Assembly (NCBI GenBank): GCA_963751455.1
Contig: CAVVUN010000009.1
Location: forward strand, 256,001 to 320,000
Reading direction: 5' to 3'
Source of the DNA: Nitrospirota bacterium
Lineage (GTDB): Bacteria; Nitrospirota; UBA9217
Length of the DNA: 64,000 nucleotides
The notes beneath the pieces were generated by a model. That model saw only the letters and a program-made list of their open reading frames with translations. It did no database searches and was not told the origin of the DNA. Positions within the stretch are counted from its first letter, which is position 1. The number at the start of each line of letters is the position of its first letter. This document shows, piece after piece, positions 1 to 64,000 of this stretch. The translations under genes and the position numbers were made by a program.

Positions 1-2139
1 GTAACAAAAACGGGAAGGGCCATACCGGTCCTGCATAATGTACGCGTTCTCAGAAATGATCAAGGGGAATTTATCGGCACTCAGGGCATTGCACGCGACA
101 TTACCGACCGGAAAACCGCTGAAGACGAACTGAAAAAGGCGATCCAGCGGATCGAAGAAGAGAAAGCCAGATCAGAGTCGGTTCTCGCCGCGATCGGAGA
201 CGGCGTCAGCATTCAGGATGCAGATTATAAAGTACTGTATCAGAACAGGGTCCACAAGCAAATGAGCGGAGGGATCAAAACCGGGGAGTATTGCTACGCC
301 GCCTATGCGCACAGCGATGCCGTATGTCCCGGGTGCCCGGTATCGAAAACATTTATCGACGGTAAAAACCACACTCTTGAAAAGGATATAGTGAGGGGAA
401 CGCAGTTACTCACTATCGAGATCATGGCGTCTCCGTTGCGCGACTCTTCCGGAAAGATTATAGCAGGGATTGAAGCGGTAAGGGACATCACCGAACGCAA
501 AAAGGCGCGTGAGCGGCTGACGCTGTTCTCAAAAGCTATCGAGGAGGCCGGAGACGGTGTGCAGATTGTGGACCTCAACGGATTCATCGTTTATTCGAAC
601 AAAGCGGTCCAGGAAATATACGGGTTTTCTCCGGAGGAATTGTCCGGGACACATGTCAATCTGATGAACGCGGACCCCGACTTTGCCGGCAACGTGATTC
701 TTCCCATGATAAAGGATACAGGCCGATGGTGTGGTGAGTTGATCGTGAAACATAAGAACGGCAGAACCTTCCCGGTATGGCTCTCCACGTCACTGGTAAG
801 AGACGCGTACAGTAATCCGATAGCGATGATCGGTATAATTAGAGACATTACAGACCGGAAACGGTCTGAAGAAATTGTAAATCGTCATCGCGGAGACCTT
901 GCGAGGCTGGTCGAGGAACGTACGAAGGAGCTTACGGCAGCAAATGAAAAGTTGCGCAAGGAGATGTCTGAACGGGAACGCATGGAGGATGAACTTCTGA
1001 AGGCCCAAAAACTGGAGTCCCTTGGCATTCTTGCCGGAGGAATCGCGCATGATTTCAACAATCTGTTGGCATCAGTTCTGGGCAATATTTCGCTTGCCAT
1101 GCTCGACATTGACCGCGCACATGAGGCATTCAGCCGGCTTATCGCAGCCGAGAAAGCTTCTCTGAGGGCGCAGGACCTTACGAGGCAGCTTCTCACGTTT
1201 TCCCGGGGAGGTGTGCCTGTAAAAAAGACGACTGAAATAACGGAACTGATAAGGGAAGCGGTAAGCTTCGCGCTGCGCGGATCGAATGTCAGATTCGAAT
1301 TAGTCATTGAGGACAGGCTCAAGCTGGTGGACGTCGATGAAGGCCAGTTTAGTCAGGTCATTCATAACCTTGTTATTAACGCAAATCATGCCATGCCGCA
1401 GGGAGGCGTTGTCACGATACGGTGCAGCACTATACATCACAGGGCGCACGGCGCTCTTCCTTTGCGGGAGGGAGAGTATGTCCGGATATCAATCGAGGAC
1501 CACGGAATAGGAATTTCCCAGGAACACCTATCGAGAGTTTTCGACCCGTACTTTACGACCAAGCAGAAAGGAAGCGGCCTCGGGCTTGCCACTACCTACT
1601 CCATCATCAAGAAACACGGGGGGCACATATCGGTTGAATCGATAGAGGGCGTCGGAAGTACATTTCACGTCTATCTTCCGGTCTCCCGGGAAACAAAGCT
1701 GCCGATCAGATCGTCAGAAGGGGTGTTGCGGAAGGGGACAGGCAGCGTTCTGGTCATGGATGACGAGCACGAGGTAAGGGAGACAACAGGCCAGGTTCTG
1801 AGCAAACTCGGGTATATGGTGACCCTCGCCGAAGACGGCGACGAAGCGATCGAACGGTACTGCAGCGCCAGGGAGGCAGGTAAGCCCTTCGCTCTTGTTA
1901 TCATGGATTTAACGGTCCCGGGAGGCATGGGCGGGACGGATGCGTTGAAGAAGCTTCGGGAGATAGATCCGGACGTCAAGGCCATCGTGTCGAGCGGGTA
2001 TTCTAACGATCCGGTCATGGCGGATTTCAGGCAACACGGCTTCATGGGAGTCGTGACGAAACCGTACCGAATCAAGGAACTGAGCGAAGAGGTTCACAAG
2101 GTTATTAATAGCGTTTCACAAGGAGCAGGCAGCTCGTAG
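1..2139 (+). CDS. multi-PAS hybrid sensor histidine kinase/response regulator (5' end outside window)
   Basis: Frame 1 is open from base 1; PAS/PAC motifs (RDITERK), H-box AGGIAHDFNN, HATPase boxes (FDPYFTTK, GSGLGL), C-terminal REC (MDDE...MDLT...KP). Confidence 0.93.
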   Translation, partial: VTKTGRAIPVLHNVRVLRNDQGEFIGTQGIARDITDRKTAEDELKKAIQRIEEEKARSESVLAAIGDGVSIQDADYKVLYQNRVHKQMSGGIKTGEYCYAAYAHSDAVCPGCPVSKTFIDGKNHTLEKDIVRGTQLLTIEIMASPLRDSSGKIIAGIEAVRDITERKKARERLTLFSKAIEEAGDGVQIVDLNGFIVYSNKAVQEIYGFSPEELSGTHVNLMNADPDFAGNVILPMIKDTGRWCGELIVKHKNGRTFPVWLSTSLVRDAYSNPIAMIGIIRDITDRKRSEEIVNRHRGDLARLVEERTKELTAANEKLRKEMSERERMEDELLKAQKLESLGILAGGIAHDFNNLLASVLGNISLAMLDIDRAHEAFSRLIAAEKASLRAQDLTRQLLTFSRGGVPVKKTTEITELIREAVSFALRGSNVRFELVIEDRLKLVDVDEGQFSQVIHNLVINANHAMPQGGVVTIRCSTIHHRAHGALPLREGEYVRISIEDHGIGISQEHLSRVFDPYFTTKQKGSGLGLATTYSIIKKHGGHISVESIEGVGSTFHVYLPVSRETKLPIRSSEGVLRKGTGSVLVMDDEHEVRETTGQVLSKLGYMVTLAEDGDEAIERYCSAREAGKPFALVIMDLTVPGGMGGTDALKKLREIDPDVKAIVSSGYSNDPVMADFRQHGFMGVVTKPYRIKELSEEVHKVINSVSQGAGSS

Positions 2140-2194
2140 GAGAGCATGGGACCAGATTATAAAAGCCGCAGCTCTTTTGTTCAGATCAACATTC

Positions 2195-3538
2195 TTAAAT
2201 CTGGTCTACATCCACGATCAACTTGATTTTCTGGCCGACCCGCACCGTTTTGCCGATGCCTTTGTTCCACTCCCGTATATCTGCAACAGTGACATTGTGT
2301 TTTTTTGCAATTTTAATAAGATTTTCACCGCGCCGTACACGGTAGAGAATCTGCTGATTTCTGACTGCCTGAGCGGGAGAGAGGCCATGGATGTCCTGCG
2401 GCCGGCCGCTGGTGCCGACAGGTATCAGCAGATGTTTACCGGTCGATATTTTTTTCCTGCCAAGCCCGTTGATATCCCGGATAGCTTCGGGAGTGGTATT
2501 ATACTGTTTAGCCAGTAGTGCCAGCGTCTCGCCCTTCTTCACTTCATGACGCTCCCATGTGATTTTCTGCTCGGGCGGTATGGCAGCGTAATTGGCGAGG
2601 AATTTATCTTTCCTGCCCGGGGGTATTCTGAGCACATAATGGCTGTATTGGGGAGGAGTTACCCACCGCCGGATTTCCGGATTCAATTCTTTGATCTCCT
2701 GATAAGTGCACTCGGCGCACCGCGAGATCAACCGAAGATCCGTGCTCTCCTCGACAACAACCTCGTCGTACTTGAACGGTTCGAATTTTGAAAGGGTAAA
2801 CCCATAGGCCTCCGGGTTCTTGGCAATGATCGTTGCGGCCATGTACTTGGGTACGTAATTTTTGGTCTCTTTGCGGATATAACGGGAAGCCTTCAGGTCC
2901 CAGAAATCTTCTGACCGGGTCCTCAGGACGGCACGCTGAACTTTGCCCGCTCCTGCGTTGTATGACGCGAGGGCCAGGGGCCATGAACCGAATAGATTGT
3001 GCAGATCTTTCAAGTGTTCAGCGGCAGCTTGGGTGGATTTGACAGGATCTTTCCGCTCATCGATCCACCAGTCGATCTTGAGCCCATACGACTTACCGGT
3101 TGCAGGCATGAACTGCCAGGGACCTACCGCATGCGCCCATGATACCGCGTAGGGATTAAACCCGCTTTCTATCATGGCGACGTAAACCAGGTCTTCGGGA
3201 AGGTTCTTGTCCCTGAAAATGTCCTTCATAAGCGGTATATACCGGGCGGAACGATCAAGCCACAATTGGAATATATTTCTGCCGCGCGTCTTAAAGTATT
3301 CGAGATGATTTTCGACGCTGTCATTCAGGATCATCGGAATCTGATACGGTTTTTCTTCGGCGGTTTCGTCGATGACTTCGTCCAGCTGCGCGATATCTTC
3401 AGAAGGGGGTTTTAATTGGCTGGGAACTTGTATTCCCGCCTGCTGAGGATCAACGGATTGAGCGAATGATCCGGGAAACGGAACCAGTAGTGTCATACAG
3501 GCGATTGCCAGTGCGACTAGAAAATTTCTCGATATCAT
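2195..3538 (-). CDS. mltD: LysM-containing lytic murein transglycosylase (MltD-like)
   Basis: SLT motifs IESG, GPWQF, ASYNAG, ETKNYV; C-terminal LysM repeats; N-terminal signal peptide. Confidence 0.88.
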   Translation of the reverse strand: MISRNFLVALAIACMTLLVPFPGSFAQSVDPQQAGIQVPSQLKPPSEDIAQLDEVIDETAEEKPYQIPMILNDSVENHLEYFKTRGRNIFQLWLDRSARYIPLMKDIFRDKNLPEDLVYVAMIESGFNPYAVSWAHAVGPWQFMPATGKSYGLKIDWWIDERKDPVKSTQAAAEHLKDLHNLFGSWPLALASYNAGAGKVQRAVLRTRSEDFWDLKASRYIRKETKNYVPKYMAATIIAKNPEAYGFTLSKFEPFKYDEVVVEESTDLRLISRCAECTYQEIKELNPEIRRWVTPPQYSHYVLRIPPGRKDKFLANYAAIPPEQKITWERHEVKKGETLALLAKQYNTTPEAIRDINGLGRKKISTGKHLLIPVGTSGRPQDIHGLSPAQAVRNQQILYRVRRGENLIKIAKKHNVTVADIREWNKGIGKTVRVGQKIKLIVDVDQI

Positions 3539-3712
3539 TTATCCTCCAGCTTTAGTATAAAGTTACCGTATTCATGTTTCTTTGTCAAGGTCTAACGGCG
3601 CGAATCAATTGAGCTTTAGATGATGGACCAGCTGTAAAACGAATCGATAAAGTGGGGCCATTTTCTCTTATTTCTTGTAATTCGTTAGGGGCTTCTGTAT
3701 TATAAATTAGTT

Positions 3713-4468
3713 ATGAATGCCCGTATTCTTGAGATATTTTCTTCTATTCAGGGGGAAGGACCTTTCGTCGGCCAGAGGCACATTTTCGTCCGGTTTTCCG
3801 GTTGTGATATCCGGTGCAGATACTGCGATACGCCGGCAGCCTTAACGAGATATGATAACAGTCACGACTTTCCCGGCCGGATGCGCGCCCAAGCGTCGCC
3901 GGAATCTTTTACGTTTGAAGATCTGCCCGATATCGTCACTGCCGTTCAGTTGTCCGGATTTGTGAGCGCCTTGCCTGGAACGGCCCGGCCCGTCCTGTGC
4001 TCAGTATTACGGGAGGAGAGCCGCTGCTTCATAATGAGTTTCTTGCCGAATGGCTGCCGTTCGTGCGGAACCGTTTCACTATTTACCTCGAGACTAACGG
4101 AATTCACAATAAAGCCATGGAAAAACTCCGCGCGCTCATCGATATCGTGAGTCTTGACTTTAAACTGCCATCCGCCACCGGTCTGTCTGCCTTCTGGGAG
4201 GAGCACCGGAGATTCCTGGCAGCAGCAGGAAATGAAAATGTCTTTGTCAAAGCCGTAGTGACCTCCGATACCATTGCGGACGATATTGTAGAATCGGCGA
4301 ATATCATAGCTCAAATTCGATCGTTTTATTCCCCTGATTATCCAGCCGGCGGCCGGACGCTTTGCACCGGACACGTCGCTCCTGATCGATTTCCAGAACA
4401 GGGCTCTCTCGATTATCGGGGATGTGCGCGTCATTCCGCAGGTCCATACAATGCTTTCTTTACCCTAA
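3713..4468 (+). CDS. queE: 7-carboxy-7-deazaguanine synthase (radical SAM), split by ~2 frameshifts
   Basis: [40 protein letters not shown] and C-terminal VRVIPQVH lie in different frames. Confidence 0.85.
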
Positions 4469-4484
4469 CAAGGGGATACTACGG

Positions 4485-5922
4485 TTGAACCTTCCACTCC
4501 TTATTAAGATTGTCGAAGAACTCTCCTTGCTTCTCACGGATGCCCGGGTCCGGCAGGTGGCTGAAGGACCGAAAGGAACACTGTACCTCTTACTCATTCG
4601 AAGCCGGAAGCAGTTTATTCTTCTGCTCTCATCCGACCGGTCACTGCCCAGAATATATCTCGTTTCTCGAAAGACCGAACCATCCCGCTTTCCGGGACCC
4701 TTCACGCAGTATCTCAGAAGCCGTTTGAACGGCTCGGTTATACGGCATATCGTATTGCTGAACGAGGACCGTATCGTTGAAATTGCTTTTTCCGCCAGGG
4801 CCGGAGAATTCCGCCTTATTCTGGAGCTTACCGGTTCAACTGCAAATCTCGTGTTTACTGACGCTTTTTCGACAATTCTTGCGGTGTATTCATCAGGCGC
4901 ATGACGCGGTGTGCGCGGCCGGCAGCTTGTTCCCGGAATCCGATATGAATTCCCGCTCAAAAAAGGCGCGCAGTCGGCCACCATGTCGGGCGAAAAACGA
5001 AATTCATGCATGCAGCCCCAGCCTCAGGAAGAGGCTGAAGCAAACCGCGAAACTGCTCTCATATATGAACGTCTTCTCGAGCAGAAAGAGATCGAGGGTC
5101 TCCGGTCCCGGCTCCGTTCGCATCTCCGTAGATCACTCAAAAAGATCCGGCGACGGATAGAGGCTCTGACGGTGGACGGTCAGACCATGGAAAACGCGGA
5201 ACAATACAGGGCTGGCAGGCGACCTGATCCTTGCCAATCTCGATAGACTCCAAACCGGGATGGCGGAAGCTGAACTTACGGGTCACGATGGAACAAGATG
5301 CATTATTATTCTCGATCCGAAGCGCTCGGGTACGGGAAATGCCCAACTTTATTTTAAGAAATATAAGAAAGCGAAAGCCGGACGGAAAATCACAGCTTCC
5401 CGTCTGCTTCAAGCCGAGGCTGAGTGCAAGCAAATCCTGGATTTTCGGAAGAGCTTGATCAGGCTCAGGACAGGGAAACGCTGCATTCTCTCGGTTCTCG
5501 TATAAATAAGCGGGGACAACTGCATGCCGGCGTGAAGGATAAAAAGAAAGTCTCCATGCCAGGTGAAGCCTCGGTTCGGACGATCCAGTATTCCGGATGG
5601 GAAATACTTGTAGGGAAGAGCGCGGCGGGAAACGATTACCTGACCATGAAGCTGCGCTTGTGACAACGATCTGTGGCTCCATGCCGAGGGCACGCCCGGA
5701 TCTCACGTGCTCATTAGAAATCCCGAGCAAAGGGAAATACCTTCTCCGGTACTCGTAAAGGCCGCATCTCTGGCTGCTTTTTACAGCAGGGCATGCGCAG
5801 CCGGAAAGGTGCCTGTTGCATACACTCTGGCCCGACATGTTAAAAAGCCCAAAGGGGCCAAGCCGGGGCTGGTTACGCTGTCAGAAAGGAAAACAATAAT
5901 AGCCGTGCCCCAGGAGAATTGA
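4485..5922 (+). CDS. rqcH: NFACT/RqcH (FbpA-like) ribosome quality-control protein, several frameshifts
   Basis: Fragments F..YLRSRL, ..DRIVEI.., LILELTG..NL, NAQLYFKKYKKAK, ILVGKSAAGNDYLT, WLHAEGTPGSHV, KKPKGAKPGLV. Confidence 0.8.
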
Positions 5923-5964
5923 GAAAAATCGCTTGGGAAGATGCCACGGACGGGATACAATTTC

Positions 5965-5994
5965 TTGACAAATAAAAAATAGTAATCCTATAAT
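5965..5994 (+). promoter_or_regulatory. sigma70-type promoter
   Basis: TTGACA-18 nt-TATAAT upstream of the cNMP-domain gene. Confidence 0.7.
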
Positions 5995-6041
5995 TCGAAA
6001 GTGCCGTCTTAAAATCGAAATCGAAGTAGATCATTCCGGGA

Positions 6042-6495
6042 ATGGATAACGTTGAATTTTTGAAAAAAACAGTGCTGTTCAAGGGCAGCAGCAAGGAAGA
6101 AATCGAACTTGCTGCCGGCTTGTTCCAGGAGCGCGTGATCAAGCCGAACATGACCATCTTTACGGAGAAGATGCCTTCGGAGGCGCTCTATATCGTGAAG
6201 AGCGGAAGCGTGCGGATCAGTATCATGGCCAGGGAAGGCGAGGAAAAATCGCTGCATTTTATACGGTCCGGGAGAGTTTTTTGGTGAACTCGCGCTGCTT
6301 CAGGAAGAAAGCAGGCTGGTCACTGCGCGTACTGAAACGTCCGCTGAATTGCTTCTTTTACGCGGAAGGATTTCCTGGCACTCATGGAATTGGACCCCCG
6401 GCACTGCGTCGAGAATGCTCATGGTGATTGCAAAACTGCTCGCTATGCGGACCAAGGCTTACAGTTCCCGGCTCAGAGAGATGCTGCTTTCATGA
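6042..6495 (+). CDS. cyclic-nucleotide-binding domain protein (frameshifted)
   Basis: IFTEKMPSEALYIVKSGSVRI, then FGELALL..SRLVTAR in another frame; stop overlaps the next ATG. Confidence 0.75.
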
Positions 6496-7446
6496 TCCTT
6501 GCCGGCATCGATGTCGGGACGAATACTCTCCGTCTCCTTATTGCCGATATCGAACATGATTCCTTCCGTGAAATACATTCAGACAGAAAGATCACAAGGC
6601 TGGGGCAGCGCCTTGATACGCTGGGATATTTGTCCTCGGAATCGCAGCAGCGCTCCATTACCTGCCTTGCTGCGTTCAGCAGAACGATTGGGAAGTATGC
6701 TGTAAGCGGAGTTGCGGCCGTGGGAACGAGCGCACTGAGAAAGGCGTCAAACGCCGCGGAATTCATCAAGATGTAAAAAACAAGACCGGCATCGACATAC
6801 GCATTATCGAAGGTACCGAAGAGGCGGCCCTCACGCTTTTAGGCGTTATCTGCGGACTGCAAGGCAGTAAGGGCGGACGGGAGACCGAATTTTCCCCTGC
6901 AATGGTCCTTGATATAGGCGGAGGCAGCACGGAAATAAGCCTGATTCGGCCGGCAACGGGCACCAAGGCTTTCAGTCTGCCGCTCGGGGCCGTGTATCTC
7001 ACCGAGCGGTTCATAAAAAACGATCCTCCATCAGACACGGACCTGGAGCGGCTGAGGCAGGCGATCAGAAGCGAGATTGAAAAACTGAGTTTGTTCCACC
7101 CGGGACGGCGCAGCTCCTGGGCACAGCGGGAACCATTACGACTCTCGTGGCAATGGATTTGAAGCTTGCCGAGTATAAACCCGAGCTTGTAAATGGAGCC
7201 AAACTCACGCGAGAGTCAGTCGACGAAATCGTGAAAAAACTTCGTACGGCTACGATTGCACAACGGCGGCAAATTCCAGGCCTCGAGGCGGGACGGGAAG
7301 ACATTATTCTGGCCGGCGCAGTGGTGGTTCAGGAGATCATGGATCGTTTCTCATTCCGGAAGATGGTCGTGAGCGACTGGGGGCTGAGAGAAGGGATCGT
7401 GATAGATCTCTATCAGAAACTGACGCGCCGGGAAAGTCCGGGATAG
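6492..7446 (+). CDS. ppx: Ppx/GppA exopolyphosphatase family (frameshifted)
   Basis: AGIDVGTNTLRL, GTSALRKASN, DIGGGSTE, GRED.ILAG, GLREGIV across three ORF pieces. Confidence 0.85.
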
Positions 7447-7491
7447 AGGTATTCACGTGCATTAATTTCCTGAAAAAGGAATTATCCGAAA

Positions 7492-7866
7492 ATGCTGAAA
7501 GAACTGACTTCACCGAAAAATGACGGAAAAAGTCCGAGAAGATGGTTCTCGGACGATTATTTCGATCTTATACTCTGGCTGCGACAAGACGGATCTCTTT
7601 CCGGGTTTCAGTTATGCTACGATAAAAAAAAGCAAGAACGGGCCCTGACCTGGTCAGGAGAGAGTGGGTTCAGGCATGAAGCCGTTGATCAGGGAGAAAC
7701 AAATCCGGCAAAAAACCGGAGCCCGATTCTGGTGCCTGACGGGCTTTGTCCGATCTCGGAGATTACATCGCTCTTTCTCGCAAGGAGCAGCGAACTGGAG
7801 CCCTCAATCAGGTCGTTTATCGAAACCAGGTTGCGTGAATATGAAATGATAACGCAGTCTGCTTAG
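7492..7866 (+). CDS. hypothetical protein
   Basis: 124-aa ORF with protein-like motifs (RRWFSDDYFDLILW, GFQLCYDK, PILVPDG). Confidence 0.7.
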   Translation: MLKELTSPKNDGKSPRRWFSDDYFDLILWLRQDGSLSGFQLCYDKKKQERALTWSGESGFRHEAVDQGETNPAKNRSPILVPDGLCPISEITSLFLARSSELEPSIRSFIETRLREYEMITQSA

Positions 7867-8106
7867 TGCGTGGAGCATTCTGGGTTCAGAGACAGGAGCC
7901 TGCCGCCTGAGCTGACGAGGCGTTTTGCCGAAAAGCTCGGTGTCAATCCGGTGAGATAGACGCAGGTCATAATAGGATGGTAGTGCGTGCTACGGATGTG
8001 GCGGAGGTGCTTAGGAAACATCGTGACGGGAGAACTGGTCTAATCGGATAGAAGCCTCAGCGAACGAATATAGTGATACAGTTTATTTATTGTGACTCTG
8101 ATCCTG

Positions 8107-8424
8107 CTACTTATGACATCGGCTGCAGTTTTTATTGTCCTGCACATCAAATGATTTTTGTCCGTTATGGCATTTTCCGCAGAAATCGCCTTTGTTGATC
8201 TTGGACATATCCATTTTATAAGAACCCTGCTGCATTTGAAAAATAGCATAGTGGCAGCCGGTGCACTTGAGGCCTTTTTCGCTGACATGTTTCTCATGGC
8301 TGAAGACAACCGGGCTTACATTCTTGGGTCTGAAGGTGATGTCGCCACCGCCGACCTTTTCTGCTGCTATCCCGGCAGAAGCAAAAAGACAGAATGAAAC
8401 CATGAATACGATTAACAGTCTCAT
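8107..8424 (-). CDS. periplasmic triheme cytochrome c7/c3-type protein
   Basis: Signal peptide, VVFSHEKH and three CxxCH motifs (CTGCH, CGKCH, CSRCH). Confidence 0.9.
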   Translation of the reverse strand: MRLLIVFMVSFCLFASAGIAAEKVGGGDITFRPKNVSPVVFSHEKHVSEKGLKCTGCHYAIFQMQQGSYKMDMSKINKGDFCGKCHNGQKSFDVQDNKNCSRCHK

Positions 8425-8590
8425 AAATCCCCCCCCAAAAAAAATGTAACGATAACGAAGCTATTATAGCAATTCCCGCGCTAGGGTCAAGCACTTTCTT
8501 GCACTGAAGAGCTTTCTTGCCGGTTATTATGCGAATCTGGTATACTCTAGATAAAGAATTCAAATGCTTGCGAGGGGAGCGGCGCCTGCG

Positions 8591-9369
8591 ATGACAAGAG
8601 ACTCTATAGATATCATGAAAAGCGAGTTGGCGAACATAAAAAATCCCGTTCGTTTAATATTGTTCACGACCGATATCGCTTGTGAAACATGCCCCGATAT
8701 GCTGAAGAAGGTCAGGCGATCAAGGCCGCTGTCTCCGAAAATCGCGCTCGAGGTGTACGACCAGGTTATGGACCGCGATAAGTCGGAACAGTACAGGAGT
8801 ACGAAATGTCCCGGCTGTTGTGGTACAGGGCGGCAGCGGACGTTCCGTTACGTTTTACGGCCTATGTTGATGATGTTTTTTTCGAGATATTGCTTGATAC
8901 TATTCTTGCCGTATCCGGCGGCAGGGACTGGTTTGCCGGCAATATCCGAAAGACCCTCGCTCATCTCGAACGCGAGGTGAACATCCAGGTTTTTGTAGAA
9001 AGCGACTGCCCTCAGTGCAGGCCTGTGGCCGAAACGGCGATAGGACTGGCATTGGAAAGCGATCTCATCTCCTCAAATATTATCGTTGCAAGCACATTTC
9101 CGGCTCTTATCAAGAAGTATTCAATAAAAACGCTTCCCAAAACGATTTTCGGCGCGAACCTGCATATGGACGGCCACGTAACGGAAAGCGAATTTCTTGA
9201 AATGATCTTTCAGGCAGAGGGGGTTCAAGCCGGGCCTGACAGGCGCTGCCTCTCCTGCGGAAATCCTTCCGGTGACCTGATCTGCGGGTCCTGCAAAGCA
9301 AGGATCCAGGCTGAGGCCGTTGACCATAAACGCAAAGGGGAGAAATTGAGACAAACAGGTTCTTCCTGA
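8591..9369 (+). CDS. protein-disulfide oxidoreductase (two thioredoxin folds) with Cys-rich tail, frameshifted
   Basis: CETC and CPQC motifs; C-terminal CLSC-x8-CGSC. Confidence 0.7.
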
Positions 9370-9493
9370 GCTTATTCTTCTGCCTTACTTCCCGAAGGGA
9401 CTGCGGCTTGCAATCAGTATTCCAGGGTGTATAAAGCGCGCAAGGCACGTTCCGCCGTTATGATCCAAGACTAAGAGCAATCGAGGTCTGATC

Positions 9494-10505
9494 GTGAAAC
9501 AGGCGATGTTCCAGGAAATGAAGGACGCTCGCAAGGTGGAGTGCAGTCTGTGCAGCCACCGTTGCCTTATTCCGGATGGGAAGCGCGGCATTTGCGCGGT
9601 CCGTGAAAATAAGGCTGGCACTCTGTACACCCTTGTATACGACAAGGTCATCGCGCAAAATGTAGATCCTGTTGAAAAAAAGCCGCTGTTTCATTTCCTG
9701 CCAGGCAGCCGGTCCTATTCCATCGCCGCTCCCGGATGCAATTTTCGCTGTTTACATTGTCAGAATGCGGATATTTCCCAGCTTCCGCGCGACCGCGGCG
9801 GCACTGTCACGGGAGAGGATGTCCCGCCCGAAAAGATCGTACAATCCGCCAAAAACACCGGTTGCGGCAGCATCTCCTATACCTATACGGAACCGACCAT
9901 ATACTTCGAACTCGCTTATGATACTGCGCGCCTTGCAGCCGAGGCAGGCATCAAGAATGTATTCGTCACAAACGGATATATCACACCGGAAGCCCTTGAA
10001 ACGATACAGGCCGTATCTGCATGCAGCGAATATAGACCTGAAGGGATTTTCCAACGATTTTTACAGGAAAGTGTGCGGCGCCCGGCTTCAACCGGTGCTT
10101 GACGCGATCAGGCTTTATAAAAAAATGGGCATCTGGATTGAGATAACGACGCTGGTTATCCCGGGTCATAACGATTCAGAACAAGAGCTCCGGGACATAG
10201 CGGAATTTATAAGGTCTGTCGGTGAAGAAATACCATGGCATGTTTCCCGGTTCCATCCGACGTATAAATTGCCGGACCAGCCGGTGACGCCGATCGAAAC
10301 GCTCACGATGGCGAGGCGGATCGGACTCGAAGCGGGCCTGCGGTACGTCTATGAAGGCAATGTGCCGGGAGAGGGCGAAGATACCAACTGTCCGGTGTGC
10401 AAGAAAGGCTTGATTAAAAGGATAGGCTACCGCATCAGGGAAAACAACGTGAAGGATGGTAAATGCGTATTCTGCGGCGCGGCCATTGACGGCGTGTGGG
10501 AGTGA
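9494..10505 (+). CDS. amrS: AmmeMemoRadiSam system radical SAM enzyme (one frameshift near 10005)
   Basis: CSLCSHRC, DPVEKKPLFHF, GCNFRCLHCQN, YTYTEPT, WHVSRFHP, YVYEGNV. Confidence 0.9.
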
Positions 10506-10644
10506 AGCTAATGCGGTGGAAAGTGAGAACGCTTACCATGCATGAATGACGAGGCGCGTATCGTGAAGCGGAAAGGTTGGCGTCAAAGCGAATAACATGA
10601 TCGCTAGACAAAACGGGCGTCGCACCCGTAGCCTTTTAAAACCT

Positions 10645-11064
10645 ATGGTAATAGTCAACTACGAAACATTCGAACATGAAGCCGACATCGGCGTTCGAGG
10701 CTTCGGCAGGACGATTGAGGAAGCGTTCGAGAACGCTGCAGTTGCGCTCTATTCAATCATCGTAAATATCAATAAAATTCAACCATCAGAAAAAAAGATC
10801 GTAACAGTAACCGCTCCTGACCTCGACCTTTTGCTCGTAGAATGGCTGAATGCGCTACTGTCATTGTCGGATATCGAGCGGATTGTTTTCTCGAAATTCT
10901 CGGTAAAAATAGAAAATCAGTCGCTCGAAGGCACGGCGTGGGGAGAGCCGCTTGACCGGCAGCGCCACGAACCCCACGTGGAGGTAAAGGGAGCCACTTA
11001 CCACATGCTCAGCGTTACGCAGAAAAACGGCGGATATTCGGCGCAGTGCGTGGTAGATGTATAG
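10645..11064 (+). CDS. archease
   Basis: FEHEADIG...EVKGATYH...VVDV signature; adjacent to rtcB. Confidence 0.92.
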   Translation: MVIVNYETFEHEADIGVRGFGRTIEEAFENAAVALYSIIVNINKIQPSEKKIVTVTAPDLDLLLVEWLNALLSLSDIERIVFSKFSVKIENQSLEGTAWGEPLDRQRHEPHVEVKGATYHMLSVTQKNGGYSAQCVVDV

Positions 11065-11111
11065 GAATTGCGGAATCTGAATGCGGAATGTAGAATGTAG
11101 AATAAGGAATG
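11065..11111 (+). repeat. degenerate heptamer tandem repeat (GAATGYR-like) in the archease-rtcB spacer
   Basis: gaattgcg gaatct gaatgcg gaatgta gaatgta gaataag gaatg. Confidence 0.6.
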
Positions 11112-11155
11112 CATCCCTAGTCACAGACCGAGTCTAGAGGTCAGATGTAGTAATG

Positions 11156-11178
11156 GTAGGTGCAGGCTTCAGCCTGCG
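11156..11178 (+). repeat. REP-like element (GTAG + hairpin)
   Basis: GTAGGTGCAGGCTTCAGCCTGCG; near copy at 22840-22862. Confidence 0.65.
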
Positions 11179-11190
11179 TCCAAGAATAAA

Positions 11191-12621
11191 ATGGACATCA
11201 AAACATTAATTAAAATCTCGGATTATGTTTGGGAAATTCCCCGGCAAGGCGGCATGCTCGTACCGGGCAGGATCTTCGGGAGCGAACAGCTCGTTAAGGA
11301 AATGGATGAAAAGGTCCGCGAGCAGGTGACGAACGTTGCGATGCTTCCGGGGATACAGCTTTTCTCTCTTGCAATGCCGGATGCTCATTGGGGCTACGGG
11401 TTTCCTATCGGCGGCGTTGCCGCATTCGACCCGGATCAGGGGGGCATAATTTCCATGGGCGGAGTGGGGTTCGACATTTCCTGCGGCGTCCGGACCATGA
11501 AAACCGGGATGATTCGTGACGAAGTCATGTCGCGGCTCAAGACGCTAGCCGATCAATTCTATAACCGCGTGCCTGCAGGTGTCGGATCAGAAGGTTTGAT
11601 AAAACTTTCGCTGGAGCAGACTGATGATATGCTTGTCGGCGGAGCCGAGTGGGCAATAAAAAGGGGTTACGGTATACAGGACGATCTTCAGTACATCGAA
11701 GAAGGGGGCAGGGTGGATGGCGCGGATCCCGCACAGGTTTCGGAAACAGCCAAGAAGCGGCAGTATCGGGAGATGGGAACACTCGGATCAGGAAATCATT
11801 ACCTCGAGGTCCAGGTGGTTGCTGAAATCTACGATGAAAACGCGGCCTGGGCAATGGGAATCAATATGGAGGATGTGGTCATCTCGGTCCATTGCGGGTC
11901 CCGGGGTCTCGGACATCAGATAGGAACGGACGCTTTAAAGAACCTCGCCTATGCCGCGCAGAAATACAATATCAACATCAAAGATCGCGAACTTGCCTCC
12001 GCGCCCATTAATTCGCCTGAAGGTAAACGATATTTCGGCGCAATGTCTGCAGGAATCAATTGCGCTCTCGCAAACAGGCAGATCATCACGCACCTGGTTC
12101 GGGAGATATTTACGGAAGTGTATCCCGAGGGGCATATCAAGATGCTGTACGATATCAGCCATAATACCTGCAAAGTTGAGACGCACCTGGTCGAAGGAAA
12201 AAAGAAAAAGCTTTATGTCCACCGCAAAGGCGCTACACGCGCGTTCGGACCGGGTCAGATCGATCTCCCCCTGGAGTATCAACATGTCGGGCAGCCGGTA
12301 TTGATCGGCGGCACGATGGGGACGTCTTCATACATTTTAATCGGGACGGAAGAAGGAATGAAGCAGTCGTTCGGTTCCGCATGTCACGGGGCCGGGAGGT
12401 CCATGTCGAGGACCCAGGCCAAGAAAAAATGGCACGGCAGAGAGGTAGTAAAAGAGCTGGAAGAGCGGGGCATCCTCGTAAGGGGGCATTCCTATTCAGG
12501 GATAGCAGAGGAAGCGCCTGGTTCGTATAAGGATGTAATCGAAGTAGTTGAGTCGACACATAACGCCAACCTTGCCAGAAAAGTGGCGAGGGTAAAGCCG
12601 ATTGCCTGCATCAAGGGTTAA
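11191..12621 (+). CDS. rtcB: RtcB RNA 3'-phosphate/5'-OH ligase (archaeal/eukaryal-like long form)
   Basis: MPDAHWGYGFPIGGV, GVGFDISCG, GTLGSGNHY, HCGSRG, HRKGAT, HGAGR, EEAPGSYK. Confidence 0.96.
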   Translation: MDIKTLIKISDYVWEIPRQGGMLVPGRIFGSEQLVKEMDEKVREQVTNVAMLPGIQLFSLAMPDAHWGYGFPIGGVAAFDPDQGGIISMGGVGFDISCGVRTMKTGMIRDEVMSRLKTLADQFYNRVPAGVGSEGLIKLSLEQTDDMLVGGAEWAIKRGYGIQDDLQYIEEGGRVDGADPAQVSETAKKRQYREMGTLGSGNHYLEVQVVAEIYDENAAWAMGINMEDVVISVHCGSRGLGHQIGTDALKNLAYAAQKYNINIKDRELASAPINSPEGKRYFGAMSAGINCALANRQIITHLVREIFTEVYPEGHIKMLYDISHNTCKVETHLVEGKKKKLYVHRKGATRAFGPGQIDLPLEYQHVGQPVLIGGTMGTSSYILIGTEEGMKQSFGSACHGAGRSMSRTQAKKKWHGREVVKELEERGILVRGHSYSGIAEEAPGSYKDVIEVVESTHNANLARKVARVKPIACIKG

Positions 12622-12655
12622 ACTCGAGTAGTTGCCCGTATTGCTGCTGATTCGC

Positions 12656-12871
12656 TCACGTTGAACGTGGCTTTGAGTGATATACCCTTTTCATGTAACG
12701 ATCACCCCGCCTGAGTTCATCGAGGATATGTGTCAGTCGCTTCAGTTGTGTGGCTTCAAGCTTTGCGCGAGTAATCCGGCCTATATAATCGTTCTGCTGG
12801 TATGGCGGTCGGCTTCGATACGCTTCCAAAAGCCCGTTTTCAGCAAGCGCTTTCCGAACGAAGGAAGGCAT
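12656..12871 (-). CDS. YdeI/OmpD-associated family protein (true start uncertain)
   Basis: MPSFVRKAL..GLLEAYRSRPPYQQNDYI..I..AK...T..KRL. Confidence 0.7.
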   Translation of the reverse strand: MPSFVRKALAENGLLEAYRSRPPYQQNDYIGRITRAKLEATQLKRLTHILDELRRGDRYMKRVYHSKPRST

Positions 12872-12928
12872 TTTGTGAACAGGGCGCTTTAGCCGCAGTG
12901 TTTGCTCATCTTCATAAGAGAGTCTGTA

Positions 12929-13477
12929 TTATCGCCGCTCTCTCGGATGTTTTTTCTTGTAATCGAGCGGTCTTTCCTTCAAACCGTCAGGTCCCCATAT
13001 GCCCAGCTTTTTCTCTCGAGCAAAACGCTGTGCTTTCCTGAATCGGTCAACATATTTGCTGTTCGGCTGCATCGTGAATAAAACGGCATACCCGTCAAGA
13101 AGCATCTGTTCATTGATCAGCGTTTTGCCGGACCAAAGGTAAACGAGCAGACGATTATACTTGTCACGCTGTTCGAAGTCGGTTTCGATTGATACCTGCC
13201 AGTGTAGTTCTTTTAAAATATTTCTTAAATGCTCATGAGCCTTGGGACCCCAGGGTTCCTGGCCTGATTCAGGAGCATCGAGGCCGATCAGGCGGGTCCG
13301 GACTTCGTTGCCGTTCATTCTGACAGTCACAGTATCGCCGTCATTGACAGCAATCACGCGTGCAACACGAAGCTCAGGAGTCGTATCCGCTTGAGCCGGC
13401 CGGCAGAAACAGGCAGATACAATAACGATAAAAATGAGGAGATGTTTATAAAATCTCCTGCTGTGGCTTGCGATCAT
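12929..13477 (-). CDS. secreted thermonuclease (SNase) family
   Basis: VNDGDTV, RLIGLDAPE, DKYNRLL, AREKKLGIW; N-terminal hydrophobic segment. Confidence 0.9.
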   Translation of the reverse strand: MIASHSRRFYKHLLIFIVIVSACFCRPAQADTTPELRVARVIAVNDGDTVTVRMNGNEVRTRLIGLDAPESGQEPWGPKAHEHLRNILKELHWQVSIETDFEQRDKYNRLLVYLWSGKTLINEQMLLDGYAVLFTMQPNSKYVDRFRKAQRFAREKKLGIWGPDGLKERPLDYKKKHPRERR

Positions 13478-13539
13478 TATGTTTTGTGGTCCCTCATGTA
13501 ACTAAGGAGTCAAAATCTTCTCAAAACGGGAAGAATATT

Positions 13540-13645
13540 TACCGCGAAGACGCGAGGGACGCAAGGAAACCATGCAACATCTTTTCAGGTTTTAAAACCC
13601 TGCTGTTGGCTTTGCTTTCCTCGCGACCATTGCGCCTTTGCGGTT
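13540..13645. repeat. intergenic imperfect inverted repeat built from 9-mer units
   Basis: accgcgaag acgcgaggg acgcaagg ... cctcgcgacc attgcgcct ttgcggt; relatives at ~17062-17130, 18175-18315, 23448-23470, 24455-24570. Confidence 0.6.
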
Positions 13646-13687
13646 CAAGGTTTTACTTCCGGCTTGTCCGGGTTAGGATACGCAATT

Positions 13688-13716
13688 AAAAGGGCGGGCT
13701 TTGTAAAGCCCGCCCT
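13688..13716 (-). terminator. intrinsic terminator of the carbonic anhydrase gene
   Basis: 12-bp inverted repeat agggcgggcttt/aaagcccgccct followed by a T-run on the minus strand. Confidence 0.7.
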
Positions 13717-13739
13717 GTATAAGGAACAAATATCAGGTA

Positions 13740-14447
13740 TTAATGTGCCGTTGCCTGCGCATGAGTATGTGATGTCTTTGTCTCGATCGGGAGTGTTTCC
13801 ACCTGACCGCTCGCGAGATGATAAATCCCCGTTACCACCTTAAGTTCGCCTTTCTCGATGAGATGTTTCAGGATAGAACTCTTTTGCAAAGCGGTTGTGT
13901 ACGACTCCGCCACATTCTCCCGGATGGCGTTGTCCAGGATCTCGTCCCTGGTGCCGCCTTTTGCTTTAGCTTTCTTGACTGCCGGCTCTATTTTATTGAT
14001 GATCACGCCGATATTGCCTTCGGGCTTGCCGTGCGCGTCGAGCGCTGCCCCCACGGCGCCGCATTTATCGTGGCCCATAAGCACAAGCAGGGGGGCGTGA
14101 AGGTGCTCGGCTGCGTATTCGATGCTGCCGAGCGCAACCGCATCCAGCACATTGCCCGCAACGCGCACGACAAAGATATCGCCGAGACCCTGATTAAAGA
14201 TGTGTTCCGGGGCGACCCTCGAATCCGAGCAGGTGACGATAATCGCATGGGGATGCTGGCCGCCGGCCAGTTCCATCCTCCGGGCGCTGCTGACATCTGC
14301 CTGTACGAGAGCCCCTGACACGAAGCGTTTGTTACCGTCCGTAAGCCTGGCTATTACGTCTACGGATGTTTGCGGAGAGGTAAAGGCAAATACGGCGGAT
14401 ACCGCGACAGAAAAAATGAACGAGGCAACTATGCTTTTTTTCAACAT
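13740..14447 (-). CDS. beta-class carbonic anhydrase with signal peptide
   Basis: GNKRF, CSDSRV, RVAGN, SIEYA, GHDKCGAV zinc ligands. Confidence 0.92.
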   Translation of the reverse strand: MLKKSIVASFIFSVAVSAVFAFTSPQTSVDVIARLTDGNKRFVSGALVQADVSSARRMELAGGQHPHAIIVTCSDSRVAPEHIFNQGLGDIFVVRVAGNVLDAVALGSIEYAAEHLHAPLLVLMGHDKCGAVGAALDAHGKPEGNIGVIINKIEPAVKKAKAKGGTRDEILDNAIRENVAESYTTALQKSSILKHLIEKGELKVVTGIYHLASGQVETLPIETKTSHTHAQATAH

Positions 14448-14572
14448 TTTGTTTCTCCTCTTCTTCGGGTAAAATAAGGTGAAAATATGGCACGATTGAT
14501 ACTATATTTCAACCGATAATGTCAAGGACTACTTTTTGTTATCGATGGTATTCGTAGTCCGCATGATAAATC

Positions 14573-14622
14573 TTGACAAACTGCCACTTTTTGCTAGTAT
14601 TGTAAGTAAGTATTCACTTACA
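14573..14622 (+). promoter_or_regulatory. promoter with palindromic TetR-type operator
   Basis: TTGACA-16-TAGTAT followed by palindrome TGTAAGT-N8-ACTTACA just upstream of the TetR ORF. Confidence 0.6.
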
Positions 14623-14642
14623 AAAAGACCAATACCAATACA

Positions 14643-16091
14643 ATGCCCATCAAAAAGGATCGAATCATACGGAAGGTGCGGGGTGAGGTGAGGCGGGAGC
14701 AGATCGTTCGGGCCGCGCTCCTGATCATCGGCCAAAAAGGTGTGAGCAGTCTCACGACAGCTGCGATCGCGCGCGAAGTCGGCATCTCAGAGGGCAATCT
14801 CTATCGGCATTTCAAGAATAAGGATGAAATCTATTACGCAGCGGTTACACAAGTAAAAGAAATGATAATGAATAATCTGGAAAAAGCTCTGATGGGCAGT
14901 AGTGACCCGATACGGGTGTTAAAGCGCTTTTTTTCACTTCAGATCGAACTGATTGAACAAAACAGCGGAATTCCCCGGCTCATGTTTTCGGAAGAGCTGC
15001 ACGTTCACATGAATCTCCGGGAGAAGATACTTGAGACCATGCTTTCGGTTTCGAACAGACTCGCGTCAGTTATTAAAGACGGTCAGAAGGCAGGTTCAAT
15101 CAGAAAGGACATTGACCCGGTGACCACGATATCGATGTTTGTGGCCATGGTCCAGGGGCTGGCTTTTCGCTGGTCCCTGGGAGGGTTCTCTTTTTCTTTG
15201 ACAATCGAAGGTATGAAAACCTGGAAAAATTTTGAGAAGTGCATTGCGAAACAGGGAGAAGCTATGAAAAAGAGACTTATCGCAGCGGGTATACTTCTGA
15301 CGATCGCTCTCGCTGCAGTTCTGATACATCGGTTCGGCAATAATGAGAATGAAGACGTTATTTCAGTGTCGGGAAATGTCGAGGTTACCGAGATAAATGT
15401 AGCGTTTAAAATACCGGGCAGGGTGCTGTCACTATATACAGACGAAGGCCGGAGTGTGGCAAAAGGCGATAAACTTGCGGTTCTGGACAGCGCTGAATAT
15501 GAAAGCCAGGTAGCGCAGAACAGGGCGAATGTCATGAACGCCGATGCCGAACTCGAAAAGGCCGGAAAAGATCGTGAGCGCTCGGAGCTTCTTTATACAA
15601 GAGAGGCCATACCCGCGCAGCAGCTGGATAATGCAAGAACTGCGTATGATGTTGCGTTCGCGCATGCCGAGCTGGCAAAGGCATCGCTTCGAACGTCTGA
15701 AGTAAAATTAAAAGATACCGTCATCTTTGCGCCGACATCAGGGGTCGTCCTCATGAAGAACACCGAGGCCGGCGAAACTGTCGCAGCCGGGGTGCCCATA
15801 TTGACGATCGGCGACATGGAAAATCTTTGGGTTAAGGTATACGTGAGGGAAAACAAGCTTGGACTCGTGAAACCAGGGCAAAAGGCGCAGATCGTAACCG
15901 ATTCTTATCCCGAAAAAGTGTATGAAGGTTCAGTTTCCTATATTTCATCAGAAGCGGAATTTACACCGAAGAGTGTTCAGACCCAGGAAGAAAGAGTGAA
16001 GCTTGTGTTCGGTGTAAAGGTGAGCGTCAGAAATGTAAACAATGAGTTAAGGCCGGGCATGCCTGCGGATGTAAAAATACTTCTGAAGTAA
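14643..16091 (+). CDS. TetR-family regulator read in frame into a HlyD/YbhG-type membrane-fusion protein (HlyD start at 15264)
   Basis: HTH AIAREVGISEGNLYRHF; GGAGAAGCT-ATG at 15264, then TM and SGNVE, EAEFTPKSVQT..ERV.LVF, GMPAD. Confidence 0.85.
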   Translation: MPIKKDRIIRKVRGEVRREQIVRAALLIIGQKGVSSLTTAAIAREVGISEGNLYRHFKNKDEIYYAAVTQVKEMIMNNLEKALMGSSDPIRVLKRFFSLQIELIEQNSGIPRLMFSEELHVHMNLREKILETMLSVSNRLASVIKDGQKAGSIRKDIDPVTTISMFVAMVQGLAFRWSLGGFSFSLTIEGMKTWKNFEKCIAKQGEAMKKRLIAAGILLTIALAAVLIHRFGNNENEDVISVSGNVEVTEINVAFKIPGRVLSLYTDEGRSVAKGDKLAVLDSAEYESQVAQNRANVMNADAELEKAGKDRERSELLYTREAIPAQQLDNARTAYDVAFAHAELAKASLRTSEVKLKDTVIFAPTSGVVLMKNTEAGETVAAGVPILTIGDMENLWVKVYVRENKLGLVKPGQKAQIVTDSYPEKVYEGSVSYISSEAEFTPKSVQTQEERVKLVFGVKVSVRNVNNELRPGMPADVKILLK

Positions 16092-16122
16092 TGAGATAAC
16101 TTCAGCCACGAAGAGAAAACAT

Positions 16123-17034
16123 ATGACGGCAATCAAGACATCCAACCTTACAAAATCCTTCAACGGGAATATTGCCGTTAATAACCTCGAACTGGACATC
16201 AAGAAAGGCGAGCTCTTCGGGCTCGTGGGTCCGGACGGGGCGGGCAAGACCACGATCATGCGGCTGCTGACGGCCATCATGAAACCAACCTCGGGCGAGG
16301 CATGGGTGGCCGGTCATTCCGTACTGACCGATGGCGAGACGGTCAAGGAAAAGGTCGGGTATATGTCCCAGCGCTTCGGTCTTTATGAAGACCTTACCGT
16401 CAATGAAAATATCAACTTCTACGCCGACCTGTATGAAGTTCCGGCAAGGGACCGACCTTCGCGCATTGAACGCCTGCTCGGTTTCAGCAACCTTACGCCG
16501 TTCAGGGAGAGACTTGCGGGCAAACTCTCCGGCGGCATGAAGCAGAAACTCGGGCTCGCCTGCTCCCTGGTGCACACACCCGAAATACTGTTCCTCGACG
16601 AACCGACGAACGGCGTTGACCCGGTTTCGCGCAGGGACTTCTGGAAAATCCTGTATGATCTCCTGAAGCAGAAAATAACCATATTTGTCTCTACGGCATA
16701 TCTTGATGAGGCTGAGCGCTGCACACGGATCGGGCTGCTGCATGAGGGAAAGCTGATGACACAGGAACGACCGGACACTGTTAGAAAGTCCCTTGGGCTG
16801 CCAATGATCGAGGTGTGGTCGGAAAACGCCCGTCAAACAGCGGCCCGGATCAGCCAGATCAGCGGTGTGCGGAGAGTCAGCCTGTATGGGGACCGACTGC
16901 ATATCACGCTCGAGGAGAAAGCGATGACCCGGGAAGTCGTGGCCGAAATTCAGCAGATGGGTATTGCGATAAAAGATTTTCGGGAAATTGTTCCCTCGCT
17001 CGAGGACGTGTTTATTGCAATGGTGGAGAAATGA
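16123..17034 (+). CDS. ABC-2 transporter ATP-binding protein (YbhF-like half)
   Basis: GPDGAGKT, LSGGMKQK, LDEPT.GVDP. Confidence 0.93.
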   Translation: MTAIKTSNLTKSFNGNIAVNNLELDIKKGELFGLVGPDGAGKTTIMRLLTAIMKPTSGEAWVAGHSVLTDGETVKEKVGYMSQRFGLYEDLTVNENINFYADLYEVPARDRPSRIERLLGFSNLTPFRERLAGKLSGGMKQKLGLACSLVHTPEILFLDEPTNGVDPVSRRDFWKILYDLLKQKITIFVSTAYLDEAERCTRIGLLHEGKLMTQERPDTVRKSLGLPMIEVWSENARQTAARISQISGVRRVSLYGDRLHITLEEKAMTREVVAEIQQMGIAIKDFREIVPSLEDVFIAMVEK

Positions 17035-17238
17035 ATTTAAGTAACTACTCAGGTCATTTCTTTATCCGCAGATTACGCAGATTACGCAAATAAAAACAAA
17101 ACCCGAATTCTGGTTTTAAAATCTGCGGATAGAAGGCTTTTTCCCAGATTTGTCTTAATGCCGTTCTGAAAAGAAGCTGAATAGTTACGAATTTAATTGC
17201 AAATACGAAATGCCGATTTAGGAATGATTAAATTAAAC

Positions 17239-18165
17239 ATGGAAAATGATTCAAATGCAGTCAAAGTGCACGGCCTCAGCCGCACCTTCGGGGACTTTGT
17301 CGCTGTGGATCACATTGATCTTGCGGTGCGCAAGGGCCAGATTTTCGGATTTCTCGGCCCCAACGGCGCCGGCAAATCAACAACCATCAAAATGCTATGC
17401 GGGCTGCTTCTGCCGACCGGAGGAAGGGGAACAGTAGGCGGCTTTGACATAATTACTCAATCAGAACAGATCAAGCAGCACATCGGATATATGTCGCAGA
17501 AGTTCTCTCTCTATGACGACCTTACTGTTGAAGAGAACATTAATTTCTTCAACGGCATCTATAATGTAGCTTTTTCCAGGAAAGCAGAACGCAGGGATTG
17601 GGCCCTCGAAATGGCGGGACTCAAAGACAGACGGAATACGCTTACAAAGATTTTACCCGGCGGTTATAAGCAGAGGCTCGCGCTCGGCTGCGCCATATTG
17701 CATGAGCCTCCGATGCTGTTCCTCGATGAACCTACCTCGGGAGTAGATCCTGTTTCCCGGCGTAACTTCTGGAGCATGATCTATGGAATGTCGCAGGCAG
17801 GTACGACGGTTTTCGTGACGACCCACTACATGGATGAAGCGGATTACTGCGACCGTCTGGCGCTCATTTACCGCGGGAAAATCATTGCCGAAGGGTCTCC
17901 CCATCAACTTCGAAAGGATTTCATGAAACGCGACGTGGTTGAAATCGAGGTGGATCGCCTCTTCGAAGCGTTGGATATCCTGGACAGAAACAAGATCGAA
18001 TCGGCAATATTCGGCAGCGTTCTGCATGGCACGGTGGAAAACGCAGCGTCCGGAGAACCGGTTATTCGAAAGCTTTTGACCGATGAGGGGATAACCATCA
18101 GAAAGATCGAAAAAATCGTGCCGTCGCTGGAAGATGTTTTTGTGACGCTGATTGAAACAGCATGA
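17239..18165 (+). CDS. ABC-2 transporter ATP-binding protein
   Basis: GPNGAGKS, LPGGYKQR, LDEPTSGVDP, TTHYMDEA. Confidence 0.93.
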   Translation: MENDSNAVKVHGLSRTFGDFVAVDHIDLAVRKGQIFGFLGPNGAGKSTTIKMLCGLLLPTGGRGTVGGFDIITQSEQIKQHIGYMSQKFSLYDDLTVEENINFFNGIYNVAFSRKAERRDWALEMAGLKDRRNTLTKILPGGYKQRLALGCAILHEPPMLFLDEPTSGVDPVSRRNFWSMIYGMSQAGTTVFVTTHYMDEADYCDRLALIYRGKIIAEGSPHQLRKDFMKRDVVEIEVDRLFEALDILDRNKIESAIFGSVLHGTVENAASGEPVIRKLLTDEGITIRKIEKIVPSLEDVFVTLIETA

Positions 18166-18370
18166 TATCGAAGTTACCACAGAGTCACAGAGACATAGAT
18201 AACAGAATAAAGAAGTGAAGATGTTTTGGACGCAGATGAACGCGGAAACTGCCGGATTAAAGAAATTAAAAGATAGAAAAACTTATCTGCGTTAATCTGC
18301 GGAAATCTGCGTCCATGCTTAAGGTGCTAAAGATATTTGCATCGTGTTCCGCACGTGGTAGATTATTTAA

Positions 18371-19480
18371 ATGAAATTTCTTCGCATTAAAGCCATCTCA
18401 AAGAAAGAGCTTATCCAGATCTGGCGCGATCCCTTCAGCCTCGCCATGGCCTTTCTCATGCCTGTGCTCCTGCTCGTCATCTTCGGGTACGCCATAAGCT
18501 TCGACATCACGAACATCGATACCATCATTGTGGATAACGATAAAAGCAGTTTCAGCCGCGAATTTGCAGCCAGGCTGCAGTCGTCGGGTTATTTTACCAT
18601 CCTGGGCTATCTTGAAAAGTACGGAGACATCGATCATTATCTGGACTCGGGTAAAGCGAAGGTAGCAGTGATGATTCCCGAAGATTTCTCAAAAAATATC
18701 AGAGCAAACAGGAGCGCTCAGGTCGCCGCGATCGTGGACGGCAGTGATTCCAACACGGCAGCCATCGCGCTGGGATACCTGACGTCGCTTGCCGAACAGT
18801 ATTCGCAGTCCCTCGCAAATGTACGGATCGTCCCTCTCGTAGAGGCCCGCAGCCGGGTCTGGTACAATCCTGAGCTGAAATCGAGGAACTTTATTATCCC
18901 GGGACTGATTGCCGTGATCATGGCCGTGATTGCCGCGCTCCTGACTTCCCTTACCGTGGCCCGGGAGTGGGAGCGGGGGACCATGGAACAGCTCGTTTCG
19001 ACTCCACTCAAGACACCCGAACTGATCATCGGCAAATTACTGCCCTACCTTCTGATCGGTTTCAGCGATACCGTTGTTGCGGTGTCGATGAGCGTATTCC
19101 TGTTCGGGGTTCCCCTCAAGGGAAGCGTGGCGCTACTCATGGCTCTGGGCGGCCTGTTTCTGTTCGGCGCACTCTGTTGGGGCATCTTCATATCGATTGT
19201 TGCCCGGACTCAGCTCTTGTCAAGCCAGATAGCCCTCGTCAGCTCGTTCCTGCCTGCGTTTCTGCTGTCCGGATTCATGTTCTCGATCTGGAACATGCCG
19301 AGGCCGCTCCAGCTCGTGACCTATATTATCCCGGCGCGCTATTTCGTGACAATCCTGAAGGGGATATTTCTCAAGGGAAGCACTCTAGCTCTCTTGTCAG
19401 GACAGGCACTCCTCCTGGCTCTCTATGGGGCGGTTATTTTCTATGCTGCAACCAGGAAGTTCAGGAAGAGGGTAGAATAA
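18371..19480 (+). CDS. ABC-2 permease (YbhS-like)
   Basis: KELIQIWRD, WYNPEL.S..FIIPG, REWERGTMEQL. Confidence 0.92.
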   Translation: MKFLRIKAISKKELIQIWRDPFSLAMAFLMPVLLLVIFGYAISFDITNIDTIIVDNDKSSFSREFAARLQSSGYFTILGYLEKYGDIDHYLDSGKAKVAVMIPEDFSKNIRANRSAQVAAIVDGSDSNTAAIALGYLTSLAEQYSQSLANVRIVPLVEARSRVWYNPELKSRNFIIPGLIAVIMAVIAALLTSLTVAREWERGTMEQLVSTPLKTPELIIGKLLPYLLIGFSDTVVAVSMSVFLFGVPLKGSVALLMALGGLFLFGALCWGIFISIVARTQLLSSQIALVSSFLPAFLLSGFMFSIWNMPRPLQLVTYIIPARYFVTILKGIFLKGSTLALLSGQALLLALYGAVIFYAATRKFRKRVE

Positions 19481-19482
19481 TA

Positions 19483-20595
19483 ATGTTCGAGCGGATCAAG
19501 CACATCGTTATCAAAGAGTTCCTGCAGACTTTCCGTGACAAACGGATGCGCTTTTTTTTGATTATACCTCCCCTCGTGCAGCTCATGATGTTCGGGTATG
19601 TAGTGACCATGGATGTGGATCGGATCCCTACTGCAGTGTATGATTTGGACCGTTCGTCAGACAGCAGGGAACTGGTGCGGCGTCTTGCCTCCTCGGGTTA
19701 TTTCATTATCAACGAACAGGCCCGCAGTTCGATGGAGATCATGGATATGCTTGACCGGGGCAAAATTATTTGCTCGGTCCAGATCAATCAGGGCTTCCAG
19801 GAGCAGGTCCGGAGAGGAATACCGACCTCGGTCCAGGTGCTGGTCGACGGGACCGATTCCAATACCGCGCTGATTGCCCTGGGATATATTGAGCGTGTGA
19901 TAGCGAAATTCGGAGCTGAACGGTCACAAAGAAAATCAGCAATCAGCGCGGGCAGGATCGATTTACGAACCCGGGCATGGTACAACCCGGAGCTCAAGAG
20001 CAGAAATTATAATGTGCCCGGTGTTATCGGGTCAATTCTCATGCTCATCTGTCTCATGCTCACGGCCATGGCAATCGTCAGGGAGCGGGAAGTGGGGACC
20101 ATGGAGCAGCTGATGGTTACGCCCATCACGTCATTTGAACTAATGCTTGGAAAGACCATCCCGTTCGCGTTAATCGGGTTCGTCGATATGATTATCATCA
20201 CGGCCGTTGGGATAAGCTGGTTCAGAGTACCGATTCACGGGTCGATACTCGTTCTCTTCCTGTCCTCCGGTGTTTATATTCTCTCCGCGCTCGGCATCGG
20301 GCTGTTCATCTCCACGGTTTCGAGAACCCAGCAACAGGCGCTCATGGCCACGATGCTGTTCTATATGCCTGCTATTCTTCTATCGGGCTTTGCATTTCCA
20401 GTCGAAAATATGCCGAAGATCTTTCAGTACATTACCTATCTCAATCCGCTTCGCTATTTTCTCGTGATCATTAGAGGCATATTCCTGAAAGGGAACGGCC
20501 TTGCTGTCTTGTGGCCGCACATACTCGCGCTATTAATCATGGGCCTGATCGTAATAGCCCTTAGTTCCTTGCGTTTCAGGAAACGTTTAGGATAA
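19483..20595 (+). CDS. ABC-2 permease (YbhR-like)
   Basis: Start at MFERIKHIVIKEF; REREVGTMEQL, NPLRYF. Confidence 0.92.
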   Translation: MFERIKHIVIKEFLQTFRDKRMRFFLIIPPLVQLMMFGYVVTMDVDRIPTAVYDLDRSSDSRELVRRLASSGYFIINEQARSSMEIMDMLDRGKIICSVQINQGFQEQVRRGIPTSVQVLVDGTDSNTALIALGYIERVIAKFGAERSQRKSAISAGRIDLRTRAWYNPELKSRNYNVPGVIGSILMLICLMLTAMAIVREREVGTMEQLMVTPITSFELMLGKTIPFALIGFVDMIIITAVGISWFRVPIHGSILVLFLSSGVYILSALGIGLFISTVSRTQQQALMATMLFYMPAILLSGFAFPVENMPKIFQYITYLNPLRYFLVIIRGIFLKGNGLAVLWPHILALLIMGLIVIALSSLRFRKRLG

Positions 20596-20693
20596 TATGT
20601 GGATTGTATTTCGACTGCGACTGCAAGTTTATGCTATAGTTTTATTAATTAGGCGCTTACGCCCATAACATCGACAATCTTTTGTCGATGTTT

Positions 20694-20755
20694 GTAGGGC
20701 AACCCTTCAGGGTTGCGGCTTCCCGGTGATCAGCAAGGCTAAAGCCTCGCCCTAC
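20694..20755. repeat. REP doublet (GTAG...CTAC)
   Basis: GTAGGGCAACCCTTCAGGGTTGC ... GCAAGGCTAAAGCCTCGCCCTAC. Confidence 0.7.
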
Positions 20756-20826
20756 AAAAGCGTTAAATTCAAACTGCCCGAAGGGCCTAAAACCATTCAC
20801 AAATAACTTTAACAAAGGGAGATCGC

Positions 20827-20985
20827 ATGGACAAATGGCAATGTACGGTTTGCGGCTGGATCTATGATCCGGCTAATGGTGACCCGGACGGCGGAATTGC
20901 ACGGGGAACACCTTTTGAAAAGATACCTGATTCATGGGTGTGCCCGGTATGCGGAGCTGGCAAAGACGCATTTGAAAAAATATAA
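20827..20985 (+). CDS. rubredoxin (not in ORF track)
   Basis: Manual translation [52 protein letters not shown]; GGAG RBS. Confidence 0.97.
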
Positions 20986-21275
20986 CGTCCGGGCGGTGCA
21001 ATCCCGGGAAGATTGCAAACAGATCCGATAACCGGAGGTGCAAAAATGAAAACGAGGGAAAATAATCTGTTTTTCCTTCATTGTGGGCCTTTTCCTGATG
21101 GGCTCTCCGCTGACAATCAATAACGTCGACTATTAAACTGATTTTTTTACGCCCCTGCACTATGCAGGGGTGTTTGTTTATTTAAAATAAGGCTCAAGCA
21201 AACATTATTCCTATAGCAATCAATCTTTGCTATAATAGTCAAAGTTATTAAGCCGGATCGTCTCAAAGGGGGTCT

Positions 21276-22172
21276 ATGAGACCGTTCAAGGAGATCAAGC
21301 ATAATTACCGGTTCACTGAAGAGGACGAGCGGCGCCTGGCCGGTCTCCGTCCCCTCATGCAAGCGCATGCGGACGAGGTGATGAACACGCTCAATGACTG
21401 GATCACGGGCACGCCGGGGGCCGCCCGTTTTTTTACCGAAGAAACGAGAAAAAAGCACGTATTTGACGCTCAGCGTGAGTGGTTCGAGACCCTTTTCTCG
21501 GGCACGTATGACAATAAATACCATGAAAAGTTGAGCAATATAGGAACGGCCCATGTAAGGCACGGCGTAGAAGCTCACTATATGAACCGCGCCATCAACC
21601 TTGTAAAGAATTCCTGCATCGGTATTCTGCAGAACCTCGACGAGGATAAGAAAACAGTGACCGACAAGATCATATCGGTTGGAAAGATCCTGGACATCAG
21701 CCTGGACGTCATTACCACTGCGTATATCGAAGAGGAAATACGGACGTATTCGCCGGTCTACAAGGTGAGAAGCAGGCTTATCGCTTTTTCCGAATTCTTT
21801 TCTCAAACGACCAACCTCCTGCTTGTGCTTGCCCTCATTGGGCTCACGCTGGGCGTTGTCTGGCTGTTCGCCCAGGACGTCTTGCTTCTCCTTTCCGGTG
21901 ATGTCGAGCGGGGAATCATATCCGCATTGGGCTCCATGCTGCTGCTCTGGCTCATGATCGAGCTCATGAATACGGAGATAGCACACCTCAAAGGCGGCAA
22001 ATTCCACATCAGCGTGTTTGTAGGGGTCGCCCTCGTGACCATGATCCGGGAGACTATGATCGCAACTTTAAAGCATGAAAGACCGGAATCGATATATTAC
22101 CTTATCGCGGCAATCTTCGTAATCGGCTTTGTATTCTGGATCGTTACCAGGGCTGAAGACCGTCAGAAATAA
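21276..22172 (+). CDS. protoglobin/globin-sensor domain fused to PsiE-like 4-TM domain
   Basis: FTEED..L, WF..LFSG.YD..Y...L..IG.AHVRHG; C-terminal TM bundle with IEL.., VALVTMIRE. Confidence 0.8.
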   Translation: MRPFKEIKHNYRFTEEDERRLAGLRPLMQAHADEVMNTLNDWITGTPGAARFFTEETRKKHVFDAQREWFETLFSGTYDNKYHEKLSNIGTAHVRHGVEAHYMNRAINLVKNSCIGILQNLDEDKKTVTDKIISVGKILDISLDVITTAYIEEEIRTYSPVYKVRSRLIAFSEFFSQTTNLLLVLALIGLTLGVVWLFAQDVLLLLSGDVERGIISALGSMLLLWLMIELMNTEIAHLKGGKFHISVFVGVALVTMIRETMIATLKHERPESIYYLIAAIFVIGFVFWIVTRAEDRQK

Positions 22173-22244
22173 CGACATCGTAGTATGATCTTCATCATAG
22201 CAGTTTTCCTTTTCTTGTGCCAAAATTAACAATAGAGGAGAATC

Positions 22245-22829
22245 ATGGATAATCGTCAGCCGGATTGCAGCGTGTCTGAGGAAGACCTTCGCGCGGCCCT
22301 GAGGGAAATGAAGTCCTATATGGACGTGACCGAAGAGGACCTGAAAAAGATCTACGCGATCGCGCTCAAACATGCCCGTGAACGGGCAGTCCTCCGTATC
22401 CCGGTAAAAGAAGTGATGACGACACCGGTCGTGTCCGTCTTCCGCGATGCCGGTCTGCATGAAGCAGCCCGCCTGCTGTCAGAGAACAGGATCAGCGGCA
22501 TGCCGGTGGTCGACAAGGAGAACCGCGTAATCGGCGTCATCAGCGAGGCTGATATCCTGATGCTTGCGGGGATGAGGGAGGGACATACCTTTCGCGACGT
22601 ACTTCGCAGGATCCTCGGGGAACAGGTGCCTGCAAAAAAGGCCGGAGATACCGTCGGACAGGTGATGAGTTTTCCTCCGATTACAGCAAAGACGGATGAC
22701 GAAGTGGATGAAGTTGCAAAGATTCTGGATGAACGAAGGATAAAGAGACTGCCTGTTGTTGACGATGACGGGAAACTCCTGGGAATTATCTCGAGGGCGG
22801 ATATTGTGAGGGCGATCGGGAGGAAATAA
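22245..22829 (+). CDS. CBS-domain protein
   Basis: Two CBS repeats (ISGMPVVD, IKRLPVVD..GIISRAD). Confidence 0.9.
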   Translation: MDNRQPDCSVSEEDLRAALREMKSYMDVTEEDLKKIYAIALKHARERAVLRIPVKEVMTTPVVSVFRDAGLHEAARLLSENRISGMPVVDKENRVIGVISEADILMLAGMREGHTFRDVLRRILGEQVPAKKAGDTVGQVMSFPPITAKTDDEVDEVAKILDERRIKRLPVVDDDGKLLGIISRADIVRAIGRK

Positions 22830-22878
22830 TCCAGTTCTGGCAGCCGCAGGCTTCAGCCTGCGCATCAACTGAAATTGC

Positions 22879-23424
22879 ATGACCATCAACGAATATATCT
22901 CAAAAATGAAAGGCGGGGGCAAGAGTCCGCCGGGGGTGCGATCTATCGAGCTTCTTTGGTCGTGGCTCGGCGCAGTGATGGGCATCGGCATTTGCGGGTA
23001 TATTTCATCCCAATATTTCGAACCACGTGAGCTTACTCTTCTGATCGGATCCTTCGGCGCTTCCGCAGTGCTTGTGTACGGCGCAGTAAAAAGTCCGCTG
23101 GCGCAGCCCAGGAACCTTGTGGGAGGTCATATACTATCCGGGATCATAGGGGTCGCATCGTACCAGGTGTTAGGCGATACGATCTGGCTGGCATCGGCAA
23201 TAGGGGTTTCTCTCGCAATCGTCGCGATGCTTGCCACGAAGACACTTCATCCGCCTGGCGGAGCTACGGCCCTGATCGCGGTCATAGGCGGGCCAAATAT
23301 ACACGGTCTCGGCTTTTACTATGCCATCCTTCCAGCGGGCGCGGGCGCAGTCATCCTGCTGATAGTTGCCGTGCTCGTGAACAACCTCTCAAAAAACAGA
23401 CGTTATCCTGAATACTGGATCTGA
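22879..23424 (+). CDS. HPP family membrane protein
   Basis: FGASAVL, SPLAQPRN..GGH, TLHPPGGATAL, YPEYW. Confidence 0.92.
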   Translation: MTINEYISKMKGGGKSPPGVRSIELLWSWLGAVMGIGICGYISSQYFEPRELTLLIGSFGASAVLVYGAVKSPLAQPRNLVGGHILSGIIGVASYQVLGDTIWLASAIGVSLAIVAMLATKTLHPPGGATALIAVIGGPNIHGLGFYYAILPAGAGAVILLIVAVLVNNLSKNRRYPEYWI

Positions 23425-23621
23425 TTTGAACCAAAAGGCAATACCGTATCCGCAGATGACGCAGATTTCTCAGAGCAGATCAGGGATATTTATTAATATG
23501 TCTGTGACGCACTCATTTTGTCATTCCGAGCCAAGCGAGGAATCTTGCTCTCCCAATCTTCTCCGAGGTGAGAGCGCCAAGGTAAGTGGCCTGACGGGCG
23601 GTTTGCCCAGAGTCTCGCAGT

Positions 23622-24420
23622 TCAGTTCCGGTATCGTACATCCGTTTCCGAAACCCAGATGGAACAAGCCTTTCCCCGTCCGAGTTCTTTGTTGCACGCT
23701 GCAAGGCACGCCCCGCAATTTACGCACGAGATGTCCCGCCTGCGCATCCGCGGGTTCACCTTCATAAAACAAGCCCGGTCGCAGCCTTTACAATCCGTGC
23801 ACGATGATGCCCGGGCAACGTCCATGTTGAGCTGAGCGAGACAGGGCTGACCCAGCCCGAACAGCAGCTGCATCAATCCAGCCGCACATATGAACTTGCA
23901 AAGCACATGTCGGACAAGTATCGAAGTGAGCAGCATATTGATCGACACTCCGATAATGCATGCCTTGACACCAAACGTGAAATCCCAGGTTGCGATCTGA
24001 TGAAATATGGTGGCGGGTGCAACGAGATAACCGGTGAGAGCAATCCCGCGCCTTTCCACCCCCGGCTCCCGCCGGGGGTGGAAAGCGCTCACTCGCGCGA
24101 GGCCCGATGAGCCTCGCGTTCGCGAGTTCGCAGTTCCGGGAGGTCGCGTTGTTTGAGGGAGCCACCGGCTCCTGCCGGTGAGGGCTCCACTGCCGCCTGC
24201 CGGCGGTATAATGACGATTGCAAGAATTGCAGCTATAACATAGGGAAGCCTATTCTTCTTCGAACCGTCAGAATCGTTGGAGTGTTTAGCGTACAGATTC
24301 CTTCTCGAGAAGACCGAGCGTCAGAATATCCGCGAGTTCGAACAAGCTTCCCTCGGGACACAGCCCGCCGCAGAATAACCGCCCCGTCAAGTGCCCGGAA
24401 CGTCATAAGAAGATTAGGGC
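23622..24420 (-). pseudogene. CcoG/NapH-type membrane polyferredoxin pseudogene
   Basis: GRLFCGGLCPEG at ~24350-24385, CKFICAAG, CTDCKGCDRAC, CVNCGACLAAC; contains a stop, a frameshift and a 143-bp insertion. Confidence 0.75.
24050..24192. mobile_element. 143-bp triple-hairpin element lacking terminal inverted repeats, with 4-bp CCGC direct repeats
   Basis: CCGC at 24046-49 and 24193-96; removing element plus one repeat restores ...VIIPPAGGIALTGY... Confidence 0.7.
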
Positions 24421-24625
24421 GGAAGGAAAGCAAATTGCAAAATGCAAATTTAATTTACCACGAAGACTAGAAGGCACGAAGAAAGACAAATCATTGACAA
24501 GCAAAATGCAAATAATTTCGGCCGCAAAATTTAAATCTTTATTCTTGCGCTTTCTGCGCATCTTTGCGGCTGAAATGCCTTTATTCCAGCTTGTCTGGTT
24601 TGCGGCTAATAGGACCGTGGTTCGT

Positions 24626-25015
24626 CTAATCGGATTTGACTACGCTTTTCTGCTGCAAGGACTTGAAGATCATATCGAGAACGTCCTTTTGTTTTCCCTC
24701 AAACTTGTTCAGCACAGCCAGGCAGCTTCCCATGGGAAACCGCTGATGCAGATAATCGGCATCGCGGCCTGAAAGGATAATGATCCGGTTCTTATTGATT
24801 CCCTTTGATGTGGCATACGAGAGAACTTTTCCGCCGTCAAGGCCGGGCATTTCAAGATCAACCAGCAGGAGGTCGAGGTCATTCGTGATCAATACGAGGC
24901 ATTTTATAGGATCATTGCAGGTGATAACATCAAGTCCCGGATAACGCTCCTCAACATATTCCTCAAGAATTCTTGAGAATGCCGGATCATCGTCGATTAA
25001 TAAAATCTTTCCCAT
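24626..25015 (-). CDS. single-domain response regulator
   Basis: ILLIDDD, LVDLEMPGLDG, IILSG. Confidence 0.85.
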   Translation of the reverse strand: MGKILLIDDDPAFSRILEEYVEERYPGLDVITCNDPIKCLVLITNDLDLLLVDLEMPGLDGGKVLSYATSKGINKNRIIILSGRDADYLHQRFPMGSCLAVLNKFEGKQKDVLDMIFKSLQQKSVVKSD

Positions 25016-25074
25016 GAGTGGTTCCTTTTAAAAAGAATGGCTAAGCAAGGGGCAATGTACTACTTTTGTATTCT

Positions 25075-25340
25075 TTAGGCAAGTATAATTAGAGCGAAGG
25101 CAGGAACTGCGAGGATCAAAGAGGATGCGGCCCACCACTGCGATTCAGGGTCGCTGCTCTTTCTTCTTTTTGCGGCAAGAATGGCGGCAGCAAGGCCGGC
25201 GAGGACACTGGCAAAGGCGATCACGACCGCGACCAATCCGCGCATGCGGCAAGTGAGCACATTGCCGGGATTGCGACCACGACAAAGAAGACAGTCGGTG
25301 AAACAGCGGGCAGTAGTATGTGTCGGATGAGAGGGGACAT
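25075..25340 (-). pseudogene. small membrane protein, frameshifted, probable former cassette gene
   Basis: MSPLIRHILLPAV.. joined by a frameshift to ..CRMRGLVAVVIAF..WWAASSLIL; preceded by GTTAAAG, ends GCCTAAA. Confidence 0.45.
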
Positions 25341-25428
25341 ACGTAACCCTTCAGAGGGCGGCTTTAACGCACGGGTGGACCGGCCGGTGAGCATTTTTGT
25401 ACGGCCTGTGCCTTTGCTTCTTTGTGTT

Positions 25429-25569
25429 ATGAAAAGCGAACACGTAATCAGGCCATTCAGGCCGTGAAAGAATTCGGTGGGAACCGGCGGTTTATCGTTT
25501 GATAGACCAGCCGATATGAAGGAGTGCCGTCAGGACGTTACGGGCTTTGGAGGAGGGCCATTGGCTCAT
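25429..25569 (-). pseudogene. hicA: HicA toxin pseudogene (premature TAA, truncated)
   Basis: Manual translation MSQWPSSKARNVLTALLHIGWSIKR*TAGSHRILSRPEWPDYVFAFH; ATGA overlap with hicB stop. Confidence 0.8.
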
Positions 25570-25766
25570 GCAGGCAGCGCAAAAAGCTCATCAAGTTCGG
25601 GAATGTTCTCCCCGTGATCCAGCCGATCTGCTATGATACGCAGTGCCAGTGCTTCAACTTTGGCAATTGCTTCTTCTCGTGTCTTTCCGTAAGCTAAAAC
25701 ACCCGGAAGATCAGAAACCTCGGCAATCCAACGACCATCTTCTTCTTTTTCAATATCTATCTTCAT
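25566..25766 (-). CDS. hicB: HicB-family antitoxin
   Basis: EKEEDGRWIAEVSDLPGVLAYGKTREEA. Confidence 0.9.
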   Translation of the reverse strand: MKIDIEKEEDGRWIAEVSDLPGVLAYGKTREEAIAKVEALALRIIADRLDHGENIPELDELFALPA

Positions 25767-25878
25767 TCTATTCTCCTCTGATGATAAATTTATCTGAATA
25801 TGGCGCTGATTGCAAGTCTAAATTTATCGTGGGCGGAGCGGCTTTTACACCTGGCTCGATCCGGATGAGACGACAAAA

Positions 25879-26440
25879 TTACGATTTAACCGCATAAGTT
25901 CCCTTGGGACTTAATGCACGCTTGTAATCTGAAATCGAGTGATATCCGTTCGCCGCAAGAATCAGGTCGTAACGCTGCCCATTTTGGGTGAAATCTTCTC
26001 TGGTGTAATCAATGACCTGGTCTGCGCCAATCGAGCGCACCATATCCAAATTCCTCGTACTGCACACGCCAGTCACTTTAGCTCCGAACGATTTGGCAAT
26101 CTGTACCGCAAACGTACCAACACCACCAGACGCACCATTAATCAAAACCTTTTGCCCTGGCTGAATCTGTCCTTTATCGCGAAGACCATGTAGGGCGGTG
26201 ACTGCCGCCACAGGTACGACCGCTGCTTCCTCGAACGATATATTGGCCGGTTTCAACGCCAATGCATTTTCACGGCACATACATACTCGGCAAAACCGCC
26301 CAAACCGCACTCGAATAAGTCCCCGAATACCTCATCACCCGGCTGAAACTGCCTTACGTTTCTGCCTACTACTTCCACCCGCCCCGCTATGTCAGATCCG
26401 AGTATCTTGTATTTTGGTTTTAGAAGCCCAGAGTGCAGGC
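25879..26440 (-). pseudogene. NAD(P)-dependent alcohol dehydrogenase/quinone reductase (MDR) fragment
   Basis: ILGSDIAG.V..VG, GGFAEY, VLINGASGGVGTFAVQIAK, ADQVIDY; both ends missing, frameshift. Confidence 0.8.
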
Positions 26441-26461
26441 GGGCCAAGAACGGGTCAGTTG

Positions 26462-26571
26462 GTAGGTTGGGTAGAACGAAGTGAAACCCAACGCTTTTTA
26501 GTTTTCAGATTACTCACCAATTGCCGAAACATTAAATCTGTCGGGTTTCGCAGCAGCTCTACCCGACCTAC
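26462..26571. repeat. inverted REP doublet
   Basis: GTAGGTTGGGTAGAACGAAGTGAAACCCAAC ... GTCGGGTTTCGCAGCAGCTCTACCCGACCTAC. Confidence 0.75.
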
Positions 26572-26682
26572 GAACTAATTTGTCAACATCAAAGATTCGA
26601 CCCCATGACCACGCATGACCACGTTAATCACCTTGTCCGATGTCAAGGGCAATCACTTTCTTGTTACGTTATTCTTACTACA

Positions 26683-29658
26683 TTAATTCTCAGGCTTCTT
26701 GACTGCTAAAAAATGAACGCCAGGTTCTGGCGGCACTAACCACGCGCCAATGGCCTCACCCTCTGTTGGTTGATAGCGATATGACTGGTGAGATTGAGCT
26801 GATGCCCCAATCTTCCAGCCATAACCCATCGATTCAAGCGTAAGCAACGGAGAAAACACGGCGTCATCTGTATCAACTAGACTGCGTCCGTTAAGATGGA
26901 ACGGGGCAATGCCTACTTGAGTGGCTTGTTCAGCCGCCGATAAGTTTCTCTTGCTTACCAGAGTGACATTTCGAGCGCGGAGTGATTTTAGCGCATCTGC
27001 TATTTCAAATTCCAATGTCTTAGGCGACTGTTGGAGACCATTTGCTTTTATGTGGGTTGTTTTACTTAACAGCAACCTTCTCATATGCAACAAATCGACC
27101 TGGGATTCGTTAACAAAGTCAAAGAGAATATTTAGTGGAATGTCACGCGAGTAAGGAAGCAACCCAATTTCGATATACGTTTGCTGTTCATTTTGAATTG
27201 CCGGAATGCAATTGGCCGCCTCGGTAAGTAATTGCTCCATAACTCCATGACCAGGACTTACACAGCCCACTCCTGAAGCAGGAACCAGAAGGAACTTTCC
27301 ACTCGCTAAAAAAGATTTCGCCTCAGTAATGAGAAATTTCATAACATCATTGGGCAACCATGAAGCATACCCCATCGCCATAAAGCGATGTCGTCCCGTT
27401 TTCGATTTCAATTCAGACCCGAGCGTTAATAGGTACCCAGCACCCCAAGGCCCAAACCAATTTCCATCGACCATGTGAAGAAACTTTCCAGATTTGGTTG
27501 GTCCTTTCCACAACAATAAGGTGAAATCTGCATATAAAGACCACAGTCTAAGCGCCTGCCTGATGTCCTCCAGTGATCGCACTTCGATTGTTACATTCAA
27601 TGAGTGTGGAAACGCTTGCAAGTTTCGGAGAATTTGTGCAAAGCAACCGCGGCCCCAATAGTCATAATCGAGCGCTGCCGCATTATAGTCATCTGCGGTA
27701 TCTTCCCACCATTTGACAACAGGGGCTACGGTCAATGCGTTTGCCTCATGTAAACTTAAAATGGGTTCTTCGCTAGGGTTTTCTATTTCTGAATCGCCAA
27801 GATAACGAGAAAAGCCTCTCGCTCGTTCAAGGGTCTCCTTAAAGACGTTTGGCCCTTGTCCTATGAGCGATATGTCAATTATTCGTTTGCGAAGTTCGAT
27901 GTTTGCTTCGACCCGCTTTATATAGTTTTCCTTGATTTTGCATAGCTTTTCATCTTCAGTCAAGCATTCGCCCAATTTAGTCATTGCGCTTTGAAGGCTA
28001 TCGTTCTGTCCGAGCTGTGAAGAATAATTAGCGATCAATCCTAATATTTCTAAATGAATATCCATTGGCACACTAATGCGCCCGGCAACCAAATGATATG
28101 CTTCTTGCGCCAATTCTAAAGCACGCTCAGTTTGCCCTTTGTCTGCAAGTGCCTCTGCCAAATTCATCTTAGCCATAAAGGAAGAATCGACCTCGGAGGC
28201 AAGATCTACGGCTATTTCAGCTTTTTCCACAGCTGTAGCTAAATCGCCTAACTGCCGCGAGATCACAGAAACCAACTGTGTAGTAGCGAACGTAATAGGC
28301 TCAGTCTCTGGTGACACAGCAATGTTCAAGAGTGATTTTGCTTTCTGTAGCGCCTCCTCAAGTCGTCCAGCTTGAAAGTTAACCAAAGCCACCGTGTAAA
28401 GTACGCCGGGTAGAAAGGCCTTACGTGTATCTGTTGAAACTTTGTCAGCTAAACGCAATGCCGCTTCAGACGCGGCTACTGCTGTACTATGACGTTTGGC
28501 GTGTGATGAATTATTTGCAACATTAATCAATTGCCCTGCAATACGCAGGGAGAGAAAGCTGTTACGCGCCGAAGCTTCCAACTCATGAATTCGAGATATA
28601 GCCGCATCTTCATCGCCTGACTTCACTGCCCAGTGAATCCCAGCGTTAAGGGCTGCTTGAAAAACCTCACCGTCAAGCATATCGGGATTGCGCTTTGCAT
28701 ATGTCTCAGCTAAGTTGAGATGCTCCTCGGCCTCACTAGAGCGGTTCGCATTGCACAGAAGATGTACGTACTCTGAACGGGCGACGCATAGTTGTTCGTC
28801 ACAACGCTCGATATTTGCAGGTAGGCTGGCCAATGCAATTGCTTCCAGATATGCAGATTCGGCCCCGTGAAAATCGCGCTTTTCCTCTAGATACGCACCA
28901 CGCGCTCGATGGTACATCACTAAAACGGGCACTTCCGTAATATCTTTATGCAAGGACTCAAGCCGTTGAAAGTAATATCCGCGATCACCTATGCCACCTC
29001 GGGCAGACGAAAGTAAGGATAGGCCAATTAGTACTTCAGCCTGTAAATGGACGAGCTTCTCAGTCTCAGCTATCACAAGTGCCTCTTCCATTGCCTCAAA
29101 TGCCTTACGTCTTTTGTCTTGATTGGCTAGTTCGGTCGCTCGCTTCAATAAAGAGCGTATTTTTGACTCAATTTGATTTGGCGATTTGGAAATTCCAAAT
29201 AGAGAAGATAGCTTCTCCGTCGTTAATTTTTCCAGTCGTTCCCATAGACCGTCAATTCCAAGGGCCTCGACACGAACGTCTGGGTTCACAGCGCTCAGCC
29301 GCGCTAATGTCTTTGCTGTAAGGTGCCCAACCTTGCCATCAGCGCTATTGTGAATAAACGTCCATACTTTGAGAGAACTACCAAGAGTGTCTTTTGCCTT
29401 ATTGAAGTCGGCTGCGACCTTGGAGGCCGTGCTACTATCAGTAGTGAGGCTAGGCGGGGCATAGAGTTGATAAACTCTTCCTTCTTTCAATGCCAACCCG
29501 TCGATGCCACCATCACCTCTTGTTACACGAATTGCCAAGAAGCAGTCTTCGCCGTGAAGAGCAATCGCAATTTTTTCAAACCAGTTTTGGAAGGCTTCCC
29601 CGTGAACACTGCGGAACTCTTCTCGATATTTAAGTTTAATGCCTTGTTCTAAGTCCAT
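26683..29658 (-). CDS. N-terminal restriction-endonuclease-like domain + TPR-like repeats + unknown C-terminal domain (991 aa; cassette gene)
   Basis: GEAFQ..F, GDGGIDG, VYQLYAP, K...DF.KA at the N-terminus; Ala/Leu-rich helical repeats aa ~165-600. Confidence 0.7.
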   Translation of the reverse strand: MDLEQGIKLKYREEFRSVHGEAFQNWFEKIAIALHGEDCFLAIRVTRGDGGIDGLALKEGRVYQLYAPPSLTTDSSTASKVAADFNKAKDTLGSSLKVWTFIHNSADGKVGHLTAKTLARLSAVNPDVRVEALGIDGLWERLEKLTTEKLSSLFGISKSPNQIESKIRSLLKRATELANQDKRRKAFEAMEEALVIAETEKLVHLQAEVLIGLSLLSSARGGIGDRGYYFQRLESLHKDITEVPVLVMYHRARGAYLEEKRDFHGAESAYLEAIALASLPANIERCDEQLCVARSEYVHLLCNANRSSEAEEHLNLAETYAKRNPDMLDGEVFQAALNAGIHWAVKSGDEDAAISRIHELEASARNSFLSLRIAGQLINVANNSSHAKRHSTAVAASEAALRLADKVSTDTRKAFLPGVLYTVALVNFQAGRLEEALQKAKSLLNIAVSPETEPITFATTQLVSVISRQLGDLATAVEKAEIAVDLASEVDSSFMAKMNLAEALADKGQTERALELAQEAYHLVAGRISVPMDIHLEILGLIANYSSQLGQNDSLQSAMTKLGECLTEDEKLCKIKENYIKRVEANIELRKRIIDISLIGQGPNVFKETLERARGFSRYLGDSEIENPSEEPILSLHEANALTVAPVVKWWEDTADDYNAAALDYDYWGRGCFAQILRNLQAFPHSLNVTIEVRSLEDIRQALRLWSLYADFTLLLWKGPTKSGKFLHMVDGNWFGPWGAGYLLTLGSELKSKTGRHRFMAMGYASWLPNDVMKFLITEAKSFLASGKFLLVPASGVGCVSPGHGVMEQLLTEAANCIPAIQNEQQTYIEIGLLPYSRDIPLNILFDFVNESQVDLLHMRRLLLSKTTHIKANGLQQSPKTLEFEIADALKSLRARNVTLVSKRNLSAAEQATQVGIAPFHLNGRSLVDTDDAVFSPLLTLESMGYGWKIGASAQSHQSYRYQPTEGEAIGAWLVPPEPGVHFLAVKKPEN

Positions 29659-29740
29659 CCGCTCTCCATGACGTATTTAGTCTATACATCTATACTGTAA
29701 AAAGCGCTTCAACGCTAATGTTCATCGTCAGCACAGGGAG

Positions 29741-29799
29741 GGGTAACATGCGGATGTGGGGCGTGATTCTCAACGACCCTTACGATCCGCTTGTTATGC
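29741..29799 (-). other. attC site (59 bp)
   Basis: Minus strand: GCATAAC AAGCGGATCGT...ACATCCGCAT GTTACCC; R'' contains the TAA stop of the upstream gene; extrahelical base in L''. Confidence 0.85.
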
Positions 29800-31581
29800 C
29801 TGCTCGATAAATAGCTCTGAACCTCTTTTTATAGATCGGTTGAACATAATACCGATCTCGCCGGAATGAGCCTCGTCAACGCTTTTATCGTCTATTTGTA
29901 TAGACTTCACAACAGCTACCGCGTAGCTTGAATTCTTTTTTACAATTATCTTCATGTTTCTTGTGATATGAATTCTATTGATGTTTTTTACGATCGCAAT
30001 TTTCCCATCCTGATAGTATTCTTCGGGAACGCCAATGGAAATAAGGTTTTCGGGTTTTAATTCAATTAATCCCACTTGAAACAATTTATTGCGGACATGT
30101 TCCTTAGTTATTATGCCGTCTTCAACCATGAAGTATGCTTTGTACAACTCAAAAGTTGTTAATAGGCCACGCTTATCCAAAAGCGCATCTCCTATCTGGA
30201 CGTCTGAAAAAGGAGGATTAAGCCTGCTGTGAGGAGGTATATAACGCTGATGATTAACTATATACAGCCCAAAAACATCAAACCGATTTCTCTGCTCGGC
30301 TCTTCGAAATCTAATTTTGGATATCTGTGAGCAATCCTTGTCTGTGGATGTGCCACTGATGCCCTTAACCTCGATAACAAGAAGTCCTTTTTCATTTTCT
30401 ACTTGCAAATCCTCTTCCTTAATTTCTAATTCCAACTCGTCCATGTTTACGACGGATTCAAAGCCTAACCAGTTAAGAAAATATTCGACTGCCTTTACAA
30501 GCTTATCGCCGGTTTCAAATATAAGTTCATGAAGAAAGTGATATTTAATTCTATTTTCACTTAGCAATCTATCCAAATCATGAATATCTTTTTGATATTT
30601 CTCTTCGAGATTTTTCTTAGCCTCAATAAGGGCATTTTCACCAGGGAGTAAATATTCTCCACTTTTTAGCCATCCGAATTGACCATGAAATGGAAACAAT
30701 TCTGGGTAAATTTCGGGAAGATAAACGTTGAGTAGGTCAGAAAGAAATTTTCCCTTATTCTTGATATCGGGAAAAACTAAAATCAATCCTTCGTCATAAA
30801 AGTGACTAAAACTAATTATTTCCCCATTATCATTGACTAACAATGGCAAGAAAGATTTCATTTTCACATTCTTTCCATCTTTCCATTCTGTCGGATGGGA
30901 AAAAACTATATTATAGGTTGAGCCATCCAGATATTTTTCAAGAAGTGGAGACAATTTAGTCTCACTCTCCGGAAGTTTTATTTTATTACCAGACTTATTT
31001 TTCGAGGATGGTAAGCCACTATAGAAATCAAGATTTGAATATTCTTTTTCGCTCGTAACATTAGCATAACGGTCATTAATTTCTACGAATTGATAAGAAA
31101 CGCTCTCTTCTTGAGGAGAGAAGCATATGACGACAGACTCTTTTTTTAGTATTTCTGCAATTTCTTTGGCGATGACATAAATAGACAGAGGCCTCGGATC
31201 GAAAATCGTTTGCGGATATTTGCAAAGTAGAGCATGTGCTTTTTTGTCCTTTGTTCGGTCTATGCTGTGATCATTATCTTTATACTCAATACTTTTCTCT
31301 CTAGTCATATCAAAAATGACTATGTCAAACTCGTGAAGATTTGCAGGAATTCGATAATTGAGCAATAAGAAATGTTCAGAATGGCGTTCGTTATTTGGAA
31401 CTTTTACGCAGGTTCCGGTACTTGCCACCTCATGCTTAAAAAGGTTTGAACTTAGAAGCTTCGAGACGTCATCATCAGTATCAAATAAACATATCAATGG
31501 CCTTTCATGAGGAGATGCGCTTTGAACCTGAGCATCTTTTATTGTTCCCAAAGTGTCTTTCTTTTTTTTCGTTTTAAACAT
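29794..31581 (-). CDS. PD-(D/E)xK nuclease with C-terminal EF-Tu domain II/U32-C-like beta-barrel (595 aa; cassette gene)
   Basis: TGDKLV.AV..FL..LGF, EEDLQV..LVIEVKG; C-terminal IG...YY...IAIV..VKSIQIDDKSVDEAHSGEIGI..IKRGSELF; very AT-rich. Confidence 0.7.
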   Translation of the reverse strand: MFKTKKKKDTLGTIKDAQVQSASPHERPLICLFDTDDDVSKLLSSNLFKHEVASTGTCVKVPNNERHSEHFLLLNYRIPANLHEFDIVIFDMTREKSIEYKDNDHSIDRTKDKKAHALLCKYPQTIFDPRPLSIYVIAKEIAEILKKESVVICFSPQEESVSYQFVEINDRYANVTSEKEYSNLDFYSGLPSSKNKSGNKIKLPESETKLSPLLEKYLDGSTYNIVFSHPTEWKDGKNVKMKSFLPLLVNDNGEIISFSHFYDEGLILVFPDIKNKGKFLSDLLNVYLPEIYPELFPFHGQFGWLKSGEYLLPGENALIEAKKNLEEKYQKDIHDLDRLLSENRIKYHFLHELIFETGDKLVKAVEYFLNWLGFESVVNMDELELEIKEEDLQVENEKGLLVIEVKGISGTSTDKDCSQISKIRFRRAEQRNRFDVFGLYIVNHQRYIPPHSRLNPPFSDVQIGDALLDKRGLLTTFELYKAYFMVEDGIITKEHVRNKLFQVGLIELKPENLISIGVPEEYYQDGKIAIVKNINRIHITRNMKIIVKKNSSYAVAVVKSIQIDDKSVDEAHSGEIGIMFNRSIKRGSELFIEQA

Positions 31582-31617
31582 TTTATCAAACCTCTATCAA
31601 CAATTTGCTCCGATAAC

Positions 31618-33425
31618 GAGTCTGTAGAAAAAGTCATTTTGCGAGAGATCTTTTTATCGCATCTCGTCTTTGATCCAACCTGTGTGCTCAGATTATCGGT
31701 TCGTTTTGATGATCTGCTTCGTGAGTGCCCCGGTTTCTATTCGGGTTGCCTTTCATTTACTGCTTTTTTGCTGCTCTTAACCATGCTTCTCACGCAAACC
31801 CCGGCCCGTATCGATGCACCTTCAGAAGATTGTGCACAATGCAGTAGAGCCGCCACTGGATGCTCACCTTCTTTTTCCCTCTGAGACTGAATCGATCCAG
31901 GCCGAGACTGGAACGGATGTCGGCAAAGACGGGTTCGACCGTCGCCATCCTTCTTCCATAGATCAGCTTGCCCGCTACCGAATCTATCTTCTCCCGCATC
32001 TTCTGCGTGAAGGTCTTGGTCTTGTTGCTCGGTCTTCCCGGTAAAGTGCGCGAACTGGCGGGTTACGGTCACATCGGGATTCTTCATGCACTTTGCTCTG
32101 AATTGGCAGGGGATGCAGTCTCTCTTGGTTCCATGGTACTTGATGGCGTGTAGTCCATTATGGATTGCGTTGCCGCTTTTGTACATCCGTTTCCCGGCCG
32201 GGCAGATGCAGAAGCTCTTGTCAGGGCTTACCGTGAAGTCGCGAGGCTGGAAGATGATGGCTCGGTCGAATCTTTTCGCGACCTCTTTATTGAACCGCTC
32301 CTTGTGTCGGTCCGCATCGGCGAACCGGGGATCGCGGTGACGGAATTTATTGTCTGCGATGTATGCGTCGATGCCGTCCTCGATTACCATCTCCACGTTC
32401 TTTTCGGAGTGGAAGCCGCTGTCGCTGGTCAGTTTGGTCTTTTTGAAGATGTCTTCTTCTTTCCCGATCGCCTTGAAGTTCTCCCGCGTTCCTTCGACCA
32501 TGGGTTTCAGTATTGCGGATTCGGAGTCTCCGGTCGCCTCTGCATGGACCACGACCTGATGCTTGCTGTCGACCATCGCTACGCCGTTGTAGCCCTGGAC
32601 GACGCCGTGGGAGGTCTTCATGTTGGCGCTTTCATTGTCGGTGATGTTGCTCTTCCTCGGTTTGCCCTTGCTGCCGGGCTTGTCGTCGTTTTCCTCGAGC
32701 CAGGCTTTGATCTTTTTGACCTTCGCCTTGAGGGTGGAAATGTATTGCTCTTCCTTCTCTATGACCGCCTTGTCGGTCTCGGTTTTGTCTCGTTCCTTAT
32801 GCTTGCGCGATGATCTGCCGGATGGCCTTTTCCATCTTCTCTTTTTTATGCTGGAGATCTTTCTTGGTTCCGCTCCATTCCTTTGAAGCATTCGAGGGGA
32901 GCTTGCAGCCGTCTACCGCGAACATCTCTTTGCCGATCAGGCCCATCTCGTCGCAGATAAGAAGGACTTCGAGGAAGAGCTTGATCGTTTCCTGGTCATG
33001 CGAGGAGATGAAGTCGGCTATCGTCGTGAAGTGCGGCCGGGTGTCGGCGGAGAGGGCCATGAAGATGACGTTCTCGTTGCAGCAGTCGGCGATCTTCCGG
33101 CTTGAGGTGATTCCCTTCGAATAGGCGTACAGGACGATCTTTAAGAGAATCCGGGGATCGTAGGCCGGGGCGCCGGTCTCGTCGTTCTTGTAGCGAAGGT
33201 CAAATGCGGAAAGGTCGAGTTCGTTGTCGATGAGATAATGAAGCGTGTGTTCGAAGGTGCCGTGAAGGATCTGTTTATCGAAGTTGATCGGAATGAACTT
33301 GCCTTGGGAATAATCGTACTCCTTGTATTTCGCCATACGCCTCCCGTGGGTGAGGGGTATTTGATGATTCCTTACAGCGTTTTGATGGCGTCATTATAGC
33401 ATAAAATGACTTTTCCTACAGGTTC
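31618..33425 (-). mobile_element. IS1182-family insertion sequence, 23-bp imperfect terminal inverted repeats, 3-bp AAC/GTT target duplication
   Basis: GAGTCTGTAGAAAAAGTCATTTT (31618-40) vs GAACCTGTAGGAAAAGTCATTTT (rc of 33403-25); AAC at 31615-17 and 33426-28. Confidence 0.9.
31790..33336 (-). CDS. IS1182 DDE transposase in three frameshifted pieces
   Basis: GAPAYDPRILLK..Y, PHFTTIADF, AVDGCKLPSNAS, TDNES..MK, GYN, DSGF, VEPVFA. Confidence 0.9.
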
Positions 33426-33480
33426 AACACGCGCCTGACGCGCCGCCTTTGGCGCGTCGCTGTCGAGGCGCACGTTAATA
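33426..33480 (-). other. attC site interrupted at R' by IS1182
   Basis: Minus strand: TATTAAC GTGCGCCTCGAC...GTCAGGCGCGT GTT[IS]GTTATCG. Confidence 0.85.
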
Positions 33481-33495
33481 CTCTCTAAAAATAAT

Positions 33496-34377
33496 TTATC
33501 TGGGGCCGCCGTGCTCCCAAGCCATAAAAAATAATAATTGCAGCGGAGAGGTTACAACGTCAAAAGCAACGGTCAGCGGCGTGCCTATGCTCCTTATAAC
33601 GAGAGGGTAATCATATATTTTCTCTGGTCGAAAAAGATAGAATTTTATCGGAAGAGGCTGTTTTTCCTGTGGCAAGATTGCCATCCATCCGCTTGTATCA
33701 AACTCTTTTAGAATAACTGCGTCTGATTTATAACAACATAGCGAATAATAGTATAAATGAGATCCGTCAGGTTTATAATTATAAGAAAAATCAGATGGAA
33801 GAATAATCGAAGGATAATGAAAATAGCTATGAAATGGCGGAATCGCTTCGACGTGTTGGGATCGTGAGCCCACAAGCGAGGAAGACTCGCGGTCTTTAAA
33901 GTAAGTGCCTATCACAGATGGTAGCTTGAATGTGACATTTAATTCCCAACTATTATTTTTATCAACTTTTATTGCGTAGAGATCAATTGGACTAATTAAG
34001 CTTTTAAATAATGCTTCATAGTTTGTTTTTATAAATGAATCAGGGTTTCCTGGAATATAAGAACCTTTTTCTTTTATAATAAGGAAGCCATCTAAAACCC
34101 CGGGAAAGGATTTATTTTCTTTTTGATCTTGTTTAATGTGAAATGGGACACAATAGGTTTTAAAATTTACGGCCTTCGATTCCCCATGAGAATCGTCAAT
34201 TTTCCCTTTATCATAGCTGACATAAATTTGATCAGCCTCGCCAATCATCAACTTCTCTGCTCTAACCCCTTGCTGATGGTTCCACAATAAAGTCGTGGCA
34301 CATCCGCTGCATACTGAAGAGATAAACAAAAAGAGACTAAATAGAAGTATCTTCCTTGGCTTCTTAAAATACGCCAT
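33496..34377 (-). CDS. hypothetical lipoprotein (cassette gene)
   Basis: Lipobox-like VCSGC/AT; C-terminal TPLTVAFDVVTSPLQ; AT-rich; followed by attC. Confidence 0.7.
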   Translation of the reverse strand: MAYFKKPRKILLFSLFLFISSVCSGCATTLLWNHQQGVRAEKLMIGEADQIYVSYDKGKIDDSHGESKAVNFKTYCVPFHIKQDQKENKSFPGVLDGFLIIKEKGSYIPGNPDSFIKTNYEALFKSLISPIDLYAIKVDKNNSWELNVTFKLPSVIGTYFKDRESSSLVGSRSQHVEAIPPFHSYFHYPSIILPSDFSYNYKPDGSHLYYYSLCCYKSDAVILKEFDTSGWMAILPQEKQPLPIKFYLFRPEKIYDYPLVIRSIGTPLTVAFDVVTSPLQLLFFMAWEHGGPR

Positions 34378-34408
34378 CGGGAACCTTTCATGACATGTCT
34401 AATGAAAA

Positions 34409-34503
34409 CATTAATGCGGCAGCTGAGCCATGACCCCGAAGGGGTTCTCCCGGCGTGGTTTTCGCGCCGGGTTAGGAGCGATGGCTCAGCTGCCGCATTC
34501 TCG
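34409..34503 (-). other. symmetrical attC-like element with perfect 19-bp arms (AAT...ATT core)
   Basis: AATGCGGCAGCTGAGCCAT (34413-31) / ATGGCTCAGCTGCCGCATT (34481-99) enclosing small hairpins. Confidence 0.6.
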
Positions 34504-34518
34504 CGGCGCGAAGCGCCG

Positions 34519-34571
34519 GGAGAATCGCGCCGGTCACGCGCCGTCCGACGCTGTGGACCGGCAGGTTGGAA
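34519..34571 (-). other. short attC site (53 bp) of a gene-less cassette
   Basis: Minus strand: TTCCAAC CTGCCGGTCCAC...GTGACCGGCGCG ATTCTCC; extrahelical C. Confidence 0.7.
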
Positions 34572-34582
34572 CTTATTATATT

Positions 34583-34680
34583 TTGCAATGCAGCAGCTAA
34601 GCCTTACTTGATAGCGACCGACGGAGAGGTAGCGCAAAAAGCGAAGCTGTCAAGCGTCGGGCTCCAACTGATTGTTAGAG
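34583..34680 (-). other. attC site (98 bp)
   Basis: Minus strand: CTCTAAC AATCA GTTGGAGC ... GCTTAGC TGCTGC ATTGCAA; overlaps the 3' end of the HEPN gene. Confidence 0.75.
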
Positions 34681-35393
34681 AGAGCATTTTCATGTTTGGC
34701 TATTTCTTCTTTCAGCTCGTGAGCTCTAGCCGCAATATCTTTCCGTATACAATCTAAAACATACTTGTAACTATCCTCTCCAAACATTGATGTGGAGTAT
34801 GCGAGCGCTCCGAATAGCAAACTATATTTATTGATGATACTAATGGCTCGTTCCAAGAGAACTTCGATTTCAGCAAATTTCAACGGATCGAGCACGACAC
34901 TGTTCGGAGAAAGCGTTTCTTGCGGGTTTCTGTGCGCGCCTATATTATTCCTCCAGGCAAGGAGATGACGGACCCGGGGGTCTGCGCTAGACACAAAGGC
35001 AATGTCCGACTTCAGTTCATCCTTATCGGGTATTCGAGAGTCATTTGCCAAGCTTTCAACGAAAGGATTGTCTTTCAGCCTTTTAATAAATTCTGGAGTA
35101 TCGAATATGTGTAGGTTGGCTTGGATTGTTGCCAGAAGGCGCGGGAGGCTAAGAGATGATGTATGAGAATCGTAAGCACGACACAATCGCAACAAGGTTG
35201 CATCTACCTGGGCATCTATGGCCAGATTCCAGAAAGCGGCGGATTGATTTAGTTCGGTGACGTATTCGGGTATTGCGTTGTTAAGATTTTGATACAAATG
35301 GAAATGGACATGTGCATCAACGATGTCTCGGGCCAAGCCTTTCATCAGCGAGTCGAATTCTGCCGAGTTCTTTATTCGCATCGGCTTACTCAT
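34650..35393 (-). CDS. HEPN-domain protein (AbiU2-like; cassette gene)
   Basis: LLRLCRAYD....SL..L and Rx5H motif WRNNIGAH; predicted all-helical. Confidence 0.75.
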   Translation of the reverse strand: MSKPMRIKNSAEFDSLMKGLARDIVDAHVHFHLYQNLNNAIPEYVTELNQSAAFWNLAIDAQVDATLLRLCRAYDSHTSSLSLPRLLATIQANLHIFDTPEFIKRLKDNPFVESLANDSRIPDKDELKSDIAFVSSADPRVRHLLAWRNNIGAHRNPQETLSPNSVVLDPLKFAEIEVLLERAISIINKYSLLFGALAYSTSMFGEDSYKYVLDCIRKDIAARAHELKEEIAKHENALSNNQLEPDA

Positions 35394-35402
35394 GACTGTT
35401 CT

Positions 35403-35486
35403 CCCTAATGTTTAGGCTTCTTTCCGAGCGCCAAAAACGAAGTCCAAGTCTCGGGGCGCTCTCGCTCAGAAAGAAGCTGGTTGGAC
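35403..35486 (-). other. attC-like site at the IS91 end
   Basis: Minus strand: GTCCAAC CAGCTTCTTTCTGAGCG...CGCTCGGAAAGAAGCC TAAAC ATTAGGG; left spacer shortened. Confidence 0.6.
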
Positions 35487-36010
35487 TAAGCCGTTCGCGC
35501 GCCACGGTCTATGGAATTTCAAATGATTTCGCTTTTAAAGATTGGTCAATCTGAGCAGTGTATCCGGGGGCATGAGATGTTTTGCGAGGTCTGTTCCGGT
35601 GAAAAGCGGCACTTCCGGACAAATCCGCAAGCCCCTTTCATTGACGACTATACAGGAATCGAGGCTTTTGGGCAATAGGATATCGTTGCGAAACACAAGG
35701 CTGTTTTCGGGGATTGGGCACCGTGTCAGGTTATCGCGTTCGAGTGCGGTCGTCATATACGCGGAGGTCCTTTACAGCGCGCGGGCAGTATCGTCTCCGT
35801 TCTCATCGTTCGTTCCCCACAGTTCGGGCACTTGCCGACTTCGAACCCGGTAAGTCGAAGCAGTCGCTCCTGCCAGGTCTCGGTCTTCTCTTCCGGCTGC
35901 TTTCGCTCAGCCGTCTCAGCCCCAAGAAGCTCCCTTGCCCGCTCGATTTTCATCCTCCGGCATCGATTTCCCAAAAATCCGTAGTGCCTGATCTTGACGA
36001 ACCTGTGACT
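35487..36010 (-). mobile_element. IS91-family remnant (transposase C-terminus and downstream end)
   Basis: FVKIRHYGFLGNR...CPNCG..M...GPP; oriIS-like TTTGAAATTCCATAG near 35508-35525. Confidence 0.75.
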
Positions 36011-36060
36011 TAAAATCTCCATTGATCAGGAGTAAGAATACCAGAATCTAATAATTCCCC

Positions 36061-36076
36061 TATGACCTGGGTCATA
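36061..36076 (-). promoter_or_regulatory. Crp/Fnr-type palindromic site
   Basis: TATGAC-CTGG-GTCATA; TATTCT ~29 nt downstream on the minus strand. Confidence 0.45.
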
Positions 36077-36115
36077 CGTATGGAGACAAAAGCGAGCTAC
36101 GCGGCTCAGGAGATT

Positions 36116-36430
36116 TCAGTCAACCGGCGTTACCACGGCCATGACTACGAGATCGGATCCCTTGTTCGCCTCGAAGCCATGGGGAACTGACGGATCGCAG
36201 AGAATGGCTGTTTTTTCTCCAGCTTCGATCTTTTCATCTCCTACAGTGAACGTGCCCTTGCCCTGGACACAGTACATCATGAGCCGTAGCGGCGCCTTAT
36301 GGGGTTCGAGCTTCTGGCCGGCCTTCAGGCACATGAGTGCGACACGCATTTCAGGCTTGTCCGAAAGCATTTCCCGGGAAATCCGGTCAGGGCTGAACCT
36401 GATGAGAGTGTTGATATTAAGCACGTCCAT
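36116..36430 (-). CDS. cupin domain protein
   Basis: GQKLEPHKA...GKGTF.VG....PHGFEA; GGAGG RBS before ATG at 36430. Confidence 0.85.
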   Translation of the reverse strand: MDVLNINTLIRFSPDRISREMLSDKPEMRVALMCLKAGQKLEPHKAPLRLMMYCVQGKGTFTVGDEKIEAGEKTAILCDPSVPHGFEANKGSDLVVMAVVTPVD

Positions 36431-36468
36431 ATATTCCTCCTTCATGGTTTGAATAACCGAAATAATCT

Positions 36469-36628
36469 TAGCAGGCTGTTGAAAAACGATTTTTCGCAGG
36501 CTAAAGCGTCTCGACTGAGCTCGTCGAAATCCTGCGGCTACCAAAAGTCACATTGATAATCAACCAGGTAGCCGCACCCTTTAGGGTGCGTTTATGCTGC
36601 GAGAGGGACTTTTTCAGCAGCCTGCTAG
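36469..36628. mobile_element. MITE with IS5/IS1182-like terminal inverted repeats, containing a REP
   Basis: TAGCAGGCTGTTGAAAAA ... TTTTTCAGCAGCCTGCTA; internal GTAGCCGCACCCTTTAGGGTGCG. Confidence 0.75.
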
Positions 36629-36632
36629 AAGA

Positions 36633-36675
36633 AGTATAGCAGGGACTTTCGGCTGCGGGTATGACCTGAATCATA
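36633..36675 (-). promoter_or_regulatory. class II Crp/Fnr-type promoter for the cupin gene
   Basis: TATGAC-CTGA-ATCATA (36660-75) centred 29.5 nt upstream of minus-strand TATACT. Confidence 0.55.
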
Positions 36676-36708
36676 GAGTGGCTGGTGAGACTTGGAAGAA
36701 GGAAAACG

Positions 36709-38664
36709 TTATGAATTAAGAGGGGATTTGGGGGAGACTGTTTTATGCTCGGTAATGACTTTACGGATGGTGTCGCTCAGTTTGGCGATGGTATATGGCT
36801 TCGAAATGACGCCGCAGAAGCCGTAATCCGAATATTGCGCCATAATAGGATCGTTGGAGTAACCGCTTGAGACGATTGCTTTGGCAAACGGGTCGATTTC
36901 ACAGAGACGTTTTACCGCTTCCTTGCCCCCCATTCCTCCCGGAATAGTGAGGTCCATGAGAACGACGTCGATACGCCTGCCGGCTTTAAGTTCACGTGTA
37001 TAAATATCAAGCGCTTCAGATCCGTCTCTCGCATTAGATACATCGTAGCCGAGGCGGGTGAGAATCTCGCCCGCGACTTCCCTGACCATGTCTTCGTCGT
37101 CCATGATCAAAATCTTGCCGCTGCCGGCTGCCGATGTTAACATGTCCGGTTTTTTATGCGGGGGGCCGGCGGCGGCAGGAAGGTAAACATGAAACGTCGT
37201 GCCCGTTTTGACGACCGAATCTACGGAAATATGTCCATGATGGCGTTTTATGATCGAGTAGGTAGTCGCAAGTCCGAGCCCGCTGCCTTTTTCCTTTGTC
37301 GTAAAATACGGATCGAAGATTTTTTCGAGATATTGCGGGGATATGCCGATTCCCTGATCTGCTATGGATATTTGCACATAGTTTCCGGGTGCGAGCGGCA
37401 GTTCGTCTGCAGCGGTAACGGCAATGTTCCGATCGGATATTTTTATTGTCCCGCCGTCGGGCATCGCCTGGTCCGCATTGATAATCAGGTTGTTGAACAC
37501 CTGGCTCAATTGGCCTTCGTCAGCCTCGACATTCCAGAGGTCGCTGCAAAGCGCAAAATCGCATTTGCTTTTTGAGCCGTGAAGCGCAAACGACGCGACA
37601 TCGCGAACAAGTTCCATGATGGAGAGGTTCTTCTTGACGGGAGCGCCGCCCCGCGAAAACGTTAAAAGCTGCTGCGTGAGCATTCTCGCTTTTTCCAATG
37701 CGCGCTCAGCTTCCTCCATTCTTTCATAGATCATGTCACCGGGACCGGAATCCAGTTTTGCAAGCGTGATGTTGCCGAGGATCGCGGTCAGGAGATTGTT
37801 AAAGTCGTGGGCCAGTCCTCCGGCGAGGACGCCGAGCGATTCCAACTTTTCCGCTTTCAGAAGCTCATCCTCCAGTTTTCTCTGCGCGGTCACATCGGTA
37901 ACCATCGAAAACCGGGCCTGTCTTTTGCCGAACAGGATGGGGTGCGAGATCATTTCGACTTCAATGACGGTGCCGTCCTTCCTGCGATGTTTCCAGACAC
38001 CTGCGATATGCGGATCCGAGTTATCAGAAAGAGAATTCATGAGGCCTGGCAGCGTATCCGGGGGACAGATGTCCTCAAGGTTCATCCCCAGAAATTCTTC
38101 ACGCGAATATCCGTAGTGCCTAATGGCCGCGTCGTTCACCGCAAGAAAAAAAAGGCTCTTTATATCGAAAACCCACATGGGCTGCGGATTATGCTCGAAC
38201 AGCTGCCGGTAACGCTCTTCGCTTTCACGGACGGTTTCCTGCAGCCTGCGGCGTTCTTGAATCAGCTGCTGACGGTACAGCACCTGGTTTATAACCGAGG
38301 GAAGGACATCCAGAAATTTCAGTTCCACGTCCTTTACAATATAATCGGCCGCGCCCAGTTTGATCGATTCTACAGCAATTTCCTCGTTGCCCTCACCGGT
38401 AATCATGATAGTGGCGGGGAGCTGATTTGTTTTCCCAAGCATCCGTATGACTTCAATACCTCCGAGGACCGGCATATGGTAATCCACTATCAGCAGATCA
38501 TAGGGCTTGGATGCCGCCATGGAAAGACCTTCCTGCCCGTTCAATGCGACCGAAACACCGTATCCCTGCCGCTCCAAACGGTTCTGGAGGAGACGGCAAA
38601 GGCCCGGGTCGTCCTCCATAATCAGTATCTGTGTTACAGCGCCGTCTATCATGGGCGAAACCAC
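36709..38664 (-). CDS. hybrid histidine kinase REC-PAS-HisKA-HATPase-REC
   Basis: ILIMEDD..DYHMP, PAS, AGGLAHDFNN, FDPYFTTK, C-terminal REC. Confidence 0.93.
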   Translation of the reverse strand: MVSPMIDGAVTQILIMEDDPGLCRLLQNRLERQGYGVSVALNGQEGLSMAASKPYDLLIVDYHMPVLGGIEVIRMLGKTNQLPATIMITGEGNEEIAVESIKLGAADYIVKDVELKFLDVLPSVINQVLYRQQLIQERRRLQETVRESEERYRQLFEHNPQPMWVFDIKSLFFLAVNDAAIRHYGYSREEFLGMNLEDICPPDTLPGLMNSLSDNSDPHIAGVWKHRRKDGTVIEVEMISHPILFGKRQARFSMVTDVTAQRKLEDELLKAEKLESLGVLAGGLAHDFNNLLTAILGNITLAKLDSGPGDMIYERMEEAERALEKARMLTQQLLTFSRGGAPVKKNLSIMELVRDVASFALHGSKSKCDFALCSDLWNVEADEGQLSQVFNNLIINADQAMPDGGTIKISDRNIAVTAADELPLAPGNYVQISIADQGIGISPQYLEKIFDPYFTTKEKGSGLGLATTYSIIKRHHGHISVDSVVKTGTTFHVYLPAAAGPPHKKPDMLTSAAGSGKILIMDDEDMVREVAGEILTRLGYDVSNARDGSEALDIYTRELKAGRRIDVVLMDLTIPGGMGGKEAVKRLCEIDPFAKAIVSSGYSNDPIMAQYSDYGFCGVISKPYTIAKLSDTIRKVITEHKTVSPKSPLNS

Positions 38665-38711
38665 TCCCTGTAAGGGGAATCAACTCACCGGATTACTCAT
38701 GAGGAAGGCTC

Positions 38712-39629
38712 TTACCACCATCTCATAAGCGCAATAATGAAGGTAATGACGAAAACAAGAACGAGATTCATATATGCGAAAAAATAAAATAGCCGCTCAT
38801 GAAAAGGCCGTTTCGAGTCAGGCGCGACCAGTAACCCGATACGCGGCATGGCAGTGATCTTGTTTTCATCATGCGGGGCAGTGGTGAGGAAAGCGGTCAA
38901 GTCCTCACCTGCGCAGTGTTTCATGCCGTGCACTCCGTTTTTCCAGAGATTGCTTTCCGTTACATCATAAATAACATCTTTATAGCTTATGTAAGCGGGC
39001 CTTCCTTCTTTCCCGTCGAAATACCGAAGCCCTTCCTCATTATATACCCCGGCACCTTCAACTGCGACGGCATTTTTTTGTTTCCGCAGCCGGGGCCCGA
39101 TAAAGCGCGTAACGATTACGGCGCTTATAAACATGATAATGAAAAGGATAATCTTTATGCCGAGGAGTATGCCGAATCTGGTCGTCCAGAATACAGGCCA
39201 TGCAGGCACCCTCGCGATAGTCAACAGTATCCCGGTAATGAGAACCATGGGCATCGTCGCCCATGCCAATCGGAGTTCACCCCTCGGAAGCCCCTTTGAG
39301 GCATAAGCAGGTTTGAGCAGCAGATGAACGTACATTATGGTCCCGAACCAGGCAATTGCAGACAAAAGATGCAGGTATCCCACTGCCACGCGCATTGCCT
39401 TACCAGTACCGGACAACGGATGATAGAGCTGCAGCTGCTTCAATTGCTCCAGAAATATTTTGCCCTCTTCTGTAAGGTCCCCGCCTCCCGCAGGATTAAT
39501 ATGGCAATGAGTACACGTCATCCCGGTCTTTTTGGAATATTCCGGAGTTGCAAATGCAGGGCAGGGGAAGGAAAAGAAAAAAAGCGGCAGCAGTATGAAT
39601 ATGAGAAACGAAGACAGTTCGTTTTTCAT
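38712..39629 (-). CDS. heme c (CxxCH) + CopD-like TM + cytochrome b5-like domain protein
   Basis: ATPEYSKKTG..CTHCH, YLHLL.AI.WFG, FG.LL.IKI, FDGKEGRPAYI...IYDVT.S.LW..G.H...H.AG.DLT......PH. Confidence 0.8.
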   Translation of the reverse strand: MKNELSSFLIFILLPLFFFSFPCPAFATPEYSKKTGMTCTHCHINPAGGGDLTEEGKIFLEQLKQLQLYHPLSGTGKAMRVAVGYLHLLSAIAWFGTIMYVHLLLKPAYASKGLPRGELRLAWATMPMVLITGILLTIARVPAWPVFWTTRFGILLGIKIILFIIMFISAVIVTRFIGPRLRKQKNAVAVEGAGVYNEEGLRYFDGKEGRPAYISYKDVIYDVTESNLWKNGVHGMKHCAGEDLTAFLTTAPHDENKITAMPRIGLLVAPDSKRPFHERLFYFFAYMNLVLVFVITFIIALMRWW

Positions 39630-39697
39630 ACGCGAATTATAGAGTATCGCATCCCAAATGTAAATACATTTGTACCCGGTTCCGTTCACGAGCGAGA

Positions 39698-40537
39698 TCA
39701 CTTTCGGACAACCACAGATACCCATTTGTCATCAACTAACCGCTCTACCATACGCAAGCCGTTTTTTTTCATTTCAGCGATTACCTCGCCTTCCTGGCCC
39801 TGCAGCATGCCGGAGAGCAGAACGATGCCGGCCGTATTCAGTCGAGCAGCAAACTGCGAAGCGAGAAGCAGCAGGACGCCGGAAATTATATTGGCCGCGA
39901 TTGCGTCGAAGACGCCTGATATTGAAGCGATGCTTCCTTCCCTGATTTCTATGCGTGGTACATTGTTAAGGCCTGCGTTCATGCGGGCTGCCGTGATTGC
40001 TACAGGGTCGGTGTCAAGTGCTGTTACGTGCTTGTAACCCAGTTTTGCGGCTGCAATTGCGAGAAGCCCGGTGCCCGTGCCCAGGTCCAGGAAGCGTTCT
40101 TTTGCCGAAAGAGCGCAGTATTTTTCCATGAGAACGAGGCAGGACCGGGTAGTTGCATGATGGCCCGTGCCGAAGGCCATTCCAGGATCTATGACGAGAT
40201 TGATTCGTCCCTCGTGCTCTTTTTCCCAGGGAGGGAGGACCGTGAAGCGCTCTCCTATCCGCAGGGGTTGAAATCCTTTTTTCCAGGACTCGTTCCAATC
40301 CTGGTCCGGAATCAGAACGTTATTGAACGTCAGGGTTCCGCTGCCGGATTTTTCGAGCAGCATATCCAGGATTGCCAGATCTTCGGTAATTTTTTTCATG
40401 TCAGCTGCTTCGGCGAAATAGGCGGTTATGCCGTTATTTTGTTCAATAACCCCGAGGCTGCCCGCGGCCATGAGTTTTTGGATCAGCCTGTCCCTGACGT
40501 ATTCGCGGCTCTGTATGGTCAATTCGTAGTAAGACAT
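39698..40537 (-). CDS. prmA: ribosomal protein L11 methyltransferase
   Basis: DWNESWK..F.P, IDPGMAFGTGHHATT, LDLGTGTG.LAI, ANI. Confidence 0.93.
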   Translation of the reverse strand: MSYYELTIQSREYVRDRLIQKLMAAGSLGVIEQNNGITAYFAEAADMKKITEDLAILDMLLEKSGSGTLTFNNVLIPDQDWNESWKKGFQPLRIGERFTVLPPWEKEHEGRINLVIDPGMAFGTGHHATTRSCLVLMEKYCALSAKERFLDLGTGTGLLAIAAAKLGYKHVTALDTDPVAITAARMNAGLNNVPRIEIREGSIASISGVFDAIAANIISGVLLLLASQFAARLNTAGIVLLSGMLQGQEGEVIAEMKKNGLRMVERLVDDKWVSVVVRK

Positions 40538-40759
40538 GAAAGTTGTGTTATTGTATCAGGCGTCGTAAGGGCATGTCAAATACTCGATTATGAATAGGAA
40601 ACAGAAAACTAAGCCAAAAAAATCCGTTCCACGGCCGAAAACATGGAACGGGACCCGGGTTTTGATTACTTTTTCCTTGACAACTCCATGACTTACATGC
40701 TATTTTACGTGCTCTTCACGAGAAAAGAGACAGGATTACAACCAAGGAGGGTTGAGCAC

Positions 40760-41071
40760 ATGTATGCAGTTATCGCTTCCGGAGGAAAACAATATAAAGT
40801 TGCCCCCGGTGATATTGTCAGAATAGAATGCATTGAAGCCAAAAAGGGCGATACCATCGAGATCAAGGACGTTTATATGATCGCTGACGGCGACAAGATA
40901 TCCGTGGGCAAACCCATGCTTGCGTCCGCAAAGGTCACGGCCGAAGTCATGGGCGACGGGAGAGGCGAGAAACTTCTTATATTCAAACACCGCCGACGGA
41001 AGGGGTACCGCAGGACGAACGGTCACCGCCAGAATTTTACGGCGATCAAAGTGAAGGAAATAACAGCATAA
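40760..41071 (+). CDS. rplU: 50S ribosomal protein L21
   Basis: MYAVIASGGKQYKV...GHRQNFT; RBS AAGGAGG. Confidence 0.97.
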   Translation: MYAVIASGGKQYKVAPGDIVRIECIEAKKGDTIEIKDVYMIADGDKISVGKPMLASAKVTAEVMGDGRGEKLLIFKHRRRKGYRRTNGHRQNFTAIKVKEITA

Positions 41072-41181
41072 ATTCAGGAATCAGGAGGCAGTGAGTCAGG
41101 AGTCAGGAAAAAAATGAGACATTTTTCCCGGGCTTCTGAATACTGACTTCTGTCTCCTTGTTCAATCCGGAGGATATCAGA

Positions 41182-41442
41182 ATGGCACATAAAAAGGGAG
41201 TCGGCAGTTCGAGGAACGGAAGAGACAGCAATCCCCAATATCTGGGCGTAAAGCGGTATGCAGGCGAAAAAGTGCTCGCGGGCACAATCCTCGTGCGGCA
41301 GCGCGGCACCAAATTTCACCCCGGAATGAACGTGGGCAAGGGCAGCGACGATACTCTTTTCGCAAAGATAAACGGTGTGGTGAAATTCGAAAAATACGAC
41401 AGAACACGTAAACAAATAAGCGTATACGAAGCGGCTTCGTAA
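41182..41442 (+). CDS. rpmA: 50S ribosomal protein L27
   Basis: [26 protein letters not shown]. Confidence 0.98.
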
Positions 41443-41466
41443 GAGCTTTCGAAAAGCATTTCGCAA

Positions 41467-41494
41467 GGCGGCATTAAACCATGCCGCCCTTTTT
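41467..41494 (+). terminator. intrinsic terminator after rpmA
   Basis: ggcggcat-taaacc-atgccgcc-cttttt. Confidence 0.75.
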
Positions 41495-41734
41495 ATTTTG
41501 ACCCTGTTCGCACAGGTTCCTTTTCATCTCCTGCCCGAGCCTCCTCAAGGGAGGCGGAGACCTCCAAAAAATAACGCGACTCGCGCAGCCCGCGTCGTAT
41601 TCTTTCCCCGTTTTTAGCCGGGAAACTCCGAGCTCCGGGATTGACTCTTGCATTTTCATGCATAACTCTGTATATTCTTTACATAATCTCAATGATCTGA
41701 CCCCCCTCCGGTTCAGGGGAGAGAGCGTATCATC

Positions 41735-42772
41735 ATGTCCAATTTTATAGACCGGGTTAAGATCAACATAAAAGCAGGCCATGGCGGACCGGGCGCCATC
41801 AGTTTCAGGCGTGAAGCATATGTGCCCCGGGGCGGACCTGACGGAGGAAACGGCGGCAAAGGCGGAGATATCATTATCCGCGCCGACAGCCAGCTCGGGA
41901 CGCTTATCGATCTCAGGTACCAGCAGAACTATTTTGCCAAAAACGGCGTACAGGGCAGCGGCAAACAGTCGTCGGGAGCGGATGCGGATGACATCATAAT
42001 CCGGGTCCCCGTCGGGACGCTGATCTATGAGGCAGAGACCAGAGAACTGATCTCCGATCTTGACGCCGATGGCAAAGAATTCATGGCTGCCAGGGCGGGC
42101 AGAGGCGGCAAAGGAAACGCTTTTTTCAAGAGCGCGACGCATCAGGCGCCGCGGTTCGCGCAGCCCGGAGAACCAGGCGAGGAAAAAACCCTGTTCCTTG
42201 AGCTGAAGCTCCTCGCCGATGTGGGGCTTGTCGGTTTTCCGAATGCGGGCAAATCGACGCTCATCTCGCGCATTTCAGCTGCCAAACCAAAGATAGCGGA
42301 CTATCCGTTTACTACACTGACACCGGTGCTTGGCGTCGTGAAACCGGAAGGCAGGAAGAGTTTTGTGGTTGCCGATATTCCGGGCTTGATCGAGAATGCC
42401 CATAAGGGAGCAGGACTGGGGTTCGAATTCCTGCGGCATGTGGAACGAACATCCATTCTCCTTCACCTGGTCGACGTGTCCGGGCTCGTTCCCGGCGGTC
42501 CCGTTGAGAACTTCAAGAAGATCAATAAGGAGCTTGAACTTTACAGCCCGGAGCTGCTCCGCAAATTCATGGCAGTAGCGGCAACCAAGATAGACGCCGC
42601 TGAGCCGGAAAAACTGAATGAACTGGCGGAATTCTGCCGTGCGGAGGGACTGGATTTTTTCCCGGTCTCCGCTGTTACCGGCGCCGGGCTCGAACCGCTG
42701 ATCGGCTTTCTTGCCGGGACGGTCGAAGCGAATAAAAAAGTGACGGTGAGCGATATCGGACAACCTGACTAA
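41735..42772 (+). CDS. obgE: GTPase ObgE/CgtA
   Basis: FRREAYVPRGGPDGGNGG, GFPNAGKST, YPFTT, DIPG, TKID. Confidence 0.97.
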   Translation: MSNFIDRVKINIKAGHGGPGAISFRREAYVPRGGPDGGNGGKGGDIIIRADSQLGTLIDLRYQQNYFAKNGVQGSGKQSSGADADDIIIRVPVGTLIYEAETRELISDLDADGKEFMAARAGRGGKGNAFFKSATHQAPRFAQPGEPGEEKTLFLELKLLADVGLVGFPNAGKSTLISRISAAKPKIADYPFTTLTPVLGVVKPEGRKSFVVADIPGLIENAHKGAGLGFEFLRHVERTSILLHLVDVSGLVPGGPVENFKKINKELELYSPELLRKFMAVAATKIDAAEPEKLNELAEFCRAEGLDFFPVSAVTGAGLEPLIGFLAGTVEANKKVTVSDIGQPD

Positions 42773-42862
42773 AGAAATGAAATCTGATTCGGGGACCCGC
42801 CCTGGATTCTTGTCGCCCTGCTCCCCCGATTTTCTCTCTTTAATTTAAAAGCTGTTTTCTGA

Positions 42863-43930
42863 ATGAAATCAACACAGAAAAAAATCCTGGTAATGCGTTA
42901 CCGTTTCATAGGCGACACGGTCCTGACCGTGCCGTTTCTGCGAAACCTGCGCAAGGCCGAACCGCATGCCGCAATTACGTGGATGGTCGCCCCGGGTTCA
43001 TCCGATGCAGTATCAGGGATACCGTATGTAGATCATCTGTTGTACTGGGACCCGGTTACCATACACGCGGACAGCAGGGGCGCTCATCGAACACTCTCAT
43101 CAAAGCTGACGTTCATCAAAGAACTGCGGAAGGAGCGCTTTGACAAGGTTTACGTGCTCAAGCGGTCATTGTCCAGCGCAATCATCGCCTGGTTAAGCGG
43201 CGCGCCGGAGCGGGTAGGCTTCGATACAGAGGGGCGAGGGTGCCTGCTGACCCGGAGGGTCGCTTACCGGCACGATCGTCATGAAGTCATGAACTTTCTG
43301 GCTGTTTTGAACGAAGACGGAGTGAAGGTCCATGACGATTTTCTGGAAATATGGTCAACGCCCGAGGAAGAACTAAAAACTCAGGACAGAATCACCCGGA
43401 GCGGAATCAACGCTTCTGCGCAGTTCGCCGTAATCCATCCGTTTTCCGCAGTTGTCGAGCGCGGATGGCCGCTCGAAAACTTTGCTGAACTGGCTTCACG
43501 GCTAAACGCTGACACCGGGTGCAGGGTGATCGTCGTTGGCGGGCCGGGTGACAGGGAGACCTTCGCACGGGTTCGTGCTGTGTTCGGGCCTGATATCGTG
43601 GATCTCGTCGGCAAATGCAGTATGCGTGAAACGATCGCCCTGTTGCGGCGAAGCAGCCTCTTTATCGGAAACGACAGCGGCGTTATGCATCTTGCCTCAG
43701 CAGCAGGGGTTCCGCTCGTGGCGCTCTTCGGCCCTCAATCGCCGGTTAAATTCGGGCCGTGGAGCAAGCGGGCAAAAGTAATATATAAAGGAATGAACTG
43801 CTCGCCCTGCAGACAGAAGTTTTTTAGCGAATGTTCGCCGTCTTCGCGAATGAGGCCGGCATGCATGGAAAACATTTCAGTAGAGGAAGTTTTTCAGGAA
43901 TGTATCAAGATTGCCGACTTAAAGCCTTGA
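42863..43930 (+). CDS. waaF: GT9 LPS heptosyltransferase (WaaF-like)
   Basis: RFIGDTVL..P, ERVGF, GNDSGVMHLA..G.P.VALFG, CSPC. Confidence 0.8.
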   Translation: MKSTQKKILVMRYRFIGDTVLTVPFLRNLRKAEPHAAITWMVAPGSSDAVSGIPYVDHLLYWDPVTIHADSRGAHRTLSSKLTFIKELRKERFDKVYVLKRSLSSAIIAWLSGAPERVGFDTEGRGCLLTRRVAYRHDRHEVMNFLAVLNEDGVKVHDDFLEIWSTPEEELKTQDRITRSGINASAQFAVIHPFSAVVERGWPLENFAELASRLNADTGCRVIVVGGPGDRETFARVRAVFGPDIVDLVGKCSMRETIALLRRSSLFIGNDSGVMHLASAAGVPLVALFGPQSPVKFGPWSKRAKVIYKGMNCSPCRQKFFSECSPSSRMRPACMENISVEEVFQECIKIADLKP

Positions 43931-44016
43931 GCCGCAGCAGTAACTCACAAAGTAGAAAGTTAGCCTGAACAATTTGCACTTTGCAATTTGAAATTTGCAA
44001 TATGCAATAAATCTTT

Positions 44017-44790
44017 ATGACCCATAAACTGTCAGTCGCCATTATTACCCTGAACGAAGAAGCGAACATTCGTCGTACGCTGGAAAGCGTGAAATGGGCG
44101 GATGAAATCGTTGTTATCGATTCGGGCAGCTCCGATAAGACCGTTTCAATATGCCGCGAGTATACGGATAAGGTGCTTCTTCAGCCGTGGCTGGGCTTTG
44201 CGGCCCAGAAGAATTTCGCCATCGATCGAACTACAGGTGACTGGATCCTGAGCCTTGATGCTGATGAACCGATAGAGCCGATGCTTGCGGATGAAATCCG
44301 TGCCATTATTTCCTCTGCGACAGCATTCGACGGCTACCACATCCCCCGAAAAACGTTTTTTCTCAGAAGGCAGATGCGGTACGGCGGCTGGTATCCGGAT
44401 TATAATCTTCGGTTGTTCCGCCAGGGAAAAGGCAGGTTCGAGGAAAGGGCAGTCCATGAGGCAGTCAAAGTCGCTGGAACTGTCGGACAGACCCGGAATG
44501 CAATCAATCACCATGCTTATCCGGACCTTGCCGGCTACATGTCCTCGATTAACAGATATTCCTCACTGGCCGTGAACGTAATGGCTGAAAAGGGCATTTC
44601 CGGCTTCAAGACAAGCTGGATCAATATCGCCGGCCGGCCGGTTTTTACGTTCATCTTTAAATATTTCTTTCGCCTCGGGTTCCTTGACGGGAAAGCAGGA
44701 CTCCTGCTCAATCTTTTCCATTCTTATTATGTGTTCGCAAAATATGCCAAGGCGTGGGAATATAAAAAACGCATAGGGCATAGCGCATAG
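44017..44790 (+). CDS. GT2 LPS core glycosyltransferase (WaaE/KdtX-like)
   Basis: IITLNEE, DSGSSD.T, LDADE, WYPDY..RLF, VHE. Confidence 0.85.
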   Translation: MTHKLSVAIITLNEEANIRRTLESVKWADEIVVIDSGSSDKTVSICREYTDKVLLQPWLGFAAQKNFAIDRTTGDWILSLDADEPIEPMLADEIRAIISSATAFDGYHIPRKTFFLRRQMRYGGWYPDYNLRLFRQGKGRFEERAVHEAVKVAGTVGQTRNAINHHAYPDLAGYMSSINRYSSLAVNVMAEKGISGFKTSWINIAGRPVFTFIFKYFFRLGFLDGKAGLLLNLFHSYYVFAKYAKAWEYKKRIGHSA

Positions 44791-44835
44791 CGCAGGTTCT
44801 TTGTTCTACGCGCGCTGCGGCATACGGCTAATATC

Positions 44836-45936
44836 ATGAAGATTCTGTTTGTGAACAATTCACGGGGCCGGGGCGGCGGAGAGGAATTTCTTCGAGATCT
44901 GCTGCCCGGTCTCTGTAATAAGGGCATTGATGTCGGGCTTCTCTGCAGGCCGGATACCCCTCTTACCGAAATGTTCAAAAGCAGCAGGATCAAAGTGCAT
45001 CCACTGGAACGCTCCGGACGTCATGCGCTGACCGCCGTCTTTAAAACCGCCTCCATCATTCGATCCGGCGGATACGACATTATCAATATACAGCGACGCC
45101 ACGATATACTCCAGGCTTTGCTGGCGGTCCGGCTTTCCGCCAGATCTCCTCACTTGCTGTATACCGTGCAGGTGCCGGAATTCATGAAGTCTCTTTTTAT
45201 CCTTTCCCGCATGAAAAAGATTGTCACCATCTCACGCCATATCAGGGACCGGATGACATCCGGCTTTCCGGAAATAGCGCCGAGAATCAGAATCATCCAC
45301 TACGGTATAGACCTTGATAAGTTCAAACCCTCGACAATCAGTCGAGGCCGGTTGCGAAAACGGTTCGGGCTGGAACAGGATACTAGAATTATAGGCTCCG
45401 TCGGAGACCTCTGGAAAAACCAGATTGAATTTCTTGATGCGCTCGTACTTATCAGAAAAGAAATTCCGGGCGCCCGGTACGCACTTGTGGCTGCGGAATC
45501 GGGAAGCGGTCATGTCGAAGAGTTCAAACAGCGGGCATCAGCGCTCTGCGTTTCGGATGCACTTCTATGGACCGGGCGGCTGTCCAAGGACGACATGCTC
45601 TCATTTTATTCCGACATCGATGTCGCCGTTAACACTCATCGCAATGAAGGTTTCGGCATCTGGGTGCTGGAAGCACTGGCGGCAGGCACTCCCGTCGTTT
45701 CGGTGAACGAAGGAGGCGTCCGCGATTCGCTCGATGGCTGTCCCGCAGGAGCGCTCGTGGATGGCGGTGCAGATGCCATGGCGCGCGAAGTGATCAGGAT
45801 ACTGGATGACAGGTCCGTGCATAGGCGTATGGCTGAGGCGGGACCCCGCTGGACATCCGAAAGATTCAGTCGGGAACGGATGGTCGGCGACTACTTTGAA
45901 TTCTTCCAGCACTTGGAGGAGAACTTGAACAGCTGA
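44836..45936 (+). CDS. GT4 glycosyltransferase
   Basis: GGGEE, EGFGIWVLEALAAGTPVV. Confidence 0.88.
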   Translation: MKILFVNNSRGRGGGEEFLRDLLPGLCNKGIDVGLLCRPDTPLTEMFKSSRIKVHPLERSGRHALTAVFKTASIIRSGGYDIINIQRRHDILQALLAVRLSARSPHLLYTVQVPEFMKSLFILSRMKKIVTISRHIRDRMTSGFPEIAPRIRIIHYGIDLDKFKPSTISRGRLRKRFGLEQDTRIIGSVGDLWKNQIEFLDALVLIRKEIPGARYALVAAESGSGHVEEFKQRASALCVSDALLWTGRLSKDDMLSFYSDIDVAVNTHRNEGFGIWVLEALAAGTPVVSVNEGGVRDSLDGCPAGALVDGGADAMAREVIRILDDRSVHRRMAEAGPRWTSERFSRERMVGDYFEFFQHLEENLNS

Positions 45937-45962
45937 TGCAAGAAGAACTCAGGAGAACGGCA

Positions 45963-47096
45963 ATGAAAATTCTGTATATTTCGAACGGATCAAATTTTTT
46001 GAGTGCAGGCGGAATGGAATATCATATGATCGACGTCACCGAATGGCTGAAAAAGAAAGGTGTTCAGTCGGCAATGGCCATACGGAAGGGTACCTTCATG
46101 CATAAAAATCTTGTGTCTGACAGACCGAACATCTACCCGCTGTCGTGGACCGGCCCGGCGAAAATTATTTCTTTTTTACAGGTTGCCCGTGCGATTATTG
46201 ACTTTTCTCCGGACATCATTTCTATTAACAGAGAACGGGACATAAAGCGTATTTATTACATCGTCAAGTTCATGGAGCTCTTCTTAAAGAATAAAATCAA
46301 ACTCATCTCAATATTTCAAAATGTGGGATGGAGAAGCTCTTTCAAACTGGAGAAGCTTGACGGGCTTATTTTTCTCAACGATTACACGAAGCAGGATTAC
46401 ATTTCCTGGAATAAAGGTGCAGAAAACAAGTCAGTAACCATAAATTACGGAATCCATCTGCCCGAAGTCGATCGCCAAGAAAAGTCCAAATTGAACAGAG
46501 CGCGTAAATTTTTCAAGGGTACAGGGTTCCCGTTGATCGGCATGGTGGGCGAATTCCGCAAAAACCAGACCGAATTGATCGACGTGGCTTGCCATCTAAA
46601 GAAAAAACTGCCCGATTTTACCATTGCCTTCATCGGGAGAGGGACAGAGGAAGAGACGAGGCCGCTGAAGGATAAAATAGAACGAATGGGCTTGACGAAA
46701 AACTTCGTTTTTACCGGCAGAGTTGACAAAGAGCGCATACCGGACATTTTTTACGACCTGGATGTGTCCGTCACAACAAACCGGTCTGAGGCTTTCGGCT
46801 TGGTTTTTATAGAATCGCTTGCTTCGTGTACGCCCCTCGTAGCGTATAATTCGGGTGGTCCCGTCGAAATTCTTGAAAAAGGAGGCGGCCTCCTGGTATC
46901 CGGCGGTCCGGAGGAAATGGCTGACAAACTTTTCACGATCGTCTCCGATCATGATTTAAGAAACTCGCTGGGTGCGGCCGGACGAGACATTGCGGAAAGA
47001 TACTTCAGCATCAACGCAATGGGGGAAAGGCATTTTAATTATTATTCTGAAATTCTCGGAAAGGCTTATGTACGCCAGAGCCTTGCAGCGGGGTAG
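45963..47096 (+). CDS. GT4 glycosyltransferase
   Basis: AGGME, EAFGLVFIESLAS.TP. Confidence 0.88.
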   Translation: MKILYISNGSNFLSAGGMEYHMIDVTEWLKKKGVQSAMAIRKGTFMHKNLVSDRPNIYPLSWTGPAKIISFLQVARAIIDFSPDIISINRERDIKRIYYIVKFMELFLKNKIKLISIFQNVGWRSSFKLEKLDGLIFLNDYTKQDYISWNKGAENKSVTINYGIHLPEVDRQEKSKLNRARKFFKGTGFPLIGMVGEFRKNQTELIDVACHLKKKLPDFTIAFIGRGTEEETRPLKDKIERMGLTKNFVFTGRVDKERIPDIFYDLDVSVTTNRSEAFGLVFIESLASCTPLVAYNSGGPVEILEKGGGLLVSGGPEEMADKLFTIVSDHDLRNSLGAAGRDIAERYFSINAMGERHFNYYSEILGKAYVRQSLAAG

Positions 47097-47118
47097 ATTT
47101 GTTGCGATTGGATAAAGA

Positions 47119-49341
47119 ATGTCTTTAAGCATATTAATGATGATTTCAAAAAACGACCGTTACGGCGCCCAGCGTGTTTTTCTGGACCAGGTTTCCAGTA
47201 TGCACCGCATGGGACATTCCGTCGTGGTGGTCGGCCGGGGCACTGAAGGTTTTGTAACCGAATCAGTCCTTGCCATGGGTGTGGAGTATCACGGCATATC
47301 CATGAGCAAGGTGAACGATTTGTTCTTTCTGATGCGCCTCGTGAAAAACAAAAATATCGACATCATCCATACTGCGCTCGATCGGGCCGATTATTTCGGA
47401 ATCCTGTTGTCCAGGTGCACCGGCAAACCGGTCATCACTACGATGAACGTGAAGCGGTCCCACCTGGGGCACAGGCTGGCAGACAGAGTTATAACAGTTT
47501 CGCGTCAACAAAAGATCTTACTCATAAAAAAAGGCGTGAATGCCGGCAAGGTGCACATGGTTCGCCCCGGGATAGACATTGACCGTTTTTGCCGCCCCGA
47601 TCCCGGAAAGCGCCAATTCTGGAAGCAAAAACTGAACCGCGACACGCACAGCATTGTCTTCTGCCATATCTCAAGCATGCTGCCCCAGAAAAACCATTCG
47701 GTCTCTATAGATCTTGTGGATTCATGCAGAAAGCGGGGAGAAGAGCCGCTCCTGATTATTGCGGGCGGTCCGCTCGAGGGCGAATATTATACATCGCTGA
47801 AAAAAAAGATTTCGGATTCGGGACTCGACAAGAATGTATATTTTACCGGGTGGACCAGGGACCTGCCGGAGCTGCTTTCTTTGAGCCATTTTACGCTTCT
47901 CCCCTCGGTCCATGAAGCACTCGGCATGGTTTTGATCGAGGGTATGGCTGCGGGGACCCCTATCGTGGCATGCAAGGGCGAAGGCGGAGCCGAACTGATT
48001 GAAGATTACGAAACGGGTTTCCTGTACGATACCGGGGAAGGCGTTCCTCGGCTGGCGGAACGGCTTATGGCGCTGTACAGCGACAGAACGCGATATGCAG
48101 CCCTCTCTGATAAATGCCGAAATCTGGCGCGGAATGAATTGTCCCTCGACCGGTTCGGAGAACACCTTTTACGAGTGTATAGTGAGGTCGTGACTATACC
48201 GCGCGTCTTCTCTGACCGGCGAGATCGGATACATACCTCTGACACTCAGCGAAAAGACAAACAATCGCTGCGTATTCTGCAAATAATATCCAAAAATGAC
48301 CGGTATGGGGCTCAAAGGATCTTTCTGGATCAGATATCGACTCTTCATGCCATGGGCAACCAGGTGACCGTCGTAGGTAGGGGCACAGAAGGGTTTGTCT
48401 CGGATTCAGTACGCAATATCGGCATACCCTACCACGGTATTCCGATGAACGGAATCGGCGACATTCATTTCGTGCGTCGTCTGATAAAAGAGCATAATAT
48501 TGATGTTATACACACTACCCTTGACCGAGCCGATACCCTGGGTCTACTCGCTTCTCCGTTCCTTGGTTGTCCCGTTATAAGCACCATGATGGTGCCGCGG
48601 GTGCACCTCGGCTTTCGGTACATGGACCGCGTGATTGCCTTGAGCCGCAAGCTTCAGGTATTGCTGAAACAGAAAGGGGTCGACCCGTCGAGAATTGAAG
48701 TAATACGGCCCGGCGTGAATGTTGAGCGGTTCACCAACCTGGACGAACAGAAGCGGAAGAGTTGGTACGAGAGGGTCCGGAGAGAGCGATATAGTATCGT
48801 TTTTTGCCATATCGCGAGTATGATCCCGAGAAAAGCCCATTGCGTATCACTCGAACTCGCGGATGCCTGCAAAAAACGGGGAGAAGAACCTCTCCTTATC
48901 ATAGTAGGAGATCCCCTTCGCGGTTCCTATTACGAATCCTTTATCAACCTGGTCAATGATAAAGGACTTGCGGGAAACGTCTTCTTTACAGGCTGGACAT
49001 CGGAAATTCCAGAAATATTGTCGCTCAGCCACTTCACGGTGCTTCCATCCGAAAATGAAGCTCTCGGTGTTGCGCTTATGGAAGGGATGGCCGCAGGCAC
49101 CCCGATTATTGCACGGTCGGACGAAGGCGGTGCGGAGCTTATTGATGATTACGGAACAGGATTCGTGTTCAGGCCCGATAAAGGTGTGGAAAATCTTGCC
49201 GTGGAACTGTTGGACACTTACCGGAAACCGGGCCGCTACAGGGAACTGTCCGCCCGATGCACCACGACGTCGATCTCGGAATTTTCGATGGAAAAATTCG
49301 GCAAGCGGCTGACCGATCTTTATGCCCGGGCCGGCCTCTAG
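47119..49341 (+). CDS. tandem GT4-GT4 glycosyltransferase
   Basis: Two homologous halves (ISKNDRYGAQR.FLDQ; EALG..L.EGMAAGTP twice). Confidence 0.88.
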   Translation: MSLSILMMISKNDRYGAQRVFLDQVSSMHRMGHSVVVVGRGTEGFVTESVLAMGVEYHGISMSKVNDLFFLMRLVKNKNIDIIHTALDRADYFGILLSRCTGKPVITTMNVKRSHLGHRLADRVITVSRQQKILLIKKGVNAGKVHMVRPGIDIDRFCRPDPGKRQFWKQKLNRDTHSIVFCHISSMLPQKNHSVSIDLVDSCRKRGEEPLLIIAGGPLEGEYYTSLKKKISDSGLDKNVYFTGWTRDLPELLSLSHFTLLPSVHEALGMVLIEGMAAGTPIVACKGEGGAELIEDYETGFLYDTGEGVPRLAERLMALYSDRTRYAALSDKCRNLARNELSLDRFGEHLLRVYSEVVTIPRVFSDRRDRIHTSDTQRKDKQSLRILQIISKNDRYGAQRIFLDQISTLHAMGNQVTVVGRGTEGFVSDSVRNIGIPYHGIPMNGIGDIHFVRRLIKEHNIDVIHTTLDRADTLGLLASPFLGCPVISTMMVPRVHLGFRYMDRVIALSRKLQVLLKQKGVDPSRIEVIRPGVNVERFTNLDEQKRKSWYERVRRERYSIVFCHIASMIPRKAHCVSLELADACKKRGEEPLLIIVGDPLRGSYYESFINLVNDKGLAGNVFFTGWTSEIPEILSLSHFTVLPSENEALGVALMEGMAAGTPIIARSDEGGAELIDDYGTGFVFRPDKGVENLAVELLDTYRKPGRYRELSARCTTTSISEFSMEKFGKRLTDLYARAGL

Positions 49342-49584
49342 TTCCTGTCGCATTGAGCAAGCTTCAGCTATAATATTGTCTCCATCCCTCGCTGCCCTGA
49401 TTACCGATCAAGTGTAAATACAATCAGAGCTGCCCCGGCTATCTCGACCTGCCTTCATTTTTCAAAATGCCTGGATTTCCGCCAAGTAATATCAATTTAA
49501 AACTTTACTTTCATTAAATAATATTGTAATATTATCAGCCTATTAGGGAATTACCAGTTCGTCAGTTCGAGGAGAAGGGTGAAC

Positions 49585-50718
49585 ATGAAACGAGCTCTCA
49601 TAACGGGAATCACCGGACAGGACGGTTCATATCTTGCGGAGTTTCTTTTATCGAAAGGGTATGAAGTCCACGGGCTCATTCGCCGTGCAAGCACTTTCAA
49701 CACTGGAAGAATAGATCATGTCTACACCGACCCCCATGTCAGGGGGACCAGGCTGTTTTTGCACTACGGCGATCTTGCCGATGCGGGACAATTGACCCAC
49801 ATCATTTACAACATCAAACCGGATGAAGTATACAACCTCGCTGCACAAAGCCATGTAAGGGTCAGCTTTGACATGCCGGAATATACCGGAGATATTGTAG
49901 GCCTCGGCACGACCAGACTTCTGGAAACAATCCAAAAGAGCGGCATTCAGGCAAAATACTACCAGGCGTCTTCATCTGAGATGTTCGGCGCTGCCAAGCC
50001 GCCGCAAAATGAGAATACGGTCTTTTACCCGCGAAGCCCTTATGCCGCGGCAAAGGTATATGCATACTGGATCACGGTAAATTACCGTGAAGGCTACAAG
50101 ATGTTTGCCTGTAACGGGATATTATTCAATCACGAATCCCCCAGGCGGGGCGAAACTTTCGTAACGAGAAAAATATCCAGGGCGGTTGGCTCGATTCTAG
50201 CCGGAAAGCAGGAAAAACTGTATTTGGGCAATTTAAGCGCAAAGAGAGACTGGGGCTTTGCGCCGGAATATGTCGAATGTCAATGGCTGATACTGCAGCA
50301 GAACACGCCTGATGATTACGTGATCGGCACAGGTGAGAGTCACACGGTTCGTGAATTCGTCGAGCTTGCATTTCACTATACCGGTGTTGAAATAGAGTGG
50401 AAGGGAAAGGGAACAGAAGAAAAAGGGATCGTCCGTTCCGTCAGCCCGGGGACTGCATGGCCTATAAAAACCGGCGATGTTCTCGTAGAGATCGATCCCA
50501 GGTATTTTCGGCCGACGGAAGTCGATTTTCTCCTTGCGGACCCGTCGAAAGCCATGAAACAGCTCGGCTGGGAGCCGAAGATTACCTTCAAGGAACTCGT
50601 AAAAATCATGGTTGACGCGGATATGGAAATGATGGACCTTACCTCCCCCGGTCACGGAGTGAAGACCTTGCACGATAAAGGGATCCACTGGACGAAAAAC
50701 AGGGTCACATTAGGATAG
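49585..50718 (+). CDS. gmd: GDP-mannose 4,6-dehydratase
   Basis: [44 protein letters not shown]. Confidence 0.97.
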
Positions 50719-50743
50719 GAGTAGTCCCTTCCTGGTGCTGCTT

Positions 50744-51682
50744 ATGAACAATTCATCAAAAATATACGTTGCAGGCCACAGGGGACTCGTCGGATCTGCA
50801 CTCATAAAAAAACTCAAGGAACAGGGATACGGGCAGCTGCTCGTCAAAACGAGCCGTGAACTGGACCTGAGACGCCAATCTGCAGTTGAAGACTTTTTTG
50901 AGCATGAAAAACCGGATTATGTTTTTCTTGCCGCCGCCAAAGTAGGCGGCATCCTGGCAAACAACACCTATAAGGCCGAGTTCATTTACGATAATATTAT
51001 GATTGCGGCGAATATTATCAACGCCGCCTATAAATCCGGCGTAAAGAAATTACTCAATCTCGGCTCGTCCTGCATCTATCCGAAGTTTGCGCCTCAGCCA
51101 ATGAAGGAAGAACATCTGTTGACCGGCATTCTTGAGCCCACAAATGAACCGTATGCAATCTCGAAAATAGCCGCCATAAAGCTTTGCCGTTATTACAATG
51201 AGCAGTTTGGAACCAACTTCATATCCGTAATGCCTACGAACCTTTATGGACCGAATGATAATTTCGACTTTGAGACTTCGCATGTGCTTCCAGCATTAAT
51301 CAGGAAATTTCATGAAGCCGGGAAAGTGAATCAGGAATCAGTCGTCCTGTGGGGAACCGGGGAACCGTACAGGGAATTTCTCTACGTTGACGATCTGGCC
51401 GACGCCTGTCTTTTTCTTATGAAACGATACGATTACCGTGATATAGGTGAGTTTATCAATATCGGCACCGGCGAGGACATCAGGATAAAAGACCTCGCGG
51501 AACTCATAAAAAAAATCACCGGTTTCAGCGGAACGATTAAACACGATACCTCGAAACCCGATGGAACCCCCAGGAAACTCCTCGATGTGACGAGAATTTC
51601 CTCACTCGGCTGGAAGCCGAAGATCGACCTGGAAGACGGTATAAGAAGGACATATGAATTTTTCAGGGGAGCGGAGCGATGA
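50744..51682 (+). CDS. fcl: GDP-L-fucose synthase
   Basis: [37 protein letters not shown]. Confidence 0.95.
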
Positions 51683-52452
51683 AAGTCGTAATACTTGCCG
51701 GAGGCCTTGGAACCAGGATCAGTGAAGAAACGATAGTGCGGCCCAAACCGATGGTCGAGATCGGTGGAAAACCGATCTTGTGGCACATCATGAAAATATA
51801 TTCTCATTATGGATATAATGAATTTATTGTCTGCCTCGGTTTTAAAGGTTATATGATTAAGGAATATTTTTCGAATTATTTTCTTCATATGAGCAATGTG
51901 ACGTTCGATATGAAGCAGAATACGATGCAGGTGCACGAACAATATGCTGAACCATGGAAAGTAACCCTCGTCGACACGGGAACGGATACCATGACCGGAG
52001 GCCGCATAAAACGGGTCGCGCCTTATATCGGCAAAGAACCATTCATGCTCACGTACGGCGACGGCGTCGCCGATATCAATATCTCCAGCCTCGTCAAGTA
52101 CCACAAAAAACATGGAAAATTTTGCACGGTCACGGCCACGCAGCCGTCCGGCCGTTTCGGTGCTCTTCGTCTCGATGATGCGGGGCTGGTCGCCGCATTC
52201 CAGGAAAAACCTGCCGGCGACGGTTCCTGGATCAACGGCGGCTTCTTTGTTCTGGAACCGGGGATACTTGATTATATAAAAAGCGACGAAACTATATTCG
52301 AAAAAGAGCCTCTGGAACGGCTGTCAAGCGAGGGGCAGCTGGTCGCATACAAGCATGCTGATTTCTGGTACGCCATGGATACACTTCGCGATAAAAACCA
52401 TCTCGAAACGCTCTGGCAATCCGGTGATGCACCGTGGAAAGTATGGGAATGA
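51679..52452 (+). CDS. rfbF: glucose-1-phosphate cytidylyltransferase
   Basis: [39 protein letters not shown]. Confidence 0.96.
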
Positions 52453-52476
52453 CAAGCAGGAGATACGAGGCCTTTT

Positions 52477-53580
52477 GTGATCGATAAAGAATTCTGGAAA
52501 GGGAAAAAAGTGTTCCTGACCGGGCATACCGGTTTCAAGGGCTCGTGGCTCTGCCTGTGGCTTCATTCACTCGGAGCCGAGGTCCACGGCTATGCTCTTG
52601 ACCCGCCCACGAAGCCGAGCCTCTATGAGTTATGCGGCATTCAGCAGCTCCTGCGATCGACGATTGCCGATATCAGAGACCGCGACACTTTAACAAAAGC
52701 ACTAACTTCGTCGAGGCCCGAGATCGTGATCCACATGGCTGCCCAACCGCTGGTCAGAGATTCGTACAGGATGCCTCACGAAACCTACGAAGTTAACGTG
52801 ATGGGCACGGTCAATCTGCTCGAGTCCATCAGAGCATGCAAAACAGTTAAAGCAGTCATCAATATCACGACGGACAAATGCTACGAGAACAGGGAATGGA
52901 TATGGGGATACCGCGAAAACGAACCGCTCGGCGGGTATGATCCCTATTCGAGCAGCAAGGCCTGCTCCGAACTGGTGACTGCCGCATACCGCAGTTCGTA
53001 TTTCAATCCGAAAGACTATCCGGTTCACGGTGTTGCGCTCGCCTCAGCGCGGGCAGGCAATGTTATCGGAGGCGGAGACTGGGCGACTGACAGGCTTATC
53101 CCGGATTGCGTCAGGGCCTTTTTAAACGGCACGAAAGTTGTCATTAGAAATCCCGAATCAATCCGGCCCTGGCAGCATGTGCTTGAGCCGTTGAGCGGAT
53201 ACCTGGCGCTCGGTCGGAAACTGTATGAAGAAGGCCCAGCGTATGGTGACGCATGGAATTTCGGACCGGATGAAGCCGATGCAAAACCGGTCCGCTGGAT
53301 CGTTGAAAGGCTTTCTAGAAAATGGGGTGAAGGAGCGCACTATCTGGTAGATACCGAAAACAACCCTCATGAAGCTCATTATCTTAAGCTCGATTGTTCA
53401 AAAGCGAAGTCCAAATTGATGTGGCGTTCCCGATGGGACCTCCCAACCGCTCTCGAATCGATCATTGAGTGGACTCGTGCGTACAGCGAAAAAAGAGACG
53501 TAAAAAATGTCTGCCTGAAGCAGATAGGCGATTATTCACGGGACTCATACACGGGCAGAACACTCCCGGCGCCAGCCTAG
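52477..53580 (+). CDS. rfbG: CDP-glucose 4,6-dehydratase
   Basis: TGHTGFKGSWL, AAQPLVR.SY, TTDKCY, RAGNVIGGGDW, RPWQHVLEPL. Confidence 0.96.
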   Translation: MIDKEFWKGKKVFLTGHTGFKGSWLCLWLHSLGAEVHGYALDPPTKPSLYELCGIQQLLRSTIADIRDRDTLTKALTSSRPEIVIHMAAQPLVRDSYRMPHETYEVNVMGTVNLLESIRACKTVKAVINITTDKCYENREWIWGYRENEPLGGYDPYSSSKACSELVTAAYRSSYFNPKDYPVHGVALASARAGNVIGGGDWATDRLIPDCVRAFLNGTKVVIRNPESIRPWQHVLEPLSGYLALGRKLYEEGPAYGDAWNFGPDEADAKPVRWIVERLSRKWGEGAHYLVDTENNPHEAHYLKLDCSKAKSKLMWRSRWDLPTALESIIEWTRAYSEKRDVKNVCLKQIGDYSRDSYTGRTLPAPA

Positions 53581-53655
53581 AGCATAAAATGTTTCATTCA
53601 GTTGTTATGAAAAAAAGATACAATAGTAAAAGAATCTTTTTTTCAGGAGGTAAAT

Positions 53656-54744
53656 GTGGTCAGAGATATTTTTGAAGACTTGTTCGTCCTGGAAATGACG
53701 AACAACCATAAAGGCGACGTCAAAAGAGGACTTGAAATTATCCATCAGTTTTCACGCCTCGTTCGGTTCAATAATGTGAGAGCGGCGATCAAGCTTCAAT
53801 TTCGCGATGTCGACTCCTTCATTCATAAAGATTTCAGGACCAGGGACGACATCTATTACGTGAAACGGGTACTGGAAACGCGCCTGAAACTGGAAGAGTA
53901 TGCTGCCTTGGTTGAAGCGATCCGCAAGTCAAATTGCATTCCGATGACGACGCCCTTTGACGAAAAATCGGTCGATCTTATCGAGTATTTCGACATGCCC
54001 TTCATTAAAATAGCGAGTTCCGGCTGCAACGACTGGATGCTCATCGAAAGGATTGCGAAGACCAGAAAACCGGTTATCGTTTCCGTAGGCGGCATGTCCC
54101 TCAAGGACATGGACGATATGGTCACGTTTTTCGAAAATAGAAACATCCCCGTCTGTTTACTGCACTGTATCGCGGCCTATCCGACCGAAGAGCGCGATCA
54201 GCAGCTTAACCAGATCGATTTTCTGAGGAACAGATATCCCAATCATACTATCGGCTTGTCGTCTCATGAATATCATGATTGGCATTCATCGGTCACGGCT
54301 GCATACGCGAAGGGCGCCAGGGTTTTTGAACGGCACATCGATATCGATACCGACGGGTCAAAAGTGGCTGCCTATTCCTCGCTTCCTCAACAGATAGATA
54401 CATGGTTCAAGGCATGGCATCATGCAAAACTGATATGCGGAGCGTCCGGAGAGACACGGCTGATGCCTATTGATAAAGAAACTGAATATCTGCATTCCTA
54501 CATACGGGGTGTTTACGCCAAAAAAGACCTGAAAGAAGGAGGAATGATCTCGGAATCCGATATTTATCTGGCCATCCCTCTGCAAAAGGGGCAGCTGTCC
54601 TGCCGGGAATTGATGCTCGGGCAGTGGGGCCACAAGATCTTGAAAAATATCCAGAGCGACCAGCCCATCATGATCGATGCGATCGATACCCCGTACGCCT
54701 CCAGTGATGAATTAAAGAAACTTATTTATGAAAGAGGAATTTGA
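53656..54744 (+). CDS. NeuB-family PEP-dependent ulosonate synthase (divergent)
   Basis: EMTNNH.GD, KLQ, TPFD..S, KIAS, LLHC...YP, S.H, FERH, SAF-like tail. Confidence 0.85.
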   Translation: MVRDIFEDLFVLEMTNNHKGDVKRGLEIIHQFSRLVRFNNVRAAIKLQFRDVDSFIHKDFRTRDDIYYVKRVLETRLKLEEYAALVEAIRKSNCIPMTTPFDEKSVDLIEYFDMPFIKIASSGCNDWMLIERIAKTRKPVIVSVGGMSLKDMDDMVTFFENRNIPVCLLHCIAAYPTEERDQQLNQIDFLRNRYPNHTIGLSSHEYHDWHSSVTAAYAKGARVFERHIDIDTDGSKVAAYSSLPQQIDTWFKAWHHAKLICGASGETRLMPIDKETEYLHSYIRGVYAKKDLKEGGMISESDIYLAIPLQKGQLSCRELMLGQWGHKILKNIQSDQPIMIDAIDTPYASSDELKKLIYERGI

Positions 54745-54817
54745 CGCGGTCCATCATCAAGAATGCTTTTCAATCGGCGTGTATTGCGGACTTCGCCGGC
54801 TGGAAATGAGGTGAGAA

Positions 54818-56170
54818 GTGGCGGGGAAAAACGAAGGCGAAGAAGAATTGCGGAGTCAGGTGGTCCGTGCCGCAGCGCGCTATTATGAGTACAAGCACAG
54901 GGAAAAAGCCGTTTTCAAACCCGGAGACCGGATCGCTTACGGAGGAAGGGTGTTTGATGAAAAGGAAATATGCGCGCTGGTCGATTCTTCACTCGATTTC
55001 TGGCTTACGACAGGACGCTATGCTCAAAGATTCGAAAAAGATTTTGCAGCGCTTCTCGGCGCCGCATTTTGTTCCCTTACGAATTCAGGTTCTTCCGCTA
55101 ACCTTCTCGCCTTCGTGGCGCTGACGTCACCCTCTCTCGAAAAAAGGATTCATAAAGGCGATGAGGTCATAACCGTGGCAGCCGGTTTCCCGACTACGGT
55201 TGCCCCCATTATACAATACGGCGCAGTTCCGGTTTTTCTCGATATCACTCCACCCACGTACAATATCGATTGCTCGGGACTCGAAGAGGCGCTCTCGGAC
55301 AGGACAAGGGCCGTGATGCTGGCCCATACGCTCGGCAATCCCTTCGATCTCGAGGCTGTAAAAGGTTTCTGCGACAAACATGATTTATGGCTGATCGAAG
55401 ACAACTGCGACTCATTGGGTTCGAAGTATCGTTATAAAGGAGTCTGGAAATACACCGGGACGATCGGCCACATGGGGACATCCAGTTTCTATCCCCCTCA
55501 TCATATAACCATGGGGGAAGGAGGCGCGGTCTATACGGACGATGCGCGTCTCAAGAAAATAGTAGAATCGTTTCGCGATTGGGGAAGGGACTGCTGGTGT
55601 CCTTCCGGGCGGGATAATTCATGCAAACAGCGCTTTTCGCGGCAATTCGGACAGCTTCCGGTGGGGTATGACCACAAATACGTTTATTCCCATTTCGGGT
55701 ATAATCTCAAAGTCACGGATATGCAGGCGGCTATTGGTTGCGCACAGCTCGAAAAACTGCCCGGCTTCATTGCGGCCCGCAAAAAAAACTGGAGAGTGCT
55801 GCGGGACGGCTTGTCCGCTTTGGAGGACAGGTTTATTCTGCCTGAGACGGGTAACAACACGGATCCGAGCTGGTTCGGTTTTCTGCTTACGGTAAAAGAA
55901 AAGGCAGGGTTTACTCGAAATGAGATCGTAAGCCATCTGGAAAAGAACGGGATACAGACACGCATGCTTTTTGCGGGTAATCTTATCAAACATCCCTGCT
56001 TCGATGAATTACGTGAAACGGGGGCCGGATACCGGGTGATCGACGAATTGAAGAATACCGATATGGTGATGGAACGGAGCTTCTGGATAGGAGTCTATCC
56101 GGGGATGCGGGAAGGCATGCTGGAATTCATGATCGAAAAAATCAGGGAATTTGCAAACCGAACAGTATGA
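54818..56170 (+). CDS. rfbH: CDP-4-keto-6-deoxy-D-glucose 3-dehydrase (E1)
   Basis: NSGSSANL, SFYPPHHITMGEGG (His in place of PLP Lys), GRDCWC..C Fe-S motif, GYDHKY.Y.H.GYN. Confidence 0.93.
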   Translation: MAGKNEGEEELRSQVVRAAARYYEYKHREKAVFKPGDRIAYGGRVFDEKEICALVDSSLDFWLTTGRYAQRFEKDFAALLGAAFCSLTNSGSSANLLAFVALTSPSLEKRIHKGDEVITVAAGFPTTVAPIIQYGAVPVFLDITPPTYNIDCSGLEEALSDRTRAVMLAHTLGNPFDLEAVKGFCDKHDLWLIEDNCDSLGSKYRYKGVWKYTGTIGHMGTSSFYPPHHITMGEGGAVYTDDARLKKIVESFRDWGRDCWCPSGRDNSCKQRFSRQFGQLPVGYDHKYVYSHFGYNLKVTDMQAAIGCAQLEKLPGFIAARKKNWRVLRDGLSALEDRFILPETGNNTDPSWFGFLLTVKEKAGFTRNEIVSHLEKNGIQTRMLFAGNLIKHPCFDELRETGAGYRVIDELKNTDMVMERSFWIGVYPGMREGMLEFMIEKIREFANRTV

Positions 56171-57045
56171 AGATCCTGATAACAGGCGGCAGCGGCTTTA
56201 TCGGCAGAAACGTAAAGGAATATTTGTCCGCACGGTACAGCGTGCTTGCACCCGCTCATTCTGAATTGGAACTTCTCGATGAAAAGGCAGTTGAGAACTT
56301 TCTCGCAAAAAATTCCGTAGATATCGTCATCCACAGTGCCGTGAAGCCGGGCCACCGCAATGCCAAGGACCTTTCGGGACAGCTGTATACGAACACCCGC
56401 ATGTTTTTCAATCTCGCCAGGAATAATGATCGCTACGGGAAAATGATCTTCATCGGGTCCGGAGCGGTATACGACATGCGCGCATACAGACCCAAGATGA
56501 AAGAGGAATATTTCGATACGAGCATTCCTGCCGACGAGCACGGATTTTCAAAATATATCATTGCAAAATATATTGAGCGGACGGACAATATCCTGGAACT
56601 GAGGGTCTTCGGCATTTTCGGGAAGTACGAAGATTATGCCATACGGTTCATATCGAACGCGATCTGCAAGACGCTGCACGATCTTCCGATAACGATCAAG
56701 CAGAACCGCAAGTTCGATTATATCAATATTGACGACCTCGTGAAGGTGGTTGAGCATTTTATGCATAACGAGGGCCGGCATAAAGCTTACAATGTGACAC
56801 CGGACGCCTCTATAGATCTCCTTACGCTTGCCGAAAAAGTACGATCGCAGTCCGGGAACAAAGTTCCCATTCTCGTGAGAGAGACCGGGGCCGGATTAGA
56901 GTACAGCGGCGACAATTCTCGTCTCCGGGCCGAGATGCCCGAACTGAAACTTACTTCTCTTGATGAGTCCATTGCGCGGTTATACGATTGGTACGCTGCC
57001 CATCTTCACGTTATCGAGAGGGACAAGCTGCTGGTTGACAGATAA
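56167..57045 (+). CDS. NAD-dependent epimerase/reductase (extended SDR)
   Basis: ITGGSGFIG, GSGAVY, HGFSKY. Confidence 0.85.
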   Translation: MKILITGGSGFIGRNVKEYLSARYSVLAPAHSELELLDEKAVENFLAKNSVDIVIHSAVKPGHRNAKDLSGQLYTNTRMFFNLARNNDRYGKMIFIGSGAVYDMRAYRPKMKEEYFDTSIPADEHGFSKYIIAKYIERTDNILELRVFGIFGKYEDYAIRFISNAICKTLHDLPITIKQNRKFDYINIDDLVKVVEHFMHNEGRHKAYNVTPDASIDLLTLAEKVRSQSGNKVPILVRETGAGLEYSGDNSRLRAEMPELKLTSLDESIARLYDWYAAHLHVIERDKLLVDR

Positions 57046-57065
57046 GAACTCGGGGCCATTTTATC

Positions 57066-58883
57066 ATGATAAAGGTTTCTGATTACATCGTAAATAAACT
57101 CGTCGAGTACGGCGTGCAGCATGTATTTATGATTACGGGCGGCGGGGCAATGCATCTCAATGATTCGATCGGAAAATGCCGAGATATCGAATATATCTGC
57201 AATCATCATGAGCAGGCCTCTGCCATAGCGGCTGAAGGTTACGCCCGTGCCTCTGGAAAGCCTGCAGTGGTCGTAGTCACGAGCGGCCCTGGAGGAACGA
57301 ATACGCTTACCGGTGTCATCGGACAATGGCTCGATTCGGTCCCTGTCATTTACCTCTCGGGACAGGTCAAACAGGAGACAACGATAGAGTCATGCAGGGA
57401 ACTCGGTCTCCGGCAGCTCGGCGACCAGGAAATCAATATAATTGATATCGTGCGGCCTGTTACTAAATTTTCCGCTATTATAAAAAATTCGCGGGACATT
57501 AAAAAGCTCGTGGAAAAAGCCATGTACATCGCAACGCACGGAAGACCGGGACCGGTTTGGCTCGATGTCCCGCTCGATATTCAGGCGGCCATGATCGATG
57601 AAGAGACCCTGCAAGGTTACGACGAGAAAGAAGACGAGGTGCGTTTTGAACCGGCCGCAGTCAAAGCCCGGGTATCACGTCTCCTCGAAATGCTGAAGAA
57701 AGCCGAGCGCCCCGTTTTTCTTGCCGGGCAGGGGATACGGATTGCCGGGGGGCAGAAACTCTTTCTGGATGCCATTGAATCCCTGGGGATACCCGTTGTT
57801 ACATCGTTCTGCGGCTTTGATCTTATACCGACCGATCATCCGCTCTTCATAGGAAGAATAGGAACAGTGGGAAACCGGTCCGGAAATTTCACGCTTCAGA
57901 ACAGTGATTTGCTTCTGTCCGTAGGGTCCCGCAATAACATCAGGCAAGTCAGTTACAACTGGCGTTCTTACGCGCGAGCCGCCACCAAGGTCATTGTCGA
58001 CATCGATGCTTCGGAACTTAAAAAGCCAACAATCAAACCGGACCTTGCTGTTCATGCCGATGCAGCTGTTTTTTTAAAGGAACTGCAGGCCCAGCTTACG
58101 CACCAAAAGCTTCCCGAACGGAACAAATGGCTGGAATGGTGCCGGTTCAGAAAAGAGAAATATCCTCGAGTCTCGTCGGAACAGCGTTCTTCGACCGGCT
58201 TCGTCAATCCCTATTATTTTATAGAAATGCTGACCGGTTCGCTGCGTGAAGAAGCGATCGTGACCGCAGGGAACGGTACTGCCTGCGTCGCGCTGTTTCA
58301 GGCCGGCACTGTAAAACAGCGGCAGCGCATGTTCTGGAACTCTGGCTGTGCTTCCATGGGATATGATTTACCCGCTGCCATAGGCGCGTGCCTGGCAAGT
58401 GGAAGGAAAGACGTTGTTTGCCTGGCCGGTGACGGCAGCCTCCAGATGAACATTCAGGAACTGCAAACAGTTGCGCACAACCGGCTGCCGATCAAGCTTT
58501 TTGTACTCGATAACAGCGGATACATTTCGATCAGGCAGACTCAGGATGCTTTTTTTGACGGCCGACATATAGGATGTGATGCCGCCAGCGGTGTCAGTTT
58601 TCCGGATATTGAAAAAGTAGCCTCAGCCTACGGCATCAGAACCGCTGCGATAGAAAATCATAAAGAAATGAAAGATGCTATCTCAGTGGTTCTCGAGACC
58701 GAGGGTCCCGTGATCTGCCGGGTCCGTCTTTCTCCCGGTTACAAATTCGAACCCAAGCTCTCTTCGGAACGTAAACCGGACGGTAAAATTGTTTCAAAGC
58801 CGCTGGAAGATATGTTTCCGTTCCTGGACCGTGAAGAATTCAAAAGCAATATGCTCATTCCCGAATGGGACCCCGAACAATGA
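57066..58883 (+). CDS. ThDP-dependent carboligase (acetolactate synthase-like, YerE-type)
   Basis: HHEQA..AAEGY, TSGPG.TN, GRPGPVW.DVP.D, GDGS.QMNIQEL..DNSGY. Confidence 0.88.
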   Translation: MIKVSDYIVNKLVEYGVQHVFMITGGGAMHLNDSIGKCRDIEYICNHHEQASAIAAEGYARASGKPAVVVVTSGPGGTNTLTGVIGQWLDSVPVIYLSGQVKQETTIESCRELGLRQLGDQEINIIDIVRPVTKFSAIIKNSRDIKKLVEKAMYIATHGRPGPVWLDVPLDIQAAMIDEETLQGYDEKEDEVRFEPAAVKARVSRLLEMLKKAERPVFLAGQGIRIAGGQKLFLDAIESLGIPVVTSFCGFDLIPTDHPLFIGRIGTVGNRSGNFTLQNSDLLLSVGSRNNIRQVSYNWRSYARAATKVIVDIDASELKKPTIKPDLAVHADAAVFLKELQAQLTHQKLPERNKWLEWCRFRKEKYPRVSSEQRSSTGFVNPYYFIEMLTGSLREEAIVTAGNGTACVALFQAGTVKQRQRMFWNSGCASMGYDLPAAIGACLASGRKDVVCLAGDGSLQMNIQELQTVAHNRLPIKLFVLDNSGYISIRQTQDAFFDGRHIGCDAASGVSFPDIEKVASAYGIRTAAIENHKEMKDAISVVLETEGPVICRVRLSPGYKFEPKLSSERKPDGKIVSKPLEDMFPFLDREEFKSNMLIPEWDPEQ

Positions 58884-58941
58884 TGTGGAAACAGCACATT
58901 AAACCTTTACATTCATCGGCAAAGGATGAGGTGATGAGATC

Positions 58942-59607
58942 ATGAAACGTACCGTTCTCCTGACCGGCGGATCACGAGGAATAGGTTCAGCCGTGAAAAA
59001 GCGGTTGAGCAGCGAAGACATGGAAATATTGGCTCCAGGAAGGGCGGAACTCGATTTGCTCTCCAATGAATCGATCGGTTCCTTTCTGGCTTCACTGAAG
59101 CGTCCTGTGGACGTCCTGATAAACAATGCCGGAATCAATCATCTTGCATCCGTCGAGGAGATCACGACGGATACTTTGGAGGCGATGGTGCAGGTGAATT
59201 TAACGGCCCCCCTTAGGATTATTCAGGGCACACTGCCCGGAATGAAGAAAAACCGGTATGGAAGGATTCTTAACGTAAGTTCGATATTCGGAATTGTTTC
59301 AAAGGAGCGGCGCTTGCTGTATTCCGCCACAAAATCCGGGCTGATAGGAATGACAAAAACGCTTGCACTGGAACTGGGGCCGTTTAATATTCTGGTCAAC
59401 TGCATTGCCCCGGGCTATGTTTTGACCGAGTTGACGAGACAGAACAACAGCCCCGAAGAACTGAAACGGATTTCCTCATCCATCCCTCTCAATCGGATTG
59501 CGGAACCTTCAGAGATAGCCGAGGTTGCTGCATTCCTGTGCTCCGACAGGAACACGTATATAACGGGGCAGGCCATAGTTGTGGACGGGGGATTTACATG
59601 CAGGTGA
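58942..59607 (+). CDS. classical SDR oxidoreductase
   Basis: TGGSRGIG, NNAG, YSATK, N.IAPG, YITGQ...VDGG. Confidence 0.9.
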   Translation: MKRTVLLTGGSRGIGSAVKKRLSSEDMEILAPGRAELDLLSNESIGSFLASLKRPVDVLINNAGINHLASVEEITTDTLEAMVQVNLTAPLRIIQGTLPGMKKNRYGRILNVSSIFGIVSKERRLLYSATKSGLIGMTKTLALELGPFNILVNCIAPGYVLTELTRQNNSPEELKRISSSIPLNRIAEPSEIAEVAAFLCSDRNTYITGQAIVVDGGFTCR

Positions 59608-60677
59608 TCAACATCAAATCCGCTGTGCGGAATTATACTGTCTCATTCCCGGTTCGAGACGATTTTGTGGGTGAATTGACCTCCAGGGCGGATTGCTTGT
59701 TTGTCATTGACAGTACTGTATGGAATCTTCACAAGGACGGCTGTCTCAATCAATTAACAAAATCAGATAAGATAATTTTACCAGTCGCTGAAGAGCGAAA
59801 GAATCTTGACAGCGTTCAAGAGTTGTATGACGGATTTATGGACCGGTCGGCAAAGAAGAACATGACCATGATAACGATTGGAGGGGGCATTCTCCAGGAC
59901 GTCTCCGGCTTCGCCGCTTCTACCCTCTACAGAGGCATCAACTGGATATTCATGCCTACGACTCTGCTTGCCCAGGCAGACAGCTGCATAGGGAGCAAAA
60001 CATCCCTTAACTATAAACGATTTAAAAACCTGGTTGGAACGTTCTATCCGCCTTCAGAAGTGTACATATACACTCCCTTTCTCGAGACATTGAAGCCGAT
60101 AGATTTCTTCAGCGGGTTAGGAGAGGTCATCAAACTCCATATTATGGGTGGTCAACAGAAAACAGACGAATTGATTACCATATGGTCCGATCTTGTTCAG
60201 CGTAAACCTGAATCACTGATGTCAGCTGTACAGAACTGTCTTGCAATTAAACAGAGTTACATGGAGAACGATGAGTTTGACACCGGACGAAGAAATCTTC
60301 TGAATTTCGGCCATTGTTTCGGCCATGCTCTGGAAACAGTGAGCCACTATCGTATTCCTCATGGTCAAGCTGTGGTAATAGGGATGCTTTTTGCAAACAT
60401 AGTAGCCAAAAACATGGGGATACTCGGTTCCGCAACTGAGGATTATCTTGCACACAAGCTGCTCTTGAGTGCGGTCAATGCGAAGATAACGCGGTCCGAT
60501 CTTGACGCAAAACACATTGCTGAAGCCATGAAAAAGGACAAAAAGAGGGTCGGAAAAGATCTTGTTATTGTCTTAATGACTGAAGATTTCATCTTTGAAA
60601 AAATAACCAATTTCCGCGAAGAAGATCTGGCCCCAGGGATTGACGAACTTATAAACGTACTGCAATTGACTGAGTGA
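59598..60677 (+). CDS. 3-dehydroquinate synthase-like (sugar-phosphate cyclase family) protein
   Basis: GGG..QD, PTTLLAQADS.IG.K, KNLVG.F, LNFGHCFGHALE, PHGQAV. Confidence 0.85.
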   Translation: MQVINIKSAVRNYTVSFPVRDDFVGELTSRADCLFVIDSTVWNLHKDGCLNQLTKSDKIILPVAEERKNLDSVQELYDGFMDRSAKKNMTMITIGGGILQDVSGFAASTLYRGINWIFMPTTLLAQADSCIGSKTSLNYKRFKNLVGTFYPPSEVYIYTPFLETLKPIDFFSGLGEVIKLHIMGGQQKTDELITIWSDLVQRKPESLMSAVQNCLAIKQSYMENDEFDTGRRNLLNFGHCFGHALETVSHYRIPHGQAVVIGMLFANIVAKNMGILGSATEDYLAHKLLLSAVNAKITRSDLDAKHIAEAMKKDKKRVGKDLVIVLMTEDFIFEKITNFREEDLAPGIDELINVLQLTE

Positions 60678-60996
60678 TAGCTTTATTGTCTCATGAAAAC
60701 GACTTTCAGTTCTGTGGAGTAAGCACATCTGTGGCAGAGATACTCCCTTCATTATAAGTATTAACCTTCCTTCAATCCTCAAGGCAGCAAATGGCAACAA
60801 TGCGCAAATTAAATCAGTTTAATGCAGGAATAAACCCCGTACGATTCTTGTTCATCCCTTGTAATTGATATTTGGAATGAAGCGTGCTACGCTTAATTCT
60901 GTAACATCTGCTGTCCAAGTCTTGATAATCACACTTCCGATGGAATAAAAATATCTCCCCGCATGGGCTCTCGGAATAGCGATAAGGACATAATAG

Positions 60997-62010
60997 ATGA
61001 AGACTATCAGTATCGTCACGCCCTGTTACAACGAAGAAGAAAATGTAGAAAAGGTATATTGGGAAACAAAGAAAGTATTCGAAAGGCTTCGAAACTATTC
61101 TTACGAACACATATTTATCGACAATGCGTCTCGTGATGGAACGGTTCGAGTTCTCAAAGCAATTGCGAAACACGATAAAAAGGTAAAGATTATTGTGAAT
61201 AATCGTAATTTCGGGCATATACGCTCTCCGTTTTACGGCCTTTTGCAATCGACAGGGGATGCTGTCGTATTGCTGTGTGCGGATATGCAGGATCCGCCGA
61301 CCATGATCATTGATTTTGTTAACAAATGGAATGAAGGATACAAGGTCGTTTTAGGAGTAAAGAAAACGAGCCAGGAATCAGCGGCCATGTTCGCCATACG
61401 AAAACTGTATTACTATATTATTCATTCCCTGTCTGAAGTCCCGATTACTAAAAATCATACCGGGTTCGGATTATATGACAGGGAGGTTATCGATATTATG
61501 AGAAAACTCGGTGACCCGTATCCGTATTTCAGAGGTCTCATTTCCGATCTCGGGTACGAAAGCGCAAAGATATATTACGATCAGCCAAAAAGAAAACGAG
61601 GCATTTCAAAAAACAATTTTTACACACTCTACGATATGGCAATGCTCGGCATTACGAATCATTCCAAAGTTCCGCTTCGTCTTGCCACAATGCTGGGTTT
61701 CGCAATCGCTGCCTTGAGTCTCGTCGTTGCTTTCTGCTATTTTGTTGCCAAGCTTATTTTTTGGGATCGATTCAGCCTCGGCACAGCTCCCCTGATCATC
61801 AGTTTGTTCTTCTTTTCGTCTGTTCAATTATTTTTTATCGGAATTATCGGCGAATATATCGGATCCATACATACCCAAATATTAAAAAGACCCCTGGTCG
61901 TTGAAAAGGAAAGAATCAATTTCAATTCAAATGATGTCCTGGATTCACATGACGGAGAAATTTCGGGCGTCATGAAGGACAAAACTGTAAAGCATGAAGT
62001 TTTCCAATAA
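60997..62010 (+). CDS. GtrB-like polyprenyl-phosphate glycosyltransferase (GT2 + 2 TM)
   Basis: PCYNEE, DNAS.DGT, RNFG, ADMQDPP, C-terminal TMs, GEYIG. Confidence 0.88.
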   Translation: MKTISIVTPCYNEEENVEKVYWETKKVFERLRNYSYEHIFIDNASRDGTVRVLKAIAKHDKKVKIIVNNRNFGHIRSPFYGLLQSTGDAVVLLCADMQDPPTMIIDFVNKWNEGYKVVLGVKKTSQESAAMFAIRKLYYYIIHSLSEVPITKNHTGFGLYDREVIDIMRKLGDPYPYFRGLISDLGYESAKIYYDQPKRKRGISKNNFYTLYDMAMLGITNHSKVPLRLATMLGFAIAALSLVVAFCYFVAKLIFWDRFSLGTAPLIISLFFFSSVQLFFIGIIGEYIGSIHTQILKRPLVVEKERINFNSNDVLDSHDGEISGVMKDKTVKHEVFQ

Positions 62011-62452
62011 TGCTATTCAAACACAATTGAACAGCCACAGCGTCAAGACGAAATTTGTGATAGTTGGAATCTGGAATACATTTTTCGGCTATCTGGTATT
62101 TTATTTACTTGACTCGCTGTTCAGTTCTCGCTTGCAAACAAGAGCTGTTGCTTACATGAGCGCGATGACGTTTGCGCAGATCATTGGCGTCATAAACGCG
62201 TATTTATCCCACAAAAGAATAACATTCGAGACATATACGAAGGGAAGGGGAACGGTCATTGAGTTTTTTCGTTTTACCGTCACCTACGTCTTTTCGTTTT
62301 GTGTTAACGTTCTTTTATTGCCGGTCCTTGTTGAATCAATGAGCATCGATCCGAAAATCGCTGGTTTGATTCTTGTCATAATAACGACAATAACAAGTTA
62401 TCTTGGCCATTCAAGATTCTCATTTAAAAAGAAACTGCCGGAATTACAGTGA
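61994..62452 (+). CDS. GtrA family flippase
   Basis: KFVIVG..NT..GY, four TMs, F.RF, SY.....FSF. Confidence 0.85.
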   Translation: MKFSNNAIQTQLNSHSVKTKFVIVGIWNTFFGYLVFYLLDSLFSSRLQTRAVAYMSAMTFAQIIGVINAYLSHKRITFETYTKGRGTVIEFFRFTVTYVFSFCVNVLLLPVLVESMSIDPKIAGLILVIITTITSYLGHSRFSFKKKLPELQ

Positions 62453-62603
62453 CTTTCGGGTAATTTAGATCTGCATTGATTTTAAACCCTCTGGATATTT
62501 CTCCGGCTTCTCCTGCTTTTGTTCTGAATTAAATCTCGGACCTATGGAGAACTGACTCAGCGTGAATTACGCGGATAAGACATTAACGAATAAAGCAGCT
62601 GTG

Positions 62604-64000
62604 ATGAAATATGCATCTGCGATTCATTATTTTGTCTGCAGTTTAGGGCTGATCGGACTCTCAAAATATCTATCTCTCATTCTCGGATCATTTCTATTCA
62701 AATCCCATGAACGTCTGCAAATTAACGAATATCTTGTAGCATATTTCTTCTATCCTGAAAAACGGTACGAGCTTCTGCATTACAGCTTGATACTGGCTCT
62801 TCTGGTCTCATACTATTTTTGTGTCCATATCATTTTCAATAGAATAATCAGGAAACGCCAGGGATCTATTGAGAACTTTAGCTCCTTTTTAACGGCTGAA
62901 ATAGTCGTTCTTTGTTTTAACCTCATTCTGCTTAATCCTCATAATATCCGCAACGCCTGGAGACTCATTTTGGGGGTATGTCTGTGGTTGATTCTCTTAT
63001 TTGCTCCTTTACTACAACAGTATCTCGAGCTGTCGCAGCGTAAACTCGATCGATATTACTACGTGGTACTATCCATTGTTATTGTACAATTCATTTTTGT
63101 TTTTTCACCGTTTATTATTCATGAGCCAAAAATGATAAATGAGTTTCTTGATATTCCGGAAAAAACGTTTATACAGAAGGAAGGCAGGCATGATAATTAT
63201 TCGGAGAAACGCGCCAACAACAGCGACAAGGATTACTTGACATTGATTGACAACAGCACATTTATAAATCACTTCAGACTGTTCGGGACGCACCTGAAAT
63301 ATGACTTACTTAATGATAAAGGCCAAGACCCTGTTCCTTCAATCGGAAATTACATTTTGTTTCCAAAAACGCCTAATCTTCAAAATTTTATTAATGACAA
63401 AGAACTGAATAGGGGTCTGAAATACTATTACGACGATCGGTATTCGGTTTTAGTTGCCATCGACAAAATATCTGCACTGGAAAAGACAGCTCTGAGCAAC
63501 CTCGCAAATGAGGAAAACAACAAAAAAGCCATTGAAGTGTTCTGCGATTCAAATGCCGGCGTTGTCCAACCCTCAAAGAGCGAAAACTATTCCGGTCCGG
63601 TGAAGGATTTTCTTAAAAAAAATGCCTTTGAAATACACTGGCAGATTTTGAATCGATGGGTAATTCATCATCATAATTTTACCCTGGCTCCTATGAACGA
63701 ATACGATCTTGGAAAAAATGTGAAAGATATTTACGCCCAGTACGGGCTTTTGAACCTGATTGTTACAAAAAAAGTCCTTGATCTGATTGGAGGGCTGAAT
63801 TATCAGAATTATCTGAAGACGTGGTTCTCGTATTACTATATTTATTATGGATTATTGTTTGTTCTGATAATATTCCTGTTCCGTGATGTGAAGTATGCGA
63901 CGCTGATTATTATCTTAGTTTCTTATCTGGTGACATCTGTCGGTTTCAATTATCTGTTTCTTGGTCCCGGTCTAAATCCTATCAGGCACTTTTTCGACAT
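62604..64000 (+). CDS. large polytopic membrane protein, possible GT-C (GtrC-like); runs off window end
   Basis: Frame appears open from ATG 62604 to window end by manual reading; several TM segments, large soluble loop, HHHNF...AQYG motif; follows gtrB-gtrA. Confidence 0.65.
   Translation, partial: MKYASAIHYFVCSLGLIGLSKYLSLILGSFLFKSHERLQINEYLVAYFFYPEKRYELLHYSLILALLVSYYFCVHIIFNRIIRKRQGSIENFSSFLTAEIVVLCFNLILLNPHNIRNAWRLILGVCLWLILLFAPLLQQYLELSQRKLDRYYYVVLSIVIVQFIFVFSPFIIHEPKMINEFLDIPEKTFIQKEGRHDNYSEKRANNSDKDYLTLIDNSTFINHFRLFGTHLKYDLLNDKGQDPVPSIGNYILFPKTPNLQNFINDKELNRGLKYYYDDRYSVLVAIDKISALEKTALSNLANEENNKKAIEVFCDSNAGVVQPSKSENYSGPVKDFLKKNAFEIHWQILNRWVIHHHNFTLAPMNEYDLGKNVKDIYAQYGLLNLIVTKKVLDLIGGLNYQNYLKTWFSYYYIYYGLLFVLIIFLFRDVKYATLIIILVSYLVTSVGFNYLFLGPGLNPIRHFFD

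Follow-up and report, generated by a model that had tools for sequence, protein, structure and literature searches.

The 11-gene block at the end of the 64,000 bp stretch of Nitrospirota DNA analysed here (the window) is part of an intact, widely shared cassette that probably directs the synthesis of a CDP-linked 3,6-dideoxyhexose whose C4 carries a 1,3,4,5-tetrahydroxyhexyl branch (caryophyllose or one of its stereoisomers), and its attachment via a lipid carrier outside the inner membrane. All 11 ORFs are on the + strand and free of internal stops, and their order, rfbF-rfbG-NeuB-like-rfbH-extended SDR-ThDP-SDR-DHQS-like-GT2-GtrA-membrane protein, is that given in a preliminary description of this DNA, with family matches that fit. 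The absence of neuA and neuC recorded in that description also held, as neither was found within the block. Genome-wide, a search for NeuC returned no matches at the NeuC cut-off, and the two matches to PF02348 (neuA-type) were both located outside the block. As the block genes recur as a group in 80 loci from many phyla, the grouping is not due to chance.

The rfbF (coordinates 51679..52452; glucose-1-phosphate cytidylyltransferase; TIGR02623, 444 bits, cut-off 300), rfbG (52477..53580; CDP-glucose 4,6-dehydratase; TIGR02622, 515 bits, cut-off 278) and rfbH (54818..56170; CDP-4-keto-6-deoxyglucose 3-dehydrase, E1; NF011936, 726 bits, cut-off 423) products each exceeded the cut-off of their own NCBIfam model, indicating that the gene set for CDP-4-keto-3,6-dideoxyglucose is present. 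The combined chemistry of these three enzymes, which is textbook knowledge, leads to this compound, and they would supply it as the first step of the pathway. The E3 partner reductase of RfbH (rfbI/ascD) was not found in the genome using a profile built from the locus genes.

The gene between rfbG and rfbH (53656..54744) encodes a PEP-dependent synthase of the NeuB family (PF03102, 140 bits) that falls in a separate clade and is predicted to be a 3-deoxy-D-ribo-heptulosonate 7-phosphate synthase. It scored far below the PseI (340) and NeuB (400) cut-offs, and its best PDB match, and closest solved structure, was 3g8r (E 3e-64), which carries only the name "probable SpsE", versus E 1e-25 for meningococcal NeuB. 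The PEP and metal residues that it shares with NeuB, PseI and LegI (E13, K46, K118, S121, S143, S202, H204 and H227) do not vary among the 90 sequences of the clade, and neither does R50. However, the ManNAc ligands are changed. In the window protein, N74 is replaced by R63 and R314 by I307, and D247 is not kept, while across the clade position 63, the site of the ManNAc C6-OH ligand N74, is R in 89 of 90 sequences, R314 is missing from all 90 and the D247 position is variable. R314 is essential in bacterial NeuB. An identity as N-acetylneuraminate or pseudaminate synthase was rejected on these replacements, the scores below cut-offs and the lack of a linked neuA or neuC, and the loss of the ManNAc-binding residues speaks against the standard nonulosonate product that the preliminary description had recognised as incompatible with its reading. 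E134 is replaced by D in 83 of the 90 sequences (G in the window protein), and this change and the loss of R314 resemble the mammalian NANS-type members that use phosphorylated substrates. The arginines of the clade are the same whether the locus partner is a DHQS, a HAD phosphatase or neither, consistent with a phosphorylated aldose as substrate throughout.

In the second step, the NeuB-like enzyme would join PEP and erythrose 4-phosphate and, given NeuB-type facial selectivity, the product would be 3-deoxy-D-ribo-heptulosonate 7-phosphate, the C4 epimer of DAHP. Neu5Ac has the ribo-type C4 configuration needed, whereas DAHP does not. The ribo epimer is required because the caryophyllose branch is D-altro, according to the available parts of the M. 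marinum LOS literature, and because MMAR_2332 prefers an (R)-4-hydroxy donor (PMC9306805). This need would explain the presence of a dedicated synthase in a genome that holds two DAHP synthases, both outside the block.

Gene linkage was surveyed in 80 loci centred on close relatives of the DHQS-like gene and 80 centred on the NeuB-like gene. Unlike NeuB, PseI and LegI, the NeuB-like gene was tied to a ThDP gene: 71 of the 80 loci showed this linkage, as did 60 of the 62 whose flanks extend for 4 kb or more on both sides. Among the DHQS-centred loci, the aldol-type enzyme was an HpcH-type aldolase only in 50, a NeuB clade member only in 11 and a DmpG-like aldolase in two; both aldol types were present in one locus, which contains two cassettes, and none in 16, of which 15 are truncated. 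No HpcH-type aldolase was found in the 80 NeuB-centred loci. At least 11 changes of the NeuB label are needed on the DHQS tree, nine of them forced by well-supported branches, indicating that the exchange of NeuB and aldolase happened repeatedly. A HAD phosphatase gene adjoins the NeuB-like gene in 15 loci that lack DHQS but in just one that has it, though this exclusion (Fisher p 0.0035) was not significant when corrected for kinship (p 0.5, five independent pairs), and 35 of the 80 NeuB loci have neither. KDN-9-phosphate synthase is a NeuB-family member with a phosphorylated substrate and a HAD phosphatase.

The DHQS-like protein (59598..60677) only marginally passed the cut-off of TIGR04425, an AroB-related phospholyase family (401.8 versus 400 bits). 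Its start is most likely the ATG at 59598, overlapping the stop of the SDR gene by 10 nt. The predicted structure has the DHQS fold (pLDDT 89.6; TM 0.85-0.88 to DHQS structures), and every AroB catalytic position is kept, with Q100 and C130 specific to the family. It is 34% identical to the genome's own AroB, and was rejected as the housekeeping enzyme as it reached 267 bits against the TIGR01357 cut-off of 305 and has no shikimate-operon context. The true aroB is in an aroC-aroK-aroB operon on contig C15, and hence the gene in the block is not the only copy; a sole copy would have counted against the earlier reading. Identity as EEVS, EVS or DOIS was likewise rejected, as the fingerprints MLEEL..DFGHSFSP..HR, DPYE..KIR and EYGH..DNK, compared by eye with published supplement sequences, did not match that of the window protein, KQSYM..DEFD..RNLLNFGHCFGH..DKK, which has the DHQS/aminoDHQS pattern (acidic E226, DKK).

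With DHQS and the sugar phosphate cyclases (EEVS, EVS, DDGS and aminoDHQS, as well as DOIS), the protein has in common the fold, the sites for NAD and metal, and the residue pattern of DHQS/aminoDHQS. However, wherever both genes are in view it adjoins an SDR, and whereas the characterised cyclases close a ring, it is predicted to be a phosphate-eliminating enzyme that makes the terminal methyl of the side chain. This prediction comes from gene context. As all AroB catalytic residues are kept, the active site gives no reason for non-cyclising chemistry and is compatible with cyclisation. K250/R264-type residues also occur in EVS, which acts on sedoheptulose 7-phosphate, and are thus no proof of a carboxylate substrate. 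In the third step, the enzyme would oxidise C5, eliminate the C7 phosphate and re-reduce C5, and C7 would then be protonated without ring closure to give a 7-deoxy-6-ketone. The enol-pyranose released by DHQS cyclises spontaneously in solution, and this step would therefore need active protonation or capture.

The adjacent classical SDR (58942..59607; adh_short) is the predicted C6 ketoreductase partner, and in all 97 loci holding both genes the two are neighbours. It would reduce C6 in the fourth step to give 3,7-dideoxy-D-ribo-heptulosonate, the type of donor proposed for caryophyllose by Steitz et al. (PMC9306805). The core scheme was already in print, a point missed by the preliminary description.

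The ThDP-dependent enzyme (57066..58883; three TPP domains) resembles the YerE-like carboligases of acyl-branched sugar pathways. It was under all 25 listed acetolactate-synthase-type cut-offs, and its best PDB match, at E 4e-135 (plant AHAS reached 1e-76), was 8rph, a protein with the CDG motif described for JanthE. Mycobacterial-type cassettes encode ThDP enzymes that are 35-36% identical to it. If it acts as YerE/YerF, ErwE and MMAR_2332 suggest by analogy, it would decarboxylate the donor in the fifth step and add the remainder to C4, and the extended SDR encoded directly 5' of its gene (56167..57045; PF01370), a predicted YerF-like reductase, would then reduce the new C1' ketone of the branch. 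This extended-SDR family was found in 13 of the 80 NeuB loci and a second one in 46, one or other being present in most, while the mycobacterial-type cassettes have distant relatives only. The yersiniose (YerE/YerF) and erwiniose (ErwE/F/I/J) pathways resemble the predicted one in that a ThDP enzyme transfers a decarboxylated 2-oxoacid to CDP-4-keto-3,6-dideoxyglucose and the product is then reduced. However, their donors are pyruvate or 4-hydroxy-2-oxopentanoate, unlike that predicted here, and the gene sets described lack the NeuB and DHQS-like genes present in the block.

Caryophyllose is 3,6-dideoxy-4-C-(D-altro-1,3,4,5-tetrahydroxyhexyl)-D-xylo-hexose. The M. marinum LOS locus includes genes for a ThDP enzyme (MMAR_2332), an SDR (2330; 689 bp), a "dehydroquinate synthase" (2329; 1082 bp), a sugar kinase (2328), a GT2 (2333), a nucleotidyltransferase (2334), a PLP enzyme (2335) and rfbG (2336), as well as an aldolase/citrate-lyase family protein (MMAR_2331), so that the ThDP, aldolase, SDR and DHQS-like genes are consecutive, and the available text describes mutants of 2331-2333 as lacking caryophyllose (PMC9306805). 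Co-occurrence in a caryophyllose producer, anticipated in the preliminary description, was thus seen for the ThDP, SDR, DHQS-annotated and GT2 genes but not for NeuB, in place of which M. marinum has the aldolase. The block shares with M. marinum rfbF/rfbG/rfbH-type genes, a ThDP enzyme similar to YerE, the pair of SDR and DHQS-like genes and a polyprenyl-loading type of GT2. However, the place of the pyruvate aldolase is taken by a PEP-dependent synthase of the NeuB family, the HpcH/citrate-lyase type being absent from the block, the mycobacterial sugar kinase has no counterpart, which counts against the reading, and the extended SDR and the membrane protein are from other families. Three genomes of a mycolic-acid genus have the exact M. 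marinum gene order plus gtrA, which the block also has, and their DHQS, standing in for the M. marinum sequence itself, has all catalytic residues and the Q100/C130 fingerprint of the window protein beside the same SDR. The C1' configuration is set by the reductase and differs in R. palustris, and the text of the published acyl-branched scheme makes no mention of a DHQS-like gene (PMC9306805). This comparative evidence, the M. marinum gene set and the aldolase role taken by NeuB elsewhere, supports the caryophyllose-type reading first put forward from the sequence.

The same end product might be reached in another order, with the DHQS-like enzyme and SDR acting ahead of the aldol reaction to strip off the terminal phosphate, either from erythrose 4-phosphate or by way of sedoheptulose 7-phosphate, to give a 4-deoxy-tetrose that the NeuB-like enzyme joins to PEP. 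The available text of Steitz et al. (PMC9306805) has the aldolase joining pyruvate and a ready-made aldehyde, 28, and DHQS-fold enzymes such as EVS, with its K250/R264-type residues, are known to act on sedoheptulose 7-phosphate. The mycobacterial cassettes also carry an FGGY sugar kinase of the MMAR_2328 type, and a second aldolase ORF is present in nine of the 51 aldolase loci. However, the residue pattern of the DHQS-like protein and the constant NeuB-clade arginines do not favour this order, the block has neither an FGGY kinase (the profile matched in 2 of 160 loci, one at threshold) nor a second aldolase, and it is considered rather unlikely.

That the DHQS-like enzyme cyclises, making with the SDR a separate carbocycle (epi-quinate-like or a carbasugar) while the ThDP enzyme grafts an unmodified 3-deoxy-heptulosonate to leave a branch ending in CH2OH, is improbable, although the kept catalytic residues and fold, and the NCBI name of TIGR04425 (a hypothetical equivalog), which says "cyclizing", are in its favour. 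Ring closure of the DHQS type would use up the 2-oxo group that a ThDP donor requires. The SDR-DHQS pair is an optional feature of NeuB-ThDP loci (30 of 80; no close match in five of five genomes checked). Some copies have no ThDP gene nearby (G000 C2, L147, L184 and L187), and the pair also occurs beside cytidylyltransferase, SIS and Gfo/Idh/MocA genes where ThDP is lacking. However, in 28 of 30 well-covered DHQS loci the pair is within 10 kb of a ThDP gene, and two of the ThDP-less copies (G000 C2 and L187) have H at the otherwise invariant K179 and may represent another subtype. M. marinum has the same set with its caryophyllose genes, and among the LOS structures in the available parts of the literature there is a branch with a methyl end, while no carbocyclic sugar is named. 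Two ordinary, unrelated pathways as neighbours, one for a C2 branch of yersiniose type made from pyruvate and one for a standard nonulosonic acid made by NeuB, with the DHQS-like gene as a spare aroB, would match the top annotations (N-acetylneuraminate synthase, acetolactate synthase and 3-dehydroquinate synthase) but are largely excluded by the missing NeuC and linked NeuA, the lost R314 and N74, the complete operon on C15 and the mutual exclusivity of NeuB and aldolase genes beside the ThDP gene.

For the caryophyllose-type product, delivery would be the sixth step. The GtrB-like GT2 (60997..62010; PF00535), which matched the PgfS and ArnC models below their cut-offs and has counterparts in 56 of 80 NeuB loci, is predicted to load the sugar onto polyprenyl phosphate, and a small GtrA-family flippase follows (61994..62452; PF04138, 75.5 bits). 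Lipid-carrier delivery had previously been proposed for the GT2 enzymes of mycobacterial LOS clusters, which the preliminary description overlooked. The last gene (62562..64000) encodes the first 479 aa of a multi-pass membrane protein and continues for 1135 nt beyond the window end (full ORF L001:562-3135, 857 aa). The protein has about 11 hydrophobic helices, a conserved acidic loop motif and relatives in six DHQS cassettes, and belongs to a family without a name, none of whose 79 database matches (itself included) has a Pfam domain. No match to Pfam, NCBIfam (searched with the 479 aa part) or PDB was found, nor did its profile match GT87, PMT or PDB sequences. The GtrB and GtrA parts of the proposed GtrBAC-like set are thus borne out, while the GtrC-like label is without a family match and rests on position and membrane topology, from which a periplasmic (GT-C-type) transferase is predicted. 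The GtrABC and ArnC/E/F/T systems likewise line up a GT2, a flippase of the GtrA family and a large membrane protein, but the third protein here fits no known GT-C family among the profiles tried, and the cargo predicted here is a branched C12 sugar. As the gene run starts with an LPS heptosyltransferase homologue, the three proteins would load the sugar, flip it and hand it on, probably to LPS.

Judged from sequence comparison, the block is a predicted variant of the published scheme for acyl-branched sugars (Steitz 2022, PMC9306805), and it is likely that its product is a rare caryophyllose-type sugar of 12 carbons, displayed on the cell surface.

Eleven intact ORFs were found on the + strand between positions 51679 and 64000 of the window, which is G000:C9:256001-320000, in the gene order given by the preliminary description: rfbF, rfbG, a neuB-like gene (53656..54744), rfbH, an extended SDR gene, a gene for a ThDP enzyme, a classical SDR gene (58942..59607), a gene for a dehydroquinate synthase (DHQS)-like protein (59598..60677), gtrB, gtrA and a membrane protein gene. 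RfbF, RfbG and RfbH each scored above their own NCBIfam cut-off, the NeuB-family protein scored far under the PseI and NeuB cut-offs, and the ThDP protein was under all 25 listed acetolactate-synthase-type cut-offs. The same-strand run starts upstream with a homologue of LPS heptosyltransferase II (42863, above cut-off), followed by a GT2 gene, three GT4 genes and gmd-fcl, and the final ORF runs beyond the window end to a length of 857 aa, after which a GT2 gene and genes labelled manC/manB-like from a reading of the sequence were found. The 740-aa protein encoded at 47119-49341 contains two GT4 glycosyltransferase units, each complete, arranged in tandem. Scans for promoters (34 promoter-like sites against 22 ± 6 in shuffles) and terminators (18 against 15 ± 4) yielded nothing usable. 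A separate low-G+C stretch (26686-33336), possibly a defence island, includes two large - strand ORFs (991 and 595 aa) with no NCBIfam hits, adjoining two ORFs that together make up a split IS1182-family transposase.

In the common route to long branches proposed by Steitz et al. (2022; PMC9306805), an aldolase forms a hydroxylated 2-oxoacid, which is joined to CDP-4-keto-3,6-dideoxyglucose by a YerE-like ThDP enzyme before the action of a reductase. ErwE, MMAR_2332 and MyGE were active on model substrates, MMAR_2332 preferring an (R)-4-hydroxy donor in line with caryophyllose, and the origin of the 7-deoxy donor of caryophyllose was left open; dehydroquinate synthase is not mentioned in that paper (PMC9306805). 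Caryophyllose is 3,6-dideoxy-4-C-[D-altro-1,3,4,5-tetrahydroxyhexyl]-D-xylo-hexose and is absent from mutants of MMAR_2331-2333 of Mycobacterium marinum (PMC5706390). In a supplement table of PMC13354803, a short-chain dehydrogenase (MMAR_2330, 689 bp), a 3-dehydroquinate synthase (MMAR_2329, 1082 bp) and a sugar kinase (MMAR_2328) are listed directly after MMAR_2333, 2332 and 2331, and M. marinum, a known caryophyllose producer, thus has genes for a GT2, a ThDP enzyme, an aldolase, an SDR and a DHQS-annotated protein together. Our literature search, which was short on subscription papers, returned no paper on a role of a DHQS-like or NeuB-like gene in branched sugars.

Six matches were found among 400 scored genomes of one mycolic-acid genus. 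The loci L183, L185 and L186 have the order rfbF-GT2-ThDP-aldolase-SDR-DHQS-kinase, divergent from rfbH-rfbG-gtrA, which by gene table matches MMAR_2334 to 2328 plus 2335-2336, and the genes are also alike in length; the DHQS proteins of these loci share 32-35% identity with the window protein, have the unusual Q100 and C130 in common with it and keep all catalytic positions. The other three comprise one at a contig edge, one SDR-DHQS-kinase set in a 19 kb stretch that lacks a ThDP gene, and a third of a subtype with K179 replaced by H, beside an HpaI-like aldolase. The window locus appears to work in the same way as the M. marinum caryophyllose cluster but, as it lacks the aldolase and the kinase, is not a strict member of that type.

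It is very likely that the window cassette directs the synthesis of a long C4-branched 3,6-dideoxy sugar, and the full predicted route is moderately favoured. In this route, the NeuB-like enzyme would make 3-deoxy-D-ribo-heptulosonate 7-phosphate, the C4 epimer of DAHP, and the DHQS homologue would stop short of ring closure and, with its fixed SDR partner, would convert the terminal sugar phosphate to a methyl group. Under this route the SDR-DHQS pair would be expected in Trinickia caryophylli and R. palustris CGA009, whose branches are methyl-ended, but not in M. gastri, which has a hydroxyl-ended branch.

The active site of the NeuB-like protein was examined by alignment to meningococcal NeuB, with residue roles from PMC11339185. 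All 90 clade members keep the PEP and metal ligands unchanged. The contact of meningococcal NeuB to the ManNAc C6 hydroxyl, N74 (PMC11339185), is replaced by R63 (R in 89, K in one) and H57 by an invariant R50, the D247 position is variable, and the essential R314, a ligand of the N-acetyl group (PMC8208679), is replaced by I, V or Y. The E134 position is D in 83 of the 90 and G in the window protein; the change to D has been tied, as a hypothesis, to phosphorylated substrates (PMC8208679). From these replacements we infer that the clade probably uses a short, non-acetylated aldose phosphate, and the phosphate of erythrose 4-phosphate would sit about where ManNAc C6 lies in NeuB. Synthesis of a standard nonulosonate was rejected, given the loss of the ManNAc ligands N74 and R314, the missed PseI and NeuB cut-offs and the absence of linked NeuC and NeuA genes; as had been noted for this block, no neuC was found above cut-off, here genome-wide, and both PF02348 matches in the genome are unlinked to it.

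The configuration of the donor was deduced from the structures concerned, together with the D-altro branch of caryophyllose and the donor preference of MMAR_2332. In a D-altro branch, C3', C4' and C5' belong to the D-ribo series, so the donor would be 3,7-dideoxy-D-ribo-heptulosonate. DAHP is D-arabino, with the wrong C4 for a ribo donor, thus the cassette could not simply borrow it. C4 of Neu5Ac is on the same side as in the ribo donor, and an enzyme of the NeuB fold that takes erythrose 4-phosphate, with the facial selectivity of NeuB that we assume for the window protein, would therefore give the required epimer. Other DHQS-fold enzymes act on sedoheptulose 7-phosphate, whose C4-C6 configuration is that of the ribo donor, so the DHQS fold should be able to accept the ribo heptulosonate.

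A scan of species genomes identified at least 466 relatives of the NeuB-like protein. Among the best 80 loci, a ThDP gene was present in 71 (60 of the 62 flanked by 4 kb or more on both sides), a GtrB-like gene in 56, rfbH in 54, rfbF and rfbG in 46 each, a DHQS-like gene in 30, an SDR gene in 29 and a HAD phosphatase gene in 16, and an HpcH-type aldolase in none. Five of five genomes with a NeuB locus lacking the DHQS-like gene gave matches only at 31-35% identity, indicating that such cassettes can do without the SDR-DHQS pair. In roughly two dozen acidobacterial loci of Terriglobales (within L031-L077), NeuB and ThDP genes are combined with methyltransferases and PMT-type transferases, with neither SDR-DHQS nor a free HAD gene, and these loci may make methylated or hydroxyl-ended branches. 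Locus L167 (G039:C1:524000-543999), in a relative, has rfbF-rfbG-rfbH and a ThDP gene but no SDR-DHQS, together with a longer NeuB of 503 aa (41% identical), and thus a second NeuB subclade is also paired with branching enzymes.

The best 80 of 551 relatives of the DHQS-like protein in metagenomes, which include near-copies (e.g. L158-L161), were also surveyed. An HpcH/citrate-lyase-family aldolase (PF03328) was present alone in 50 loci, the NeuB clade alone in 11, a DmpG-like aldolase in two and both NeuB and aldolase in one, which has two cassettes; of the 16 with none, 15 have <1 kb upstream and one (L147) has a different context. SDR and DHQS-like genes were adjacent, and never fused, in all 97 loci carrying both. 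In a tree built with FastTree from 101 DHQS-like proteins, with L156, partial and identical rows omitted, the NeuB label required at least 11 changes, 9 of them forced by starred branches, and NeuB/aldolase sister pairs were seen (e.g. L110 and L104). As three unrelated aldol-type enzymes feed the same downstream genes, the NeuB enzyme would make the aldolase's product, and this is the strongest sign for it. Nine aldolase-type cassettes (L089, L093, L096, L116, L121, L126, L127, L132 and L135) have two HpcH-family ORFs, which in the three read (L089, L096 and L121) are tandem paralogues; these could form a heteromer or catalyse two successive aldol steps. No close DHQS-like or NeuB-like match was found in plasmid searches, and 10 matches in a phage collection were at the AroB level (30-34% identity). 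A genus-wide search around genome G148 gave 0 of 267, and a phylum sample around genome G001 gave seven of 401 at E 1e-80, one strong (G357), which was the one examined, and six at 271-280 bits.

The predicted structure of the DHQS-like protein has the DHQS fold (pLDDT 89.6), with AroB structures as top Foldseek matches. Residues D128, K134, N144, E176, K179, K218, E226, R232, N236, H239, H243, H255 and K315 are shared with the AroB of the same genome and show little or no variation among 30 relatives. Compared by eye with the supplement sequences of PMC4426668, the residue pattern is that of DHQS/aminoDHQS and not of ValA, EVS or BtrC, and membership of the EEVS, EVS and DOIS groups was rejected on this pattern. 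Sequence and model support a protein that would oxidise its substrate and then eliminate phosphate at C7 of a heptulose-type substrate. Such an elimination would fix the donor chain length at seven. A predicted SDR-DHQS complex scored 0.00, without folded controls, and counts neither for nor against binding.

An order of events in which deoxygenation precedes the aldol step is unlikely. True cyclisation by the DHQS-like enzyme is marginally less probable again: its active site gives no sign of a block to ring closure, but closure would consume the 2-oxo group needed by the ThDP enzyme, and the homologous gene set is known to give a methyl-ended product. It is because of this context that the non-cyclising reaction is preferred.

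If the NeuB product is phosphorylated, the phosphate has to be removed in some other way at loci that lack DHQS. A HAD gene stands beside NeuB in 15 such loci and in one that has DHQS (Fisher p 0.0035), and HAD and DHQS are exchanged in the same slot between sister rows (L021 versus L027; L010 and L024 versus L014, L015 and L037). However, an independent-pairs test correcting for kinship gave p 0.5 on 5 pairs, and 35 NeuB loci, mostly from one acidobacterial clade, have neither gene. The distribution is a hint that HAD and DHQS are alternative phosphate removers.

Four DHQS-family genes were found in the genome. One is in an aroC-aroK-aroB operon on contig C15, which also carries two DAHP-synthase-like genes elsewhere (all labelled from sequence and context), so the window copy is dispensable for aromatic amino acids; that it might be the only aroB, which the preliminary description had allowed for, did not prove to be the case. 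A spare aroB was likewise rejected, given this operon and an AroB score of 267 against a cut-off of 305, and the protein narrowly passed TIGR04425 (401.8 against 400). A second SDR-TIGR04425 pair (G000:C2:187427-194217, L168:3427-10214; 450 bits) is followed by genes for a cytidylyltransferase, a 2-hydroxyacid dehydrogenase, a methyltransferase, a SIS protein, a Gfo/Idh/MocA oxidoreductase and a 'cyclase'-family protein, with no ThDP or aldolase gene in view. In this copy K179, elsewhere invariant, is replaced by histidine, as in L187, and the L147 gene set resembles that around it; this pair may form a different product, activated with CMP or CDP and possibly carbocyclic. The fourth gene (G000:C9:171542-172912) has a divergent active site without K218 and the DKK positions. 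A profile made from genes of the loci found no rfbI/ascD partner in the genome (best 27.6 bits). Only two of 60 relatives had a NeuB match at E 1e-40, and such patchiness is typical of cassettes for surface glycans.

The cassette is accompanied by GtrB-like and GtrA-like genes, which are also present in mycobacterial-type loci, and the GT2 enzymes of LOS clusters in mycobacteria have already been proposed to act in polyprenyl-linked delivery (PMC4403928). G+C is 0.45-0.53 across the biosynthetic genes versus 0.41 in gtrB and 0.39 in gtrA; in 60678-64000 a 319-nt gap and this drop to about 0.39-0.41 set the gtr block off, which suggests that it was acquired separately. The 857-aa protein (+ strand, window 62562-64000 and L001:562-3135) has some 11 hydrophobic helices; six other DHQS cassettes encode relatives of it, and its 79 database matches, itself included, have no Pfam domain. 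This unnamed membrane-protein family (about 650-1140 aa; conserved NEY, RWVIHHHN and PGLNPxRH motifs) is a candidate new GT-C family. Nearby positions in other loci are taken by GT87 or PMT-type genes, and no match to these was obtained using Pfam, PDB profiles or two HHalign comparisons with single GT87/PMT proteins. The protein is predicted to be the transferase, and LPS the acceptor.

There is an even chance that two undescribed activities are present, a NeuB-fold synthase of the C4 epimer of DAHP and a non-cyclising DHQS homologue forming with the SDR a portable deoxygenation module. If so, the missing donor step of caryophyllose biosynthesis would be supplied, M. marinum included, TIGR04425 would be reassigned from cyclase to deoxygenation enzyme, and a phosphate-eliminating, non-cyclising DHQS-fold enzyme would be a new reaction in the sugar phosphate cyclase superfamily and a natural probe of last-step control in DHQS. 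If the NeuB clade acts on an aldose phosphate of four carbons, many annotations as 'N-acetylneuraminate synthase' (at least 466 relatives) would need correction, and the clade would provide a biocatalyst stereocomplementary to DAHP synthase. The cassette and its relatives offer a concrete, assayable donor route of small soluble enzymes and ordinary substrates, and branch structures in many uncultured phyla might be predictable from gene content, namely aldolase or NeuB, SDR-DHQS or HAD, and methyltransferases.
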